The notes: generated by a model not told the origin, from the letters alone. DNA of 64,000 nucleotides from a virus (IMGVR_UViG_3300005613_000009:1-64000); one strand, 5' to 3'; positions 1 through 64,000 are shown, counted from the stretch's first letter. Numbers and translations: made by a program.

Positions 1-756
1 GTCTACACAGGTAGCATGGCTGGCTTCTGTGCCCTCGGCTTTTCTGGTTATGATAGTGGGGGAAGTAGCCTCTGTGTCGTGGTAGGCCGATATAGTAGCC
101 TCTGCATCGGCTGAGTCTTTGGATACTTCAAACACTTCCCCGGTGACAGTGACCGTTGTGCCGTCATCACTCACCGCCGAGTCCTCGAACCCACTGGCTC
201 CCATTTTGGGGATGTTGTTGTCGGTGACGTTGGTGGCGTCAAAAGTAGTCCCTTGCATACTTCCAGTGCTAACTATGTTTTTATTATATGACCAATTTCC
301 ACTTGAATCTATAGTCAGCGTTCCGGTTGTGCCCGCATTGCCGTCTGTGTAGTCAACCGAGCCGTCATTGACTTGAAAGACTTCGTTTGTGCCATCAGAT
401 GAGACGGTGAAGACGCCATTACCTGTGATAGCACCAGCAGTAGATGTACCAGTAGTCGTAATATTGCGCCCCTGAAAATCAACGTCTCCATCTGCGTCAA
501 CATGCAACCATGTATCCAAAGATCCAGCAATCATCTGCTGAAAATAAATATCGATATCTTCGGTCCCAGATCCTGTGTCTGTAGGATCTATATAAATTTT
601 AGCTTGGTCATCAGAATCTGTAGTGTCTGAACTTGTAAAAATGATACCGGGATCAACACCAAATAGATGTAAATCTCCCATGATAATTTCTTCACCTGCA
701 TGGCTGTTAAAGGCAACACCAAAAATCATCAAAAGTAAAAAGATATATTTTTTCAT
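1..756 (-). CDS. Signal-peptide-bearing fibre-like protein, truncated at window edge (not in ORF track)
   Basis: Manual translation from ATG at 756 stays open for 252 codons to position 1. It begins MKKYIFLLLMIFGVAFNSHA-GEE (Sec-type signal), has a G/T/D-rich body and contains VTDNNIPKMGASGFEDSAVSDDGTTVTVTG, shared with 28386..29195. Confidence 0.8.
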   Translation of the reverse strand, partial: MKKYIFLLLMIFGVAFNSHAGEEIIMGDLHLFGVDPGIIFTSSDTTDSDDQAKIYIDPTDTGSGTEDIDIYFQQMIAGSLDTWLHVDADGDVDFQGRNITTTGTSTAGAITGNGVFTVSSDGTNEVFQVNDGSVDYTDGNAGTTGTLTIDSSGNWSYNKNIVSTGSMQGTTFDATNVTDNNIPKMGASGFEDSAVSDDGTTVTVTGEVFEVSKDSADAEATISAYHDTEATSPTIITRKAEGTEASHATCVD

Positions 757-758
757 TA

Positions 759-1325
759 TTAAACTCCTAAAAGTTTACGACTTACATAACAAGACCAATC
801 ATCACTTGTTGTTGTACACCGTAACCGGACAGTATTCGTAGATTTATCAACCGAGAAAGAAACAACTCCAAGTGTTGTTCCTATATCTGCTGTTGCTGAC
901 TCTCTGTATTTAGGTGTTGAATCAGCGACCGTATCCCAACAGGCCACAATAGTTCCTGCTCTCATATTAGTTCTGCTTCCATTATCAAGAACATAATGCC
1001 AAACAGCACCAAAAGCTAAATCGTCAGCAAAACTATCAACCGTTTCTGTTCCTGTATCAATGTCTGTGTTTTCAGCGGCAGCGTCCGTTGAATTTGTAAC
1101 GCCTTGTAATATCCAATTTTTAGTCCCAGGATTTGTATCGGGAACGATAATATCAGGAGAAGATTCGGCAGCACCATTTGATGCATCAAGTCTATACTCA
1201 TATTTAATATTAGATACATAGCATAGTCCAATATCGCCTTCGATCAGATCATCCCCATTTACTCCATCTAATGCTGTTGATGCTCCACCAGTCAAACTGT
1301 CTTTGATATATACTGTTCTTGCCAT
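759..1325 (-). CDS. Tail-tip accessory/fibre-like protein
   Basis: ORF 759..1343; more likely start MARTVY at 1325, just after the upstream TAG at 1327. Lies in the tail-tip cluster. Confidence 0.6.
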   Translation of the reverse strand: MARTVYIKDSLTGGASTALDGVNGDDLIEGDIGLCYVSNIKYEYRLDASNGAAESSPDIIVPDTNPGTKNWILQGVTNSTDAAAENTDIDTGTETVDSFADDLAFGAVWHYVLDNGSRTNMRAGTIVACWDTVADSTPKYRESATADIGTTLGVVSFSVDKSTNTVRLRCTTTSDDWSCYVSRKLLGV

Positions 1326-1326
1326 T

Positions 1327-2208
1327 CTAAATTGCCTCCACAATAGATAATGAAACTTCTGAGTCTAATGGGAATAAATGTGAACCAGAAAATCCGCCAG
1401 AAGGAATATAGCCCAATACCACCCAATATTCTGTTGATAGACTTTCCGCTAAATACCAAGCAAGCGGTTCGCCCTTTGCTTGAACGATAATATTATGCAA
1501 TAATGTATAAAAATCAGAATTTCGAGTAATGTCTAACCTACATTCAAAGTTTTTAATGTTTTGGATTGCATTGTTTATATAAATGTAGCCATAAGATAAA
1601 TCATTAATTATACTTGTGGATGTTCTGCTTTCAGTAACCCCTGGACGAATATCATTAAATGAGTAAGCATATCCAGCTCTAATAGCCCCTACTTGTACAA
1701 CTTCCCCAACAGGAGCTTCAAGATATAGGGTAAGATCAATTGGAATTGATTGCAATCCATAATTTATCCATACAGTTAAAGGATTAACTAAATAGTTAGC
1801 TCTAATTGATGTCTCATGATCTTGATCCCATTGAGCATTTGAAAAAACTCTTGCGTCGTCTTCCCAGATTATATTTGAGGCTTCCATAGTACCGTTATTT
1901 GCTTCGCTTGGGATATAAATTTGCCCCCATTGAATTTCTGAAAACCAATCATTCCCAGACGCCCAAATAATTTCAGGAGTAGTACTTCCATTAACTGTTA
2001 GAAACTGTATCCCAATGATTTCTGCATTTGTGTTAAATAAAGCAAAAGCATTTGATCCAGAGTTTACTTGGCAAATTAATGTCGCATATTGCCCGGTACT
2101 TTTCCATACATCAGTTGTATGTTTGCTGTAAAGATTGCTTACCGGATAATCACTATCTTCGTCTGAAGCAGAAATTGAATTAATTTTATCTGGATAAATT
2201 ACTTTCAT
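1327..2208 (-). CDS. Tail-tip protein (distal-tail-like), paralog A
   Basis: 293 aa. N-terminus MKVIYPDKINSISASDEDSDYPVSNL is homologous to the neighbouring gene, as are the C-terminal motifs (YWVVLG/YWTILG, SGSH). Confidence 0.55.
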   Translation of the reverse strand: MKVIYPDKINSISASDEDSDYPVSNLYSKHTTDVWKSTGQYATLICQVNSGSNAFALFNTNAEIIGIQFLTVNGSTTPEIIWASGNDWFSEIQWGQIYIPSEANNGTMEASNIIWEDDARVFSNAQWDQDHETSIRANYLVNPLTVWINYGLQSIPIDLTLYLEAPVGEVVQVGAIRAGYAYSFNDIRPGVTESRTSTSIINDLSYGYIYINNAIQNIKNFECRLDITRNSDFYTLLHNIIVQAKGEPLAWYLAESLSTEYWVVLGYIPSGGFSGSHLFPLDSEVSLSIVEAI

Positions 2209-2209
2209 T

Positions 2210-2923
2210 TTAGGGTACTTCCTCTATTCTAAAAGATACAATGCTATGATTTGGATAATCATGTGACCCGCTTGGTATTTCTCGGAACCAGCCCAATATA
2301 GTCCAGTAAACATTATCAAGATCTGAGATTAAAAAAGCATAAATTCTATCCCCGGCAATATCAATGAAGTCATGGGTAATATCGTGGAACTGAGATTCTC
2401 GTTCAATTAAAATCTGTCCACTAAAAGTTCTTAATAATGGTTTTGGAATAATATCAATTGTATTGTTGTTTAAAGGTTTTACTATTGAAAAATCAAGTAT
2501 ACCCTCTGAAACTCCAAAATCAGGATTAACAAATAAACTTTCGACAGCACCAACATGAATGGCACCCACTTCGACTACAGTATTGTCTGGAGAAGTGAAA
2601 TCAATAACTATTTTGTGCGCTATTGTTTGCTGAGTATAATCCTGCCAAAAATTTCTAATTGTATATATAGATAAATCTTTGGTATAACTTTCAATTAGAA
2701 CGTCCCCTGCTGTTTTGATTGATATTGTAACACTATCTGCATTGGTATTAAAAATTGCGACAGCTTTAGAATAAGCATCTACAACAATGGTAAGTGTTGC
2801 TGTAGATGCCGTTGCTTTCCAAACCTTTTTCTGCATATTATTCTGGACATTAGAAGCAGGATATTCAGCGTTCTCTGTGTCTGCTGATACAGAACTTATT
2901 CGGTCTGGATAAATTGCTTTCAT
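2210..2923 (-). CDS. Tail-tip protein (distal-tail-like), paralog B
   Basis: 237 aa, MKAIYPDRISSVSADTENAEYPASNV; tandem paralog of 1327..2208. Confidence 0.55.
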   Translation of the reverse strand: MKAIYPDRISSVSADTENAEYPASNVQNNMQKKVWKATASTATLTIVVDAYSKAVAIFNTNADSVTISIKTAGDVLIESYTKDLSIYTIRNFWQDYTQQTIAHKIVIDFTSPDNTVVEVGAIHVGAVESLFVNPDFGVSEGILDFSIVKPLNNNTIDIIPKPLLRTFSGQILIERESQFHDITHDFIDIAGDRIYAFLISDLDNVYWTILGWFREIPSGSHDYPNHSIVSFRIEEVP

Positions 2924-3360
2924 TACTCAACCTTTAAAAATGGTAACAAGAAATCTGTTACCTTTACTGGACATTTATTACTACCAAGTTTGTCTAAGTC
3001 AATTTTAATTTTTGATGTGTTTAACTTTACTTCGATTTCAAACAACTCTTCCATTTCTTTTGTGAACTTTGGTACGTCTGTGATTTTAACAACTTGAGTT
3101 GCTTGATCAATTGCTGGTTTTCCGTCTGGACCTTTCTCAGCATACTTTGCGGCAAGTTTTGATCTTGCTTCTGTAAATAAAGCCATTTTATCTCTGACTT
3201 CAGCCATTACAGAACTCAGCATATAACTATCTCTGACTGATCCAAGTTCAAGATTTTTAATTGCTTGATCCGTATCCGGTGTAAACATGGTTAAATGACT
3301 GTTTTTGAACACGATAGTCTCTTTTTCCCTTTTGGTTTTATTTCTTTCTCCCTTTCCCAT
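2923..3360 (-). CDS. Helical hypothetical protein adjacent to tail fibre (DUF1617-like)
   Basis: 145 aa, strong SD GGGAGG. ARSKLAAKYAEKGPDG resembles small fibre-adjacent phage proteins; family name from memory. Confidence 0.5.
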   Translation of the reverse strand: MGKGERNKTKREKETIVFKNSHLTMFTPDTDQAIKNLELGSVRDSYMLSSVMAEVRDKMALFTEARSKLAAKYAEKGPDGKPAIDQATQVVKITDVPKFTKEMEELFEIEVKLNTSKIKIDLDKLGSNKCPVKVTDFLLPFLKVE

Positions 3361-3425
3361 TTTAATTCCTCCCCGTTCTGTTAAAGGTTTATTGGTTATT
3401 TTTGTGTAAAAGCCATTCTGTTCTC

Positions 3426-6400
3426 CTACGATAAAGTATAAATGGGGATAAAGTAATCCGCGTCTGCGATCTGATTGCCGTCATCCTGTACGTTTATTTT
3501 TAACCAACCTGCCCTTGTTTCACCACCTTGATCCCCTTCATCTACAATAGACCGATCAATATTTCCTGATGTTGCTGTTCCAACAAATTTGATAAAGTCT
3601 TCATCGATGTCTGCCTGGTCTAACAGAAGAACAGGCTGTGCACCAGTGGTGGAGGTTTGGTCTATATGGAGCTGAGCGGCGGGTGCAGCCGTGCCAATCC
3701 CGACATCACCGCCGCCGATCTGGAAATAACTGTTGGCCCCATCAACCCCAATTTGCGCATGCACAGTATTAGTCCCATCACCTTTAAGAAGCTTTAATAA
3801 CTTTGTTCCAGATGTGTCCGTAGTCCGAAATAAAGTGCAGGTTGCGTCGCCTGTATTGTCCTCTGGGTTTGGATGAATGCCGATTACTGCTTCTCCTGAA
3901 TTGACTGTTTGAATAAGGTTAGTTTGTGATCCTGTGGCTGCATCAATCTCAAAATAACTGCTGCCATCGTCGTCATCCTGTATTTTCAGCCGTGCATCTG
4001 ATCCGTATAAATGCAACAAAGCCGAAGGCGTAACGGTACCCAACCCAACCTGCCCACCATCCTCTACAAATATACCGTTTTCGTCATCGTCATAGAGTTT
4101 TAATCCGTCACCATCTATTGCCCGTACTTGGTCTGTAGCGATGTACTTGGCGTCACCTTGGATTAAATTATCGTCTAAAGTGAGAATTCCGGTGAATCTC
4201 CCAGTACCATTTACATCTAATTTATGTGTAGGAGTTGAATCATTAATGCCAACATTACAATCTAAGAAATTGATTTCATCAGGTGTTTGGTTGTCAAATT
4301 CTATTCTTGCGGCAGCAGCACCAAGGCCAATCCAAAAATCGTCAGTGACAATGAGACGTGGGGAAATTCCGATATAAGAATCATCACTATTAGATTCATC
4401 ACTCCATAAATCGATATAAACTGAGCCACCCGTTGTATTAAACGCTCCTATCCCTGCTCTAAATGCAACACTATCATAATGACTGCACCATACTGTTGAA
4501 TAACAACCACTGGATATTAAACCTGTTTCATATGTGATATCTTGTGCAGCATATCCTCTTATTCCACTAAAACGATTTGAGCAACCAAGCCCATAAGCTG
4601 CACCAACAGCATAAATACCAATATCGTCGTCACTCGGATAAATAACTAATTCCTTGCCTTCATAATCACTAGTTATTTGTAGCGTATCGTCATCATCAAC
4701 TCCGAAAACTATCATTGATCGATTGCTATCTGATGATCCAGATTCTGCTTGCATAAAAATGTCACCACCAGGTGAAAAAGTAATATCACCACCACTATAA
4801 ACATTAAGCGCACCATATAAATCAAAGGCTTCCCCGCTTGCCATTTTAATACTTAAAGCAGATCCATCCCATTTAAAATATGAATCAGCATCCCCAGCAT
4901 TTAATTTATAAGCACCGGAATGATATCCAAGCCAAATACCTGCATCTGTATCATCATAAGTTGTTTTGCCATCCGTATAAAGAGATCCAGAAGAATCAAT
5001 AACGAACGTGCCGCCTGTAATCGTAGCAGTTGAAGTGAATGCACCTGTCATTGTAACATTGCCGGAAGTATCCCAGATAAAATTGCCAGAAGCAAGTTTA
5101 CCAGATCCGTCAACATTAAGATAATTCTTTGAATCCCCAACAGCAGTTGCACCAGTCCAAATCCCTACTGCGGCTTTCATTTGAACTCTTGTTACTCCTG
5201 TTCCAGCATACAAGCCTTCTGTGGTATCAACGGTAAACCCGCCAATGGTTCCACCAGTAGCTGTTAGATTGCCTGATGTAACTGTTCCTGTAATAGTAGC
5301 AGAAGTAGCATCCAGAGCTCCGGCTTCTGATACCCTAAATGGCGCATCTCCGAAAGCCGTGGCCCCAGCCCAGAATCCAGCTCCTGGTTTCATCTGAACT
5401 CTGGTTGCTCCGGTACCGGCATACAAGCCTTCAGTTCCATCAATGGTAAACCCGGCCACAGTGCCAGAAGAGGCTGTCAATGCTCCAGCTTTAGTTACAC
5501 TAAATGGAGCAGAAGCGTATGTGGCGTGGCCTATGGCTAATCGATATGTAGCGTCTGCGGCATCTATGGCAATAATATCATTTGATGTACCAGCTGTTAT
5601 TTTCGTATTTCCTGAATCTAAGGTTAAATTTCCACCAGTTAAAGTTGTTGCGCCAATAGTCCAACCGCCGATAGTTCCAAGCTCAGAAGTTAACGTTCCA
5701 TTTTCAACCTTGAACTTTTCTCCAACTGACATCTTATTATTAGGGCCATCAATGTAAATTCTATTGGCTGTAGCGTATGAATCAGTTCCAGTCCCAAGAC
5801 TCAATACTCCAGATGATTTTAAAATAGAATTAGTACCTGTTAATGCTGTAGAACTTACCGTCCAATTTGCAAGCATTATTTTAGTATCAGAAATTTCAAA
5901 TACTTCTGTCGTTCCATCATCTGCGTAACCCTTAATTCCATAAACACCAGAAGATAAATAGCCAACTTCTACTCTTTTTTCTGTATTTTCATAAACAACA
6001 AGAGCAGCTGTAGATCCTGATCTTAGAACGATGCCATCAGAAGGTGAAGCAGAAGGAGTGCCAGAAACAAGGCTGTACAGATATCCAGAAATAATAGTCC
6101 ACCCGCCGATAGCCCCTGTTGTAGCCGTTATTTCTCCAGTAAGGAAAACATTTTCGCTCCAAAGACCATAACCGCTACATCCACCGACACCGGCAAGGTT
6201 CCCTAACCGAGCCTTTTCATCACCGCTATCATCTACAATAGAAATATATGGAGAATTTGTTTCTTCGGATGTGAGAAGGATACGCTGATCCCATTGGACA
6301 ACAGTTGCACCCGCAGTCCAAGAATTTGTTAAGTTTTCTGTAACCGTTATGGTATTACTGGCTATGCTATCAATAACGGCATCTTCGGTTGTACCACCTT

Positions 6401-9400
6401 CTGATAATCTAATATTGTCTGTTGCGGAAAATTGGCTGGCGTCTTCAACGACTAAATCTTTTTGCCCGCTTGCTGCATCAGAATCTAATTTTGATGCAAT
6501 TGCTACAATAAAATTACCACCAACTGCAGCGACTTCTTGATAATTAAATACCGCTCCACTTATTGATCCACGTAGTGTGAGATTGCCAAACTCTGCTGTA
6601 TCTTCAGTTATTTGAAATCCTGCTGAACCTGCGACAAAAGTGCTACTTTCAATTTTTGGGGTTGCACCATCAAGCGTAATTCCACCAACTGTTATTTTAT
6701 CATTTCCTGAATCAAGATCAATGTTTGTTGAAGATAACTTGCTTGCGGTTATTTCCCAATCTCCGATACTAACCACCCCGGCAGTTGTCCATTCTAAAGC
6801 ACGTGTTCCGGTTAACCCAACCCAGCCCGAACCATCAGAATTTAGATCAACGGTTTGAACTGTATCATTATGAATTTGAAGTCCTGATGAACTAAGAACA
6901 GAACGAGCACCAGAACCGGCTGTTTGTATTGTTCCTCCTGTGATAGTTGCTGTTGAGGTGAATGTTCCTGTCATTGTTACATCACCAGAGGCATCCCATA
7001 AGATACTCCCATCTGCTAATTTTCCAGATCCATCATTCTTAAATCCTATTTTTGCATCAGCGTAGGTTGTGGCATGACCAAGAAGAATTTCAGCGTTAGC
7101 CCCTGAATGAAGTCCAATATTGGTAGATGTAAGACTTGTCGCACCAATCGTCCAACCGCCGATAGCTCCTGTTGTAGCTGTTACCTCACCAGTGATAGTA
7201 GCAGAAGTAGCGACTAAAACTCCCGCTTCTGATACCCTAAATGGAGCATCTCCAAAAGCCGTGGCCCCAGCCCAAAACCCAGCTCCTGGTTTCATCTGAA
7301 CTCTGGTTGCGCCAGTTCCAGCATATATACCTTCAGTTCCATCAATGGTAAAACCAGCGACTGTGCCAGAGGAAGCAGTTAACTCACCAGCTTCCGTAAC
7401 TCTGAATGGGGCAGAGGCCATTGTAGCATGTCCTGCCCAGAATCTGATATCGTCTCCGCCTGTAATGGCTGACGACATACCAACTTCGCCAGCACCATCT
7501 TTGATATAATCTGTTCCAATATCCCAACCACCAATAGCGCCTGTTGTAGCCGTTACTTCTCCAGTAATAGTAGCAGATGTTGCCACCAATACTCCTGCAG
7601 CTGAAACAGTAAATACATTATTGCCAAACCCTATTCCATCAGTTCCAAGATGAACACCTGCATTGGCATCATTGTAAGCTGTTTTAGAACCTGTGTATAA
7701 ATGATTTGTATTCAGGGTAAATCCGCCAATAGCTCCACCTGTTGCAGTTATATTATCTGATGTAATTGTTCCTGTAATATCGGCAGAAGTCGCAACTAAA
7801 ACTCCTGCGGCTGAAACAGTAAATACATTATCTCCGATACCAATTCCATCGGAACCTAAATGAATACCTGCATTGGCATCATCATAAGCTGTTTTTGATT
7901 CCGTATAAAGATATGTTCCAATGGTAAAAGATCCAATAGTTCCAGATGTTGCTGTTATTTCGCCTGTTATATTAGCATCAGAAGCAGTTAACTCACCAGC
8001 TTCCGTAACTCTGAATGGAGCAGAAGCCATTGTAGCATGTCCCGCCCAGAATCGAATGTCGTCTCCACCAGTAATGGCCGATGACATTCCAACTTCAGCA
8101 CCACCATCTCTGATATAATCAGTTCCAATATCCCAGCCACCAATGGCTCCAGTTATAGCCGTTACTTCTCCCGTGATAGTAGCAGAAGATGCGACTAAGA
8201 CTCCTGCTTCTGATACCCTGAATGGCGCACTACCAAATGCAGTAGCTCCAGCCCAAAACCCAGCTCCGGGTTTCATTTGAACTCTGGTTGCATCTGTACC
8301 GGCATAGATGCCTTCAGTCCCATCGATAGTAAATCCAGCGACTGTTCCAGAGGAAGCAGTTAATGCCCCTGCTTTTGTTACTCTGAATGGAGCAGAGGCA
8401 TACGTTGCATGACCTATCGCAAGCCTATATGTTGCGTCTGCTGCATCAATCGTAATAATATCATTTGATGTTCCAGCTGTTATTTTTGTATTTCCTGAAT
8501 CTAATGTCAGATTGCCACCGGTTAGGGTAGTCGCACCGATAGTCCATCCACCAATAGCGCCTGTTGTAGCTGTTACCTCACCAGTGATAGTAGCTGATGT
8601 TGCAACCAATTCACCAGCTTCTGATACACTGAATGGGGCATCTCCGAAAGCTGTAGCTCCAGCCCAAATGCCTGTGCCCGATTTTAATTGAATTCTGGTT
8701 ACGCCAGTTCCAACATATAACCCTTCTGTAGCATCAATCGTAAATCCAGCAATAGTTCCTCCAGTGGCTAATATATTTGAAACACTCAATTGACCAGCAG
8801 CAGTTAATTCTGTATTCGTTCCTTTCCATGAGATTGCTGAACCATTGAAATTAAAATACTGATTAGCCCCATCACCAATATAAGCTCGCGGAGTTCCATC
8901 ATTATAATCAAGTTGAATGCCTTCGTTACCAAAAGTAGGATCATTAATTGATATTTTTTTAGCACTCGAATCCAGTTTGATATTATTACCATCTGAAAAT
9001 GAATTATCATCAAGAGTAAATCCGGCAATCATTTTTTGAGTATCTGAAATCTCCATTAAGAGATCTGAGCCATTGTCAGCATAAAGCTTAATACCATATA
9101 CACCAGCATCAAGATAACCAAGTTCAACTCGTTTGTCAGTATTTTCATAAATTGTAATGACAGACTCAGAACCAGATTTGAGGACAATACCATCCGCAGG
9201 TGTAACGATTGCTGTACCTGAAGCAAGAGAATAAAGATATCCGTCGATAATAACCCATCCACCGATAAATCCAGATGTAGTTGTGATTGAACCAGAAAGA
9301 ATAGCAGAACTCGCTGTAAGAACACCGGCATCGGATAACTCTGTACTTTGAGCCTTCCAAGAAATATTTGTTCCATCAAATTGAAAATATTTGTTTTCAC

Positions 9401-9812
9401 CGTCTCCAGCATAAAATTTTGCTGCGTCTGAAATCCAACCAATTTGTATGCCAGTATTTCCAAAAGTGCTGTCTTTGATAGCGATTAATTCGTTGTCCAG
9501 ATCCAATTTTGTCCCGCTCACTCCATCAGACCAATTATTACTTTTGATAGCCCCTGTTACAATTTGATTTCCATCCCATACTTCAGGTCCAAATCCGACA
9601 TCTTCGATCCAAACCCCAGTAGTATTAAAATCATCAGGTCTTATTTTATATGGATGATTGGTTGTATCATTTTCATCAACCGCTGAACTATCATAAACCA
9701 TTTTACGGGCAAGAGATCCGTGCCAGATATAGGCAATGTCTTCATCAGAAATATTTACTCTTGAAATAGCTGCAAGTGTGGCATCAGTACCAAAATGAAT
9801 TACATCTCCCAT
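3426..9812 (-). CDS. Long tail fibre / receptor-binding protein, 2128 aa
   Basis: G/A/T-rich repeated beta modules joined by ATITGEVTATTGAIGGW linkers; C-terminal VGIGT..P...LH repeats; position in the tail-tip cluster. Confidence 0.85.
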   Translation of the reverse strand: MGDVIHFGTDATLAAISRVNISDEDIAYIWHGSLARKMVYDSSAVDENDTTNHPYKIRPDDFNTTGVWIEDVGFGPEVWDGNQIVTGAIKSNNWSDGVSGTKLDLDNELIAIKDSTFGNTGIQIGWISDAAKFYAGDGENKYFQFDGTNISWKAQSTELSDAGVLTASSAILSGSITTTSGFIGGWVIIDGYLYSLASGTAIVTPADGIVLKSGSESVITIYENTDKRVELGYLDAGVYGIKLYADNGSDLLMEISDTQKMIAGFTLDDNSFSDGNNIKLDSSAKKISINDPTFGNEGIQLDYNDGTPRAYIGDGANQYFNFNGSAISWKGTNTELTAAGQLSVSNILATGGTIAGFTIDATEGLYVGTGVTRIQLKSGTGIWAGATAFGDAPFSVSEAGELVATSATITGEVTATTGAIGGWTIGATTLTGGNLTLDSGNTKITAGTSNDIITIDAADATYRLAIGHATYASAPFRVTKAGALTASSGTVAGFTIDGTEGIYAGTDATRVQMKPGAGFWAGATAFGSAPFRVSEAGVLVASSATITGEVTAITGAIGGWDIGTDYIRDGGAEVGMSSAITGGDDIRFWAGHATMASAPFRVTEAGELTASDANITGEITATSGTIGSFTIGTYLYTESKTAYDDANAGIHLGSDGIGIGDNVFTVSAAGVLVATSADITGTITSDNITATGGAIGGFTLNTNHLYTGSKTAYNDANAGVHLGTDGIGFGNNVFTVSAAGVLVATSATITGEVTATTGAIGGWDIGTDYIKDGAGEVGMSSAITGGDDIRFWAGHATMASAPFRVTEAGELTASSGTVAGFTIDGTEGIYAGTGATRVQMKPGAGFWAGATAFGDAPFRVSEAGVLVATSATITGEVTATTGAIGGWTIGATSLTSTNIGLHSGANAEILLGHATTYADAKIGFKNDGSGKLADGSILWDASGDVTMTGTFTSTATITGGTIQTAGSGARSVLSSSGLQIHNDTVQTVDLNSDGSGWVGLTGTRALEWTTAGVVSIGDWEITASKLSSTNIDLDSGNDKITVGGITLDGATPKIESSTFVAGSAGFQITEDTAEFGNLTLRGSISGAVFNYQEVAAVGGNFIVAIASKLDSDAASGQKDLVVEDASQFSATDNIRLSEGGTTEDAVIDSIASNTITVTENLTNSWTAGATVVQWDQRILLTSEETNSPYISIVDDSGDEKARLGNLAGVGGCSGYGLWSENVFLTGEITATTGAIGGWTIISGYLYSLVSGTPSASPSDGIVLRSGSTAALVVYENTEKRVEVGYLSSGVYGIKGYADDGTTEVFEISDTKIMLANWTVSSTALTGTNSILKSSGVLSLGTGTDSYATANRIYIDGPNNKMSVGEKFKVENGTLTSELGTIGGWTIGATTLTGGNLTLDSGNTKITAGTSNDIIAIDAADATYRLAIGHATYASAPFSVTKAGALTASSGTVAGFTIDGTEGLYAGTGATRVQMKPGAGFWAGATAFGDAPFRVSEAGALDATSATITGTVTSGNLTATGGTIGGFTVDTTEGLYAGTGVTRVQMKAAVGIWTGATAVGDSKNYLNVDGSGKLASGNFIWDTSGNVTMTGAFTSTATITGGTFVIDSSGSLYTDGKTTYDDTDAGIWLGYHSGAYKLNAGDADSYFKWDGSALSIKMASGEAFDLYGALNVYSGGDITFSPGGDIFMQAESGSSDSNRSMIVFGVDDDDTLQITSDYEGKELVIYPSDDDIGIYAVGAAYGLGCSNRFSGIRGYAAQDITYETGLISSGCYSTVWCSHYDSVAFRAGIGAFNTTGGSVYIDLWSDESNSDDSYIGISPRLIVTDDFWIGLGAAAARIEFDNQTPDEINFLDCNVGINDSTPTHKLDVNGTGRFTGILTLDDNLIQGDAKYIATDQVRAIDGDGLKLYDDDENGIFVEDGGQVGLGTVTPSALLHLYGSDARLKIQDDDDGSSYFEIDAATGSQTNLIQTVNSGEAVIGIHPNPEDNTGDATCTLFRTTDTSGTKLLKLLKGDGTNTVHAQIGVDGANSYFQIGGGDVGIGTAAPAAQLHIDQTSTTGAQPVLLLDQADIDEDFIKFVGTATSGNIDRSIVDEGDQGGETRAGWLKINVQDDGNQIADADYFIPIYTLS
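4860..9480 (-). repeat. Dispersed internal repeat modules of the fibre gene (at least 7 module types, 2-5 copies each)
   Basis: Examples: GFTIDGTEG(I/L)YAGT..TRVQMKPGAGFWAGATAFG x5; DDIRFWAGHATMASAPFRVTEAG x2; KTAY(D/N)DANAG(I/V)HLG x2; AADATYRLAIGHATYASAPF x2; YENT(D/E)KRVE(L/V)GYL x2. Also visible at DNA level. Boundaries approximate. Confidence 0.9.
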
Positions 9813-11545
9813 TATGACATCTCTCCTTCCCCTGAAATAATTACCTCATGATTTAGAAAATCATAAGAGAGTGTTCTAACTCTTATGTACATGGTTGAAT
9901 CTGTTTGTAACGAAGTATCTGGCCAAGTAAACTTTTGCCCAGGAATAGGTAAATTTTCGCTGATAGGGACTCTTACTTCTCCAACATCTTTATTCATAAT
10001 ATTCAAAATATTTTGGAGAGCAGTAGAAATATTTGTTTTATTGTCGTGGTAAGGTTCAATAGACAGTTCTTGACCATAAGGAAATGATGGACCTACTATA
10101 TATGTTTCACCAGATACAAAAATATCATCTTCCAGTGTAAGTTGGATTGTTGTTACAGTAGTAACGACTGATGAAGTATCATCCTTTGTATTTTGAGCTA
10201 CCATGCCAACTGTAATTCCATCGCTGATAAAATTAGCTCCAGAATCAGAAAGTTTGTTTGTTACTGTTCCGTCGGCAGTCCCGGAAGATATTGTATATAA
10301 AGATTCAATCCAGTTGTTTGTTGTTTCTTTTATATATCTTGATGCATCGGTTTCGTTTACAAATCCATTTTCTGCCGTGTGTGTGACCCAAGTAGATTTT
10401 ATTTGGCTGATTACCTGTTGTCTGGTATATGAAGCAGTAAAAAAATCAAACTCGGTCAATATTCCTGTTGTATTATCAAGTAGCATGTCAACTAAATGAA
10501 GTATGTCGTTTTTGATATAAAAAAGATGGGTGAAAAAAGCACATAAATCTGATAAGAAATCAATTATTGGCATTTGAGAATCCGCCCAAAAGGATATTTC
10601 CGGCGAAGAAGCTCTAGCGTAAGTGGAGTCGATAGATCCGATCCCTAGCTGAGACTGTCCCCAAGTGACGGTTGATAATAAAGTAGTTTGTGATGCAGTA
10701 CCTGTCATGGTGACTGTTCCTACAGGCGAACTACTCAATGAAAAAGTTTCAGTTCCATCATCATTAATTGCTACATTTTCAATAATTGGAACACCATCAT
10801 CAAATATTGCCAAATCACCAGCAGCAGAAGCAGAGGCATGGATTGGGACTGTTTCTGAATCGTCATTTGGAAAAGCTACTGGAATTGTGAACACAGAACC
10901 AGAAGCCGAACTAATGACATGGGTTCCCGAAAAATTGACTGAACCATAAATTGTGATACTGTCCCCATTTGAAAATCCATGATCAGATGTTGTTCTTATT
11001 TGCGTTGCTACTCCGGCAGTAGCAGAACTAAAACCGATAATTCGTACCGATAAAGACGAAGAACCTAACCCCGCAAGATGATAAGTAGGTTTGCCTCCTA
11101 TGTCTTCAACTTTCAATGGTTCAACGTGGGTGACTGTGCCAAATGCTCTTGGGTATGGTACGGTATCACCCTCGTAATTAGGTCCTTCAGCCAATAACTT
11201 TTTAGTATATTTTGGGGCAAATATATCATAAGTGATCCCGATTTTATCTACATTTGTAAGATATAAATCGCCGCCAAACAATGTAACCGCCACTTCTTCT
11301 GTGTCATAGGTATATTTTATTACAGCAGAACATTGTTTGGGCGGAGGCCAATCTCCTGAAAATAGATCAGGACTAAGTACAATAGAGCCAAAACTTAATG
11401 ATGTATACCCACCATATTCTTGTGCTGTTTGGTATTGAGGTGCTGAGAATGAAACAACGTAGGGGTCATACCAATGGGTCAAGGCCAACCCCTCATCACT
11501 AATGTAATGTAATGTTCCATCAATTGTCATTTCGATTAATAACAT
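9812..11545 (-). CDS. Tail hub / baseplate-like protein
   Basis: 577 aa, directly downstream of the TMP with 1-nt overlaps on both sides; contains an inserted beta domain (HGFSNGDSITIYGS). Confidence 0.6.
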   Translation of the reverse strand: MLLIEMTIDGTLHYISDEGLALTHWYDPYVVSFSAPQYQTAQEYGGYTSLSFGSIVLSPDLFSGDWPPPKQCSAVIKYTYDTEEVAVTLFGGDLYLTNVDKIGITYDIFAPKYTKKLLAEGPNYEGDTVPYPRAFGTVTHVEPLKVEDIGGKPTYHLAGLGSSSLSVRIIGFSSATAGVATQIRTTSDHGFSNGDSITIYGSVNFSGTHVISSASGSVFTIPVAFPNDDSETVPIHASASAAGDLAIFDDGVPIIENVAINDDGTETFSLSSSPVGTVTMTGTASQTTLLSTVTWGQSQLGIGSIDSTYARASSPEISFWADSQMPIIDFLSDLCAFFTHLFYIKNDILHLVDMLLDNTTGILTEFDFFTASYTRQQVISQIKSTWVTHTAENGFVNETDASRYIKETTNNWIESLYTISSGTADGTVTNKLSDSGANFISDGITVGMVAQNTKDDTSSVVTTVTTIQLTLEDDIFVSGETYIVGPSFPYGQELSIEPYHDNKTNISTALQNILNIMNKDVGEVRVPISENLPIPGQKFTWPDTSLQTDSTMYIRVRTLSYDFLNHEVIISGEGEMS

Positions 11546-14500
11546 TATGGATATACCTTCCTGCCTTTATTATTATTAGGTCTACGTTCTACCGTGACTC
11601 GAACCTCATCAGATATCTTCTTTATTTTTGCGTCAAGTGGTTTTCCGTCAATTTCGAGAGTGATATAGATTGGACGATCCGATAATTGTTGCGGAGCCGG
11701 AGCATCGTTAACGAATTTAACCGGGATTGCTCCACCACTTAATGGAATAACTGCTTCAGTACCATGAAGTTCTACTGGATAACCAGATAAAGGACCAGAG
11801 GTAATTCCACCTTCAGCAAATTCTGGTAAACGATATTCAGCATCCTTATACCCAGTGATATCCATTTTTTTATTTAAGTTAAACGTGTTGTCATCAATAT
11901 TTTGTGAATGAGCTGCGATAATAGCAAGCCATCCCATCACCCCAAGTGTATTAATTCCAATTCTTCTGTCATATTCATCTTCCTTATATCGATTACCAAA
12001 AACGCTCCAGGAATCTCGTCTATTTGCTATCCCCATAAGCACATCAGTTGTATTATTCCCGTACCAAGATCCTTGGATATTTTCTCCGGTTAATTTATCT
12101 AGGTTAGTTAAATCGTTTGTATTTTCTTCAATGGCTCTTAAATGGGTGACATATGTAAGAATTCCACTTAATAATCCTAATACCCCAAGAGTACCAATTG
12201 GAGTGTTGTAAAGGTTTGAAGTTTCATCTTTCCATTTTTCACCCAAGCCAGTATAGTAAGCAGTTGATCCAAGCCGATCTAAATCGAAGTCTCCTGGTCC
12301 AAACGTATTAACTGATGCATCTAAAGAACCGCCAGTTACATAAACTTTCAATGCTGCATCTTTAAATTGGATCTTATCTAAAAAACCGTTTTTAAGCGTA
12401 TTTGTATTATCGTCAGCACCTTGGGTATTTGTTTCTATATCTTCTAAAATATCATTTGTTTCATCCATATCAACAGAAACAGATGCTGTCGTTTTTAAAG
12501 CATGATCCTCAAATTCAAATGATGAAAGATAAGCCCCAGTACTACCATCTCCAGTCCCAAGTTTATCTTCAATGCCTGAAAGATGCCTGGAAAAAGCCAG
12601 AATACCAGCAAGAAGACCTTCTGGTCCCAATTGTTCCATTGTTTTGGTGTATGGACTGCCAGATGAAAGCCACATATTATTCATATTTGAAAACGTAGTA
12701 TTTTCAAATTGTCTTGCTCCAGTGATGGCATTTATATCTTCATACCCTTCAGGTACTTCAAAACCGCCCCAAGATCGACTTAATTCTGCAAAATCCACAT
12801 AGTCAGATCCTAAGAAATCAGTCAAACGCCAAATGTTTTCTTCAATACCAATAAGCAAACCTGCTATGTTCCACCATAGTTTTAATTCTTGGGCGTCTTC
12901 TGCTGTTGTTGTTTCGAAAGTGATATCACTACTTTCAATATTTACGTCTAAAGTAATATCACTACTTGCAATATTTACATCTAATTCTGTTGGGAAATTT
13001 ACTGTTAAATCCCCTGAAACTTCTAAAGCACCACTATCATCAAATTTTAAAGTTTCAATTAGTCCATCGATGTCTTCTTTGAAATTATTTGTGTCTGTAA
13101 TCCAAGTATCTGAATTTATGTAATCACTTATATCAGGATAATTGAAATACCCAGCAGTAGATCCGATATCTTGGTATTGCCCAGCAATATATCCAGCAAG
13201 AACAGCCGTATTTTGAAGTATTCCTAATAACAGCCCAACAGAAGTTGCGTTCAATCTTTCGATACCTGAAAGATGGGTAACATAAGTAAGAACTCCACTC
13301 AAAAGCCCTGTGATGCCAAGTTCTTTTAGATTTCTTTCCCAGACTTCTGAACTTACATCCAACCATTCTAATCCTAACCCATACACACTAATAGGATCAC
13401 GCATATTAGGTGTAGCAGAACCGAATCCCATCCCAAGTTCATCATAAGCACCATCAGGTAGTGTAACTTTTAAATAACCATCGTTATCAAAAGTAAAATC
13501 TCCCCCAAAAGTTCCTGAAACTTCTAAAGCTCCATCGTTATCAAAAGTAAAACCTCCGGCACCTTCAATAGCATCAGGACCATTAGAAGCGGTTGGATTT
13601 ATGAAAGTCCACGCTTCACTTAGTTTGTCCCAATTAACATAATCAGCACCAAGAAATTCATTTAGTCTCCAAATATTTTCTTCTATTCCTATTAACAATC
13701 CAACTATATCACTTGTATAATCAAGGAGAGATCGCATTGCTTCCATTAAATCTCCATTGCCTTCAACAGCATCAGTGCCAGCAGAAGAAGTTGGATTTAT
13801 GAAATCCCATGCTTCACTTAATTTTTCCCAATTAACATAATCAGCACCAAGAAATTTATTTAGCCTCCAAGCATTTTCTTCTACACCTATTAATAATCCA
13901 ACCATATCATTTGTGTAATCAAGGAGTGATTGCATTACTTCCATCAGATCTTCATTCAAATGTTCAATTGCTCTAATGATATCAGTATCCAAATCTTCAG
14001 GGGGTTCTGGAGGATCAGGATCTGGTGGAGGAATGGGAGGTGGATCTGCCACTTGTTCTAATGCAGCAAGACGAGCTTCAATCCATTGTGCTACTGTTTC
14101 AAATTGAGATTCGATTGCATCCAAATTGAGGACTAAATCATCATGTATCCCTGATAATTCATCATAGATTAATTGATCGTAGTCTCCGGCTTTTAGTGCC
14201 GTACGCATTTCTTCTAAGTCAGACATTACGCCAGCATAAATATCTTGATAAGCTTGTGAGGACTTAAATTCAGCTTGGGCTTGCTCTAAATAAGTGGAAG
14301 CAAAAGAAATAAATTTTTCAATTGCTGTAGCATCACCAGCTTGAGCAGCCGCATATAATGTTGCATAATCTGATCTGGCTTCCTCAAATTTACTTCTGGG
14401 CAGGTTGACATTAAGATTGCTATATTTAATGCTTTGGATAGTGGAATCTATACTATCGACAAGAGAAGTAATCCTGTCAGCTACTTGTTGCCATAATTGT

Positions 14501-17500
14501 AGCACAGATGTTTCTTCTGCTATCCGTTCCTGTACCCATACATCAAGAAGCTCTGACATTTCAAGCAGGTCACCTGGAAGCATCATAGAAGGTACGTTGG
14601 GATCACCCTGAATATCCATAATCTTTTGCCACGTATATTCGGCCTGTGTCCCACCTGCTTTTTCAAAAGCCGCAAGATCAAATTGTTCACGAATTTTTTC
14701 TAAGTTAGCCCTAATCTGTTCAGCGGATGTCTCTAATTCTTGCCCGGCAATTTCAAATGCATCTGCGAGCCATAAAACGTCTTCTGAAATTTCTGAGACA
14801 GTAACTCCCCACCTGTTGGCATTTTCCAACATGGTGTCGTAGTCATCACTAATAAATTGTTCGACTAATGCTCTTACCCAGTCTTCTGAAAGTCCACCCC
14901 TTTCTAAACCATATTTGTCTTCAAGCCTTGCAATTTTCCCTTCTTTTTCTGTTCCTGATAATTGCCATTGCGCTTCTTCAAATGCAGCCATTTCAACATT
15001 CTTTGCTTCAAATGCATCGGCAATACTATTAATATAACCAATAAGATCAGTAACAGACATATTTAATTCATCAGCCCACGCTTGAACACTTTCTGGAGAT
15101 TCGTTAAATCTATCAATAATGTCTTTGAATGAATCCATATTCAGATCGCCTGGTTCAAGGTTTAATTGCTCTTCCAACAAAGCTAATTCGTGTTGCCAAC
15201 CTGATTTACCAGACAAATCCCATTGTGCTTGCCTGATCATATTTATTTCAGCACCTGCCTGATCAAAGGCATCAGTGAGTTCAAAAATAGCGGCAATAAG
15301 CTCATCGACTGTCATTCCTAATGATTTAGCCCATGCTTTGACTTCATCTGTATCCGATTCAAGGAATTTCTCTTTAATATTCGCAATATCATCTAAACTA
15401 ATATCCCCTGGTTGAAAACCAAGTTTTCTTTCCATAGAAGCAATTTTTTCTTGCCACGAATCGCCCATTCCAAGCAATTCATTTTGTGCATCAATAATGG
15501 ATTCAGTTTCTGCAGCAGCTTCATCAAAAGCATCGGAAAGAGCAAGAATATCATTAATAAGTTGGGTAAGAGGAACATCAAAATCGTCTGCCATCTTTTG
15601 CAAGTCGTCTTGACTCATATTAAGGAAACCTTTTTTGATTTGGTCCCAATAATCTTCATCAATCGAACCTCTCGTTAATCCGTATCTGTCCTCAATTTTA
15701 TTAATTGATTTTTGCCATTCAGGGCTATCATCATAAGTCCCACGAATTTTATCTTGAGCATCAATAAAGGCTTGAGCCTCTGCGTCGGCAGCATCAAAGG
15801 CGTCTGAAAGAGCAAGAATATCTGCTATAAGCTGGTCAATAGAAACCCCAAAATCGTCTGCCATTTTTTGTAGCTCATCTTCGTCCATATCAAGAAAACC
15901 AGCTTTGATTTGGTCCCAATAATCTTCATCAATCGAGCCTTTTGTTAATCCGTATCTACTTTCAATTTTATTGATTGATTTTTGCCAATCAGGGGTATTA
16001 TCATCTATTCCACGAATTTTATCCTTTGCATCTTCTATGCGCTGTGCTTGATCTGCCAAATCTTCAAAATATTCAATTAAAAATGCTATATCACCAACTA
16101 CATCCTGCCAGTCCAACCCAAGAGACTTTGCATAGGCTTTCAGTTCATCTAAATCCATGGTTTTAAAAGCATCTGGTAAATCTTCAAGCGTTAATCCCCA
16201 ATGCTCCATAGCATCTTTATAACGGTCTGAGATTTCATCAATTCTTAGATTCTTGCCATAATCATCGCCAAAAAGACCCATTTGTGCTTTAAGGACTTCG
16301 AGTTGTTTCCTTTCCATAGCATTGAAGGCTTCTGTTGCTGCTTCCATGTCAGCAATTTCTTTTCTTAGTTTTGCTATTTCTGCAGCAGTTCCAGTCCCTG
16401 AGTCTTCAAGATCTCTGAGTTCATCGTTAAGATACCGTATTGCTTCTTCAAAATCACCAACACCGATATCAGCCATAATATCTCTTACTCGTTGGATTTC
16501 TTCTTCAGAACCAGTACTTTGCATTAAATCAGACAATCTGTCTTCAAAAATTGTTATATTCCCCTCAAAAGTATCCAGCCATGTTAATATACTATTAAGA
16601 TATGCGACATCCTCATTTGTTAAGTTCCATTTGCTAGTAGCACCACTTAGTGTCTTATTAATTTTTTCTCTATATGTTTCTACTGCCCCAGTAATATTTC
16701 CGAGTGCGGTAACAAGTTCTTCGTTTGACATATCTGTTACTTCGGAAACAAATTCCTCTAATCTATACGCTAAACCACTTGCAGCATCCCCAACACCTTT
16801 AAGCTCGTATATAAGATAACCATATTCGTCTCTTCTTAAACCAGCAATTTGTTTGTTTATTTGAGTGATATCATTCGCAAATTGGTGTGACATATCAGCT
16901 TTTAGTAAATCAAAATCTAACTCATTGCCTTTTGGTTTTAAAAGAGCGTCAAGAATATTCTGAAAATGTTCGATTGCACTATCTGTTTTACCAGATGCCA
17001 AATCTTCAAGGATGCCATTAAGTTCTTTAGCTTCATCCGATACTTCCTTCAATGAAGCTTTGAGTTTTTTCCATGCAGTGTGCCATTCAGATGTTTCAGA
17101 TGGATCGCCAATCCAATCTTTGATCTCAAATCCTTTTGGCATTCCTTCATAATCTAATCCTGCTTCAGGTAAAAGTTCACTTATTTTTGCATATGTAAAT
17201 TGACCAGCTTCTTTGAATATTTCGTCAAAAGCTTCAAATACTTTTACAAGTTGATCTTCTAAAGATGAAGTTTTATTCAATAAACTATTTAAAGTTTTTG
17301 TTATTGTCTCAAAAAGAAAATCTACAAACTCATTGATTTGTCTCTCGATCGCATCATTACGTTTTTCTTCAAGATCTGTTATTTTTGATAAATCAACACC
17401 TTGTTCTTCAAGCATTTCCAAGTATGCATCAAATTGACCATTTATAGAAGCAATGAGTTTGTCAAGCGTTGTCATAGGAGAAGTTAGTTCATCGAGATCA

Positions 17501-20500
17501 ATGCCTTCAGAAAGGTCTTTAGTTATACTCTTCAATTTGTCAGCTATTTCTTCGTCTGTCATTTCTTTGCCAAACTCTTTCATTTTTTCAACAAAAGAAT
17601 CCAGTTGAGCTTGGGCAGTAGCTGTGACTTTTTCAAGTTGGGTGTAATCAACAGCGTCTTCCCCGTAAATAAATCTATTAAAATCATCCCATATTATTTT
17701 TGCTTTACGCATTTTCTCTGAATTTTCACCAAATGCTTCTCCAAAGGCGTCAATATCATTTATAAACGATTCGAGGTCCGCATTATTAATTGCATCTTGG
17801 ATTTCATCAGTCATAAATTCAAACATATCATGACCTTTTAATCCAGATACCGCTTCTTCTACATATTTCTCAAAATACTTTCCGATAATTTTACTAATAG
17901 CCTGAAGAGCAGTGTCGAATTCTTTAACACCAAATGAATCAACCATTTTAGTAGAGTACTGATTGGTAGGCACTGTTGCGCTTTGATAATTTAGAGAATC
18001 AAATGGATTTGGGGCAAACTTTCCAAGAGCTGCTGTTGAATATAAACGTGCTCCATCATTAGCAGTTTTCGACATAAGAAGCCTTAATTCATCAAAATCA
18101 GCAAATGTTTCTCTTAATTCTGCTTGTGATTTTTTACTAATATTTCTGAAAATTCCATTGTAAGTATCTGTAACAGCTTGTATCTGTTTTCCAATTTGCC
18201 CCGCTAATAAATTTTGGACATCAGCAGGATTCCACCCGCCATTAATCGTATATAAATCATTAAGCATAATTTCAAACAGTGCATTGGGGTCATATTCTGG
18301 TGATGAATATTCAGGAACTTTCATAGATGATCTTGTTATCAATTCTGATGGATGGTTGGCTTGACTTTCAGAAAATTTCATGTGGGTAAATAAAACAGCC
18401 ATAGCAATTGCCAATGGCGGCATTATTTCCGCTAATAATGCACCCGTAGTAAGCCCTGCTCCTTCTGCTGCAGTTGCCCCACCAGATATTGTGCTTAACG
18501 TTGATATTCCTTCTAATGTAAGAGTACCAAGCTCATCGGTTGCTACCTTTGTTATAGCTTGTTCAACAGCAATATCGGCAGCAGCTTTAGATGCCGTTGT
18601 AATTAATCCTGAGAGTAATCCACTTTCGTTATCAAAGACAATGTTGCCAAGTTCCATCATTGCCCATTCTTTTATCATTTTAGCAACAGTTTTGATAAGA
18701 TCGTCCAGCATCTCTTCAAGCATTTCATTCCATAAATCCCCAATATCGTCAAAATCCCCTTTTAATACTTTAACAACGGTTTCTTCAAATGCGTCGCCAA
18801 TCATTTCAAAGCTTTCATAACCAAGTTGACCAATATCTTCGTAAAAATGTTTAAAATCATTTTTCATTTCAGAAAGGTAGGCTGCTACACCACCAAATAA
18901 CCCACCGGATTTTTTCCAAGTGTCTTGGTCTATTTTAAGTTGCTCTTGTGCTAACCACTCATTTAAAAGTGCTAAATCTTTTTTTTGTTGTTCGTTGTAT
19001 TGTTGGTTGGCTTTAAGTTTTAACCCAAGGGCTTCTTTATATTTTTCGTATTCGTTTGCTATTATTTCTTTTTGTAATGCATAATAATCACCGGAAACTT
19101 TTGAAAGATCGGAATATAACGATTTCATAGCTTGAAGTTTGTCGTTGCGGTATTTTTTCCCTGAGTCAGCTTTCTTTTTATCCAGCTTTTTCATTGCAGC
19201 CGTAAAAGCCAATTCAAGTGCATAGATAGCTTCATATTCAGATGTGATACCTTTTTCCATCAACTCTTTTTTATCTGCTATGAACTTTTCGCTATCTTCC
19301 AACTTTTTCTTATCCAGCTCTTTCATTGCAGCTATAAAAGCCAATTCAAGTGCGTAGATAGCTTCATCTTCAGATGTGATGCCTTTCTCTATTAACTTTT
19401 TCTTATCTGTTATAAACTTTTCCCTATCTTCTAATTTTTTCTTATCCAACGCCTTCATTGCAGCCATAAAAACCAATTCAAGTGCGTAAACAGCTTTATA
19501 CTCAGCCATTATTCCTGTTTCAGTTAATTTCTTCCGATCAGCCAAGAACTTTTCTCTATCTTCTAGTTTTTTCTTATCCAATGCCTTCATTGCAGCTATA
19601 AAAGCCAACTCAAGTGCGTAGATAGCTTCATGTTCAGATGTGATGCCTTTTTCCATTAACTTTTTCTTATCTGCCGTGAATTTTTCAACATCTTTTAATT
19701 TTTTCTTATCCAATGCCTTCATTGCAGCTATAAAAGCCAACTCAAGTTCGTAAACAGCTTCATATTCAGATGTGATGCCTTTTTCCATCAACTTTTTCTT
19801 ATCTGCCGTGAATTTTTCAGCATCTTTTAATTTTTTCTTATCCAGCTCTTTCATTGCAGTTATAAAAGCCAATTCAAGTGCATAGACGGCTTCATTCTCA
19901 GATGTGATGCCTTTCTCTATTAACTTTTTCTTATTTGCTGTAAACTTCTCCCTATCTTCTAACTTTTTCTTATCCAATGCCTTCATTGCAGCCGTAAAAG
20001 CCAATTCAAGTGCATAGATAGCTTCATATTCAGATGTGATACCTTTTTCCATCAACTTTTTCTTATCTGCCGTGAATTTTTCAACATCTTCTAACTTTTT
20101 CTTATCCAATACCTTCATTGCAGCTATAAAAGCCAGCTCAAGTGCGTAAACAGCCTTATGCTCAGATGTGATACCTTTTTCCATCAACTTTTTCTTATCT
20201 GCCGTGAATTTTTCAGCATCTTTTAATTTTTTCTTATCCAGCTCTTTCATTGCTTTATCAAATTCAAGTATAAGCTTATTTACGGCTTTATCTTCTGCTG
20301 ACATACCTACTTCTAATAATTTTACAGTATCATCATATTCTTTTTTCCATAGATCAACTTTAAATTTTATATACTTTTTTGCTGCTTCTGAATCCAGATC
20401 ATAAGCTTTACCCCACAACTTCAAAAATTCTTGGGTTACTTGTTGTGTGTAATCTTCGATTTTTTTCAATCGTTTTATTTCTGGCAAATTCTGTTCTTTT

Positions 20501-23500
20501 TCTGGAAGTAACTCATACCATTTATATACATCTATTTTTTTTGTTTCTTTTTCTATTTCCTTATACATTCTTTTTAGTATTAAAAGGTATGATTTTGAAT
20601 ATTTTTCAACAAGGTCTAATCTATCAATGTAAGATTTTTTAATTTTGTCAATTTGTGATTTAAGAATTTGTTTCTCATTATTGTTATATATACTACTTAT
20701 TTTATCTTGTATTTTTTGTTCGCTTGTTACACGTAGATCATAGATTTGAGCGAATGTACTCTTTGCATGGCTTAAGTATGCATTGTACAATTCGAGATTT
20801 GCTTTTTTTAAATCTTCATGAAAACTTACCCAATTATTAGTGAATTTTTTTAAGGCCTGATATCTTACAACAAATTCATCACCAGAATATTTTATCATTA
20901 CACCAAGATTTCTAATTCGTGTTGCCTCTAAAGCCTTTATCTGATTCTCAAGATTTAAAGCCTCTTTTTGTTTTGCAAGTTCTTTTTCAATTTCTATATT
21001 AATTTCTTTGTGATCAGATAGTATATAGCCAAGTATCGTATGAAAAGCTTCTAATCCTGGAATACCATTGAGATAACCTAAGAAACTTGTTTTTTCCTTG
21101 CCCACTTTGGCATATTCTTGTAAATCAGAGAAAAAAAGAACAACTTTTGAGATTTTTTCAATGAGTTCTGCAAAAGATTTTCCTATCGCAAGAAGTCCAT
21201 CTTCATTTTCTTTGACCCACCATTTAAATTTTTCAATTGCTTCTATTATTTGTTCGTTATATGTTTCGAAAAACTCTAGATTCATATCACCGATTGTGTT
21301 TTTCAACATTTTAAGTGCATCATCTAGTGATTTGATCTTATCATGGCTTTCAGACTTTTCCCATTTTTCCTGTAACGATTCAACAGCTTCAGCAGCACTT
21401 TGTCCAGCCTTCATATAATTACGTAGTGCTTTTACTGCTTCCTGTGCTGATATAGTTGTTGTTCGGCCAAATATCCTTGAAACTTCACCAAGAGCCTTAA
21501 TTTCTTTAACAGTCAAATCGAAATGTTGTTGTAGATTATCTAGTGATCGTGCCCATCCCATAAAATGTGTTACGATTTGGGATGCCCATCTGGCTAAATA
21601 TTGGAACACAAATATTGTTGCAGCAAAACCGGACATGTAAACACTAATTTTAGCGAATGTGTTATTAAATAGCTGTTGCGCTTTGTTTGCCTTTATGATC
21701 TGGCCATGTAACCGGCCATATGCACCTTCCATATTTTTTATATTTTTCTGGTGGTTCTTTAAGTGGCGAGTGAAATCTTCAGCTTCTTTAGTGTTTAGGC
21801 CAAAAGCCGCTTTGGAAAATTTTCCCATTTTCTTGTATGAATATCCGAATTTATCCATTTCGGCTGTAGCAATACGTATTAGCTGTCCATGTTTTTCCCA
21901 TTTTTTGACAGTTTCTTTGTCAGCAATATTTTCAGCTCCGTATTTTCGCATTTGTTCCGTAAACTTTTTTAAAGAAATATTGCCTTGGTCATATTGTTTG
22001 ATGAGTTTATTGACTTTATCTGAATTTGATTGATGCGCATGCACTGTTTCTTTTTCTGCTTTTGTTTGAGCATTTAACCTTTTTGTCACTTTATCTGAAG
22101 CAGTATCTAATTCTTTTTGTCGCTGAACGATTTGACCCATTGTTGAGTCATATTCTTTTTGAGAAATTGTACCGTTTTCAAGTTGTTTAGTAAGACGAGT
22201 GATTCCACGAGATAACTCTATTCTGCCAGCTTCTGCAAATTTATTAACAGAAACAGATTCTTGCATCACTTTATTGCTACTCATCTGTTTTTCAACAAGT
22301 TGATGCACAAACGTTTTATATGATTTAGTCTGGTTTGAAAGTTTTCCAAGTTGTGTATAATTTTGTTTTAAAAGGGCGATCCGATTTTTTTCTTCTGCTT
22401 GAAGTTTGGTGCAAATAGATGTACCCTCTTTTTGAACCCGATGAAGATTCTTTGTTTGAATTAGTCCTTTTTCTTCAATCTTATTTAAATCGTTTAATGA
22501 AAGAATCCTTTTTTTATCAAGGCTGATCATTTCCTGTGTATTCGAATTTACCTGTTCTAATCCCTGTCTGTGTTTTGCAGACATTTTGCTGAATGAACTT
22601 GAAAAGCTATCCCAAGCATTACTCTGTTTGCTGATTTTATTGGCACCTTCAGCTAATTGTTTTAGATATTCCCTATTTGAAACAAGATGCTTTTTTTCAG
22701 CTCGGTTGGTATTTGTTAAAACAGTAATTCTTTTCTGGCCCGCTGTTGTCCAAGCATTAACCATTTTTTGTGTATCTACTATCGTTTCTTTAGTTGTTCG
22801 CTGTCTGTTAGTAGACATCTTACTGTATATTTTATTAAAATTTTGCCATTGATCTGCTTCTCGATTGATTGCAGACGCATTTTTAAGAGATTGAGTCCAT
22901 TCTTCTTTGCTTAATGCTTGGCTTTCTTTTTTAGTCCGATGAAGATTTTTCAGTGTAATTAATTCTTTTTCTTCTATTTTATTAGCATTGTTTAGAGAAA
23001 CAATTCGATTTTTGGCAGAAGAAGTCCAGGCCTTCTCCTGTTCTACGATATTTGCGATTGCATTTCGTGTTTTTTCTAGTTGTTGAGATTGGGCCTTTTC
23101 TGGGATCAGAACCATATCTGAAACAGATAATGATTTTTGCGGTAAGAGTAAGGTTTTTTGAGCTCTTTTAAGTTCTTCAACTTGTCTTGTTGCTACTTGA
23201 ACTTTTCTAATAAAAGAATTAAAAAACTTGTTCCATGCATTAGTTGCTCTTTCTGCTTCAGTCGCTATTGCCTTAAGCTCTAATGAAAGCTGTTGTTGCT
23301 TTGTTAGACTCATTTTACTTAGGCGTGTATATGCTTTTTCAAACGCTTTTAGTTGTTCTGTTGCATAAATGTACGACTTTCCAATTTTTTTATTGTATTC
23401 AGGTAAAAGTCCAGCTTTTACAGCGTTTGACTCAACTTGACGTAATTTTTGAAATCCACCCATTAGTTGTTGGGATGCTTCCAGTACTTCTTTCAGTTCT

Positions 23501-23664
23501 TCTTTTATTCTTTCAAAACCTTTTTTATCTTTAAAGTCAAATTTTATTTTATCAAACCCTGTTTGAATTTTTTTAACAACACCTATTGCCTTAGTTGAAA
23601 GCTTTTCTAGGTTTTCCGAGGCATCTTTTGTTTCTATAGTAATATTTAAATGTCCATCAGCCAT
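11545..23664 (-). CDS. Tape measure protein, 4039 aa
   Basis: Follows the tail chaperone pair; long helical sequence; C-terminal FAEGGITSGP...ELHGTEAVIPL motif typical of TMPs. Confidence 0.92.
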   Translation of the reverse strand: MADGHLNITIETKDASENLEKLSTKAIGVVKKIQTGFDKIKFDFKDKKGFERIKEELKEVLEASQQLMGGFQKLRQVESNAVKAGLLPEYNKKIGKSYIYATEQLKAFEKAYTRLSKMSLTKQQQLSLELKAIATEAERATNAWNKFFNSFIRKVQVATRQVEELKRAQKTLLLPQKSLSVSDMVLIPEKAQSQQLEKTRNAIANIVEQEKAWTSSAKNRIVSLNNANKIEEKELITLKNLHRTKKESQALSKEEWTQSLKNASAINREADQWQNFNKIYSKMSTNRQRTTKETIVDTQKMVNAWTTAGQKRITVLTNTNRAEKKHLVSNREYLKQLAEGANKISKQSNAWDSFSSSFSKMSAKHRQGLEQVNSNTQEMISLDKKRILSLNDLNKIEEKGLIQTKNLHRVQKEGTSICTKLQAEEKNRIALLKQNYTQLGKLSNQTKSYKTFVHQLVEKQMSSNKVMQESVSVNKFAEAGRIELSRGITRLTKQLENGTISQKEYDSTMGQIVQRQKELDTASDKVTKRLNAQTKAEKETVHAHQSNSDKVNKLIKQYDQGNISLKKFTEQMRKYGAENIADKETVKKWEKHGQLIRIATAEMDKFGYSYKKMGKFSKAAFGLNTKEAEDFTRHLKNHQKNIKNMEGAYGRLHGQIIKANKAQQLFNNTFAKISVYMSGFAATIFVFQYLARWASQIVTHFMGWARSLDNLQQHFDLTVKEIKALGEVSRIFGRTTTISAQEAVKALRNYMKAGQSAAEAVESLQEKWEKSESHDKIKSLDDALKMLKNTIGDMNLEFFETYNEQIIEAIEKFKWWVKENEDGLLAIGKSFAELIEKISKVVLFFSDLQEYAKVGKEKTSFLGYLNGIPGLEAFHTILGYILSDHKEINIEIEKELAKQKEALNLENQIKALEATRIRNLGVMIKYSGDEFVVRYQALKKFTNNWVSFHEDLKKANLELYNAYLSHAKSTFAQIYDLRVTSEQKIQDKISSIYNNNEKQILKSQIDKIKKSYIDRLDLVEKYSKSYLLILKRMYKEIEKETKKIDVYKWYELLPEKEQNLPEIKRLKKIEDYTQQVTQEFLKLWGKAYDLDSEAAKKYIKFKVDLWKKEYDDTVKLLEVGMSAEDKAVNKLILEFDKAMKELDKKKLKDAEKFTADKKKLMEKGITSEHKAVYALELAFIAAMKVLDKKKLEDVEKFTADKKKLMEKGITSEYEAIYALELAFTAAMKALDKKKLEDREKFTANKKKLIEKGITSENEAVYALELAFITAMKELDKKKLKDAEKFTADKKKLMEKGITSEYEAVYELELAFIAAMKALDKKKLKDVEKFTADKKKLMEKGITSEHEAIYALELAFIAAMKALDKKKLEDREKFLADRKKLTETGIMAEYKAVYALELVFMAAMKALDKKKLEDREKFITDKKKLIEKGITSEDEAIYALELAFIAAMKELDKKKLEDSEKFIADKKELMEKGITSEYEAIYALELAFTAAMKKLDKKKADSGKKYRNDKLQAMKSLYSDLSKVSGDYYALQKEIIANEYEKYKEALGLKLKANQQYNEQQKKDLALLNEWLAQEQLKIDQDTWKKSGGLFGGVAAYLSEMKNDFKHFYEDIGQLGYESFEMIGDAFEETVVKVLKGDFDDIGDLWNEMLEEMLDDLIKTVAKMIKEWAMMELGNIVFDNESGLLSGLITTASKAAADIAVEQAITKVATDELGTLTLEGISTLSTISGGATAAEGAGLTTGALLAEIMPPLAIAMAVLFTHMKFSESQANHPSELITRSSMKVPEYSSPEYDPNALFEIMLNDLYTINGGWNPADVQNLLAGQIGKQIQAVTDTYNGIFRNISKKSQAELRETFADFDELRLLMSKTANDGARLYSTAALGKFAPNPFDSLNYQSATVPTNQYSTKMVDSFGVKEFDTALQAISKIIGKYFEKYVEEAVSGLKGHDMFEFMTDEIQDAINNADLESFINDIDAFGEAFGENSEKMRKAKIIWDDFNRFIYGEDAVDYTQLEKVTATAQAQLDSFVEKMKEFGKEMTDEEIADKLKSITKDLSEGIDLDELTSPMTTLDKLIASINGQFDAYLEMLEEQGVDLSKITDLEEKRNDAIERQINEFVDFLFETITKTLNSLLNKTSSLEDQLVKVFEAFDEIFKEAGQFTYAKISELLPEAGLDYEGMPKGFEIKDWIGDPSETSEWHTAWKKLKASLKEVSDEAKELNGILEDLASGKTDSAIEHFQNILDALLKPKGNELDFDLLKADMSHQFANDITQINKQIAGLRRDEYGYLIYELKGVGDAASGLAYRLEEFVSEVTDMSNEELVTALGNITGAVETYREKINKTLSGATSKWNLTNEDVAYLNSILTWLDTFEGNITIFEDRLSDLMQSTGSEEEIQRVRDIMADIGVGDFEEAIRYLNDELRDLEDSGTGTAAEIAKLRKEIADMEAATEAFNAMERKQLEVLKAQMGLFGDDYGKNLRIDEISDRYKDAMEHWGLTLEDLPDAFKTMDLDELKAYAKSLGLDWQDVVGDIAFLIEYFEDLADQAQRIEDAKDKIRGIDDNTPDWQKSINKIESRYGLTKGSIDEDYWDQIKAGFLDMDEDELQKMADDFGVSIDQLIADILALSDAFDAADAEAQAFIDAQDKIRGTYDDSPEWQKSINKIEDRYGLTRGSIDEDYWDQIKKGFLNMSQDDLQKMADDFDVPLTQLINDILALSDAFDEAAAETESIIDAQNELLGMGDSWQEKIASMERKLGFQPGDISLDDIANIKEKFLESDTDEVKAWAKSLGMTVDELIAAIFELTDAFDQAGAEINMIRQAQWDLSGKSGWQHELALLEEQLNLEPGDLNMDSFKDIIDRFNESPESVQAWADELNMSVTDLIGYINSIADAFEAKNVEMAAFEEAQWQLSGTEKEGKIARLEDKYGLERGGLSEDWVRALVEQFISDDYDTMLENANRWGVTVSEISEDVLWLADAFEIAGQELETSAEQIRANLEKIREQFDLAAFEKAGGTQAEYTWQKIMDIQGDPNVPSMMLPGDLLEMSELLDVWVQERIAEETSVLQLWQQVADRITSLVDSIDSTIQSIKYSNLNVNLPRSKFEEARSDYATLYAAAQAGDATAIEKFISFASTYLEQAQAEFKSSQAYQDIYAGVMSDLEEMRTALKAGDYDQLIYDELSGIHDDLVLNLDAIESQFETVAQWIEARLAALEQVADPPPIPPPDPDPPEPPEDLDTDIIRAIEHLNEDLMEVMQSLLDYTNDMVGLLIGVEENAWRLNKFLGADYVNWEKLSEAWDFINPTSSAGTDAVEGNGDLMEAMRSLLDYTSDIVGLLIGIEENIWRLNEFLGADYVNWDKLSEAWTFINPTASNGPDAIEGAGGFTFDNDGALEVSGTFGGDFTFDNDGYLKVTLPDGAYDELGMGFGSATPNMRDPISVYGLGLEWLDVSSEVWERNLKELGITGLLSGVLTYVTHLSGIERLNATSVGLLLGILQNTAVLAGYIAGQYQDIGSTAGYFNYPDISDYINSDTWITDTNNFKEDIDGLIETLKFDDSGALEVSGDLTVNFPTELDVNIASSDITLDVNIESSDITFETTTAEDAQELKLWWNIAGLLIGIEENIWRLTDFLGSDYVDFAELSRSWGGFEVPEGYEDINAITGARQFENTTFSNMNNMWLSSGSPYTKTMEQLGPEGLLAGILAFSRHLSGIEDKLGTGDGSTGAYLSSFEFEDHALKTTASVSVDMDETNDILEDIETNTQGADDNTNTLKNGFLDKIQFKDAALKVYVTGGSLDASVNTFGPGDFDLDRLGSTAYYTGLGEKWKDETSNLYNTPIGTLGVLGLLSGILTYVTHLRAIEENTNDLTNLDKLTGENIQGSWYGNNTTDVLMGIANRRDSWSVFGNRYKEDEYDRRIGINTLGVMGWLAIIAAHSQNIDDNTFNLNKKMDITGYKDAEYRLPEFAEGGITSGPLSGYPVELHGTEAVIPLSGGAIPVKFVNDAPAPQQLSDRPIYITLEIDGKPLDAKIKKISDEVRVTVERRPNNNKGRKVYP
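11900..13950 (-). repeat. C-terminal TMP repeats
   Basis: LIG(V/I)EEN(A/I)WRL..FLG.DYV x3, the first two 198 bp apart (CAATTAACATAATC at 13631 and 13829); GLL(S/A)G(V/I)L...HL x3; F.FD.DG.L.V motifs. Boundaries approximate. Confidence 0.8.
14750..16270 (-). repeat. About six degenerate acidic helical repeats (~85-90 aa) in TMP
   Basis: Units ending YFED, AFDA, AFDE, AFDQ, AFEA, AFEI. The two closest copies are 270 bp apart (TGGTCCCAAT at 15641 and 15911). Confidence 0.85.
19178..20270 (-). repeat. 132-bp (44-aa) tandem repeat, about 8 copies, in TMP
   Basis: TTATCC anchor at 19178, 19310, 19442, 19574, 19706, 19838, 19970, 20102, 20234; unit resembles ADKKKLMEKGITSEHEAIYALELAFIAAMKALDKKKLEDREKFT. 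Confidence 0.97.
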
Positions 23665-23694
23665 TTTTTATCTACCATTTGCCCCGTGAAAAGT

Positions 23695-24114
23695 TTATTT
23701 AACCGGCCTTTTTGGAGGCCGTACACCATTTGTCTTTGGCTTATCCTTTTCAGATTCTTTTTTCTGTTTGTCGTGTTGAAGCTTTACAAAATGTTCATCA
23801 ATGAACTGGATCCAGTGGATATATTCCTTGCGTTCTTCATAATTAAATATAAGTTCCTCGTTTAGATAACAGACTATTTCCGAAAAACTGATATAACCAA
23901 TCCCGAACCCCGTTGCCCTTGAATTAGAAAGGGTATGAAATGCTACATAATATGGAACAACATCTTGGAAAAGTTCTGGTTTATCTTGTAAAGCAGGCAA
24001 CAATGTAGCTGTTCTTCCACGTTTTGCTGCCTGCTCATCTCTTTCCTCCTGGAGCTTTAGAAACCATTCGTATTTATCCCCGTATCTATTTTGCCACTCC
24101 AGGAAATCAATTAG
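23695..24114 (-). CDS. Tail assembly chaperone, -1 frame extension (lambda gpT-like)
   Basis: The frame of ORF 23695..24003 stays open upstream to the slippery site (LIDFLEWQNRYGDKYEWF...) and is -1 relative to 24111..24509. Confidence 0.8.
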   Translation of the reverse strand, partial: LIDFLEWQNRYGDKYEWFLKLQEERDEQAAKRGRTATLLPALQDKPELFQDVVPYYVAFHTLSNSRATGFGIGYISFSEIVCYLNEELIFNYEERKEYIHWIQFIDEHFVKLQHDKQKKESEKDKPKTNGVRPPKRPVK

Positions 24115-24509
24115 TTTTTTTCAGTTTCCTTGTCTTCTTCAGCCCTGAATGATTCCATATCATTCGCAAAATCGCTTACATCATCACGGAAGTCGCGGTA
24201 ATCTGTGAGCAATCGAACAGCATTTTCATAAGAATAAGGGACAGGTTTACCATCTTCCTCCAGTCCGGACCAATCCAACAGGATTGATTTTGCCATAGCT
24301 TTGATCAATAGTTTATCTGCGACTTCATCGTTAAGCGATCCACGTCTAAGAGCTTGTTTATGTGGTTTGGTAATCTTCCGAAATGCTTTTTGGTATTGGG
24401 GATTCCCGATCCTCGCTACTTTGACCTTGACTTTTTCTCCAATATCTTGCCAAACACCATCGATTTCCGCGTTCTTGTTTGTGCCAAACATCTTTCTAAT
24501 ATCACCCAT
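24111..24509 (-). CDS. Tail assembly chaperone (lambda gpG-like)
   Basis: 132 aa between tail tube and TMP; ARIGNPQY, LLDWSGL, PYSYENA motifs; SD AAGGAG. Confidence 0.85.
   Translation of the reverse strand: MGDIRKMFGTNKNAEIDGVWQDIGEKVKVKVARIGNPQYQKAFRKITKPHKQALRRGSLNDEVADKLLIKAMAKSILLDWSGLEEDGKPVPYSYENAVRLLTDYRDFRDDVSDFANDMESFRAEEDKETEKN
24114..24120 (-). other. Programmed -1 ribosomal frameshift heptamer A AAA AAC
   Basis: mRNA GAA AAA AAC TAA at the end of the chaperone gene; XXXYYYZ pattern in the canonical G/GT position. Confidence 0.8.
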
Positions 24510-24550
24510 TTTTTTCTCCTTTTCAGTAATGCTTTAAAAAAGCGATTTAT

Positions 24551-24660
24551 GTTAGCCCCGTTCTTGCGGGTTGGACTGTGGATCAGAATGACGGGGGAAC
24601 ATTTTGATCCAAGCTAACAGGATTTTGAAAATCACAGAGGGAACCTGTTGTCCAACCCGC
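24551..24660. ncRNA. Candidate structured RNA (three-way junction, possible pseudoknot)
   Basis: 11-bp outer stem GCGGGTTGGAC (24566-76) / GTCCAACCCGC (24650-60) encloses two stems, GGATCAGAATG/CATTTTGATCC and AACAGG/CCTGTT. No family recognised. Confidence 0.45.
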
Positions 24661-24676
24661 GGATTTATTCTCTTTC

Positions 24677-24727
24677 AAAAAAAAAGGCCGAACAAAGCGA
24701 CAATTATCCATCGCATTGATCGGCCTT
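24677..24727 (-). terminator. Intrinsic terminator after the tail tube gene
   Basis: mRNA AAGGCCGA.CAA.GCGA-loop-TCGC.TTG.TCGGCC followed by U9. Confidence 0.8.
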
Positions 24728-24737
24728 CATGAGGCTC
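24722..24737 (-). promoter_or_regulatory. Leader hairpin box copy 2 (GAGCCT-CATGA-AGGCC), overlapping the terminator 5' arm
   Basis: Sequence match to the boxes at 26001-26018 and 34199-34216. Confidence 0.55.
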
Positions 24738-24793
24738 TATGGCCCTACTATTTATGGCCTTATTTAATTGTCAAATAAGCTACAGGTTATTGT

Positions 24794-25975
24794 TTATGCT
24801 GAAAACTTATCGATTTGTATCTGGCAATCAGTGTTTGTATCTCGTTTTGCTCGCCATCCGATATTTTCCATAACATCAGAATTTTGGCCACCTGCATTTA
24901 TAGCATCAGTTTCAATTTCTATTGCAGGAAAAGTATAGACATAACAATTTCCGAGTGAGTCCTCAACAGCAAAGCTAAGCCCGGTTGCAGTTCCAGCAAG
25001 GTATTTATCATACAATGTTGAATCCAGAAAGTAAACATTCATCGTTCCTGTAATTTCGCATGTACCTACACCGATATCCACGTTAGCGATTGAACCAATG
25101 GCTCTTAGCCCACGAACATTATTGTTCAACGAGAATGAAAGTTCAGAGATGTATAAATCCGTATCCTTCGTTGCCAATGACGAAAATGCACCTTCGAATA
25201 TTTCGCCAACATTGCTTGAAGCATTCATAACAGGATTGGAACCAGCAGCATTGTTAGCACCGGATCCACCAGTTGATTGTGCAAGTGTTGCACTTTTTCC
25301 AATAAAATCAAAACTGCCTGTTAAAACACTGTCCGCGGAAGCGGAAATATTCAATGTATTGACGACCATACCTGTGTAATCAAAGAATTGGACGGCATCA
25401 GAATGTTCGCGTTCAAATGTAAAACTTGATTCTGTAACACCATTCCGTATGTAAGATCCTGCAATTACAATAGTCTGAGTTCCAGTGGCTTCCGTAGTAG
25501 GTGGCGATGGCGCTACGGATAGACCGGTTGTAGCTGTAGATGTAATCCTGTAAAGCCGGTTGTTTCCGGAATTTGTGGCTCCTGACACAGAAATCCATTG
25601 ACCAGTTACAAGAGCTGAAAAATTTGTGCTGTTTTCAGCATAAATTCTTCCGGAAGTATTATTGAATCCAATTTCACCACTTCTTGAAATTGTAGATGCT
25701 GTAGACCAACCGCTTGACCATAAAGCCGCTGCAAGCAATGTATCATACTCACTGTATGATAATTCAAAATCAAACCCACCGGAACAACTTGCACCAGTTT
25801 GAATAATGTCTGTAACCTGACGATCATTTCTGATCTCTTCACTTTGTGTATTGGTTATATTGTAAGCAAATGATTCACCTTTGAATCGTAGTTCTGTTAA
25901 TGCAGAAGATGGAGTTTCACCCCAAGTTGTTTCTGCAAGATACGCTAAACCTGTTCTATTTGTATCAGTTGCCAT
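24794..25975 (-). CDS. Major tail tube protein
   Basis: 393 aa; LAYLAETTWGETP, SEEIRNDRQV, GGFDFELS and ITGTMNVYF motifs of phage tube proteins; strong SD CAGGAGG. Confidence 0.88.
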   Translation of the reverse strand: MATDTNRTGLAYLAETTWGETPSSALTELRFKGESFAYNITNTQSEEIRNDRQVTDIIQTGASCSGGFDFELSYSEYDTLLAAALWSSGWSTASTISRSGEIGFNNTSGRIYAENSTNFSALVTGQWISVSGATNSGNNRLYRITSTATTGLSVAPSPPTTEATGTQTIVIAGSYIRNGVTESSFTFEREHSDAVQFFDYTGMVVNTLNISASADSVLTGSFDFIGKSATLAQSTGGSGANNAAGSNPVMNASSNVGEIFEGAFSSLATKDTDLYISELSFSLNNNVRGLRAIGSIANVDIGVGTCEITGTMNVYFLDSTLYDKYLAGTATGLSFAVEDSLGNCYVYTFPAIEIETDAINAGGQNSDVMENIGWRAKRDTNTDCQIQIDKFSA

Positions 25976-26000
25976 TTGTTGTTCCTCCTGTTAATATTTT

Positions 26001-26018
26001 GGTCTTCACAGGAGACTC
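26001..26018 (-). promoter_or_regulatory. Leader hairpin box copy 3 (GAGTCT-CCTGTGA-AGACC), anti-SD for tail tube
   Basis: Compensatory GTCT/AGAC versus GCCT/AGGC; CTCCTGT is complementary to the SD region ACAGGAG (25985-25991). Confidence 0.6.
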
Positions 26019-26062
26019 ATAGATTAAAAATATAAAATCGAAAGTACTCGTTTTGCGCAAAC

Positions 26063-26476
26063 TTAAAAATATTCATCATATGTGTAGGGAATAATAACAA
26101 TATGCCTAAACCATTCTCCTTCCCTCATTTGGTTCTCTAAATATCCTGCTTGACAAGTTAACCCGTTTGATTGCCAGCCTTGTCCTTTTGAATTCTTAAA
26201 TATTCCAATTGCTGTATCAGCTAAATCATCGCCAACTTTTGCGCCAGTATCGATTGTAGAAGTCATGATATTAATTTCAACAAAACCAATTGATCTAACT
26301 AATGGATGATTGCCCATAGATGCATAACTGGAATCATTAGGGGTAATCTTAAAAGTTACAAAACTTGTTCCAGATACAGGTTCATAATCGACATTTTCCC
26401 ACACAATAGGAGTCCTGGATGCCCATTGATCATTAAATCTTACTTCAAGAAGTGTTCGAATTGCTGATACTGTCAT
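26063..26476 (-). CDS. Tail terminator protein
   Basis: 137 aa directly upstream of the tube gene; TPIVWENVDYEP motif. Confidence 0.75.
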   Translation of the reverse strand: MTVSAIRTLLEVRFNDQWASRTPIVWENVDYEPVSGTSFVTFKITPNDSSYASMGNHPLVRSIGFVEINIMTSTIDTGAKVGDDLADTAIGIFKNSKGQGWQSNGLTCQAGYLENQMREGEWFRHIVIIPYTYDEYF

Positions 26477-26985
26477 AGCCTGTTTTCTCTGTATTTACGT
26501 TGTGCCCTTCGTACAATTGAAGGTAAATACCGACTGAAATACTGCTTTGTTCTTGTAAATGGATAATACCCTTCAGCCCTTGGCCAACCTGTCCCCCATT
26601 CCACATTGAAATTATGAGGCACTTCATTTGTTATAACAAATTTATCATGGACTTTGGCCTGTGATAATTTTGCCTTTAATTGTTTAAGATGAGCTGTACG
26701 TCGTGCATAATTAATCTTTTTACGGTGCATCTTAGAAACAATCGTATAAGGTTCTCTGCTTGGACCATTTATTCCTAACCGGTGACTAAGCATGTACGAC
26801 CCCAAACTATAATCTGGCCGTTTTGATCGACCTTTTGGCTTTCTGTCAGGAGCTGGTGAACAATCTGTTAAATACCTGAAAACACTTGTTGTTACAAATT
26901 TCGAGACAAAAAGAACTTCTTCACCAACCTCTTTTTTAAACTTATCGATTGCAATCTCAAAATCTCTTATGTTTGAAGTTGTCAT
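26473..26985 (-). CDS. Tail completion / neck protein (HK97 gp10-like position)
   Basis: 170 aa, basic; ITNEVPHNFNVEWG motif; synteny. Confidence 0.6.
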   Translation of the reverse strand: MTTSNIRDFEIAIDKFKKEVGEEVLFVSKFVTTSVFRYLTDCSPAPDRKPKGRSKRPDYSLGSYMLSHRLGINGPSREPYTIVSKMHRKKINYARRTAHLKQLKAKLSQAKVHDKFVITNEVPHNFNVEWGTGWPRAEGYYPFTRTKQYFSRYLPSIVRRAQRKYRENRL

Positions 26986-27149
26986 GTTACATCAACTATC
27001 CCTGTTTTCATGTTTTTGCGTTCAACAATCTTTCGACTTGTGAATTTATTGATTTTTGCGCACCTGGGACATTTGATAACGATTTGCCCTGGATCTCCTA
27101 CACCCAACAACTTATTGCAGTTGTAACAACGATTTTGCTGGTTTAGCAT
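26982..27149 (-). CDS. Com-like zinc-finger protein
   Basis: RCYNCNKLLG...IVIKCPRCAKIN matches the Mu Com pattern. Start moved from 27185 to 27149 (AAGGA SD just after the upstream stop). Confidence 0.7.
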   Translation of the reverse strand: MLNQQNRCYNCNKLLGVGDPGQIVIKCPRCAKINKFTSRKIVERKNMKTGIVDVT

Positions 27150-27157
27150 AGAATCCT

Positions 27158-27523
27158 TTATGGTTTTCTTGTTTGTAATATCCATAACGCATTAGCCGGA
27201 TCAACTTTTTTATTTACAACATTCCATCGTTTACTATCAGCTTCCATGTAATCATGGTTAGACGGTATTATTGGCAGATTTTCAACAGGGATCATTGCAA
27301 TTTGATCTGTATTTAATATCGTAACGCCATCCACATCTTCAGATTCGTATTCATCGAAAATAACTGAAACGGTATAATTTGTAGCTGATGTTGAAACAGC
27401 ACCCGTTGCAGGGTTATAACTTGCATTTGCAGTAACATGCGTATAGGTTACCGATGTTTTGATATTTCCGGAAACCTCGAATGCCATTTGCGCTGCAGCT
27501 TTAAAAACTTCCTGAAGACCCAT
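27158..27523 (-). CDS. Head-tail joining (stopper) protein
   Basis: 121 aa; SYNPATG...; DPANALWILQTRK; synteny. Confidence 0.7.
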   Translation of the reverse strand: MGLQEVFKAAAQMAFEVSGNIKTSVTYTHVTANASYNPATGAVSTSATNYTVSVIFDEYESEDVDGVTILNTDQIAMIPVENLPIIPSNHDYMEADSKRWNVVNKKVDPANALWILQTRKP

Positions 27524-27528
27524 ATGAA

Positions 27529-27768
27529 TTATTCCTGATGATCTTTCTTGCTAAAAAAACTATATTTAGATTTTTCGATCGGCTCTTCCGGATCATTTTC
27601 AATCGAGTTCTCTTCTTCAATTTCAGGAGCTTCAACTGTATCTGAAACCTCAAATGTCGTAGTTTGAATATACGGTGTGTAAGATGCCTTTCCAGTTTTT
27701 ACTAATTTCTGGCCTTCAACCGCAGTTACTTTCTTGTAAGATCCATCTTCAAAATATACGGTAATCAT
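27529..27768 (-). CDS. Hypothetical protein with acidic C-terminus
   Basis: 79 aa, SD AAGGAG, in operon. Confidence 0.6.
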   Translation of the reverse strand: MITVYFEDGSYKKVTAVEGQKLVKTGKASYTPYIQTTTFEVSDTVEAPEIEEENSIENDPEEPIEKSKYSFFSKKDHQE

Positions 27769-27785
27769 TTGGTTCTCCTTCCTAA

Positions 27786-28310
27786 TTAAATTCTTTCTAG
27801 ATTTCTAGTTCGTGCATAACTTCGGGTCCCATAATCTTTGATCATTGCCCATACTGATAACGGCATCACTGGCCGTCTATCTTGTTTGTCTACCTCAAAG
27901 CTTAATGATGCAACTTTAAGTTTTTTGAATCCATATGTATCAAAATCAGATGTTCTGTCTTCAGAAAGTAGATATATAGCGTATTCAGATGTGGCCCTGA
28001 CTAAAAACTTTGGGATTAAATCTTCATCTATCTCATTTCCATCAGAATCATATATGTTTTCCCTTGGCCATCGCAAGGCCTGGTTTTCAGGACCAATACC
28101 TGTTGGATCTGATTTTGAACCATTCCAGTCCATTTGATCGTCTAACAACCTGGTTGCCCATACAAGACATGCATTTCTGTTTGCAGTTGTCGCAGAAGAC
28201 CATGTTGAATAAGTATGAATATTCTGTTCAAGAAACTCACTAGCTGAAGCTAACGTAGCATAACTGTTAGACGTTGCAGCACCTGGTGTTGTTATTAAAG
28301 TTATTGCCAT
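27786..28310 (-). CDS. Head-tail adaptor (DnaT-like ssDNA-binding family)
   Basis: GAATSNSYATLASA, QALRWPR and IPKFLVRATSEYA motifs; synteny. Confidence 0.75.
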   Translation of the reverse strand: MAITLITTPGAATSNSYATLASASEFLEQNIHTYSTWSSATTANRNACLVWATRLLDDQMDWNGSKSDPTGIGPENQALRWPRENIYDSDGNEIDEDLIPKFLVRATSEYAIYLLSEDRTSDFDTYGFKKLKVASLSFEVDKQDRRPVMPLSVWAMIKDYGTRSYARTRNLERI

Positions 28311-28385
28311 TTCTAGAACCTTTTACAATTCTCTATCATTTTCAGACAAGTAACAGTTACCTCATCTTTGCTGTCAAAATCTACT

Positions 28386-29195
28386 TTAATATGTTGCAGT
28401 TGCAGTTTTGACATAATATTTGACCTGTAACCAAGATACCCCGATAAGCTGTCCATAATCATCTTCGGTGTCTGACACATCCCGGTTCAGTAAAAACCGC
28501 ACAGTTTCACCCGGCGCAAGGTCAGTAATTGTTATAACCGTCCAACCGGTTGACCACGCATCCCATTGGGCGTTTGCACCCGCATCCCCGTTCAGATCGT
28601 CTTCCTCTGTGACAACGGTGTCGCCTTCCGTGCAAGTTATTAGATCACCATCGCCATACGAGCATCCCGCAATCTGGAACGCCACTCCTTCATCAGCTGC
28701 CGGAGCGGTTAAGTTTGTTATTACACCCTTTACCCGTACTTTGATCTGATTAGCTGTGGCTTCATATAAATTTACAGGTACTTGCCACTCTATCAATACG
28801 TCCTCATCAGCATCAGAAGCGAACGTCCGATATTCGGTCTGGTCGTGGGCTGCTGCGGCGTCAGGTGCACTTGTTCCATTTTGTGCCCAACCTATGGGAA
28901 TGGAATCGATATCGACGTAATAAATTGTGGATAGTGAAGAAGATGAACCAGCACTCAAAGCACCAGTGACAGTAACCGTTGTTCCATCATCACTCATCAT
29001 TGAATTTTCAAACCCGCTTGCGCCCATTTTTGGGATATTATTATCGGTGACTCCCGTTAAATCAACAGTAACAAATCGCGGACTGCCGCCAGACTCGCTA
29101 TAATTCGAATATGGTCCATAGTCTTTAGCAAACGAAAATCCAGCCATTAAAAAGTATGTTAATAATCCTATGCCAAATACTTTTAATACCTTCAT
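28386..29195 (-). CDS. Signal-peptide protein with beta-sandwich C-terminal domain
   Basis: MKVLKVFGIGLLTYFLMAGFSFA-KD; shares a cassette with 1..756; the C-terminal part looks GC-richer. Confidence 0.7.
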   Translation of the reverse strand: MKVLKVFGIGLLTYFLMAGFSFAKDYGPYSNYSESGGSPRFVTVDLTGVTDNNIPKMGASGFENSMMSDDGTTVTVTGALSAGSSSSLSTIYYVDIDSIPIGWAQNGTSAPDAAAAHDQTEYRTFASDADEDVLIEWQVPVNLYEATANQIKVRVKGVITNLTAPAADEGVAFQIAGCSYGDGDLITCTEGDTVVTEEDDLNGDAGANAQWDAWSTGWTVITITDLAPGETVRFLLNRDVSDTEDDYGQLIGVSWLQVKYYVKTATATY

Positions 29196-29207
29196 GCTAC
29201 TCTCTCC

Positions 29208-29615
29208 CTATTTGTAAAACATGACCGATACTTTAGCGGCACTTTCGGAAATAATTCCGATAGTTGCTGAATCTAAATAACGAACAGACGGATTTAGCTC
29301 AGATCCTGTTCCGTCCGTAGTGTCTCCAGCAGGAATAGCTGCAACACCACCAATTTTTACCCATATATCAGCATCAGCACAAAATACTGCAAATTTCGCT
29401 CCTGTTGGAGCTGTAACTGCTTTATTCGTATTTATAGTTAAGACATATGTGTTTATATAACCTTGCTGAATAGCAAAATTTGTATCAGGAGTTGTTGCAA
29501 CATCTTCATCAATAACGGATGAAAACTTTTTGTAACTGACAAAAGGATCTAAAGCCCATACATTTCCGGCTAAGAAGAATAGACACAAAGCAAAAATGGT
29601 CAGATTTTTTTTCAT
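29208..29615 (-). CDS. Signal-peptide protein, possible head decoration-like fold
   Basis: MKKNLTIFALCLFFLAGNVWA-LD; AAIPAGDTTDGTGSELNPSVR. Confidence 0.7.
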   Translation of the reverse strand: MKKNLTIFALCLFFLAGNVWALDPFVSYKKFSSVIDEDVATTPDTNFAIQQGYINTYVLTINTNKAVTAPTGAKFAVFCADADIWVKIGGVAAIPAGDTTDGTGSELNPSVRYLDSATIGIISESAAKVSVMFYK

Positions 29616-29664
29616 AATTATACCTCTTTGTGGAAAAAATTTACTAAAATCTATTCTCTATCGA

Positions 29665-29976
29665 CTAATCCTTTTTGTTATCTGTAGCTGAAGGTTTATC
29701 GATATTGTTGTTAAAAAACATTATCTCTTCCTTGGGTTTTGTTTGTGTATCCAACGATTTTTCTTCGAATGATTCTTTACGAACTTTTTTCTCTTTTACA
29801 GGTTTTTTCTCTTTTTTGATCGGTTTTATATTCTGTTTTTCGTCTGTTTTTGGTGGACGACCACGTTTTACATCAGGTAATTTTTCCGTGTATTTACCTG
29901 TAGCCAAAGCCGTTTTGATATCTACTGCATGATGTATCGTAACAGGTTGTCTGTTTTGATCGTATAGAATAGCCAT
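29665..29976 (-). CDS. Lys-rich hypothetical protein (head region)
   Basis: 103 aa; KRGRPPK (AT-hook-like); SD CAGGAGG. Confidence 0.65.
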   Translation of the reverse strand: MAILYDQNRQPVTIHHAVDIKTALATGKYTEKLPDVKRGRPPKTDEKQNIKPIKKEKKPVKEKKVRKESFEEKSLDTQTKPKEEIMFFNNNIDKPSATDNKKD

Positions 29977-29997
29977 GATTAAATCCTCCTGGTAAAA

Positions 29998-31329
29998 TTA
30001 TTTTCTTATAATCTTAAGTCCAATATCTTCTATGCTTTGGACTGTTTTAATAATGGATTCAGGGATGACATATTGTTTCATCTCTGGAAAACCCATTCGA
30101 TTAAAAAGACTTGTTAAATCGTTTGTTAAGCCATTTTTAAATTTAGGATTTGTTTTCGGTAGATTGTTTTTTATTTCGTTGAAAACACGTTTTAAATCAT
30201 GTAGTTGAATCAATAAATAATGAAAATGGCAAAACCCCAATGCCTCTGGGACCTGCGTAAAAATGAATTTACTACCTTTAAGAGTTGGGTCTTTTTCATA
30301 TTGTTCATATAGCTCAATAAATCGTTTGGATCCCAATATGGTTAAATCAGCCCTTCGTTGCCATACCCCATATTCTGTTAAGGCCATAGCCATATCCAAA
30401 TCATTAGGCAATGCCTTCAATCCCATATTTAACCACTCATTAGCTTTTTCAGCGTTTTCCATGGCAACATAGCAATGAAAAATACAGTAATAAATATCAA
30501 ACATAAATTGGTTGTCTTGTGTTGCTTGGTTTTTTTGCTTTATATATTTTTCACCATATTCGATTGCTTTTTCATTTTCATTGTAGAGAGCATAATGCTG
30601 TGCTAAATAAAAATATGCCAAGTGATCATCAGGATTAATTTCAATGCGTTTTTTGAGTAAACTTTCAGTTCGTTGTCGTTTTCTCTTAGATTGTTCCGGG
30701 GTAAGATCATATCCGTAATGTCGAATAAATATATCATCGACAACAAGAGTTTTGACACCTTCTACGATTGGTTGGTTGTGAACAATACCTTCATAATGAA
30801 TTTTACCTTTTCTAAATATGCGAGAAGAATTGAATTTAAGCATAGTTTGATCTTTTTGAACATCTTCAAACAAAATGGCTAATCCGTGGATCTGGGAAGG
30901 AATATTTGCAAGAGATTTTCTGAAGCCATGGCTATTTGTTTTCATGAATAATTCTTCATCAGCATCAATAATCATTAACCAGTCAGAAGATGCATGTTGG
31001 ATAGAAAGATTGCGGTATTTTGAGAAATCATCAATGATTTCGCCTTCAAATGGATAGTTGAAAACCTTAGCACCATAGGATTCGCAAACTTTTACGGTGT
31101 TGTCCGTTGATCCTGTATCAATGATAATTATTTCATCTACATTATCCTTAACGGATTTGAGACATCGATCTATATTTTTTTCCTCATTTTTGACCATCAT
31201 ACATGCAGAGATCGTAGGCTGTTTTGGCAATTGGACGATATTGTTATGCAAGTTAACGGCTTTTTTTATCCGTTTCTTATTTGTTTTCCGTTTTCTATTC
31301 GCAATAACTTTTTGTTTATTTTTTGACAT
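29998..31329 (-). CDS. GT2 glycosyltransferase with TPR-like C-terminus, paralog A
   Basis: ISACMMVKNEE, IIDTGSTD, IIDADEE (DXD), HYGYD, helical TPR-like tail; basic N-terminal extension. Confidence 0.9.
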   Translation of the reverse strand: MSKNKQKVIANRKRKTNKKRIKKAVNLHNNIVQLPKQPTISACMMVKNEEKNIDRCLKSVKDNVDEIIIIDTGSTDNTVKVCESYGAKVFNYPFEGEIIDDFSKYRNLSIQHASSDWLMIIDADEELFMKTNSHGFRKSLANIPSQIHGLAILFEDVQKDQTMLKFNSSRIFRKGKIHYEGIVHNQPIVEGVKTLVVDDIFIRHYGYDLTPEQSKRKRQRTESLLKKRIEINPDDHLAYFYLAQHYALYNENEKAIEYGEKYIKQKNQATQDNQFMFDIYYCIFHCYVAMENAEKANEWLNMGLKALPNDLDMAMALTEYGVWQRRADLTILGSKRFIELYEQYEKDPTLKGSKFIFTQVPEALGFCHFHYLLIQLHDLKRVFNEIKNNLPKTNPKFKNGLTNDLTSLFNRMGFPEMKQYVIPESIIKTVQSIEDIGLKIIRK

Positions 31330-32589
31330 TTAAGCAGCTTTCTTTATGATTTCAGAAGTAGATAAATTATCTAGAATTAATTCATTGGACAACTTCTTTG
31401 GGTTAATATTTGCTCCAAAAGATTGCACAAGATCTTTCATGGAATTCAGATTTAAAACGACCTCAAGATCTTTTGTCATACCGTTTTTGAAATCAGGGTG
31501 AGTTTCGTTTAATATTTTATATAGATTGTTAACATTTACTAATGTTTGTTTTGCTAATACTGCAACAAGATTAAACAAGACAAAAGACACTGATTCAGGA
31601 GAAAGGCTATATATGAATCGGCTCCCTCTCAAATCAGGATTTGCTTGAAATCGTTCGTAAAGATTCAAGAAATTCCTTGCGCCATTTAAAACCATAAGTT
31701 CGTTTTGTTGCCATGCCCCAAACTCTACAATACATCGGGCAACATCGATGTCTGTTGGTAATTCCTCGGATCCTATTTTGAGCCATTCTTGAGTTTTTTC
31801 GACATTTCGCAAATTAATATATGAGTGAATCATTGTGTAGTAGATAGACGACATAAATTGTTTTTCTTTTATTGCCTGATCTTTATACTTAATATATTTT
31901 TCACCATAGTTGACTGCATTTATAAAGTCTCTATTGGCTGCGTAATATTGGTTTAGATAAAAATATGCCATATAATCATCTGGATTTTCCTTGATACGCT
32001 TTTCTAACAGGGTTTTGGTCCGAATGTTTTTCTTTTCTCTTTCTTCTGGCGTTAGATCATATCCGTAGTGTTTAATAAATGCTTTGTCTGTAAACTTTGT
32101 ACTATTCTCAGAAATATTAGGTTGATTATGGACCGAATCTTTATATCGAATAGCACCATTTCGAAAAAGACGAGATGATACGAATTCAACAACTTTCATA
32201 TTTTTCTGCATATCATTTACTATAATCGCAGCACCTAAATATTTACTGGAAAGATCAAAAAGATATTGTTTAAAAGCAGTCGGAGTTATATTGGATAAAT
32301 AGAATTCTTCATCAGCATCGATAATCAAAATCCATTCAGATGTGGCATAACTAATAGATTGATTTCGATGTAGGCTAAAATCGTTCATCCATGGATGTGA
32401 ATAAACTTTTGCGCCGAATTGTTTACAAATGTTTGGAGAAGTATCTTTCGAACCGGTATCAACAACAATAATTTCGTCAGCAATTTCCTTAATTGACGAC
32501 AAACATCGATGAAGGTTTTTTTCCTCATCTCGGACCATCATACAAACCGAAAGCGTATTGTTTCGAAAGGCTTCACTCATTCCAAACAT
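31330..32589 (-). CDS. GT2 glycosyltransferase with TPR-like C-terminus, paralog B
   Basis: LSVCMMVRDEE, VVDTGSKD, IIDADEE, HYGYD; tandem paralog of A. Confidence 0.9.
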   Translation of the reverse strand: MFGMSEAFRNNTLSVCMMVRDEEKNLHRCLSSIKEIADEIIVVDTGSKDTSPNICKQFGAKVYSHPWMNDFSLHRNQSISYATSEWILIIDADEEFYLSNITPTAFKQYLFDLSSKYLGAAIIVNDMQKNMKVVEFVSSRLFRNGAIRYKDSVHNQPNISENSTKFTDKAFIKHYGYDLTPEEREKKNIRTKTLLEKRIKENPDDYMAYFYLNQYYAANRDFINAVNYGEKYIKYKDQAIKEKQFMSSIYYTMIHSYINLRNVEKTQEWLKIGSEELPTDIDVARCIVEFGAWQQNELMVLNGARNFLNLYERFQANPDLRGSRFIYSLSPESVSFVLFNLVAVLAKQTLVNVNNLYKILNETHPDFKNGMTKDLEVVLNLNSMKDLVQSFGANINPKKLSNELILDNLSTSEIIKKAA

Positions 32590-32612
32590 TCTCCATTTTT
32601 CGATGTTTTTAT

Positions 32613-32656
32613 AAAAAACTGTCTGGTTGCGGTCAAAAGACCGCAGTAACCAGACA
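32613..32656 (-). terminator. Intrinsic terminator after capsid cement gene
   Basis: mRNA TGTCTGGTT(AC)TGCGGTC-TTTT-GACCGCA-ACCAGACA followed by GTTTTTT. Confidence 0.75.
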
Positions 32657-32673
32657 AAATAATGGGCTAATAT

Positions 32674-33117
32674 TTATGCACGGCCTTTGGCCATTTGAGC
32701 GGTATATGTAATACCAGTACCAGTAGTTCCGGTTACAGTTGTATAGATCCGAAGATACCGATAAACAGTATCAGAGAACATATTACTCCAGAACATCTTA
32801 TAAAGTCCGGCTGCATCACTTCTGGTTGCCTTATTTGCACTTGAACCTCCAAGCTCTATAGTCGCCAGAGTAACAATAGGTGTGGCGAAAGTTGAACTTG
32901 CGGAACCCTGTAGGGAAATCTCATACAGAATGTCACCAGTGGATGAAGTTCCATCAATTGCACTTACATAAATATCAACAAGCCCAGTTGTGTATCCGCC
33001 ACCTGTATCAAAAATTTTTGCGACAGCATCTACCGAGGCCAATGCACTTGATGTAACAGCGTAAGAATCTTTCATCTCACATTCTGCATCCCAGATTATT
33101 TTTCTATTATCTAACAT
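32674..33117 (-). CDS. Capsid cement/decoration protein (Bbp16-like)
   Basis: 147 aa directly after MCP; beta-rich, Ser/Thr-rich, YRYLRIYTTVTGT end motif. Confidence 0.65.
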   Translation of the reverse strand: MLDNRKIIWDAECEMKDSYAVTSSALASVDAVAKIFDTGGGYTTGLVDIYVSAIDGTSSTGDILYEISLQGSASSTFATPIVTLATIELGGSSANKATRSDAAGLYKMFWSNMFSDTVYRYLRIYTTVTGTTGTGITYTAQMAKGRA

Positions 33118-33187
33118 ATTGGAATCTCCTTTGTTAAAAGAGTTATATAGTTAAAACAGGTTACCTGCTTTGTATATGGACCAAATC

Positions 33188-34117
33188 TTACGCAGCTACA
33201 GTACCATCAATAACACTCCATAGTCTGGCTGCTGCTTTTGGACGCATGATAGACATAGTGATATACCATTCAACCCTGGTCCGAAAAACCGGTTTTTCAT
33301 CGATTTCACCCAAATCCCTAACGTCCATTTCGCCATTTTGAAGGCCAACAACCCCTGTATCATCGAGAGATACACAATAAATCGATGTACTATTCAAATG
33401 GGAATTACTGTTGGTTTCTGTAAACGGCATAATATCGGTATTGGTATTATCTTTATCAACAATAAGAATAGGCAAATCATTGAATTTGGTAACCCTATGT
33501 CCAAAAGAATCTTGATCATAAGTGATATATCCGCCGACAGAAGCACTTCTTGAAGCAGCACTTAATCGCCGTCTCATGGTTTTATTCATAATCAAATGGG
33601 TAGGATCCTCGACCGCATCAATCAACTCATCAAGTTTAGTCAATGAAAGTACAACGCCACTACTAGCACTGGCTGCAATCAATTGATCACCTGTACAACG
33701 TACTTGAAGACCGTCAAACCCTTTTGGATCAGAAGTTACATCACCTTTAATAAACTCTTTGGTCATTGCCAGTGATATTGCTTTGATCTTCATTGATTCC
33801 TGTGTTGCTCTTTGATCAATACCGCCTGTTTTTACCAACATAACGTCAACATCAAGGTCACCACCTGCAATAGCCAGAGACTCCGTAACCCTCTCAGTCT
33901 CACCAGTTCCTTCGGTATAACTCTCGTTTACGCCACGAAACCCGGCGTTCGGCAATGTTTTTTCACGGTTGAAAGACAAAGCATTTCCATCGATGTTGTC
34001 AAAAGGCATATACTGAAGGATATCGGAATTTTTCGCATAAAGTTCCATTACCGATGCCCTAAGTGCTTCATCTCTTCCAAGAGCAATTTTTGCTGATTCT
34101 ACTAATGTTAATGCCAT
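33188..34117 (-). CDS. Major capsid protein
   Basis: Start MALTLVES at 34117 (SD ACAGGAGG), 309 aa; YNRE-like SFNREKTLP, FDGL, RTRVEWY motifs; follows the scaffold gene. Confidence 0.88.
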   Translation of the reverse strand: MALTLVESAKIALGRDEALRASVMELYAKNSDILQYMPFDNIDGNALSFNREKTLPNAGFRGVNESYTEGTGETERVTESLAIAGGDLDVDVMLVKTGGIDQRATQESMKIKAISLAMTKEFIKGDVTSDPKGFDGLQVRCTGDQLIAASASSGVVLSLTKLDELIDAVEDPTHLIMNKTMRRRLSAASRSASVGGYITYDQDSFGHRVTKFNDLPILIVDKDNTNTDIMPFTETNSNSHLNSTSIYCVSLDDTGVVGLQNGEMDVRDLGEIDEKPVFRTRVEWYITMSIMRPKAAARLWSVIDGTVAA

Positions 34118-34156
34118 TGATAGTTCCTCCTGTTTCAGGTTAGAATCTGTTTGGAC

Positions 34157-34204
34157 AAAAAAAAGGCCAAACAAGTTTATAAAAGATTAACTTTCTTTGG
34201 CCTT
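34157..34204 (-). terminator. Intrinsic terminator in the capsid leader
   Basis: mRNA AAGGCCAAA.AAG...CTT.TTTGGCC followed by U8, between scaffold stop and MCP start. Confidence 0.75.
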
Positions 34205-34216
34205 CACAGGAGGCTC
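34199..34216 (-). promoter_or_regulatory. Leader hairpin box copy 1 (GAGCCT-CCTGTGA-AGGCC)
   Basis: Overlaps the terminator 5' arm; CCTCCTGT is the exact complement of the MCP SD ACAGGAGG (34126-34133). Confidence 0.6.
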
Positions 34217-34264
34217 GTACTTAACTTTTTTTGGCCCAGAAAAAATCGAATGTAGATAATGCAC

Positions 34265-35086
34265 TTATGCTGCTTGTTGACGATGTAGATGTTTTAAACG
34301 TTCCGTAGGAGATAGTTTACTCAAATGGTCTCTTACCTCTTTTTGGTTTGTTGACGTATTACCACCAGCACCGGAACCTCCACCTGTCACACGCATAATT
34401 CGATCTTTCATGGGATACGCATCGATGACAACGCCCAAAGCTTCTTCAAAATCTGCGATTTCGCCTGGTTGTTCTTTGGAAAAGATTTTTTCTCCATTGA
34501 TATAACCAACGACACGCGCATTTGCACCTTCGCCTTCTACTTTAAAATTTTTCGAAAAGTAGTTTGCAGCAATATCGGATGGTAAGGTTGTCTTATCTGC
34601 AATCGTAGGAGAGCTCGCAAAACGAGAATTAACCATTAATTCATAAATAGTTTCGTCTTTGGAACCAAGTGCATTGTTTAACTGTCCCATTTTCTTTTCC
34701 CAAGACCTATTAATTTCGCCCTCTTTTTCTACAAATGCCTTATGCATTTCGGCTTTTAGTGTTTCTACCTGGCCTGCTTTGACAAGATCACCATCCTTTA
34801 AATTTGCAACTGTTTCAAGAGCTTTTTTGGCTTCGGCAGGATCTAAATCCTCAAACTCTTTCAATTTTTCATTGATTTGTTCGGGATCCATTTCACCATA
34901 AAGTTTCAGCTTCTCGCTGGCTTCTTTATAATTGGTATAGTGCCGATTTTTTTCATCAGCTAAATTAGAAATCTTACTGACTGCAGCCTGTGCGTCAAAC
35001 GGTACTTCTTGTCCATCATCATGTATATAAATTGGTTTACCTTCAACTATGACTGCATTTCCGTTCTCATCGAGTTTAAGTTCCAT
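34265..35086 (-). CDS. Capsid scaffolding protein (DUF6651-like)
   Basis: MELKLDENGNAVIVEGKPIYIHDDGQEVPFDA, coiled coil, GGGSGAGG linker, LSPTERL end; upstream of MCP. Confidence 0.8.
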   Translation of the reverse strand: MELKLDENGNAVIVEGKPIYIHDDGQEVPFDAQAAVSKISNLADEKNRHYTNYKEASEKLKLYGEMDPEQINEKLKEFEDLDPAEAKKALETVANLKDGDLVKAGQVETLKAEMHKAFVEKEGEINRSWEKKMGQLNNALGSKDETIYELMVNSRFASSPTIADKTTLPSDIAANYFSKNFKVEGEGANARVVGYINGEKIFSKEQPGEIADFEEALGVVIDAYPMKDRIMRVTGGGSGAGGNTSTNQKEVRDHLSKLSPTERLKHLHRQQAA

Positions 35087-35108
35087 GGCATCACGCCTCC
35101 TGTTTAAT

Positions 35109-35122
35109 TTGACTCACGTCAA
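35109..35122. promoter_or_regulatory. Palindrome TTGAC-N4-GTCAA upstream of the scaffold SD
   Basis: Perfect 5-bp inverted repeat; GTGA (GNRA) loop on the mRNA strand. Confidence 0.4.
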
Positions 35123-35317
35123 GTTTCAAAATTATAAAACATACCTCTTAGTTAGTATTAGTTAATAAGTTTATTAATCACTATTTCCTTTAGCGAACTT
35201 TTATCACAAAAGTTACTGAAATAGACTTCCTTAACCTTATGAAATATAATTACCTAAAGAATTTAATAGCGTTAGTTATTTTATGGTTACAATAAAAATT
35301 TAAAAAGTCAATTGCCA

Positions 35318-35356
35318 TTTTGGGATATTTTGTCCTCTTTTGGAATATTCATGTCC
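35318..35356. repeat. Tandem operator-like repeat in the divergent intergenic region
   Basis: TTTTGGGATATTTTGTCC (35318-35) and TTTTGGAATATTCATGTCC (35338-56), 20 bp apart. Confidence 0.5.
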
Positions 35357-35449
35357 ATTCTACTGTTATAAAGCCATATCCAGTATTGACATTAACAATA
35401 GATATCATTTATGTTAGTAAAAACCCAAAATCATACAAGGGATATAGCT

Positions 35450-35971
35450 ATGCCAGAAAAATCCGAAAAAGCCCTACTTAAAACCAATAAAGACTTTCAT
35501 GTTGCAAACAAGAATAGCAAAAGTCAAAAACAGCTAAACTATAATCAAAGAATGTTTTTATTATGTTTTCCCAAAAGTGGGTTTAATATTGCAAAGACAT
35601 GCAGGATTATAGGAATTACAAGGAAGATGTTTAAGAAGTGGCTTAGGGAAAATTCTTTGTTTAAAGAAAAATTTGAGGATTCCAATGAAGAGCAACTTGA
35701 TTTTGTTGAATCGGTTTTATTTCAAAACATTCAACATCAAAATAAGTTTGTATCGAATGTTGCAACAATCTTTTACCTGAAAACAAAAGGAAAGAAACGT
35801 GGCTACATAGAACGTCCGGAATTGAATATCAATCTAAATGATAAAAGAAGCAAAGATGAGATTGACGCTATCGTTCGAGCTGCAGAACAAACAGACGATA
35901 TCGTAATTGATGCTCAAGTTGTTCAAGAAACAACACCGAATGTTCAAATTCCTGAAAACTCAGAATCTTAG
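35450..35971 (+). CDS. terS: Terminase small subunit (HTH type)
   Basis: NIAKTCRIIGITRKMFKKW HTH; ATIFYLKTKGKKRGY motif; upstream of terL. Start MPEKS after SD AAGGG (track start 35411). Confidence 0.75.
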   Translation: MPEKSEKALLKTNKDFHVANKNSKSQKQLNYNQRMFLLCFPKSGFNIAKTCRIIGITRKMFKKWLRENSLFKEKFEDSNEEQLDFVESVLFQNIQHQNKFVSNVATIFYLKTKGKKRGYIERPELNINLNDKRSKDEIDAIVRAAEQTDDIVIDAQVVQETTPNVQIPENSES

Positions 35972-35982
35972 AATAGAAAAAA

Positions 35983-37371
35983 ATGGCACTAACAGAACAA
36001 GAACAATCCAATTTAGCTAATGATTTCGCTTTTTCGCGATTGTTGTCTTATACAAGACTCCAATGGCAAAACTACATAATTGGACAACATCATGCTTTGA
36101 TTGCGAAATACCTTGAAGCAGTTGAGGCCGGAATAATTACTCGTTTAATGATTTGTATGCCACCAAGACATGGCAAAACCATGTTGACATCCGAATACTT
36201 TCCTGCCTGGTATCTTGGCCGAAACCCTGATCAACAGATTATCTTTTGTACTTATTCTCAAGAAAGGAGTGCTGATGTTGGAAAAAGAGTCAGGAATCAA
36301 ATGATTGATACCAGTAGATTCCAAGCTGTTTTTCCAAGATGCAAAGTTGCAAAAGACAGCAAGAGCGTTAGCAAGGTAGGAACCACAGACGGTGGAAATT
36401 TTTTCGCTGTAGGTATTGGTAGCGCTATTACGGGTCGTGGGGCGAATGTCCTAATTTTAGATGATGTTATAAAAGGCCAAGAAGAAGCAGAATCAAATCT
36501 TTTCCGTACAAAGATGAAAGACTGGTATCAAACTACTGCATATACACGACTAATGCCTAAAAATGCAGTAATTATTATCAATACCAGATGGCATTTGGAT
36601 GATCTTAGTGGTTGGCTACTCAGAGAACATCCGGATGAAAATTGGGTTGTTTTGAGTCTGCCAGCTATTGCAGAGAATGAAAATGATTTATTGAAACGTA
36701 GAGTTGGAGAACCACTTTGGCCTGAAGCCTATGACCTTAAACGATTGTTTAGTATAAAAAGTGCAATCGGAACCCGTGCATGGAATGCATTATATCAACA
36801 AAATCCGGTAGGTCGTGAAGGAAGTATTATTCAACTGGAATGGTTGAAACATTATACAAAAACACCTGATAAATTTAAACGTATTGTTCAAAGTTGGGAT
36901 ACAGCATTTAAACCGAAACAAGTCAATGATCCGTCTGTCTGCATTACATTCGGCGAGACTAAATCAAAGACCTATGTTCTGGATGTATTCAAGAAACGAC
37001 TTAAATATCCAGATTTGAAAAAAGCGGCAATAGCACAATACGAAAAGTGGGATCCTAATGTTATTATATGTGAAGACAAAGCAAGCGGACAAAGTTTGAT
37101 TCAAGATTTACAGGATAACTCAATGGTTCCAATTATTCCTATTTTACCTGAATCTGATAAATTAACACGCATGTCTGCTCAATCCGGTAAGATAGAAGCT
37201 GGTCGTTTATATCTTCCTGAAAAAGCATCATGGCTAGTCGATTATGAATCAGAATTATGTAATTTTCCGTTCGGACAGTTTGACGACCAAGTCGACGCTA
37301 CTAGTCAATATCTAAAATATTCATCAAAACCAAAATATAAACGATCAAAGAGGGCTTCATTCTGGAAATAA
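35983..37371 (+). CDS. terL: Terminase large subunit
   Basis: Walker A PPRHGKT, Walker B ILDDVIKG, nuclease motifs QSWDTA and DDQVDATSQ. Confidence 0.95.
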   Translation: MALTEQEQSNLANDFAFSRLLSYTRLQWQNYIIGQHHALIAKYLEAVEAGIITRLMICMPPRHGKTMLTSEYFPAWYLGRNPDQQIIFCTYSQERSADVGKRVRNQMIDTSRFQAVFPRCKVAKDSKSVSKVGTTDGGNFFAVGIGSAITGRGANVLILDDVIKGQEEAESNLFRTKMKDWYQTTAYTRLMPKNAVIIINTRWHLDDLSGWLLREHPDENWVVLSLPAIAENENDLLKRRVGEPLWPEAYDLKRLFSIKSAIGTRAWNALYQQNPVGREGSIIQLEWLKHYTKTPDKFKRIVQSWDTAFKPKQVNDPSVCITFGETKSKTYVLDVFKKRLKYPDLKKAAIAQYEKWDPNVIICEDKASGQSLIQDLQDNSMVPIIPILPESDKLTRMSAQSGKIEAGRLYLPEKASWLVDYESELCNFPFGQFDDQVDATSQYLKYSSKPKYKRSKRASFWK

Positions 37372-37395
37372 TCTTTTAAGAAAAAGGGGAGTATT

Positions 37396-38889
37396 ATGGA
37401 TCTTGACGAAATTAGAGAAACTCATCAAACTTATAAAGACAATATCGAAAATTGGAAACTTTGGCAAATCGCCTACATGGGAGGAAAGAATTTTATAGAT
37501 TATGCAATTAAACGACATAGCCGTGAATCTGTTAAAAATTTCAAGGCCCGAAAAGAAGAGGGTATTGTATTTAACTATAACAGAAGCATTGTAGATTTAT
37601 TTAGTTTTTATTTGACTGAAAAAGACGCTATGCGTGATATAGGTGCTTTGTCAAATGACAAACAGTGGAATATGTTCAGAAAAGATTGTGACCTGTATGG
37701 TACGGATTTTAATATTTTTATCAATAACGCCCAAAAATCAGCATCGATTTTTGGCAGCACAGGTGTATTGGTAGACAAATCAAATTATGGTCTTGCAAAT
37801 AAAGCAGAAGAAATTATCTCTAGTGTATATCCATACTGCAATCTTTATACCCTACCAAATATCTTAGATTGGTCGTTTGAAAGGGATACAATAACTAATC
37901 GGCCAACATTGACTTACCTTAAATTAAAAAATTACGACAACCGTTATTTTATTTGGAGAAAAGATAGTTGGGAAATTTGGGAAATTCCAATTACACCAAA
38001 TGGCCAAGAAAGTGACCCGGTGCTAGAAAGATCAGGCCCTAATATATTGGGCGAAATTCCTTTTTTTTGGTTTATTAATGTTAGGAGCCCTATTGATCCA
38101 TATTTCGGACTAAGTGATATTTCAGAGATTAGTCTAATTACAGCATCCATTATCAGGGATTTATCGTCTTTACAGGAAATTATAAAATTTGCTGGCTTTC
38201 CGATGATGCGAAAACCAATGTTGAAAGAAAGTGAAAGCGAAGAAGATATCGTAGGCCCTAGAGGTGTTTTGGAATTTGATCCTCTTTTAGGTGAGAATGG
38301 AAAACCAGACTGGTTGCTTTCGCCTGTGATGGAACCTGTTAGGGGTGGTTTAGAGTTTATCGAAAGGAAAATTGATGAGATATATGAAACAAGCCATATG
38401 AGCGGAATACATTCACTTGAGAAAAGTAGTGAAGCAAGATCCGGTGTAGCACTTAGATATCAATTTAGCCAGTTGACATCCGTACTCGGTGATAAAAGCG
38501 TAAACATGGTTGAAGCAGAATACGAAATTGTGAGGCTATGGTTGAAATGGCAAAATCAATCAGAACTATTCCCTCATATCCAGATTGCTCGAAGCAAACA
38601 ATTTAGTGTAGATGATATGGCACAAGACCTTCAAAATCTGGCATTAGCTGAGAAGATAGCAGTTAGTAAAAAGCTAAAACGAGAGATTCAAAAAGCAATC
38701 TCACGAAATGTTCTTCCAGATCTTTCAGATGATACAAGAGACGAAATTGACAAAGAAATTGATGTGGCATCATTTGACGAAAATAATGCTATAACGGAAG
38801 ATGAAAAAGATGAAAATGAAGAAAACAATGAATTGAAAAAACGGGTCAGTGATGAAGCTCCTGTTCCTAGGAAAGGATTATTGATTTAA
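37396..38889 (+). CDS. Portal protein (SPP1-like)
   Basis: 497 aa after terL; FNYNRSIVD, GLSDISEI, SGVALRY motifs; acidic C-terminus. Confidence 0.88.
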   Translation: MDLDEIRETHQTYKDNIENWKLWQIAYMGGKNFIDYAIKRHSRESVKNFKARKEEGIVFNYNRSIVDLFSFYLTEKDAMRDIGALSNDKQWNMFRKDCDLYGTDFNIFINNAQKSASIFGSTGVLVDKSNYGLANKAEEIISSVYPYCNLYTLPNILDWSFERDTITNRPTLTYLKLKNYDNRYFIWRKDSWEIWEIPITPNGQESDPVLERSGPNILGEIPFFWFINVRSPIDPYFGLSDISEISLITASIIRDLSSLQEIIKFAGFPMMRKPMLKESESEEDIVGPRGVLEFDPLLGENGKPDWLLSPVMEPVRGGLEFIERKIDEIYETSHMSGIHSLEKSSEARSGVALRYQFSQLTSVLGDKSVNMVEAEYEIVRLWLKWQNQSELFPHIQIARSKQFSVDDMAQDLQNLALAEKIAVSKKLKREIQKAISRNVLPDLSDDTRDEIDKEIDVASFDENNAITEDEKDENEENNELKKRVSDEAPVPRKGLLI

Positions 38890-39974
38890 TCCTGCAACCA
38901 TTGACTCATTGTTAATTCTTGGCAACCATAGGTAAATCCTATATTTTCCATACATGTAATCATCGGTTGATTACTGATATTAGCTCCAAGGCTAACGGCT
39001 TTTATGCCTATTTCTGAATACAGTTTTTGACGATAACTTACTAATGCTGTTCCAACCATCATATTGCGGGTTTCGGGATTTACTATTAATCCCATACCTG
39101 ATCTGAGATTAAGTTTCAAACCTGTGTTTTCATGTAGGTTTTTATCGATTGCCATGATAATTGCACCTGCAAATTGACCTTTTATCTTTGCGATAATGAT
39201 TCGTCCAAGTTTCTGTTCATATACCTGCCTGAAACGATTGGCATAAAGTGCCATAGCATGTTTTGAATCAAAACCTTTTTCCGTCACAAATCGACTTGGA
39301 AACATTGATCCCTGATAAGCTTTTTCAATATCGTCTAGATCAGATTCAACAGCATCTGTAAATTGGATATGATAATATTCGTTTTCAACATCGAAAAATG
39401 ATTTAGTATACCCAATCATATTTACAAATCCTTCTGTATATTTATAACCAAACTCTTCTGCTGCACGAATTAAACCGATATTCTCTACAGGGATATTGAT
39501 TGAAATATATTTTAGATCCATTTCTTGTCTTGCAGTTTCGTTAATTTCCATAAACATTTTTTTCCCGGATTCATAATTGACGGAAATGTTTTTATCAACA
39601 CATGATAGGTTCGTAATGCTGCCAATAGGAACATTGAAATAATCCGACAGGAAATCAACTTTAGATAAAACAGATAGGAGATAATGTTTTTCTTCATATG
39701 TAGGGATAATTATATGTTTGTTTTTACATTGAATAATCTTATCAATTTCAGTTAATTCATTGTTTCTTATTTTATTCCACATATCTTCTGGAGCCTTCAT
39801 TCCCCGATACGGCAAATAAAGATTGTTATGTGTAAGATAAAGACATAATAGATAAACATTTGCGTAATAAGAAAACATTTCCATTTCTTCAATGTCCTTT
39901 ATCATCGATTTAATAGTATTAATAATAGATTTTACCAACTTATCGATTGTCTCCGTTGCCATGAATTTTGTCAC
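38886..39974 (-). CDS. GNAT acetyltransferase, WecD/RffC-like C-terminal part
   Basis: SMFPSRF..., VNPETRNMMVGTAL, VSLGANISNQPMITCMENIGF (GNAT motifs A/B). Confidence 0.6.
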   Translation of the reverse strand: MTKFMATETIDKLVKSIINTIKSMIKDIEEMEMFSYYANVYLLCLYLTHNNLYLPYRGMKAPEDMWNKIRNNELTEIDKIIQCKNKHIIIPTYEEKHYLLSVLSKVDFLSDYFNVPIGSITNLSCVDKNISVNYESGKKMFMEINETARQEMDLKYISINIPVENIGLIRAAEEFGYKYTEGFVNMIGYTKSFFDVENEYYHIQFTDAVESDLDDIEKAYQGSMFPSRFVTEKGFDSKHAMALYANRFRQVYEQKLGRIIIAKIKGQFAGAIIMAIDKNLHENTGLKLNLRSGMGLIVNPETRNMMVGTALVSYRQKLYSEIGIKAVSLGANISNQPMITCMENIGFTYGCQELTMSQWLQD

Positions 39975-40269
39975 GTTCTTTACGGCTTATTAGTTTTTGG
40001 ATATTGGCTTCCGCGATCAGCTCTATTTTCAAATCGAGTTCTGAACAAATGGTTGCAATATACCACAATACGTCACCAATCTCTTTAGCAATTTCGGAAC
40101 GTTTTCTATGTGTTATAATCCCATCTTCATCTCGGATTACTTTTTTAACTTTTTCAGCTACTTCTCCTGCTTCGCCACAAAGTCCTAACACAGGATATAT
40201 GATATTATGTCCGATGTCTGGATAAACAGCCGTTTTCAAACACGCTTTTTGATATTCACTAAATGTCAT
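39940..40269 (-). CDS. MazG-like nucleotide pyrophosphohydrolase
   Basis: GLCGEAGEVAEKVKK and KEIGDVLWY motifs. Confidence 0.9.
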   Translation of the reverse strand: MTFSEYQKACLKTAVYPDIGHNIIYPVLGLCGEAGEVAEKVKKVIRDEDGIITHRKRSEIAKEIGDVLWYIATICSELDLKIELIAEANIQKLISRKERDKIHGNGDNR

Positions 40270-40562
40270 AATGATCTCCCCATAGATCTTAAATATGTTT
40301 CAACGGTTTCGATGTCTACAGACTCTTTAAGTTGTTGAGCTAAATTGTCTACATCTTTTTGTGGCGCAAGTAGGAAAAATAGTTTGTTTGTCAAATATTT
40401 TAATGTTATTTGTAACTGATCATATTCTTCATGTGAAAAATCTATTTCATTTTTCATATTGTTGTAATGCATGTCAATGTTTTCTAAGGTCTTTTTTGAC
40501 TTATCTATTTGATACAGTAATCTTGGGATTTGGTTTGTCCCCATTTTCAAACTCCTGACCAT
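40266..40562 (-). CDS. Hypothetical protein
   Basis: 98 aa in operon with 4-nt overlap. Confidence 0.55.
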   Translation of the reverse strand: MVRSLKMGTNQIPRLLYQIDKSKKTLENIDMHYNNMKNEIDFSHEEYDQLQITLKYLTNKLFFLLAPQKDVDNLAQQLKESVDIETVETYLRSMGRSL

Positions 40563-40583
40563 TCGCTCTTTTTCAATATAAAG

Positions 40584-40709
40584 TTAACAGCTACCCTTCC
40601 GACCGCCCTTTTTAGGTCCAGCACCTTTACCGGTACCACGACCTTTACCTCTACCTTCACCTGTCCGTGGGCCATTTCCTTTTGGCCCTCTCCCATCTCT
40701 ATTCGGCAT
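40584..40709 (-). CDS. 41-aa Gly/Lys/Arg-rich peptide, DUF5320-like N-terminus (not in ORF track)
   Basis: MPNRDGRGPKGNGPRTGEGRGKGRGTGKGAGPKKGGRKGSC; very strong SD GAAAGGAGGTGA. Confidence 0.7.
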   Translation of the reverse strand: MPNRDGRGPKGNGPRTGEGRGKGRGTGKGAGPKKGGRKGSC

Positions 40710-41280
40710 TATTACTCACCTCCTTTCGATATCTGATTAGTCTAGCATGATCCCCTACGTAAACACCGTAAGGTTCGCAGTTTTTTGAAATAATTGCCCC
40801 AGCTCCGACGAAAGCATGTTCGCCGATTGTTACACCAGCCAATATTAAAGAATGAGAACCGATTACTGCCCCTGATTTAATAAGAACCCATTTTTCTTCA
40901 GAGACTTCATCGTTGATTGCTTTTGGAAACTTCATTCGAGTTGTTGTTACATGAGATCCAATCCATACATTGTCTTCAATTTTACATGCTTGTCCTATCA
41001 TTGTACATCGCTTGATTCTGACATTATTACCAATTTTAACATAACCGCTTGTGTTTACATAATCGTCGAGTTTAACATTATTCCCGATTACAGTACCTGG
41101 CATAAGTTTTACAAAATCCATGATGAAAACATTACTACCAATTGTTACATCATTCATGATCTTACAAAAATTACCAATAAATACATTTGTCCCAATCTTG
41201 GTTTCTGGATGGATAATTGAATATCTTGATGTGTAATTCAATTGTTTTCTCCTGAAAATGTTTACTGATACTGTAACCAC
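40699..41280 (-). CDS. Hexapeptide-repeat N-acetyltransferase (WbpD/WlbB-like)
   Basis: IGTNVFIG, IGSNVFI, IGNNVKL left-handed beta-helix repeats; GAGAIISK...VYVG..AR C-terminus. Confidence 0.85.
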   Translation of the reverse strand: MVTVSVNIFRRKQLNYTSRYSIIHPETKIGTNVFIGNFCKIMNDVTIGSNVFIMDFVKLMPGTVIGNNVKLDDYVNTSGYVKIGNNVRIKRCTMIGQACKIEDNVWIGSHVTTTRMKFPKAINDEVSEEKWVLIKSGAVIGSHSLILAGVTIGEHAFVGAGAIISKNCEPYGVYVGDHARLIRYRKEVSNNAE

Positions 41281-42023
41281 AAATACGTTACTATTTTATT
41301 GATTCTTTTACGAGCTTCATCCTGACTTTCAGGAATTTTATGGAAATACTGAGGAAACTCTTTTTTTCCGAATTCGATATAATTTGTAATGGCTGGTGGG
41401 CGTGATTTTGCATCAAGAATAAAATCAGGGATAAAAGATCGATAGGCTTCACGGAGAAATTTCTTGTTTGGATTAAGATGATACCCAAGAAAATATCTCC
41501 AGTCAAGATCATAAAAAGGCGCTTTTAATTCAAGATTGAGGTATTTATGGATAATCTTAAATGTAGGCATAATATAGATAATACTGTCTGCCCATGCTTG
41601 TAAATAGCTTTTGTTATCGTAACCACCAAATATTTCATCCGATCCTTCACCGATATAAATATTTTTGCATGCATCCCTTTTTGCAGCCTCTGCCAAAAAA
41701 TACGGCCAAACATTGAATCGTGGTTTTTCAAATAGTGGTAATATTTCTTGTAGCTTATTATAAAATCCATCAATCTTTACATTTTTATGGATGGATCCGA
41801 AATAGTTAGCAATCCTTTCTGCTTGCATACATTCATCTTTTTCAATACCGAAATCAGCAGTATATGTAAATATCTTTTTTCCTACATCTCTAGCTGCTTC
41901 CGTTACATGGTAAAGAATAATTGCAGAATCCATGCCACCCGAAAGATATACCGCAGTATTTTCACCAAATGTTTGATTAAACTTTATTTGCTTTTGTATT
42001 TTGTTCTGGATTTTGGTGTTCAT
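41262..42023 (-). CDS. Asparagine-synthase C-terminal-like ATP-dependent amidoligase
   Basis: PP-loop LSGGMDS and GEGSDEIFGGY motif; no glutaminase domain. Confidence 0.8.
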   Translation of the reverse strand: MNTKIQNKIQKQIKFNQTFGENTAVYLSGGMDSAIILYHVTEAARDVGKKIFTYTADFGIEKDECMQAERIANYFGSIHKNVKIDGFYNKLQEILPLFEKPRFNVWPYFLAEAAKRDACKNIYIGEGSDEIFGGYDNKSYLQAWADSIIYIMPTFKIIHKYLNLELKAPFYDLDWRYFLGYHLNPNKKFLREAYRSFIPDFILDAKSRPPAITNYIEFGKKEFPQYFHKIPESQDEARKRINKIVTYLWLQYQ

Positions 42024-42044
42024 AGCACCCCCATTAAATAACTA

Positions 42045-43154
42045 TTAACATTGATTAATTGCCTGTTTGAGTAAATTAACAACAGTTTGTTGTTCTTCAT
42101 TCGTCATACCATAATAAAGTGGCAAAGCAAGACTTTGACTGTATGCTTTCCGCGAGTATTTTACAAATGTTGGAAACGTATAAAACTTAATCATATCGGT
42201 TCCAATTTGAACTTCGATACCGTTGTCCCTCATGTAAGCCATAATTTTATTGCGATTTTTTAATTGTATACAAAATGTCTGGTATGAATGTTTTCCATTT
42301 GATGTTGTCTCTTGAAATTTAACTCCTTTTATATTCTTCAGTTTTTCCCGATAGTTTTCCTGTAGCATAATACGATAATTGATAAGCCGGTCCAGGATAT
42401 CCATCTGAGCTAACCCGATACTCGCTTGGATATCACTAAGTTTGTAATTGCTACCGAACAACACATTCTCGCCAATTATACAGTCTTTGAAGTTTTTTAG
42501 TTTTGAGATCTGTTCTGCTATTTTATCTGAATTTGTTGTAATCATGCCGCCTTCTCCGGTTGTAACTATTTTTCTTGGATGAAAACTGAATACCGAAATA
42601 TCAGCAAGAGACCCAGTCATAAGGCCATTGTATTCAGAACCAAGACCACAAGCAGCATCTTCAATAATACCAATGCCAAATTTGTTCTTTATTCTGTTTA
42701 ATTCGTAATAATTAAGTGGATTGCCAAAAAGCGATACAGGAAGGATAGCGACGGTTTCTTTTGTAATAGCCTTTTCAATCTCAGCGTAATCAATTAATAA
42801 AGTCTTTGGATTAATATCAACCACTATAGGTTTACATCCTGTACCCAATATCGCTAAAATTGTAGCAGGATGTGTAAATGCAGGAACAATAATTTTTGCG
42901 TTGAAAGGATCTTTCCCCATATTTAGGCATAAGACCTTTATTGCTGTAGATAATCCAATAGTACAATTTGGAACCGATATAGCATGCTTAACGTCACAGT
43001 AACCAATAACACTTTTTTCGAATAGTTTATTAACAGGTCCTTCTGTTAAATGATAACTGTCAAGAACCTTGATAACATTGTTTTTCATATCATAACTGAC
43101 AAATGGTTTTGTCAATGGAATAGTGTATTGATTTTTATAGTTTTTTGCTTTCAT
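42045..43154 (-). CDS. DegT/DnrJ/EryC1/StrS PLP aminotransferase (WbpE-like)
   Basis: IIEDAACGLGS, SFHPRKIVTTGEGGMI (PLP lysine), LALPLY. Confidence 0.93.
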   Translation of the reverse strand: MKAKNYKNQYTIPLTKPFVSYDMKNNVIKVLDSYHLTEGPVNKLFEKSVIGYCDVKHAISVPNCTIGLSTAIKVLCLNMGKDPFNAKIIVPAFTHPATILAILGTGCKPIVVDINPKTLLIDYAEIEKAITKETVAILPVSLFGNPLNYYELNRIKNKFGIGIIEDAACGLGSEYNGLMTGSLADISVFSFHPRKIVTTGEGGMITTNSDKIAEQISKLKNFKDCIIGENVLFGSNYKLSDIQASIGLAQMDILDRLINYRIMLQENYREKLKNIKGVKFQETTSNGKHSYQTFCIQLKNRNKIMAYMRDNGIEVQIGTDMIKFYTFPTFVKYSRKAYSQSLALPLYYGMTNEEQQTVVNLLKQAINQC

Positions 43155-44001
43155 AAATAGTTACTCTGCTCCTGTCTTCAGAATAAGGTTGATTAGTTAG
43201 AATATCAAAGACTTCTTTTTTGAATAAACGTAAATCGTAAGGATCCAGTTTTTTATTTTTTAACAAAAATGTAATTAACATTGGAAAGATTGAAATTCCA
43301 TATGAATTGATAAATTTATATCCATTTCCTTTGAGAACAGCTTTCATGAATTTTTTTTCAATAACTTGCGGCGAATTGCATTTTTCAGATCCTACTAAAT
43401 AATCGCTTATTTTGTTAAATTTGTTTATATGTATGAAACTTTCTATATTACCATTTAATAACGCACGAATCATAGTAGCTGTTTTGTTTGGTTCGACATT
43501 CATTAAATAACCATCTTGTTTAAGATATTGCCTTATCTTATTAAGACTAAAACCTATGTTATTTGAATAGAATAAACATTCACAGGCCCAAATAATATCA
43601 CAAGTATCTGGTTTGATAGGGATCCTTGAAATATCTGAGTGGATTAATGTTATTCTATTTTTATAATTATTTCTTTTTTTGCTAATTTCTAAATATGACT
43701 GTAAATCCTGTAAATGTTTTAAAACAATATCAACCGCAATAACATGTGCATCTGTATTATTTAAAAACCATTTTGTGAATTGGCCATTACCACATCCGGC
43801 ATCGAGAATAAAATCACATTTTTTGCCTGGTAATAAATTTCGTTTAAGACAATTCTTAATTGCTTTTTGTTCGTAATCAATATATATTTTATATTTTGAA
43901 TTAACATTAAACGCATATAGATCTTTATTTATATCGTTCTCACAAAAATAAATTCCATTTTTTTGCGAGACACCATTTTTCAAAAAGTTGTGGTTTTCCA
44001 T
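43135..44001 (-). CDS. Class I SAM-dependent methyltransferase
   Basis: ILDAGCGNGQF motif I, VIAVDI, CDIIWA. Start MENHNF inferred (track start 44034). Confidence 0.85.
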   Translation of the reverse strand: MENHNFLKNGVSQKNGIYFCENDINKDLYAFNVNSKYKIYIDYEQKAIKNCLKRNLLPGKKCDFILDAGCGNGQFTKWFLNNTDAHVIAVDIVLKHLQDLQSYLEISKKRNNYKNRITLIHSDISRIPIKPDTCDIIWACECLFYSNNIGFSLNKIRQYLKQDGYLMNVEPNKTATMIRALLNGNIESFIHINKFNKISDYLVGSEKCNSPQVIEKKFMKAVLKGNGYKFINSYGISIFPMLITFLLKNKKLDPYDLRLFKKEVFDILTNQPYSEDRSRVTIYESKKL

Positions 44002-44009
44002 GGTATTAT

Positions 44010-45026
44010 TTAATATCCACCTTGAAACGCCCAATATGCCGGGATATCGTTAATATCCAGTTCTGGGTGTGTATCTAAAAAACTATCAGGTTGTAGTATA
44101 AACTTTGATAAATGATACCATTGCATTGAAACCCGTTTTGGATGAAACCATTTATTAACATACTGTTGGTTATAAATAATTGGAACAGTCAATGGGTTAT
44201 GTACGAAGTAACGGACTTCTCGTTCGATATCCTGCGGAGCAGTATTCATAATGGGTAATTTAGGATAATGAGACAGATAAAATTTATTTACATAAGATAT
44301 CGTTGGAATACCTATTGACATAGCATTTATTGCATGTTGACTAAGCACACCAGTATGTAATTGATCAATATATAAATTTGTTCTATGTAATCTATCGATA
44401 TCCTCATTGAAATCTACCGATGGATCTCTGTCACAAAATTCTTTTATGACTTTCAGGTACTTATCTAATTCAGGTTCATCCGGAGTTGAAAAATGTGAAA
44501 TAGTAAAATTTACCGGCTTTCTCCATATCTTTTGTGGCATAACCATAAGATGTGGAATAGTTGTCATACTTTGGACAAGACATCGAAAAAGACTCCAATC
44601 AGCATCTACGGATGCCCAAAAACGGATTGCCATTTGATTTCTGAAATAATTACTTGCATTATCTCTTAGATGATTACCTGAAAAAATATAGATAAAATTG
44701 CTTGACCTGGATGCCAGACGGCCACAAAAAGGACATGGCATTCTTCGTGTACGATAAGAAAGATAATCTTCGATAACCGTACCACAATAACAACATTTGC
44801 CATTAGACGTATTTAAAATCAAATGGTTAAATAAATTTTTACAATTGTTGTCACTAGAATTGATACCATTCCAAATGAAATAGAAATCACAATCTTCAAT
44901 ATTTTGATCATTATAATTTGTAACAAGTTTACATGATTCAATCGGTGTGTATTTCTCCAAACTTTCTCTTAGATATCTTACGATTTGCAAATAAGTTTTG
45001 TCTAAGCATACAATAGCTGTTTTCAT
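44010..45026 (-). CDS. GT-B-like glycosyltransferase with inserted Zn ribbon
   Basis: C-terminal LYIDQL..G....NAMSIGIPTISY shared with the two upstream GTs; CCYC...CPFC insertion. Confidence 0.65.
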   Translation of the reverse strand: MKTAIVCLDKTYLQIVRYLRESLEKYTPIESCKLVTNYNDQNIEDCDFYFIWNGINSSDNNCKNLFNHLILNTSNGKCCYCGTVIEDYLSYRTRRMPCPFCGRLASRSSNFIYIFSGNHLRDNASNYFRNQMAIRFWASVDADWSLFRCLVQSMTTIPHLMVMPQKIWRKPVNFTISHFSTPDEPELDKYLKVIKEFCDRDPSVDFNEDIDRLHRTNLYIDQLHTGVLSQHAINAMSIGIPTISYVNKFYLSHYPKLPIMNTAPQDIEREVRYFVHNPLTVPIIYNQQYVNKWFHPKRVSMQWYHLSKFILQPDSFLDTHPELDINDIPAYWAFQGGY

Positions 45027-45075
45027 TGTGGCCTCTTATTTATACTTTAGTGTTCTTTTGTATTTTTCTGTTAAA

Positions 45076-46089
45076 CTATGTACTTATTTGTTCCCTTTCC
45101 CAAAACTCCGGAGATGGATATTTATTATCTATCTCCGGATGCATTATAAATTCAATCAAATTAATCCACATAGGAATACGTTTTTCTGCACTAAATGTAT
45201 CGACACAATACTTTCGAGTTTTTTGCCCAATGTGGATCCGTTCTTCAGGGTGTGTGATTAACCATTCGAGGTTCTCTTTGATATTATGTTTATCAGTATT
45301 GATGATAGGAGTATCAGGATAAATCGATAGATAATAGTCGCAAAGACGATTTAAGACAGGAATACCAAAGCACATTGCTTCTACAGTATTTTGACCATGG
45401 TCAAAGAAATCGATTGAATCGATAAAAATATCCGATTTTTGTTTTTGTTCCATAACTTGATCCCATGAGATACCACCCTCACCAGAAGAAAAGCACCCGG
45501 TATAAGACCATTCGATATTATAAATTTTTGCCAAGTCGTTGATCACGGCTTCAATATATTTTGTTCCTTTGATTTTCTGATTAGTTGGTGAATGATAAAT
45601 AACTAAAGTATCCGAATCAGAATTTGTATTCGTTAATGGTTTCCATCGGTTAGTATCAATAATATGTGTATTATGGTGAACTGATTGAACTAAACAGCGT
45701 GTCATGCTAAAATCGTATGCAGTTGCAGACCAGTAATAGCCGTTTTTCAATTGGTGGCCAAAAATGGCATTTGCTATATTACGAATATCTGATCCACTAT
45801 GACGAATTAAGTGATTTTGTACATTTATTTTTTTAGAAATTATATCTGATAATTGTCTGGGGATACCTTGTGCGATACAGAAAAAATCGGCATTATCGAT
45901 AAGGCTATTAATTTCATCAATTTGTTCTTTTTTCGTCATTTCAGACAAAACGATGTCTGTATTATATCCGAATGGATGATAGTTCTCAGTAATACTTCTA
46001 GCCGTATGATTAGTATATTCGTTTACAGCTTTTGACATAAGATATTGAGCGCCACCCCAATCATTTGGTGATAAAAACAAAATATTCAT
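45076..46089 (-). CDS. GT-B (GT4-like) glycosyltransferase
   Basis: MNILFLS start; YHSPTNQKIKGT; DIFIDS...EAMCFGIPV. Confidence 0.8.
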   Translation of the reverse strand: MNILFLSPNDWGGAQYLMSKAVNEYTNHTARSITENYHPFGYNTDIVLSEMTKKEQIDEINSLIDNADFFCIAQGIPRQLSDIISKKINVQNHLIRHSGSDIRNIANAIFGHQLKNGYYWSATAYDFSMTRCLVQSVHHNTHIIDTNRWKPLTNTNSDSDTLVIYHSPTNQKIKGTKYIEAVINDLAKIYNIEWSYTGCFSSGEGGISWDQVMEQKQKSDIFIDSIDFFDHGQNTVEAMCFGIPVLNRLCDYYLSIYPDTPIINTDKHNIKENLEWLITHPEERIHIGQKTRKYCVDTFSAEKRIPMWINLIEFIMHPEIDNKYPSPEFWEREQIST

Positions 46090-46102
46090 AGTGTTATACC
46101 TG

Positions 46103-46879
46103 CTATCTATTAACAACTTCTGTTGATCCTACAGTTTTCGTACCCCATTGTTCACAGGCTGAACAAATTTCATCAGGATAATTATCCCTGATTTGCTGAT
46201 ATCCATCCCCATTCCAGACTTCTTGGATTGAATTATCTCGAACGTTCATAGGTTTGTCTGTCATCCAATTATGGCAACATCTTGATACATTACCTGTATA
46301 GTCTATTGTAATATCTGTTACCAATTTTGGACAGAACCTACGATTTTCTCTTCCACCGATTGATCCCAGTTGACCATTCGATGAATGCTTATCGTATATC
46401 CGGATAACATCTACATATTTTCTCATATCTTGTATCTTTGATTCTGTAGTTTCTCCCTTGACAACGGATATCTGGATCCGAGGTTTGCTGTTTTTTCGAT
46501 ACTTATTAAGAAGTTTAACAGCCTTTACGGCATCTTCCGTATGATAACTAATAGATACAAAATCAAACAATAAAACCATATCAAGATATTTTTCAACTAA
46601 GATACCATTAGTGGCAAACTGTATTTCTTTAAACTTATGGATAGTATATGCCAACATCGGTTTGACCATTGGATGGAGCAGACTTTCTCCCCGCCAAAAC
46701 GGAACAAGCGTAATGTTTTTATGGGCTATTTCATCAATGATCTGTTTCCATAGATAAAAATTCATAAAACCGACCGGATCTGTCATAAATCTTCGAGGAC
46801 AAACTGAACAGTTTAAATTGCATGCATTTGTAATTTCTATGGTAACACGACTTGGAAACATAGTAGTTGTATCTTTCAT
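46103..46879 (-). CDS. Radical SAM / SPASM-domain protein
   Basis: CNLNCSVC (CxxxCxxC), GESLLHP, FATNG; C-terminal C..GNVSRCC...CSAC. Confidence 0.9.
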   Translation of the reverse strand: MKDTTTMFPSRVTIEITNACNLNCSVCPRRFMTDPVGFMNFYLWKQIIDEIAHKNITLVPFWRGESLLHPMVKPMLAYTIHKFKEIQFATNGILVEKYLDMVLLFDFVSISYHTEDAVKAVKLLNKYRKNSKPRIQISVVKGETTESKIQDMRKYVDVIRIYDKHSSNGQLGSIGGRENRRFCPKLVTDITIDYTGNVSRCCHNWMTDKPMNVRDNSIQEVWNGDGYQQIRDNYPDEICSACEQWGTKTVGSTEVVNR

Positions 46880-46921
46880 GGTAATTTTAAACCTTTGAAC
46901 AAATTAAAAATGTTTTCTTTG

Positions 46922-47137
46922 TTAATCCTTAGCCAATCTTGCTTCGTTATTTCTAGCTTTAATTATTTGGTTCTGGGCCTTTCTTACACGATACTGGGCT
47001 GCAGCCTCTGAACATCCCATAACAAGACCAATTTGGTTGTAAGTGATTCCACTGATTCTTAACAATAGAGCCCTGAAACTATCTTCATGAATAACTACCC
47101 TATTTGCAGAGAACACCCTTTGTTTTTGTTTTGCCAT
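46922..47137 (-). CDS. Small HTH DNA-binding protein (sigma70 region-4-like)
   Basis: GITYNQIGLVMGCSEAAAQYRVRKA. Confidence 0.65.
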   Translation of the reverse strand: MAKQKQRVFSANRVVIHEDSFRALLLRISGITYNQIGLVMGCSEAAAQYRVRKAQNQIIKARNNEARLAKD

Positions 47138-47140
47138 ATG

Positions 47141-48136
47141 TTATTTACTCTTTTGAGAAAACTTAACAATCCTATTTCCGTTAATGATATAATCGTATAA
47201 CCAAATATATTGATCAACAGCCTTAATCGGATCGCAATTTTGCCTAACCCACATTCTACCTTTCTTTCCAATTGATAAAATTTCACTACGATTTTCAAGG
47301 AAATACACGATTACGTCTTTGAGTGTTTTTTCCGTAACCGAAACAACAGGATTGTCCGGATAACAACTCATAACCAGATTGCTGACGGAACACAGGACAA
47401 CCTGTTCCATTGCCATAGATTCGATAGCAGACAATGCAAAACGGCCAACAGATATTTGATCAAACAACATATGTGCTTGTTGTTTTTGTACGAGGCATTC
47501 CTCGTTTGAAAGGCCTTCAAGTAGGATGAGTTCAATCGGATAATCTTTTTGCAAATCATCTATTATCGATAGAAACAAATCTGTTTTTTTGAAAGCTCTG
47601 TTTGTAGGTGAGTGAACTATTTTGATAGGTGTGTTAGAATCTAAAATGTTTGAAAATGATATTTCATGCCATGGACAAACTTTGTCCACATCAAACATAT
47701 CTGGGAAGTGATAAAACATAGGACCTGCATCTTCGAGCATTGTTGCATCTACCCAACTAATACCTTTAATTCCGGTCTGTTCATGCATATTTTTGATTTG
47801 AGGGCGATTATTCCTGAGATACGATCCATAATATTGAATGACACAATTCTTGGAATTCAAAATATTTTCAAATTTAACATCTCCAAAATTAATAGGTTGC
47901 CGTCCAATATGAAAAAAATCACCTTTTTTGACAACATCCTGTGCTGCTTTAATTGCTTTAGGATCTGCAATCTTTGTAGTCGCATCTTTGACTAAAACGA
48001 TATCTGTGTCATAGTTTAGATAATCCCCAACAATAATAATACACCTGGCTTTATGAATCGTATATTCATTAATTAACCTGGCAAGCATTGTTAAATTACC
48101 TGCAATATCATAATCACTGCATATAACAATATTCAT
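47141..48136 (-). CDS. GT-B (GT4-like) glycosyltransferase
   Basis: MNIVICSD start; VHSPTNRAFKKT; MLFDQI..G....ESMAME. Confidence 0.8.
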   Translation of the reverse strand: MNIVICSDYDIAGNLTMLARLINEYTIHKARCIIIVGDYLNYDTDIVLVKDATTKIADPKAIKAAQDVVKKGDFFHIGRQPINFGDVKFENILNSKNCVIQYYGSYLRNNRPQIKNMHEQTGIKGISWVDATMLEDAGPMFYHFPDMFDVDKVCPWHEISFSNILDSNTPIKIVHSPTNRAFKKTDLFLSIIDDLQKDYPIELILLEGLSNEECLVQKQQAHMLFDQISVGRFALSAIESMAMEQVVLCSVSNLVMSCYPDNPVVSVTEKTLKDVIVYFLENRSEILSIGKKGRMWVRQNCDPIKAVDQYIWLYDYIINGNRIVKFSQKSK

Positions 48137-48147
48137 AGGGTGCATAT

Positions 48148-48543
48148 CTAATTTTTACCTTTCAAATGTTTTATATTTTTCTCTCTTAAATAATTGCGGA
48201 TTGTTGTTTCGCTGACACCCAATACCCTATGCATTTTTTTTATAGTCATTTTATTGATTTGTTCTTTTGATAAAGTACGACAAAGATCTCGTTTAGGTGT
48301 TCTTATATTATTGGCACCACCATGTTTATGTGATCTTTTTATGTTATAGCCATCCAAGCGGCGGTATATATATATCCTGGAAACACCTAGTTGGTTTGCT
48401 ATTTGACTTGCGGTAAATTTTTTTATCAAAGTAGACAACATTTCTTGTTCGCTTTGAAAATTAGTATTGTACATATTGTTATACATAACAATATATTCTT
48501 CCCAGTTAATTATAGTTGGATATTTGTTTTCCCTCGATACCAT
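48148..48543 (-). CDS. Tandem-HTH DNA-binding protein
   Basis: SQIANQLGVSRIYIYRRL and KKMHRVLGVSETTIRNYL. Confidence 0.7.
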   Translation of the reverse strand: MVSRENKYPTIINWEEYIVMYNNMYNTNFQSEQEMLSTLIKKFTASQIANQLGVSRIYIYRRLDGYNIKRSHKHGGANNIRTPKRDLCRTLSKEQINKMTIKKMHRVLGVSETTIRNYLREKNIKHLKGKN

Positions 48544-48562
48544 TTAACCATTACTTTTTTTA

Positions 48563-49438
48563 TCAAGTTGGGTCATTAGCTTGATGAGTCCCTATATGTC
48601 TTAGTTGTGAACACAACGTAACGGCAGGTAGTACTTCATCTATGCCAAATCCATTACCATCTATAATTTTTTGGTAACTAAGAGTATGGAGATCTTTAAA
48701 ACCTTTAGACAACTCAAATTCTTTTCCGTTTAGGGTTAATAAACGTTTCGGAAGATAATTTTTTTCGATGCTCAATATAACCTTTATTACAAACATACCG
48801 ATTCTGAATTGTCCTATGGCTTTTCTTGGTTCTGTATACCATGATAAGACAGAACAAGAACCACCAAATAACCATAGTAGCAAATCAAACAAATGAATCC
48901 CTATATTGGTAGCAATTCCACCTGATTTTTCTATATTTGTTTTCCATGAATAATCGTACCAACAACCACGTGGCGTATAATATTCAAGTGATGCTACTTT
49001 TGCCAAACAATCAATATTGTCTGATATTTCTTGTTTTACCTGTAAAGCGGTTTCACTCAAACGAAGCTGTAAAATATTCCAAACTTTGCGACCACTTGAT
49101 AATTCAAGCTCTTTTAATTTGTCTATATTCTTTGGATTTAGTGTTAGAGGCTTTTCACAAATGGCATTAGCCCCAATTCGTAATGCAAACCTGCAATGTG
49201 CGTTATGGAGATAATTAGGTGAACAAATCGAGACATAATCGATTTTTTGATCCGAACAAAATCTATCAAACCGTTCAAACTCACGAAAATATAAAGCATC
49301 TGGAAAATATGAATCAAGGATGCCTACATTGTCATGAGGATCTATGCAGGCAATCAATTCACCGCCTACATCTTTGATGGCTTTCATATGTCGTTTTGCG
49401 ACAAATCCAGCAGCACCAATTAAAACAAATTTTTTCAC
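48563..49438 (-). CDS. Gfo/Idh/MocA dehydrogenase, WbpB/WlbA-like (NDP-sugar 3-dehydrogenase)
   Basis: FVLIGAAGFVAKRH, DPHDNVGILDSYFP, ICSPNYLH, ICEKPL, SGGIATNIGIHLFD. Confidence 0.9.
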   Translation of the reverse strand: MKKFVLIGAAGFVAKRHMKAIKDVGGELIACIDPHDNVGILDSYFPDALYFREFERFDRFCSDQKIDYVSICSPNYLHNAHCRFALRIGANAICEKPLTLNPKNIDKLKELELSSGRKVWNILQLRLSETALQVKQEISDNIDCLAKVASLEYYTPRGCWYDYSWKTNIEKSGGIATNIGIHLFDLLLWLFGGSCSVLSWYTEPRKAIGQFRIGMFVIKVILSIEKNYLPKRLLTLNGKEFELSKGFKDLHTLSYQKIIDGNGFGIDEVLPAVTLCSQLRHIGTHQANDPT

Positions 49439-49450
49439 TTAAATATCTCC

Positions 49451-49618
49451 TTACATTTTTTTATTTAAAGATGTGGTAGATGCATTTTTGAAATAAAATA
49501 TCACCGTTTTTTTAAGGAATTCAGGAACCGTTATTTCTGCGTCTACCGCTGCTTTGCGTATTAGCTTATGCAGATCCATCGGCACATTTTTCCATAAAAT
49601 TGATTTCGTGTGAGTCAT
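49451..49618 (-). CDS. 55-aa ribbon-helix-helix regulator (not in ORF track)
   Basis: MTHTKSILWKNVPMDLHKLIRKAAVDAEITVPEFLKKTV...: alternating strand followed by two helices; SD GGTGA. Confidence 0.7.
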   Translation of the reverse strand: MTHTKSILWKNVPMDLHKLIRKAAVDAEITVPEFLKKTVIFYFKNASTTSLNKKM

Positions 49619-49623
49619 GATTT

Positions 49624-49672
49624 AATCACCCATAGCGTAAATTTGAAGTCACTTTATACGCTATGAGTGATT
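49624..49672. promoter_or_regulatory. 16-bp inverted repeat (operator) over the promoter and RBS
   Basis: AATCACCCATAGCGTA (49624-39) / TACGCTATGAGTGATT (49657-72), one mismatch. Confidence 0.7.
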
Positions 49673-49679
49673 TTGTCAA
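49651..49679 (-). promoter_or_regulatory. Sigma70-type promoter of the sugar operon
   Basis: TTGACA-17 bp-TAAAGT on the minus strand upstream of the RHH gene. Confidence 0.65.
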
Positions 49680-49728
49680 GCACTTTTTTAAGATTGTAAG
49701 AATTCTTAGAAGTGTAAAGTGGTAGGGA

Positions 49729-50649
49729 TTATGCAGCTTTTTTCATTTTGATAATTCGTTTGGCTTGACCATCTTCGCTTAGACCTGAAAGGTCACCAAT
49801 ATCTTCACCAATTGTCTTAACAGCATATGCAAAATCTTCAGCAACTACCGCCGAAGACTTTAACTCTTTTGCAGTAACTTCGTTCATAACATCTTTTAGT
49901 TCTTCGACTTTTTCTTTGATTTCGTCGATATCAAATAATGACGCAATAGCCTCATATTCATCGATAAGCTTAAACGGTTTCTTCAGTGTAGCCGATGTAA
50001 TTTTTCCGGAACCATCAATGATACGAGATGAAATTTCTTTACAATTTTCAATGATTGCATTTTGCGCGTCTTTGATATAGACCTCTTTCAACTCTTCAAT
50101 GCTTTTTTTGTAATCATTAACACACTCATTTTTGATATCAATTAATTCATCAGGGTCGGCCTGATTAACTTTTGTAGTACCGATTTCAAACACAACGACC
50201 TTTATCTTGAAAGCTTTTCGGATTTTTTCAGGTGTCGGCCAATCAGCGTTTCTCAGCTCCGGATACAACATTTCCCGTTCTTTACGGATATTGTCATATT
50301 CTCCAAGAAAGTTTTCAACATTTTGTTTCATTTCATCGATATATCCATCTACACCTACTTTAGTCATAGCAAGATTTTTATTAGGAATTGCTCGAACACC
50401 ACGAAGGATAAACGGTTTTCCCATTTTTTTCAGAAAACCTGTAAGTTTAGTCCTGGGGCGATTTAATATGACCCTTTGTTCATAAGGTAACATCTCCTTA
50501 GTTCCAAGTTTAAAAATAGATGATATCTCATCCTCTGTTTTCCCTATATCTTCAGGCCTAAGCTTGTCCTTTCCAGACCAACCAGATGAAGATATGGCCC
50601 AAAGTGTGCAATTTTCCATTAAGGTTTGTTCGGTATTTATTTCTGGCAT
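49729..50649 (-). CDS. DUF3150-like protein
   Basis: WSGKDKLRPEDI...LGTKEML...FL.EYD pattern; family from memory. Confidence 0.6.
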   Translation of the reverse strand: MPEINTEQTLMENCTLWAISSSGWSGKDKLRPEDIGKTEDEISSIFKLGTKEMLPYEQRVILNRPRTKLTGFLKKMGKPFILRGVRAIPNKNLAMTKVGVDGYIDEMKQNVENFLGEYDNIRKEREMLYPELRNADWPTPEKIRKAFKIKVVVFEIGTTKVNQADPDELIDIKNECVNDYKKSIEELKEVYIKDAQNAIIENCKEISSRIIDGSGKITSATLKKPFKLIDEYEAIASLFDIDEIKEKVEELKDVMNEVTAKELKSSAVVAEDFAYAVKTIGEDIGDLSGLSEDGQAKRIIKMKKAA

Positions 50650-50687
50650 ATTATTTCTCCTTTCCTTTTCTGTATAATATTTATAAT

Positions 50688-51056
50688 TTAAGTCTTATTT
50701 TTGATTTTAGACATCATTTTTTCAAGATCATTTAATACACCCATTTTTTCCTGTATTTGATTAACTAATGAATCTTTTGTTTTAATGTTTTGAAACATTT
50801 GCAAACCAACATCTGACAACCATTCAGAAGCAACTTCACCAACCGATGTATCAGTGTCTCTTGCGCAACCATAAAGGATTTTCCAGACAAGTCTTGGGAT
50901 GGATATATAAACCGGGATAGTATCTTCATATAAAAAATCACTTTCATCGACTGTGATTTGAAAATTAACTTTTGTTGTTGGTTTCATAAACCGTTTCATA
51001 AAATCTTGCTGTGTATACTTATGGCTTTTAACCTTTAACTTTTTAAGATCTTCCAT
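50688..51056 (-). CDS. Hypothetical protein, possibly RHH-like
   Basis: 122 aa, SD GAAAGGA; VYISIPRLVWKILYGCARDTDTSVGEVASEWL. Confidence 0.55.
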   Translation of the reverse strand: MEDLKKLKVKSHKYTQQDFMKRFMKPTTKVNFQITVDESDFLYEDTIPVYISIPRLVWKILYGCARDTDTSVGEVASEWLSDVGLQMFQNIKTKDSLVNQIQEKMGVLNDLEKMMSKIKNKT

Positions 51057-51144
51057 AAATGTCCTTTCAAGAAAAAGTAAAAAAAATATATATCTTATTT
51101 ACAAAACAACAGATAAAAAAAATAAAAAAATAAGTCTGTTAAAT

Positions 51145-52713
51145 CTAAGCAAATTCGCCAAGGCTTGGTTTGGTTTTCCATCCTTTGTTTACCTTACGCA
51201 TAGCAGTTACATGCTGAAGTTCCTCTTGTTGTTCTTCACTGGCCCAAACACAAATACTTTTAGCCTTGCTTCGAATTTTGCTAATCTGTTTTCCAATAGC
51301 CTCATTTGATGGAATAAGATATTTTCTAGCTTTGTCTACATCGCAGTTCAACATAGCCATATTTCTTGCAAGCTTCGCGATGTCAGCACCGGAAAATCCA
51401 GTAAAATCGTAACCATTGGGAATTTTTACTTCATATTGTTTACTCCAAATTTTAGCAATGTCTTCAGCCTCTTTCTGGCTTGGCAAATCTACAAAGAATA
51501 TGATATCCATTCTTCGAACAAGTGCTCCACCAGTAACATGCACAAAATCATCAAGGTTGTTTAAGGTTAGATAATAAAACGGTTTAATCTTTTTTTCTTC
51601 TCTTTTGTCCCATTCGATTAAAAATGTTTGAACAATTCGTTGTCCAACACCACTGTCAAGGTCGCCTGATCCGCTACCTGAAATACATTTGTCAAACTCA
51701 TCCAAGATAACAAATGGATTTCCCATGGCATTAACAATTTTGAACATCTCTGAAAGGCGTTTTTCAGCATCTCCTTGGTATTGGCCTCTAACCCCATTGA
51801 GGTTGGCAAACAAACATGCTAAATTCATTTCGTTGGCAATAACTTTACCTGCCAGTGTTTTCCCACATCCTGGAACACCGTATGTTGCAACAGCCATAGA
51901 CAACGGATCGTTAATAGTATCCTTAAGCCATTTAAGAACTTTTTCATTTCCGGCGATATGCTCACTAGTTTCTTTTGGAGTAATATATGTTAAAATAGAT
52001 GAGCTATTTAACTTCGATGCCTTTTCATTTAGAATGATTTTATTTTCAATTTCTGCTTTTTCCGCCAAGCTGTAACCGATTGCATTTTTTGCACCTTCTT
52101 CTGTTAGGCCTAACATCGATTTCACAACTGTTTCTGAATCTTCTGGGACATCTATATTATTGTCCTTACACATAATCCTTAATATATTTTTTAACTCTTT
52201 AGTGTTAGGCATATCAAATTCAATCGGTTTGATATCATTTGAGAGTGCAAACGGAATAAATTGCTTAGCAGACAAAAACACAACCATTTGTTCCGATTTA
52301 ATTAATTGCTCCTTAATATTGATAGCACTTCTAACGACCTCAACTTTTTCAAAGAATTCGTGGAAATCATGCATAAAAATGATAGAAGATACTGGCATAA
52401 GCTTCAAAACATTAAATGCTACAACAGGATCTTGGACCTTTTCAGCATTAGGTGGAGCTGGAATCTGAAGATTAATGGAAGAAATTTCACCGGTTTCTAG
52501 GTAATCAGCAAAGCCGTTGATAGCAACATTATACCAAACCCATTCTTTTTTATCACCATTCGGATTTTGAATCGTTCGAAATCCTTCAACAATATCCCAT
52601 CTAAAAAAATGAATTTCTTTACTGATCTTTTCCCTGTAAAATCTGATACACCGTTCTTCTTCTGTAGTAGAACAATATAAGAACGGGTATCTTGCTGCAT
52701 GATATGATTCCAT
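51145..52713 (-). CDS. AAA+ ATPase (Ycf46-like architecture)
   Basis: Walker A GVPGCGKT, Walker B VILDEFDK, FFVDLP, FSGADI; degenerate N-terminal domain ending in PIEFDMP. Confidence 0.85.
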   Translation of the reverse strand: MESYHAARYPFLYCSTTEEERCIRFYREKISKEIHFFRWDIVEGFRTIQNPNGDKKEWVWYNVAINGFADYLETGEISSINLQIPAPPNAEKVQDPVVAFNVLKLMPVSSIIFMHDFHEFFEKVEVVRSAINIKEQLIKSEQMVVFLSAKQFIPFALSNDIKPIEFDMPNTKELKNILRIMCKDNNIDVPEDSETVVKSMLGLTEEGAKNAIGYSLAEKAEIENKIILNEKASKLNSSSILTYITPKETSEHIAGNEKVLKWLKDTINDPLSMAVATYGVPGCGKTLAGKVIANEMNLACLFANLNGVRGQYQGDAEKRLSEMFKIVNAMGNPFVILDEFDKCISGSGSGDLDSGVGQRIVQTFLIEWDKREEKKIKPFYYLTLNNLDDFVHVTGGALVRRMDIIFFVDLPSQKEAEDIAKIWSKQYEVKIPNGYDFTGFSGADIAKLARNMAMLNCDVDKARKYLIPSNEAIGKQISKIRSKAKSICVWASEEQQEELQHVTAMRKVNKGWKTKPSLGEFA

Positions 52714-52775
52714 GATCTCCTCCTGACAAATTTATTTAGTTTTTAAAAAAAACAGATAAAAAAAATATACCCATT

Positions 52776-52949
52776 CTACTTTTTTAATATTTTATTGGCG
52801 ACATCCACACCGCTATTATATACCGTAACCCATGCATAATTTCTTTCATTGATCCTGTTAAATGATCGTTTGTAAACAAAGACCTCGTAAAAACCCAAGA
52901 CAAATGCAAAGAATAAACTATTTTGAATTTGATAGAATATCTTACTCAT
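52776..52949 (-). CDS. Small hypothetical protein
   Basis: Likely start MSKIFY at 52949, overlapping the upstream stop. Confidence 0.45.
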   Translation of the reverse strand: MSKIFYQIQNSLFFAFVLGFYEVFVYKRSFNRINERNYAWVTVYNSGVDVANKILKK

Positions 52950-53826
52950 TGTTTTTTCTCTTTCGATAATCTGTACCATTAAAGTAAATTACATCTGTCA
53001 TATCGGCAAGACGTGATGCTGTTCGTTCATCAATCTTCTGAGCAATTTCCATGAGACTAAGATTTGTAGTTATAATTACTGGGGATAGATTGTTATCGCG
53101 TTCACTAATAATATAGTTGACAATTTGACGATTCCATTCAGTGGTTTTCTCTATTCCAAAATCGTCTAATACTAGAAAAGGATGTGTTGCATATTCTTTA
53201 AGGTAATATTCCTCTGTTTCATGTTTATTAGCTCCATTGCTAAATGCACGTCTAATTTTCAAGAAGAGGTCAGGCATCGAAGTAAACAACCCTTGATTAC
53301 CTTTTAGAATATTTTCTCTTAATATTGAAACAGCAAGATGTGTTTTCCCAGTTCCGCATGGCCCATAGAGATATAGTCCCTTATCGAAATACTCTTTAAG
53401 CGTATAATTATAGCAAAAATCAACATTTGATCTATTACCTCTATAAACTTGAAAGTTTGCAAAAGAGCATGCCAAATACTTTATTGGAACCCCTGCCTTT
53501 TTAAGATATTTTTCAGTATTTATTCGAATATCGTTTATGTGATCACACCTACTGCAGCATTTTGTTTCATTATTGTAATTAATAAACTGCCATTTTTTAT
53601 CGGTTGGATTCCACTCGCTTGAAATAACTTTTCGGCATTGTTTACATAATATATCTGATGGTTGTAAACCTCTAGTTCCTTGTTGTTTTTCTTTAATTCT
53701 ATCTACAATTCGACGATAATATGTGCTTTGTCCATCTTTATTTGGTTTTGATACAGGTAGACTCCTTTTGATTAATGATATGCTTGGTTTATTAATTAAA
53801 TTTCGGTAAAAATATAATTCATTCAT
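52942..53826 (-). CDS. DnaC/IstB-like helicase-loader ATPase
   Basis: GPCGTGKT, LVLDDFG, ITTNLS, RTASRL; N-terminal Cys pairs. Confidence 0.88.
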   Translation of the reverse strand: MNELYFYRNLINKPSISLIKRSLPVSKPNKDGQSTYYRRIVDRIKEKQQGTRGLQPSDILCKQCRKVISSEWNPTDKKWQFINYNNETKCCSRCDHINDIRINTEKYLKKAGVPIKYLACSFANFQVYRGNRSNVDFCYNYTLKEYFDKGLYLYGPCGTGKTHLAVSILRENILKGNQGLFTSMPDLFLKIRRAFSNGANKHETEEYYLKEYATHPFLVLDDFGIEKTTEWNRQIVNYIISERDNNLSPVIITTNLSLMEIAQKIDERTASRLADMTDVIYFNGTDYRKRKNNE

Positions 53827-54203
53827 GAATAAACCTTATCTTTAAGTGGATTAGAGTCTAAAATATCTTCAGGCGTCCATCCGTTTTGATGAAAAAATTT
53901 CCTAACTGCCTCACACTTTACCATAACTAATGTCTTTTTTTCTGATGCGATATAAACAATGTTTTCTGCATAAAGATCAACACCATTCATGCCTGTAAGC
54001 AATGTAATAACCTGCTCTTTCTTTTTGCTTTTTAGTTTCAATACAAATCTTGGATCAAGTGGTATATCTTCTATTGCATAGTTCATCTCAGCGTTAACAC
54101 ATACTGTAGCTAAATCTTTTAATTTAAAACTCATTGAATTTAAGCTCCTTTGACTAGTTTGTAGCTGATTTAAGTGTTTTTTGTTTATTTCGTTCACCTT
54201 CAT
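53823..54203 (-). CDS. Hypothetical protein
   Basis: 126 aa, overlapping both neighbours in operon. Confidence 0.55.
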   Translation of the reverse strand: MKVNEINKKHLNQLQTSQRSLNSMSFKLKDLATVCVNAEMNYAIEDIPLDPRFVLKLKSKKKEQVITLLTGMNGVDLYAENIVYIASEKKTLVMVKCEAVRKFFHQNGWTPEDILDSNPLKDKVYS

Positions 54204-55074
54204 TAATTTTATAGATTATTGACCGATACAGGATTTCAACAGATTCCCTGTCTAAAAGATTTAATCTGTCTGGGTCCTTCCAGTCAATAGATTTATTAGT
54301 TAAAAGCTGTTGATAGAATTCATCACCAACTTGAAACCTGAAGACATTATTTATCATCGCAACCATAGAAGCCTGCGTATCCTGATCTGTGTAAGATCGC
54401 AATGTCCTATAAAAAGCAGTCTTATCATGATCTTCAATTATATCATTTACGGAATTGAAATTATATATTTTAAGCGTTGCATCGAATACCCCAGGACTGA
54501 CAATTTTCTGAAGATCAGCGATTGCATCTTGAAATTTCAAGTTTTTCTGCTTTGCTGAAGTTAATACATGAACATTGTTCGGAGGATTTTTAGGTTGTAA
54601 TTCGCTTTTTGTGTTATCAGTAAAATATTCACGCATTTGTGCGATATATTTATTGTCGTCAAACTTTCCCATGAAAACATCTGCATTGAATCCAAGTTTC
54701 GAAATTTCTTTAGTAAACGCATCAGTTCGAACCTTTTTTACGCAGTCTTCATCTATGCCATTTTTATCCTTTATTCGAGCAGCGGATGCCATGGGAATTT
54801 CAAAACGATTATTGTCTCGTTTATACCATAATATTGCAGAATAGAACAATAAATTTATATTATCAAGAAATTGATATTGTTCATGATCAATTCCCCATGA
54901 TATACCGTACATGCCAAATTCTTTTGTTACGTTTTTTAATTGAACCTGGGCATCAATTGCTGTAAATTTACGACTTCCATACTCTACTTTCTTTGTTGTA
55001 TTAGGATCCGTTTTTTCGACTTTATTCCAAAACGCGATATTTTGGGCATTTTTATCTGTTTCATCTAATGGCAT
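54154..55074 (-). CDS. Rad52/Sak-like single-strand annealing protein
   Basis: FTAIDAQ.Q....T..FG.YG..WG and TDAFTKEISKLGFNADVFMGKFDD motifs; next to an exonuclease. Confidence 0.7.
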   Translation of the reverse strand: MPLDETDKNAQNIAFWNKVEKTDPNTTKKVEYGSRKFTAIDAQVQLKNVTKEFGMYGISWGIDHEQYQFLDNINLLFYSAILWYKRDNNRFEIPMASAARIKDKNGIDEDCVKKVRTDAFTKEISKLGFNADVFMGKFDDNKYIAQMREYFTDNTKSELQPKNPPNNVHVLTSAKQKNLKFQDAIADLQKIVSPGVFDATLKIYNFNSVNDIIEDHDKTAFYRTLRSYTDQDTQASMVAMINNVFRFQVGDEFYQQLLTNKSIDWKDPDRLNLLDRESVEILYRSIIYKINEGERNKQKTLKSATN

Positions 55075-55100
55075 TTTCCTGCTCCTTTCTTTTGTGATAC

Positions 55101-56075
55101 CTATGCTACTTTTTTCATAACATATTTTTCTCTGGCACGTAGATCCATTTGCCTACAGCTATCTGATACCTCACAGTATTGTTTACATCTTTGACCATTC
55201 CATGATTCCCAGGCATTGCATTCTCTGACCCAATTATCCCTAAATGCCTGATCAACTTCTGCCTGAAGTTTATTGTAAAAATTTAAAACTTCTTCATCAG
55301 GCAAGATAGGGATAGGAATGATATAAAGATTTTTATCAATACCACGACTTTTGGCTATGTATGTATTACCATCTCTGACAACTGCCTGAACCTGGATTCT
55401 GGATATCTTAAAACCTATCCTTTCGAAAAAGATCCTGTATCTATTGAGCTGTAACGATACTTCTTTTAAATCGGCTTTTTCAGGATTACATTCATATCGT
55501 GACAACATCTTGGGTTTGCCCTTGTTCTTGCCTGTTTTGAGTAAAACTGGTTTATTGTTGATGTCTAACATCGGCCTTTGTGTTTTAACAATGCCAAGAC
55601 TGGATGCAACCTTAAAACTACCCCATGTTTTATAGTCTGTTAGTATGTATTTATCGTTGCTTGCTTCGTCTAATTCGAGTACATCTGCAATACCACGCAT
55701 TTGTTCATCACTAAGTTTTTCTTCTGACAAAACATTATGTGTATACTGGTGGATTGAAAGCTTTTCGTGTGTAGACGTACCAAAGGCTGCAAAAGTTCGA
55801 TCGTTTGGATCAATTGCGTAATCCGTTGTTGCTTTAAGGTACAACAATCGAGGACCAGTGCCTGCTGCTGATGGTGAAACACCATTCCATTTGCGATCAT
55901 AACCTATAAGCCTGAGATACGGCAAAGTTGCACAACGCTCAATCATTTGACATCCATTAGGCTTCAAGCAGTCATTGATCGGAATTTGATGCTTTTCGTC
56001 TTGCCAGACAAAATTCTTAGCACGATAACTGGCTTTATACCATCCAGGTTGACATATAAACCATTTTGCTGGCAT
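55101..56075 (-). CDS. Cas4-like PD-(D/E)XK exonuclease
   Basis: GIADVL...LTDYKT, QLNRY, C-terminal C...C...C...C cluster. Confidence 0.75.
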   Translation of the reverse strand: MPAKWFICQPGWYKASYRAKNFVWQDEKHQIPINDCLKPNGCQMIERCATLPYLRLIGYDRKWNGVSPSAAGTGPRLLYLKATTDYAIDPNDRTFAAFGTSTHEKLSIHQYTHNVLSEEKLSDEQMRGIADVLELDEASNDKYILTDYKTWGSFKVASSLGIVKTQRPMLDINNKPVLLKTGKNKGKPKMLSRYECNPEKADLKEVSLQLNRYRIFFERIGFKISRIQVQAVVRDGNTYIAKSRGIDKNLYIIPIPILPDEEVLNFYNKLQAEVDQAFRDNWVRECNAWESWNGQRCKQYCEVSDSCRQMDLRAREKYVMKKVA

Positions 56076-56162
56076 GTTAATTCTCCACTAAAGATATTTA
56101 CAATTTCTATTGTTAATAATAAATTCATAAAAAAACAGATGAAAAAATGAACAGACAAACTT

Positions 56163-56324
56163 TTATTCATTTTTGTTTGGTTTATCACATTCAACAACTT
56201 CATAATGATTTTCAGGATGCATCTCGCACATTTGATCGTATTCAATATTTGCTTCATGTAGATTTTTGAAAATATCAGGTTCATCAGGTTCAACAGGAAT
56301 ATAGCAATCTAATCGATAAAACAT
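56163..56324 (-). CDS. 53-aa acidic hypothetical protein (not in ORF track)
   Basis: MFYRLDCYIPVEPDEPDIF...; SD AAGAGGT; fills an intergenic gap on the coding strand. Confidence 0.6.
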   Translation of the reverse strand: MFYRLDCYIPVEPDEPDIFKNLHEANIEYDQMCEMHPENHYEVVECDKPNKNE

Positions 56325-56403
56325 TTTTTATACCTCTTTTATATTATAAATATATCAACAACACTGGGCCGAATACCTGTCAAAATAATTACTTTATTTA
56401 GCT

Positions 56404-56841
56404 CTAAGCTGGCATATTGATTGTTATTTTTTTCCATCCAGGCTTACTTTTCAACGTTTCTTTTGTCCATGTTCGGTTTTTGGATTTACATGTTAATTCT
56501 GTTTTTGCAATTCCATATGCCTGTTTCAAGAGACCACCGCTCTCACCAACCTTTTCGTTCAATCGACCACCTTTCCAGAAATCGTATAACAATTTCCATT
56601 TATTGTTCTTTTTAACAACACCTATTTCATAACTATATCCGGGAATATGGATTGCGTGGGAACAATGACCCATATCCTCCTCTGTAAATCCTTCGGGTAA
56701 TGGGTAATCACCAACATAACTACCAAACCATCCGAAATGTTTTTGTCCTTGTCGAAACTCCCATTTTTGATTTTTGCACATATGTTTGAGAGCATCGATA
56801 TCGTAATTTTCATTTGGATCTATTGTCATCACATGGCTCAT
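56404..56841 (-). CDS. DUF1257 (Ycf35-like) protein
   Basis: MSHVMTI, GYSYEIGVVK, LYDFW, LKQAYG motifs; SD GGAGGAG. Confidence 0.7.
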   Translation of the reverse strand: MSHVMTIDPNENYDIDALKHMCKNQKWEFRQGQKHFGWFGSYVGDYPLPEGFTEEDMGHCSHAIHIPGYSYEIGVVKKNNKWKLLYDFWKGGRLNEKVGESGGLLKQAYGIAKTELTCKSKNRTWTKETLKSKPGWKKITINMPA

Positions 56842-56911
56842 CGGGCTCCTCCATTTTGTATTATTAATATTTTATGGTTTATCTGCGTTAGATGATTTTG
56901 CCCTATTTTTT

Positions 56912-57130
56912 TTATCCACATAGCATAGAAGCATTAACTCCGAATTTAGCTGCTTTTTGATTGGCTTCAGCGTTTCTCATGAACCATTCAATTTTATGTT
57001 TTGTATCTTTTTCAGTTCCAAGAGCCTCAGCTAAAAACTTTGTTGCATCCTCGCAACTCTTCCCTTTATATCCATGAGCTTCTATCTGAATTTGGCCTTC
57101 TGGACCAAACATTACAGTAATTTTTTTCAT
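56912..57130 (-). CDS. DUF2997-like protein
   Basis: ITVMFGPEGQIQIEAHGYKGKSCEDATKFLAEALG. Confidence 0.75.
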   Translation of the reverse strand: MKKITVMFGPEGQIQIEAHGYKGKSCEDATKFLAEALGTEKDTKHKIEWFMRNAEANQKAAKFGVNASMLCG

Positions 57131-57171
57131 ATTCCCTCCCGTTATAATATTTGATTATAGTTAAAGCATAA

Positions 57172-57381
57172 TTATTTACCTTTCTTCTCAGATTCATTTT
57201 TAATCTGTGGATAACGATGAATCTGTGTTTTATGCAGACGTTTAATTTTGCCATTGGCAATTTGGATTTTGATGTAATTTTTGTATTTACCTTTTGGAAT
57301 GATGGTATACTTGACAAAATATATCCACCTGTCTCCATCCCAAGCAAACCCTGGTTCTATTTTTTGCTTTTTTTTTCTCAT
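57172..57381 (-). CDS. Small basic hypothetical protein
   Basis: 69 aa, SD GGGAGAGGG. Confidence 0.55.
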   Translation of the reverse strand: MRKKKQKIEPGFAWDGDRWIYFVKYTIIPKGKYKNYIKIQIANGKIKRLHKTQIHRYPQIKNESEKKGK

Positions 57382-57446
57382 CCCTCTCCCTTGTTAATAA
57401 ATAAACAGTTGAAGAATCACAGAAAAACAAATAAAAAAATCAAAAA

Positions 57447-59723
57447 TCAGAAAAGCGAAAGTTGAGCAACAACTGGTCTTTTTGCCTCCGTTATCATTTT
57501 GTCCAACTCGTCTTGCGTAACTTCGACATGTGTAACTTTCTTTTTTCGTTTACCTACATACTCAGTAAATCTGACCTTGACGATACAATTTCCAATCTGT
57601 TCCATGCTAGATTCCATTTTAAGGACTTTATCTTCATTTGGAATCTCACAATTTTCAATATTTAGAGTGTTTCCTGTTTGACATACCGGTTTTCCATTTA
57701 TTTCACCATTGCTCAACAATTGCTCTGACTTAACTTCGCTTTTTCGATAACTAATCCATAAATCTTTTAGTGATCCATCTTTATATTTAACGTTTTCAAT
57801 AAGCATTTTTGCAAGTTCTTTAGCGAGGTTATTCCCTCCGATATTTGCCATAGCATTTAAACCTTGATCGCTAAGATCTCCCTCAACGCTCATACTTGAC
57901 ATTAATTTATTTGCCATGAGTTGCAATAATTTTGACTGCATAGTCCCAGTATAAACAAAAAAGTATACGTGGACCGGATTTTTCTGTGGAATACGCCAAG
58001 ACCTTCTTGATGCTTGTCGTAAAGTATAAGTACTTAGTGGAATTTGGTAAAAAATAATGGTAGGGAAATCCATAAGATCCATGCCGACTTCAACCTTGCG
58101 AGGATTAGTTAAAACTACATCAACACCTTGATTCACCCACCCTTGAATGATTTCAGCTCGTTTTTCTGTGTTACCACTTTTCAAAACCTTAATTCTAACC
58201 CCTTTTTCTTCGAGGATTTCAATTAATCGATCACTAATATCGGTTTCGCCCGAACTTTCATAATAAAGAAGAACCCTGCGACCGATTTGTTTTTCATTTA
58301 AAACAATTTCTGCAAGTTGTTCTTCTTTTGGCATAATACCATCCACTGGTTTCCCGGTTGCAACCACCTCATTAGTATATGGATGAGTAACAATAATACC
58401 ATTTTGGATACGTTCTGTATATGTAAGAAGAGAATTTATATAGCTCCCTAATAAAGAATTGTCTCCTGTCGCCAAAGCATTAAGTAACGCTTTTTTAAGT
58501 TCATCCTCAAAATTTTTGTATGCTTTTGCCATCATCGGATCCATTTCTAATTCGATGATTTTTTCGTCATACGTTTGAAGACTGTTTATACAATCTGAAA
58601 GCTGCATAAATACGCAGTGCGGTAACAGCATATTGGTGATCATTACAGGATTAATACCGGGTTTTTCTTTAATATACGTTCTTTTCTTTGACTGAACAAC
58701 AAGGCCATCTTCCTGCTCTGCAAGTTTGATTTTCTCCAATGTACCGTAACGCTCAATGAATTTTCTTGGGGAACCCCATTTGTTGCCGTCCTGATTCATT
58801 ACCTTTGGATGTGTTCTGTATAGTAAATTGTAGACATCTGATGCATAACCACCAACAAGTGTTCCTGTAAGACAAAGAGTATATTTACAGGCCGATGCCA
58901 AAGCACCAAATGCGTATCCTTGCCCTGAATGATTTTTGAATTGATGAACTTCATCTGCGATTAGTAAGTCAAAAAATCCATTCATACGATTATTGATAAA
59001 TTTTGCAGGAATAACACGCCTAAAGCCTGGCTTGGAATTATCAGGTTGCCACAGTTGCTCACCACATCTGACACATCTGTATTTTCGTTTAAATCGTTTT
59101 TGTTTATTACGCTGCCATATGTCAACAGGTACATCATCTTGGTCCAAAACAATTTTGTTGCATCTCGGACAATGCCATGTTTGAAAACCATGCTTATTTA
59201 CCTTAATGACTGCAGCAGGCCGCCATGGGGCACCTATCTTAGCCCTTTCCCGACCAATGACATAAAACTCAAGGGTCGTGGGTTGCTTTGTTTTTGATAT
59301 CCGAATCAATTCTTTTGTGACATTTTTGGTGTTTAAATTGACAACTTTTACATTCGAGATAGTCTCACGGATTTCTGTAATCCACTTTTTTACAATTGTT
59401 GGCGGACATAAAACCAATACCCTTTTTACACCCATAGTACGATTCATTAACTTTGCAACACCGATAGACATTATAGTTTTACCGGTTCCACATTCTGCAA
59501 CCATATACAAACCATGATTGTTTATTGAAAATGACTTGTAACATGCTTTTATGATTTCAGCCTGTGGAGGAAAAGGTCGTTTTTTCATCTGACTGATTTG
59601 GATGTCGAGTTCCGGATCATTATCTTTCAATGGATCATGAACAACTTTAAGCGTTTTTACAACTTTGTTAGCCAAACTTTCGCCATAATCAACCAAAAAC
59701 TCTTTGAGTGCCAATTCCGGCAT
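57447..59723 (-). CDS. SF2 (SNF2/DEAD-like) helicase
   Basis: AECGTGKT, LIADEVH, LTGT, VEVGMDL, QASRRSWR; Zn ribbons. Confidence 0.88.
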   Translation of the reverse strand: MPELALKEFLVDYGESLANKVVKTLKVVHDPLKDNDPELDIQISQMKKRPFPPQAEIIKACYKSFSINNHGLYMVAECGTGKTIMSIGVAKLMNRTMGVKRVLVLCPPTIVKKWITEIRETISNVKVVNLNTKNVTKELIRISKTKQPTTLEFYVIGRERAKIGAPWRPAAVIKVNKHGFQTWHCPRCNKIVLDQDDVPVDIWQRNKQKRFKRKYRCVRCGEQLWQPDNSKPGFRRVIPAKFINNRMNGFFDLLIADEVHQFKNHSGQGYAFGALASACKYTLCLTGTLVGGYASDVYNLLYRTHPKVMNQDGNKWGSPRKFIERYGTLEKIKLAEQEDGLVVQSKKRTYIKEKPGINPVMITNMLLPHCVFMQLSDCINSLQTYDEKIIELEMDPMMAKAYKNFEDELKKALLNALATGDNSLLGSYINSLLTYTERIQNGIIVTHPYTNEVVATGKPVDGIMPKEEQLAEIVLNEKQIGRRVLLYYESSGETDISDRLIEILEEKGVRIKVLKSGNTEKRAEIIQGWVNQGVDVVLTNPRKVEVGMDLMDFPTIIFYQIPLSTYTLRQASRRSWRIPQKNPVHVYFFVYTGTMQSKLLQLMANKLMSSMSVEGDLSDQGLNAMANIGGNNLAKELAKMLIENVKYKDGSLKDLWISYRKSEVKSEQLLSNGEINGKPVCQTGNTLNIENCEIPNEDKVLKMESSMEQIGNCIVKVRFTEYVGKRKKKVTHVEVTQDELDKMITEAKRPVVAQLSLF

Positions 59724-59734
59724 AACAATAACTC

Positions 59735-60226
59735 CTAATGGAAATAAATTTCACCTTCAAAATTGTCCGTTTTAATCATTTCTGTCAACGTGGAGATAAA
59801 TTGTTTGAAATTCAAATATTCTTCAGGAATAGATGTTTCATTCAATTTAATAAAATCATCGGAATAGATAACGAATGAAGAATCATGTGGATTTACGTCT
59901 ATATCAATCTCTTTTGAATCAAGAAATTTTCTAAGTTTTTCTGTGATAACATAATGAGGTAAATAAACATCTAAAGTTGTTTTATATGATGTTTTAAAAT
60001 CTATTTTGGTACAAAGATGAATTTCGGCGATATGTTTATGCATTAGATTTAGATCTTCTTGTGTAGCTGTTACTTTAAGCCATTTTTCAAATTTTGAAGA
60101 TGTAAAAATATCATATTCACCGGTGTGAGGAAGACAATCACGCCACATTCCAAGCAAAACACCTTTTTGGGATTCAGATAATGTTTCTATACCATTTTTT
60201 ATTAACAGATAAGATATGTTATACAT
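59735..60226 (-). CDS. Hypothetical protein
   Basis: 163 aa, SD AAGGAGGAG. Confidence 0.6.
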   Translation of the reverse strand: MYNISYLLIKNGIETLSESQKGVLLGMWRDCLPHTGEYDIFTSSKFEKWLKVTATQEDLNLMHKHIAEIHLCTKIDFKTSYKTTLDVYLPHYVITEKLRKFLDSKEIDIDVNPHDSSFVIYSDDFIKLNETSIPEEYLNFKQFISTLTEMIKTDNFEGEIYFH

Positions 60227-60251
60227 AGTAATTCTCCTCCTTTATTTATTT

Positions 60252-60701
60252 TCATTCAATATAGTTTTTTGCTTTAGTTCTTTGTGCAATACTAATTTTT
60301 ATATCCGGATCAAGATCAGCAAAATTATATTCAATGCCGTCCTTATAAACCCGAGCCTTAATACAACATCCGACATTAAACCCCATTACCTCTTCAACAA
60401 CTTTTTTATCTATTCGGGCCTGTTCGATAAAATATTTCGATAAACCACAAATAGCCTTGTTTCCTTCGAAGTAAAGACCTGGGCATAACTTATATTTGTC
60501 AATATCGTAAATTTTCATCCCAACTGGACAAGTTTCGACTAAGCAACACATCCCACATCGACAACATTTTTGTGGATATTTCTGGTTATGTGATGTTGGT
60601 TTTTCTTTTGAAACATTGTATGAATTCGGTGCTATTTGCATGAATCTTATCTGTGATAATTTCATTGAGTCTTCCATCGTTAAATCTAACAATGTATCCA
60701 T
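60252..60701 (-). CDS. Cys-rich (YkgJ-like Zn/Fe-chelating) protein
   Basis: CCRCGMCC...C...CP.L...C...GCC; start uncertain (overlaps the upstream ORF). Confidence 0.6.
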   Translation of the reverse strand: MDTLLDLTMEDSMKLSQIRFMQIAPNSYNVSKEKPTSHNQKYPQKCCRCGMCCLVETCPVGMKIYDIDKYKLCPGLYFEGNKAICGLSKYFIEQARIDKKVVEEVMGFNVGCCIKARVYKDGIEYNFADLDPDIKISIAQRTKAKNYIE

Positions 60702-61212
60702 GGACATCTCCTATTATAGTATCTAAAGGTGATAAAAAATCATCGTCATGCTTAAATATATTCCATAATGGAACAGCCCAACTGGAATCAAGTGGGAGTT
60801 CGGTGTTTTGCATATAATAAGATAAAAATAGATTTGCTACGTCCGATTCTTCTGTTATTTCATTTGATATTTTGATAAAAAAACACGATTTATCACTTAT
60901 TTCATCTTTATTCTGTTGTTCAACAATATATTTAGGATAAATAATAGACTGAAACAATCCTGAAGGAAGTTTTTTATGCTGGAAAGTGTAATTAAAATAC
61001 CCTTTGTAAAGTTCATAAGTTTTGTTATCGTTTTTTTTGATCCAGACCATAGATCTTTGTATGAATTTGGCAACTATTGCTTTCACAGCAACCTGGAACC
61101 CGGCAATAGCAATAAAATACACAATTCCATCGTATGGGTTTAAAACACAATGTGTGCAATATGCATTTATATCAGATGAAATCACTTTGCATATTTCATT
61201 ATTTTCCATCAT
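60586..61212 (-). CDS. Hypothetical protein of the methyltransferase/helicase cluster
   Basis: 208 aa in operon. Confidence 0.6.
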   Translation of the reverse strand: MMENNEICKVISSDINAYCTHCVLNPYDGIVYFIAIAGFQVAVKAIVAKFIQRSMVWIKKNDNKTYELYKGYFNYTFQHKKLPSGLFQSIIYPKYIVEQQNKDEISDKSCFFIKISNEITEESDVANLFLSYYMQNTELPLDSSWAVPLWNIFKHDDDFLSPLDTIIGDVHGYIVRFNDGRLNEIITDKIHANSTEFIQCFKRKTNIT

Positions 61213-61222
61213 AAGACACCTT

Positions 61223-61747
61223 TTAAATATTGTTTACTAAAAAATGTTTAAAAATATTTGCAGTATCTTTTTTTATCTTACTTAAATCACCATTGTCTGA
61301 GAAGCTATAATATTTATCATTACCTATAATAATATGATCAAATAACTGAGCATCTACAATTTTTCCTGCTACAAAAATTGTTCTTGTAGTTTCGATATCT
61401 TCATGTGATGGTTCTACATCGCCTGAAGGATGGTTATGTGTGAGAACAAATGCAGCTGCTTTAGCAGCTAATATCTTTTTTATGATTTCTCTCATGTGGA
61501 TAATACTCCTCATGAGTGTTCCAGATGACAAAATTTCTATTGCAAGTATTTGATTCGCTGAATTTAGAAAAATCGCATACATTTTTTCCACATCATCCTC
61601 TTGTGCAAAAATTGGTTTCATAATTGAAAAAACCATTTTAGAGCATGAGATTTTTTTCCCAGGAACAGATTCTTTAATCATTTCTGCAATTTCCCCAGAT
61701 CGCAATTTTTTCCAAAAACTTGTTTGGTCGTATGTTATTGAATCCAT
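61223..61747 (-). CDS. radC: RadC / JAB-domain protein
   Basis: E...HNHPSGDVEPSHED...FDHIIIG. Confidence 0.9.
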   Translation of the reverse strand: MDSITYDQTSFWKKLRSGEIAEMIKESVPGKKISCSKMVFSIMKPIFAQEDDVEKMYAIFLNSANQILAIEILSSGTLMRSIIHMREIIKKILAAKAAAFVLTHNHPSGDVEPSHEDIETTRTIFVAGKIVDAQLFDHIIIGNDKYYSFSDNGDLSKIKKDTANIFKHFLVNNI

Positions 61748-61774
61748 TCTAATACTCCTGTGTAAATATATTCT

Positions 61775-62857
61775 TTATTCGATTGTCAATAATTCACCTT
61801 CTTGGTTGTAAGCATTTACTCGAATTTTGACTCTATGAGTTTCAACTGTTTTAGCATTTTCACCTATGCCAGTTGTTTGAGTATCTATAACTTTTCGAGT
61901 AGAGCCCCTAACAAGTAATGGATTTTCGCCGTTTTTGTCTGTAACAACTCCATTCATCAAACCACTAGCCAGTGCTTGAGCTAAATGTCCATATTTCATG
62001 GGCATAATTGGTCTTGTATTTACCTTATCAATTGTTTTCATGTTAAATTTGTTAACAAAATCTTCAATTAATCCATATTGTTTTATTTCATTAACAAGTT
62101 CGTTTGGATTAATTACGGTTGTGGAAAATAATATTTTTAATTTTCTTTGTTTATTTGATAAAATAGGAATATCATAATTGTTGTTTAACCACGATGTAAT
62201 GATATTTGGTGTAACCACTTCGTTTCGGCCACACTTAATTAAATATTGTTCAGATGATAAATTTCTTTCGATTTTTTGTTTAAGCTTTGCAAAAATTACA
62301 ACCTGTTTAAAACGATCATACAAGTCTGATGGAAACTGAAAAATTTTAATATTTTTGAAATTGTGAGAAAGAATACGTGCAATTCTTACAGAAATACGTA
62401 CCCGTGGAATAATATAGACCAATATTCCATCTGGTTTCAAATATCGGATTGAATCCTTAAGAAACGAAAGTTCGTAACGTTTAGATTGTTGGATATCCAT
62501 GTCTAAAGACATTGTTTGATCATCGTAAGGCGGATTTAGATACAAAAGATTAAATACACGATTGCTAATTCGAGTTTTCTTGTAATCCGTAATTAAACAA
62601 TGATCAATTATCTTTTTGGCGAGTTTACCGCGTTCAGGGCTAATTTCAATACCATAAGTCTCAATTTTCGCTATTGTTTTATCACGCAATAATTTTGCTA
62701 TATATGCTAATGGCTCACCATCTCCTACACATGGGTCTATTACCCGAATTAATCCATTAGAATCATTGAATTGACACTTAAGATATTTAGATATGGCTTC
62801 ATATATCGGTTTTGGTGTAGGATAAAAACCAGCTTTTGCTTGTGCTGCAAGCCTCAT
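61775..62857 (-). CDS. DUF6094-like amino DNA methyltransferase
   Basis: MRLAAQAKAGFYPTP, DPCVGDG (motif I), LNPPY (motif IV). Confidence 0.8.
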   Translation of the reverse strand: MRLAAQAKAGFYPTPKPIYEAISKYLKCQFNDSNGLIRVIDPCVGDGEPLAYIAKLLRDKTIAKIETYGIEISPERGKLAKKIIDHCLITDYKKTRISNRVFNLLYLNPPYDDQTMSLDMDIQQSKRYELSFLKDSIRYLKPDGILVYIIPRVRISVRIARILSHNFKNIKIFQFPSDLYDRFKQVVIFAKLKQKIERNLSSEQYLIKCGRNEVVTPNIITSWLNNNYDIPILSNKQRKLKILFSTTVINPNELVNEIKQYGLIEDFVNKFNMKTIDKVNTRPIMPMKYGHLAQALASGLMNGVVTDKNGENPLLVRGSTRKVIDTQTTGIGENAKTVETHRVKIRVNAYNQEGELLTIE

Positions 62858-62892
62858 TATATGCACCTATTTTAATGACTATTTTTTTTATT

Positions 62893-62922
62893 GGGATCAC
62901 CTACTTTTCAGTAGGCAATCCC
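62893..62922 (-). promoter_or_regulatory. 13-bp GAAA-capped hairpin in the methyltransferase 5' UTR
   Basis: mRNA GGGATTGCCTACT-GAAA-AGTAGGTGATCCC with two G-U pairs; no U tract. Confidence 0.55.
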
Positions 62923-62983
62923 TATTGAAGGAGGATTTCACAAAAAAAACAGATAAAAAAAAGAAAAAATACCATTTTACTGC

Positions 62984-63012
62984 TTGACTTTAGCGATTGC
63001 ATTATACATAAT
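62984..63012 (+). promoter_or_regulatory. Plus-strand sigma70-type promoter
   Basis: TTGACT-17 bp-CATAAT. Confidence 0.5.
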
Positions 63013-63076
63013 AAATCATCCTTTTTTTTGTTGTGTTTTTCATCGTCAATGTTCTTTTTCAACCTTCTTCTACATG

Positions 63077-63119
63077 AAAAAACCTCTTTGGCATTAACTT
63101 GTCAAAGAGGTTCTTTTAT
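63077..63119. terminator. Probably bidirectional intrinsic terminator
   Basis: AACCTCTTTGGCA...TGTCAAAGAGGTT flanked by A6 on the left and CTTTTATT on the right. Confidence 0.7.
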
Positions 63120-63518
63120 TCAACTTATCGTTTTATTTGTAAATATTTTTTTTTCATATGGCATAAGTTCTGGTAGAAATGTTGATTTTGTGATATCTAC
63201 TTTGTAAAACCAATGAGTTACAAATAGTGTTTGGTTCAGGATTTCCCATGCTTTTAAAGTTTTTATTGCATTTGTATTTTCTCCTGTTTTTAATGCCTGA
63301 ATGGCCCTACCCTTGGCAATCTGACGTCCTTTACGTTTACATGGCTGATCCATATTGCTGCAAACAGCAATACCACGACTGTATGCTTGTCCGGATGACA
63401 ATAAACAAACTGTTACAATCGGACGATTTTTATTGTCTTTTAGATAATAGTAGATCTCATCGTCTATCTTAATATTATGATTATTGCCATTGTCTTTATA
63501 CCCTACGCCTTTTGCCAT
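63120..63518 (-). CDS. Hypothetical phage protein
   Basis: 132 aa; YSRGIAVCSNMDQPCKRKGRQIAKGRA; SD AAGGAG. Confidence 0.65.
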   Translation of the reverse strand: MAKGVGYKDNGNNHNIKIDDEIYYYLKDNKNRPIVTVCLLSSGQAYSRGIAVCSNMDQPCKRKGRQIAKGRAIQALKTGENTNAIKTLKAWEILNQTLFVTHWFYKVDITKSTFLPELMPYEKKIFTNKTIS

Positions 63519-63536
63519 TGTTTGTTCTCCTTTTTT

Positions 63537-63842
63537 TTAAGTATGTAACGACCAATGTGGAAAAGCAGGTGCATTTAATTCTACCGAAAAAGTTTCTTCG
63601 AACCCATGCAATATCATTCCACCGCTCAACACCAAGCTTTCACCGTTTCTGATAGTAAAGACAAAACTATTTTGTACGAAATCTTTTCCAAGAAACAATG
63701 TGCCATTGAGGTTCCTTCTGATATTGTTTAGACTTTTTAAACAATGAAAAAATGATTCCTTTGTGTCTCCACCAATTTTCCTTGCTAAATTCAAAGCTTC
63801 TTTAAAATGTTTCATGTCATGTATTACTGTTTTTTCATGCAT
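63537..63842 (-). CDS. DUF4120-like protein
   Basis: DF..NSF.F, GGMILHG and terminal WSLHT resemble this mobile-element family; from memory. Confidence 0.55.
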   Translation of the reverse strand: MHEKTVIHDMKHFKEALNLARKIGGDTKESFFHCLKSLNNIRRNLNGTLFLGKDFVQNSFVFTIRNGESLVLSGGMILHGFEETFSVELNAPAFPHWSLHT

Positions 63843-63886
63843 TTTTTAGACCCCTTTTTTTTGGAATAATAATGTTTATAGATTTA

Positions 63887-64000
63887 CTACCAATTAATTT
63901 GACGCATAACACTTTCAACTCGTTCTGGATTGATTTCGTTCGGGAATTTGGAAATAACATAATATAGTTTTTTACCTTCTGATGGAAATAACTCGATCAA
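63887..64000 (-). CDS. 3' end of a gene truncated at the window edge
   Basis: Open frame ...LIELFPSEGKKLYYVISKFPNEINPERVESVMRQINW*. Confidence 0.45.
   Translation of the reverse strand: MIELFPSEGKKLYYVISKFPNEINPERVESVMRQINW

Follow-up and report, generated by a model that had tools for sequence, protein, structure and literature searches.

What does a very short RNA hairpin, repeated among the virion genes of an uncultured phage, do at that locus, and does it have a dedicated partner? In the window (the whole stretch of DNA that was analysed, 64,000 nucleotides in length) four copies of such a hairpin are present on the minus (mRNA) strand, all inside one 10-kb stretch in the virion-gene module (Table 1). 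An earlier note on this DNA had proposed a protein-stabilised RNA switch, analogous to the Mu Com and BglG RAT systems, a proposal that is supported by every computational test run.

Table 1. Positions of the hairpins, terminators, ribosome-binding sites and genes considered, in window coordinates
Feature	Position	Strand	Details
Com-type hairpin 1, capsid leader	34199-34216	minus	stem GCCU/AGGC; 7-nt loop C..GA; 5' GA; 3' C
Intrinsic terminator 1	34157-34205	minus	long hairpin and T8; -15.2 kcal/mol
Capsid ribosome-binding site ACAGGAGG	34126-34133	minus	complementary to the hairpin 1 anti-SD; duplex -19.4 kcal/mol
Major capsid protein gene	33188-34117	minus	phrog_212, E 1.9e-79; start codon 34117
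Com-like zinc-ribbon gene	26982-27185	minus	67 aa; alternative start 27149; PF10122
Com-type hairpin 2, tail-tube leader	26001-26018	minus	stem GUCU/AGAC
Tube-gene ribosome-binding site ACAGGAGG	25984-25991	minus	masked by the anti-SD in the free fold; start codon 25975
Major tail (tube) protein gene	24794-25975	minus	PF18906 Phage_tube_2
Com-type hairpin 3, directly after the tube gene	24722-24737	minus	stem GCCU/AGGC; 5-nt loop CAUGA
Intrinsic terminator 3	24677-24728	minus	-24.5 kcal/mol; T9
Tail assembly chaperone G gene	24111-24509	minus	phrog_313; downstream of terminator 3
Com-type hairpin 4, in chaperone G ORF codons 32-37	24399-24414	minus	stem GGAU/AUCC; loop CGGGA; descriptor match

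The hairpin repeat and its conservation

The three intergenic copies that had been quoted are all present, reading exactly at 34216-34199, 26018-26001 and 24737-24722 on the minus (coding) strand. The fourth copy, at 24414-24399 within the chaperone gene, had been omitted from the earlier note. In the consensus, a 4-bp stem flanked by a 5' GA and a 3' C encloses a loop whose first base is C and whose last two are GA, and the motif descriptor employed was GA, 4-bp stem, loop C-N2-4-GA, stem, C. Matches to this descriptor in the 120-kb phage record number exactly four, all of them on the mRNA strand, with 0.135 expected per 64 kb; a strict motif pattern has three matches across the whole record versus 0.03 expected. 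A looser pattern, for which only the T...A closing pair and GAG...CC are required, gave counts at chance level. Copies 1 and 2 are alike in 16 of their 18 bases (0.01 matches expected in shuffles), and both of the differing bases lie on one base pair, which passes from C-G to U-A, i.e. the change from GCCT/AGGC to GTCT/AGAC is compensatory, as had been claimed.

The exact 18-mer was also encountered elsewhere (seven matches in the viral collection and 28 in the genome collection), mostly in GC-rich unrelated records, and these occurrences were judged to be chance; the stretches fetched from these records contained no Com-like gene of the kind discussed below. A second copy of GCAAAACGAG, at 24850, is probably fortuitous, being within coding sequence and conserved only in part. 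The Rfam covariance models gave no match in the window at gathering score and, for 23500-35500, only weak matches at chance level.

A covariance model and a search of relatives, as the earlier note had advised, found the hairpin conserved with covariation in related phages. Seven lineages, which together form clade A and have tube proteins that are 63-78% identical, carry 16 hairpin copies at the same three sites, all of them paired and with diverged flanks; these copies remove the concern, raised previously, that a stem of 4 bp might have arisen by chance. When used to search 189 kb, the covariance model, built from eight copies, recovered 14 sites, and no other match had an E below 5. Within clade A, C-G and U-A both occur at stem pairs 2 and 3, and pair 2 can also be U-G. 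The three lineages of clade B, in which the tube protein is about 50% identical, have a tube-leader hairpin with another stem, ACCU/AGGU. In the joint set of clade A, clade B and Mu, all four stem pairs covary, with 0 of 500 shuffles reaching the score, the clade B sites and site 4 having been found by a descriptor in which pairing and the invariant bases are already required. As the loop gaps were wrongly placed by MAFFT, the hairpin alignment was made using the covariance model, length-matched alignments and manual registers.

The hairpin repeat is thus real and not a product of chance. A chance resemblance, or a functionless remnant of a duplicated terminator cassette, would be compatible with so short a stem and with the fact that the exact 18-mer arises by chance in unrelated genomes too, but is very unlikely on the comparative data, and is the least probable of the readings considered, given four matches versus about 0.14 expected per 64 kb, orthologous positions in seven plus three lineages with diverged flanks, and the frozen synonymous sites of site 4 (see below).

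The loop length ranges from 5 to 7 with the arms kept, and there is one U-G state, which argues for an element recognised as RNA rather than DNA. A site acting at the DNA level, for example a promoter for late transcription or the operator of a DNA-binding regulator, might account for the conservation that extends beyond the stem (GAG...CC) and for the location upstream of two major late genes. Such a site is highly improbable, however, in that no copy lies on the opposite strand, the distance between the two arms differs by up to 2 nt among copies, and U-G (T-G) occurs at a covarying pair; furthermore, terminators directly follow copies 1 and 3, copy 4 is inside an ORF, and the stems can be wholly different between copies with their pairing kept.

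Competing folds at sites 1 to 3, and site 4

In the capsid leader, the 5' arm and loop of hairpin 1 contain an anti-SD, CCUCCUGU, and the 5' arm of terminator 1 begins at the loop GA of the hairpin and takes in its 3' arm. The position of hairpin 1 is shared by lineages L083 and G001; its overlap with the terminator is clear in the window only, with G001 having a terminator without the overlap and L083 being ambiguous. For the capsid leaders, folding with the hairpin locked predicts little opening of the SD.

Hairpin 2, in the tube leader, also has an anti-SD, UCUCCUGU, located in its 5' arm and loop, and its position is shared by five lineages (L083, L087, L089, G001 and L074). Folding predicts that the probability of the tube SD in the window being unpaired increases from 0.07 in the free fold to 0.61 with the hairpin locked; across five lineages the corresponding values are 0.02-0.17 free versus 0.35-0.61 locked. 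The tube leader of L074 is an exception, with almost no masking of the SD. Over both types of leader, anti-SD:SD duplexes of -10 to -19 kcal/mol are predicted in 11 of 12 cases, and formation of the hairpin excludes this SD-masking helix. The free hairpins are themselves weak, at -2 to -4.6 kcal/mol by folding.

At the site directly after the tube gene, the position of hairpin 3 is shared by seven lineages, in all of which (7/7) the overlap between hairpin 3 and terminator 3, and hence the mutual exclusion of the two folds, is kept. Terminator 3 draws its 5' arm from the hairpin, using the 3' arm with the loop GA before it and the flanking C after it. In G001 and L074 there is three-way covariation, in that the shared arm has changed from AGGC to AAGC, and this change is matched both in the hairpin 5' arm (GCCU to GCUU) and in the terminator 3' arm (GGCCUU to GGCUUU). 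When the hairpin fold was forced in folding calculations, terminators 1 and 3 were both abolished. Two previous assignments require revision in this regard. An arm shared with a U-tailed terminator, which had been ascribed to copies 1 and 2, is present in copy 1 but not in copy 2, which is without a terminator, so that the real set is copies 1 and 3; similarly, loop complementarity to the SD ACAGGAGG, ascribed to copies 1 and 3, holds for copy 1 but not for copy 3, the real set being copies 1 and 2.

Hairpin 4, within the chaperone ORF, has undergone no change at any synonymous site among four lineages (P about 5e-5). In L074 it has been lost by way of five synonymous changes.

A Com-like protein and the Mu Com site

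The phage record contains one match to PF10122, the Com-like gene, the product of which scores 26.7 bits against a cut-off of 22.9. The similarity to Mu Com is confined to the 27-residue zinc-finger core, where 15 of 27 residues are identical and all four Cys (CxxC...CxxC) are aligned, and this core is invariant across the six clade A lineages with sequence at the locus. The Com-like protein is therefore a candidate for a trans-acting RNA-binding factor. A word-indexed protein search with the 67-aa protein gave no candidate, whereas a profile search recovered the family; a search of the phage collection with the same protein gave no match, and one of solved structures no meaningful match. In the window the gene lies ~1 kb upstream of the tube leader and downstream of terminator 1, so that its first expression would need leak through this terminator or an unseen promoter.

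A Com-family zinc ribbon (of the PF10122 kind) is present in every hairpin-bearing phage with enough sequence, and no pairing copy of the hairpin occurs in the four capsid relatives (two of them complete genomes) that lack a PF10122 match; in this co-occurrence, lineages inside one clade are not phylogenetically independent. In clade B, a diverged Com-like gene is located directly upstream of the tube-leader hairpin. One genome (G006) is ambiguous, in that it has a clade B-like Com ORF and no tube-leader hairpin, with two descriptor matches elsewhere (P about 0.02). L133 and L134 are without the hairpins, and the prophage loci L131 and L132, which have a more distant Com-like gene, gave no descriptor match. 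The phage collection contained no DNA relatives, only distant capsid matches below 60% identity, and a prophage/host search of genome contigs with the tube protein found none. For the tube region, no public sequencing run was listed.

The motif had not been recognised in the earlier note, but its architecture fits that of an experimentally defined site: GA-GCCU-[CCUGUGA]-AGGC-C in the window has the same arrangement as the Mu Com site, GA-AUGC-[CUGCGA]-GCAU-C (PMC6483171). Flanking bases (5' GA and 3' C), a stem of 4 bp, and a loop that opens with C and closes with GA are common to the native Mu site and the SELEX winner, the SELEX motif being GAG-N2-CC-N2-3-GAG-N2-CC and the footprinted residues being the GA and the first loop C (PMC6483171). 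The joint alignment with Mu is invariant at G1 and A2, at the C and the GA with which the loop begins and ends, and at the 3' C, and one descriptor finds in Mu only the known Com site and in the 120-kb record only the four sites. By contrast, where the Mu SELEX study describes the loop-closing pair as 'invariably C-G' (PMC6483171), clade B, site 4 and every one of the 16 clade A copies have U-A; the pair differs from that of Mu on both sides, so pairing is kept. Further likenesses to Mu are that the gene for a small Com-family zinc ribbon lies upstream within one string of genes (directly adjacent in clade B), and that the hairpin abuts or overlaps a helix hiding translation signals, with L074 as an exception and the capsid leaders ambiguous.

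Since the phage encodes a Com-like protein, this protein probably serves to unmask ribosome sites and to override a terminator. In the proposed mechanism, the Com-like zinc-ribbon protein encoded by the phage would bind the four hairpins, which would be its RNA sites in cis. Unbound hairpins would lose out to stronger competing helices, such that in the capsid and tube leaders the hairpin 5' arm and loop would pair with, and so mask, the ribosome-binding site, and after the tube gene (as well as, in this particular phage, ahead of the capsid gene) the terminator would build its 5' arm from the hairpin's 3' arm together with the loop GA and the flanking C. Binding of the protein to the nascent hairpin would lock it, leaving the ribosome site free, so that capsid and tube could be translated, and the terminator unable to form, so that transcription could continue into the chaperone and tape-measure genes. 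The competitors are 7-25 kcal/mol more stable than the hairpin, so tight or co-transcriptional binding would be needed. That a Com-type protein locks the hairpins, so freeing ribosome sites and allowing read-through, with both binding and activation as we infer them, is assigned a probability of roughly 0.6.

The alternative pairings, which are real and conserved, might instead need no dedicated protein and work in cis only, with the weak hairpin tuning the efficiency with which the terminator or the SD-masking helix forms in the course of transcription, and thereby fixing the expression ratios of capsid, tube and downstream tail genes; in phages it is common for a leaky terminator to follow a major tail gene. 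Such purely cis action is unlikely, in that it leaves unexplained the invariant unpaired bases across different stems (including those of the intragenic and the terminator-less copies), the match to the Mu Com site, and the co-occurrence with Com-like genes in two clades. The hairpin may alternatively be recognised by another factor, e.g. a host or phage endoribonuclease processing the late polycistronic mRNA, or a host RNA-binding regulator. The sites are at the boundaries of highly expressed genes, some loops have GGA-like sequences, and the tie between the Com-like protein and the sites is a predicted one. Recognition by such a factor is, however, quite unlikely, given that the loop interior is variable, with GGA missing from the window's own copies, that the invariant positions are those footprinted by Com in Mu, and that the Com-like gene of clade B is immediately next to the hairpin, an arrangement like that of com and its site in Mu.

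Relation to known switches and implications

Proposed control by the Com-like protein differs from that in Mu in several respects. There is one Com target in Mu, compared with four hairpins here, and the targets here are capsid, tube and chaperone genes, whereas those of Com elsewhere are a DNA-modification gene, i.e. mom or a methyltransferase (PMC3299994). The phage is long-tailed and siphovirus-like, with strong AGGAGG ribosome sites, and is not a Mu-like transposable phage. In addition, and again differently from Mu, two of the sites overlap intrinsic terminators, so antitermination is predicted, an activity which, to our knowledge, has not been described for the Com family; Com is known from a single target, Mu mom, and from homologues before methyltransferase genes.

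Sites 1 and 3 also resemble those of BglG, SacY and LicT, in that the 3' half of a protein-stabilised hairpin provides bases of the terminator 5' arm, such that binding would prevent termination. A RAT, however, is longer (about 29 nt), forms an imperfect hairpin and differs in sequence, whereas the element here is of 16-18 nt and would also act on ribosome sites. No CAT domain (PF03123) or PRD protein was found in the phage record by searches that gave matches in control genomes; a host-encoded protein is possible. Small hairpins with conserved loop bases, overlapping a terminator 5' arm, are likewise a feature of the ANTAR systems (EutV, AmiR, NasR). ANTAR sites have two tandem hairpins with fixed hexaloops, by contrast with the single hairpin and loop of 5-7 nt here; the ANTAR profile gave no match in the phage record, and the control likewise gave no match anywhere. 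The MS2 coat operator and T4 RegA are similar in combining a small phage protein with a short hairpin near a ribosome site in the control of translation. MS2 coat protein and T4 RegA, however, belong to unrelated protein families and repress by covering the ribosome site, whereas activation would be expected from binding here, since the hairpin precludes the masking helix.

We infer that the system is a variant of the Mu Com-mom switch not previously known. It may also be, as a more tentative proposal to which somewhat less than even odds are given, that Com zinc ribbons, far from serving mom alone, are widespread phage RNA-binding late regulators, in this case controlling a small virion-gene regulon by way of several cognate hairpins, as both translational activator and antiterminator. 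If binding is confirmed, Com-type control would extend to phage morphogenesis, and terminator override would be added to the repertoire of a tiny zinc ribbon. The compact pair of a 17-nt RNA and a 60-aa protein, which would have a loop-closing-pair specificity unlike that of Mu, could then serve as an orthogonal translational or antitermination switch. In the two uncultured-phage clades, a protein-hairpin pair of this kind seems to control both the virion proteins of greatest abundance and the read-through that reaches the tail genes.

Leader hairpins of the virion gene string

The window covers the first 64 kb of an uncultured virus record of 119,981 bp. The virion genes form a single minus-strand string at 35-11 kb of the window; the tape measure protein encoded there has 4039 aa, versus >3300 aa in the relative L087. 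The three leader hairpin sequences quoted in the earlier note are all (3/3) present on the mRNA strand, copies 1 and 2 being identical at 16/18 bases (expected 0.01). The note had also described two properties, i.e. an arm shared with a U-tailed terminator, assigned to copies 1 and 2, and loop complementarity to the downstream ribosome site (SD), assigned to copies 1 and 3. This observation holds, with the copy numbers of the two properties swapped. Hairpins 1 and 3 are followed by long hairpins with T8 and T9 tails, respectively, the 5' arm of which starts at the loop GA of the upstream hairpin; no terminator follows copy 2. The segment CCUCCUGU or UCUCCUGU is found in copies 1 and 2 but not in copy 3, and is complementary to the ACAGGAGG ribosome sites that precede the capsid and tube start codons by 8-17 nt.

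Virion genes and RNA elements of the window
Feature	Positions	Strand
Scaffold gene	35086-34265	-
Hairpin 1 (capsid leader)	34199-34216	-
Terminator 1	34205-34157	-
Major capsid gene	34117-33188	-
Two glycosyltransferase genes		-
Neck genes		-
Com-like gene, 67 aa	27185-26982	-
Tail terminator gene		-
GCGCAAAACGAG box	26047-26058	-
Hairpin 2 (tube leader)	26001-26018	-
Major tail (tube) protein gene	25975-24794	-
Hairpin 3 (post-tube)	24722-24737	-
Terminator 3	24728-24677	-
Second structured element	24555-24665	-
Hairpin 4 (in chaperone G gene)	24414-24399	-
Chaperone genes		-
Tape measure ORF, 4039 aa	11545-23664	-

No close relative was found in the named-phage collection; relatives were found using the capsid and tube proteins as queries in IMG/VR, JGI, ENA and Logan. 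The window, G001, L074, L083, L087, L089 and L081 make up clade A, with tube proteins 63-78% identical to that of the window. Hairpin positions are constant in this clade while the flanking leader sequence diverges: the capsid-leader and tube-leader hairpins are kept in 3/3 and 6/6 lineages with sequence there, and the post-tube terminator hairpin in 7/7. The consensus is GA, stem GYYU, loop C-N2-4-GA (5, 6 or 7 nt), stem ARRC, C, with pairing intact in 16/16 copies; stem pair 2 is C-G in 10, U-A in five and U-G in one, and pair 3 is C-G in 14 and U-A in two. When 189 kb of related DNA was searched with a covariance model of eight copies, 14 sites emerged, with no other match below E=5; no Rfam family matches the hairpin. 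In G001 and L074 the arm common to hairpin and terminator is AAGC instead of AGGC, with both the hairpin 5' arm and the terminator 3' arm altered to match; covariation of one segment with two alternative partners is the signature of a switch. L089 (4612-5892) and L081 carry an inserted GIY-YIG homing-endonuclease gene after the tube gene and ahead of hairpin 3 and its terminator, an insertion that has not disrupted the regulatory cassette beyond it.

Comparison with the phage Mu Com site

The native site of Com, the zinc-finger protein that activates mom translation in phage Mu, is GA-AUGC-[CUGCGA]-GCAU-CCC and a SELEX winner is GA-GAAC-[CAGAGA]-GUUC-C; the stem sequence is unconstrained, and Com protects the GA and first loop C (PMC6483171). 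A descriptor derived from the Mu site features (GA, four paired bases, loop C-N2-4-GA, four bases, C) matches only the known site in the Mu com-mom locus, and gives exactly four matches in the 120-kb record, all on the minus strand at 34.2-24.4 kb (expected 0.135 per 64 kb). The fourth, with stem GGAU/AUCC, lies within the chaperone G gene, where four lineages agree at all synonymous positions of six successive codons, whereas elsewhere in the gene only 19% of codons are this conserved (P ~5e-5); in L074 this site is erased by five synonymous changes.

In clade B (L135, L138/L139 and L140/L141; tube protein ~50% identical to that of the window) the tube-leader hairpin has the stem ACCU/AGGU and either CCGUGA or CAUCGA as its loop, and its 5' arm is complementary to a GGAGGU ribosome site. 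Each locus has only two descriptor matches, both on the coding strand, in the tube leader and the second chaperone ORF (shuffle mean ~0.12, P ~0.003 for L135). When six copies from clade A, two from clade B and the Mu site are put in a length-matched alignment, G1, A2, the first loop C, the loop GA and the 3' C are invariant, 4/4 stem pairs covary and every cell (100%) is paired. Any site detected by means of the descriptor fits it by construction, the evidence for such sites being enrichment and orthologous position, not pair counts. The sole systematic difference is the loop-closing pair, U-A in these phages but C-G in Mu.

Other leader elements

The second structured element, between terminator 3 and the chaperone start, has a closing stem of 11-13 bp covarying in at least seven lineages, and has no Rfam match. 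A pseudoknot is suggested by the complementarity of an internal CCCCGUC box with an ACGGGG box downstream; in L083 the change to CCCUG/CAGGG is compensatory. Even L133 and L134, both of which lack Com-type hairpins, retain the element. The GCGCAAAACGAG box, 22-30 nt upstream of hairpin 2, is conserved in four lineages (window, L087, L089 and L083), followed in some by a small CGAG/CUCG hairpin. G001 and L074 lack this box, which may represent a promoter or another RNA element. At 72-80 and 51-65 kb of the record (minus strand) there are many strong intrinsic terminators and a T-rich element, ~TTTTTTTATTTGTTTTTTTGTG, repeated at several intergenic sites; early or middle promoters are a possible role for these repeats.

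A different capsid-leader design is present in capsid relatives that have no Com match (L009, L010, L012-L018, L021, L040, L057 and L063): one to three small hairpins with CGGUG-type loops and covarying stems, located ~60-200 nt ahead of the capsid start. The 5' arm of the last, AAUCCC-GGNG-GGGAUU, is common to a long U-tailed terminator; the design looks like an analogous switch with some other factor.

The Com-like gene and a proposed switch

The only Com-like gene in the 120-kb record matches Pfam Zn_ribbon_Com (PF10122) above the curated cut-off; its product aligns with the Mu Com zinc finger at 15/27 identical residues, with 4/4 cysteines in register. In the six clade A lineages with sequence there, the gene precedes the tube gene by ~1 kb and has an invariant 25-residue core. 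Clade B phages carry a diverged version (23.2 bits versus a cut-off of 22.9 in L135) directly after the tail-terminator gene; in L135, L140 and L141 it is also just upstream of the tube leader, and in L138 a second tube-like gene intervenes. When the gene is next to the hairpin, the arrangement com, hairpin, target is that of Mu, here before a tail gene. Neither a PF10122 match nor a pairing copy of the motif was found in four capsid relatives whose tails differ (two are complete genomes). Co-occurrence inside one clade is not independent evidence. In G006 a Com-like ORF is present and the tube-leader hairpin absent.

Elsewhere, contig P0118 (JGI 3300072015) encodes a 98-aa Com-like protein of the clade A type in a related head-neck module, with an N6/N4 DNA methyltransferase gene directly 3' of the Com-like gene, resembling the com-methyltransferase pairing of Mu-like prophages. 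The exact copy-1 18-mer begins a conserved GC-rich stretch in four unrelated Bacteroides-type contigs (L093, L098, L121 and L122), with no Com-like gene found nearby; this stretch probably represents a structured RNA or a mobile element without relation to the hairpins.

On folding, the hairpins on their own have little stability (-1.9 to -4.6 kcal/mol). When the capsid and tube leaders fold freely, the hairpin segment complementary to the SD pairs with the ribosome site, except in L074, where masking in the tube leader is almost nil; the duplexes are of -10 to -19 kcal/mol in 11/12 leaders. With the hairpin locked, the unpaired probability of the tube ribosome site rises from 0.02-0.17 to 0.35-0.61 (five lineages), and terminators 1 and 3 are unable to form. 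The capsid ribosome site opens little, the overlap of hairpin and terminator in the capsid leader is unambiguous in the window alone, and the Com-like gene of the window is itself downstream of terminator 1, which counts against the proposed switch. The post-tube terminators are strong (-21 to -29 kcal/mol), so a locking protein would have to bind the nascent hairpin before the terminator 3' arm emerges, 35-50 nt later; the Com-like protein would capture it at this stage, locking the hairpin against the inhibitory structure.

It is very likely that the hairpins are genuine RNA elements with a function. We put at roughly 60% the probability that they serve as sites for a Com-type protein and act as proposed, binding being a prediction. 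A literature search found no paper in which virion genes or terminators are under Com-like control; known Com homologues precede mom or methyltransferase genes (PMC3299994). Since the hairpin opposes an inhibitory structure in every context, binding should activate, as does that of Com at mom.
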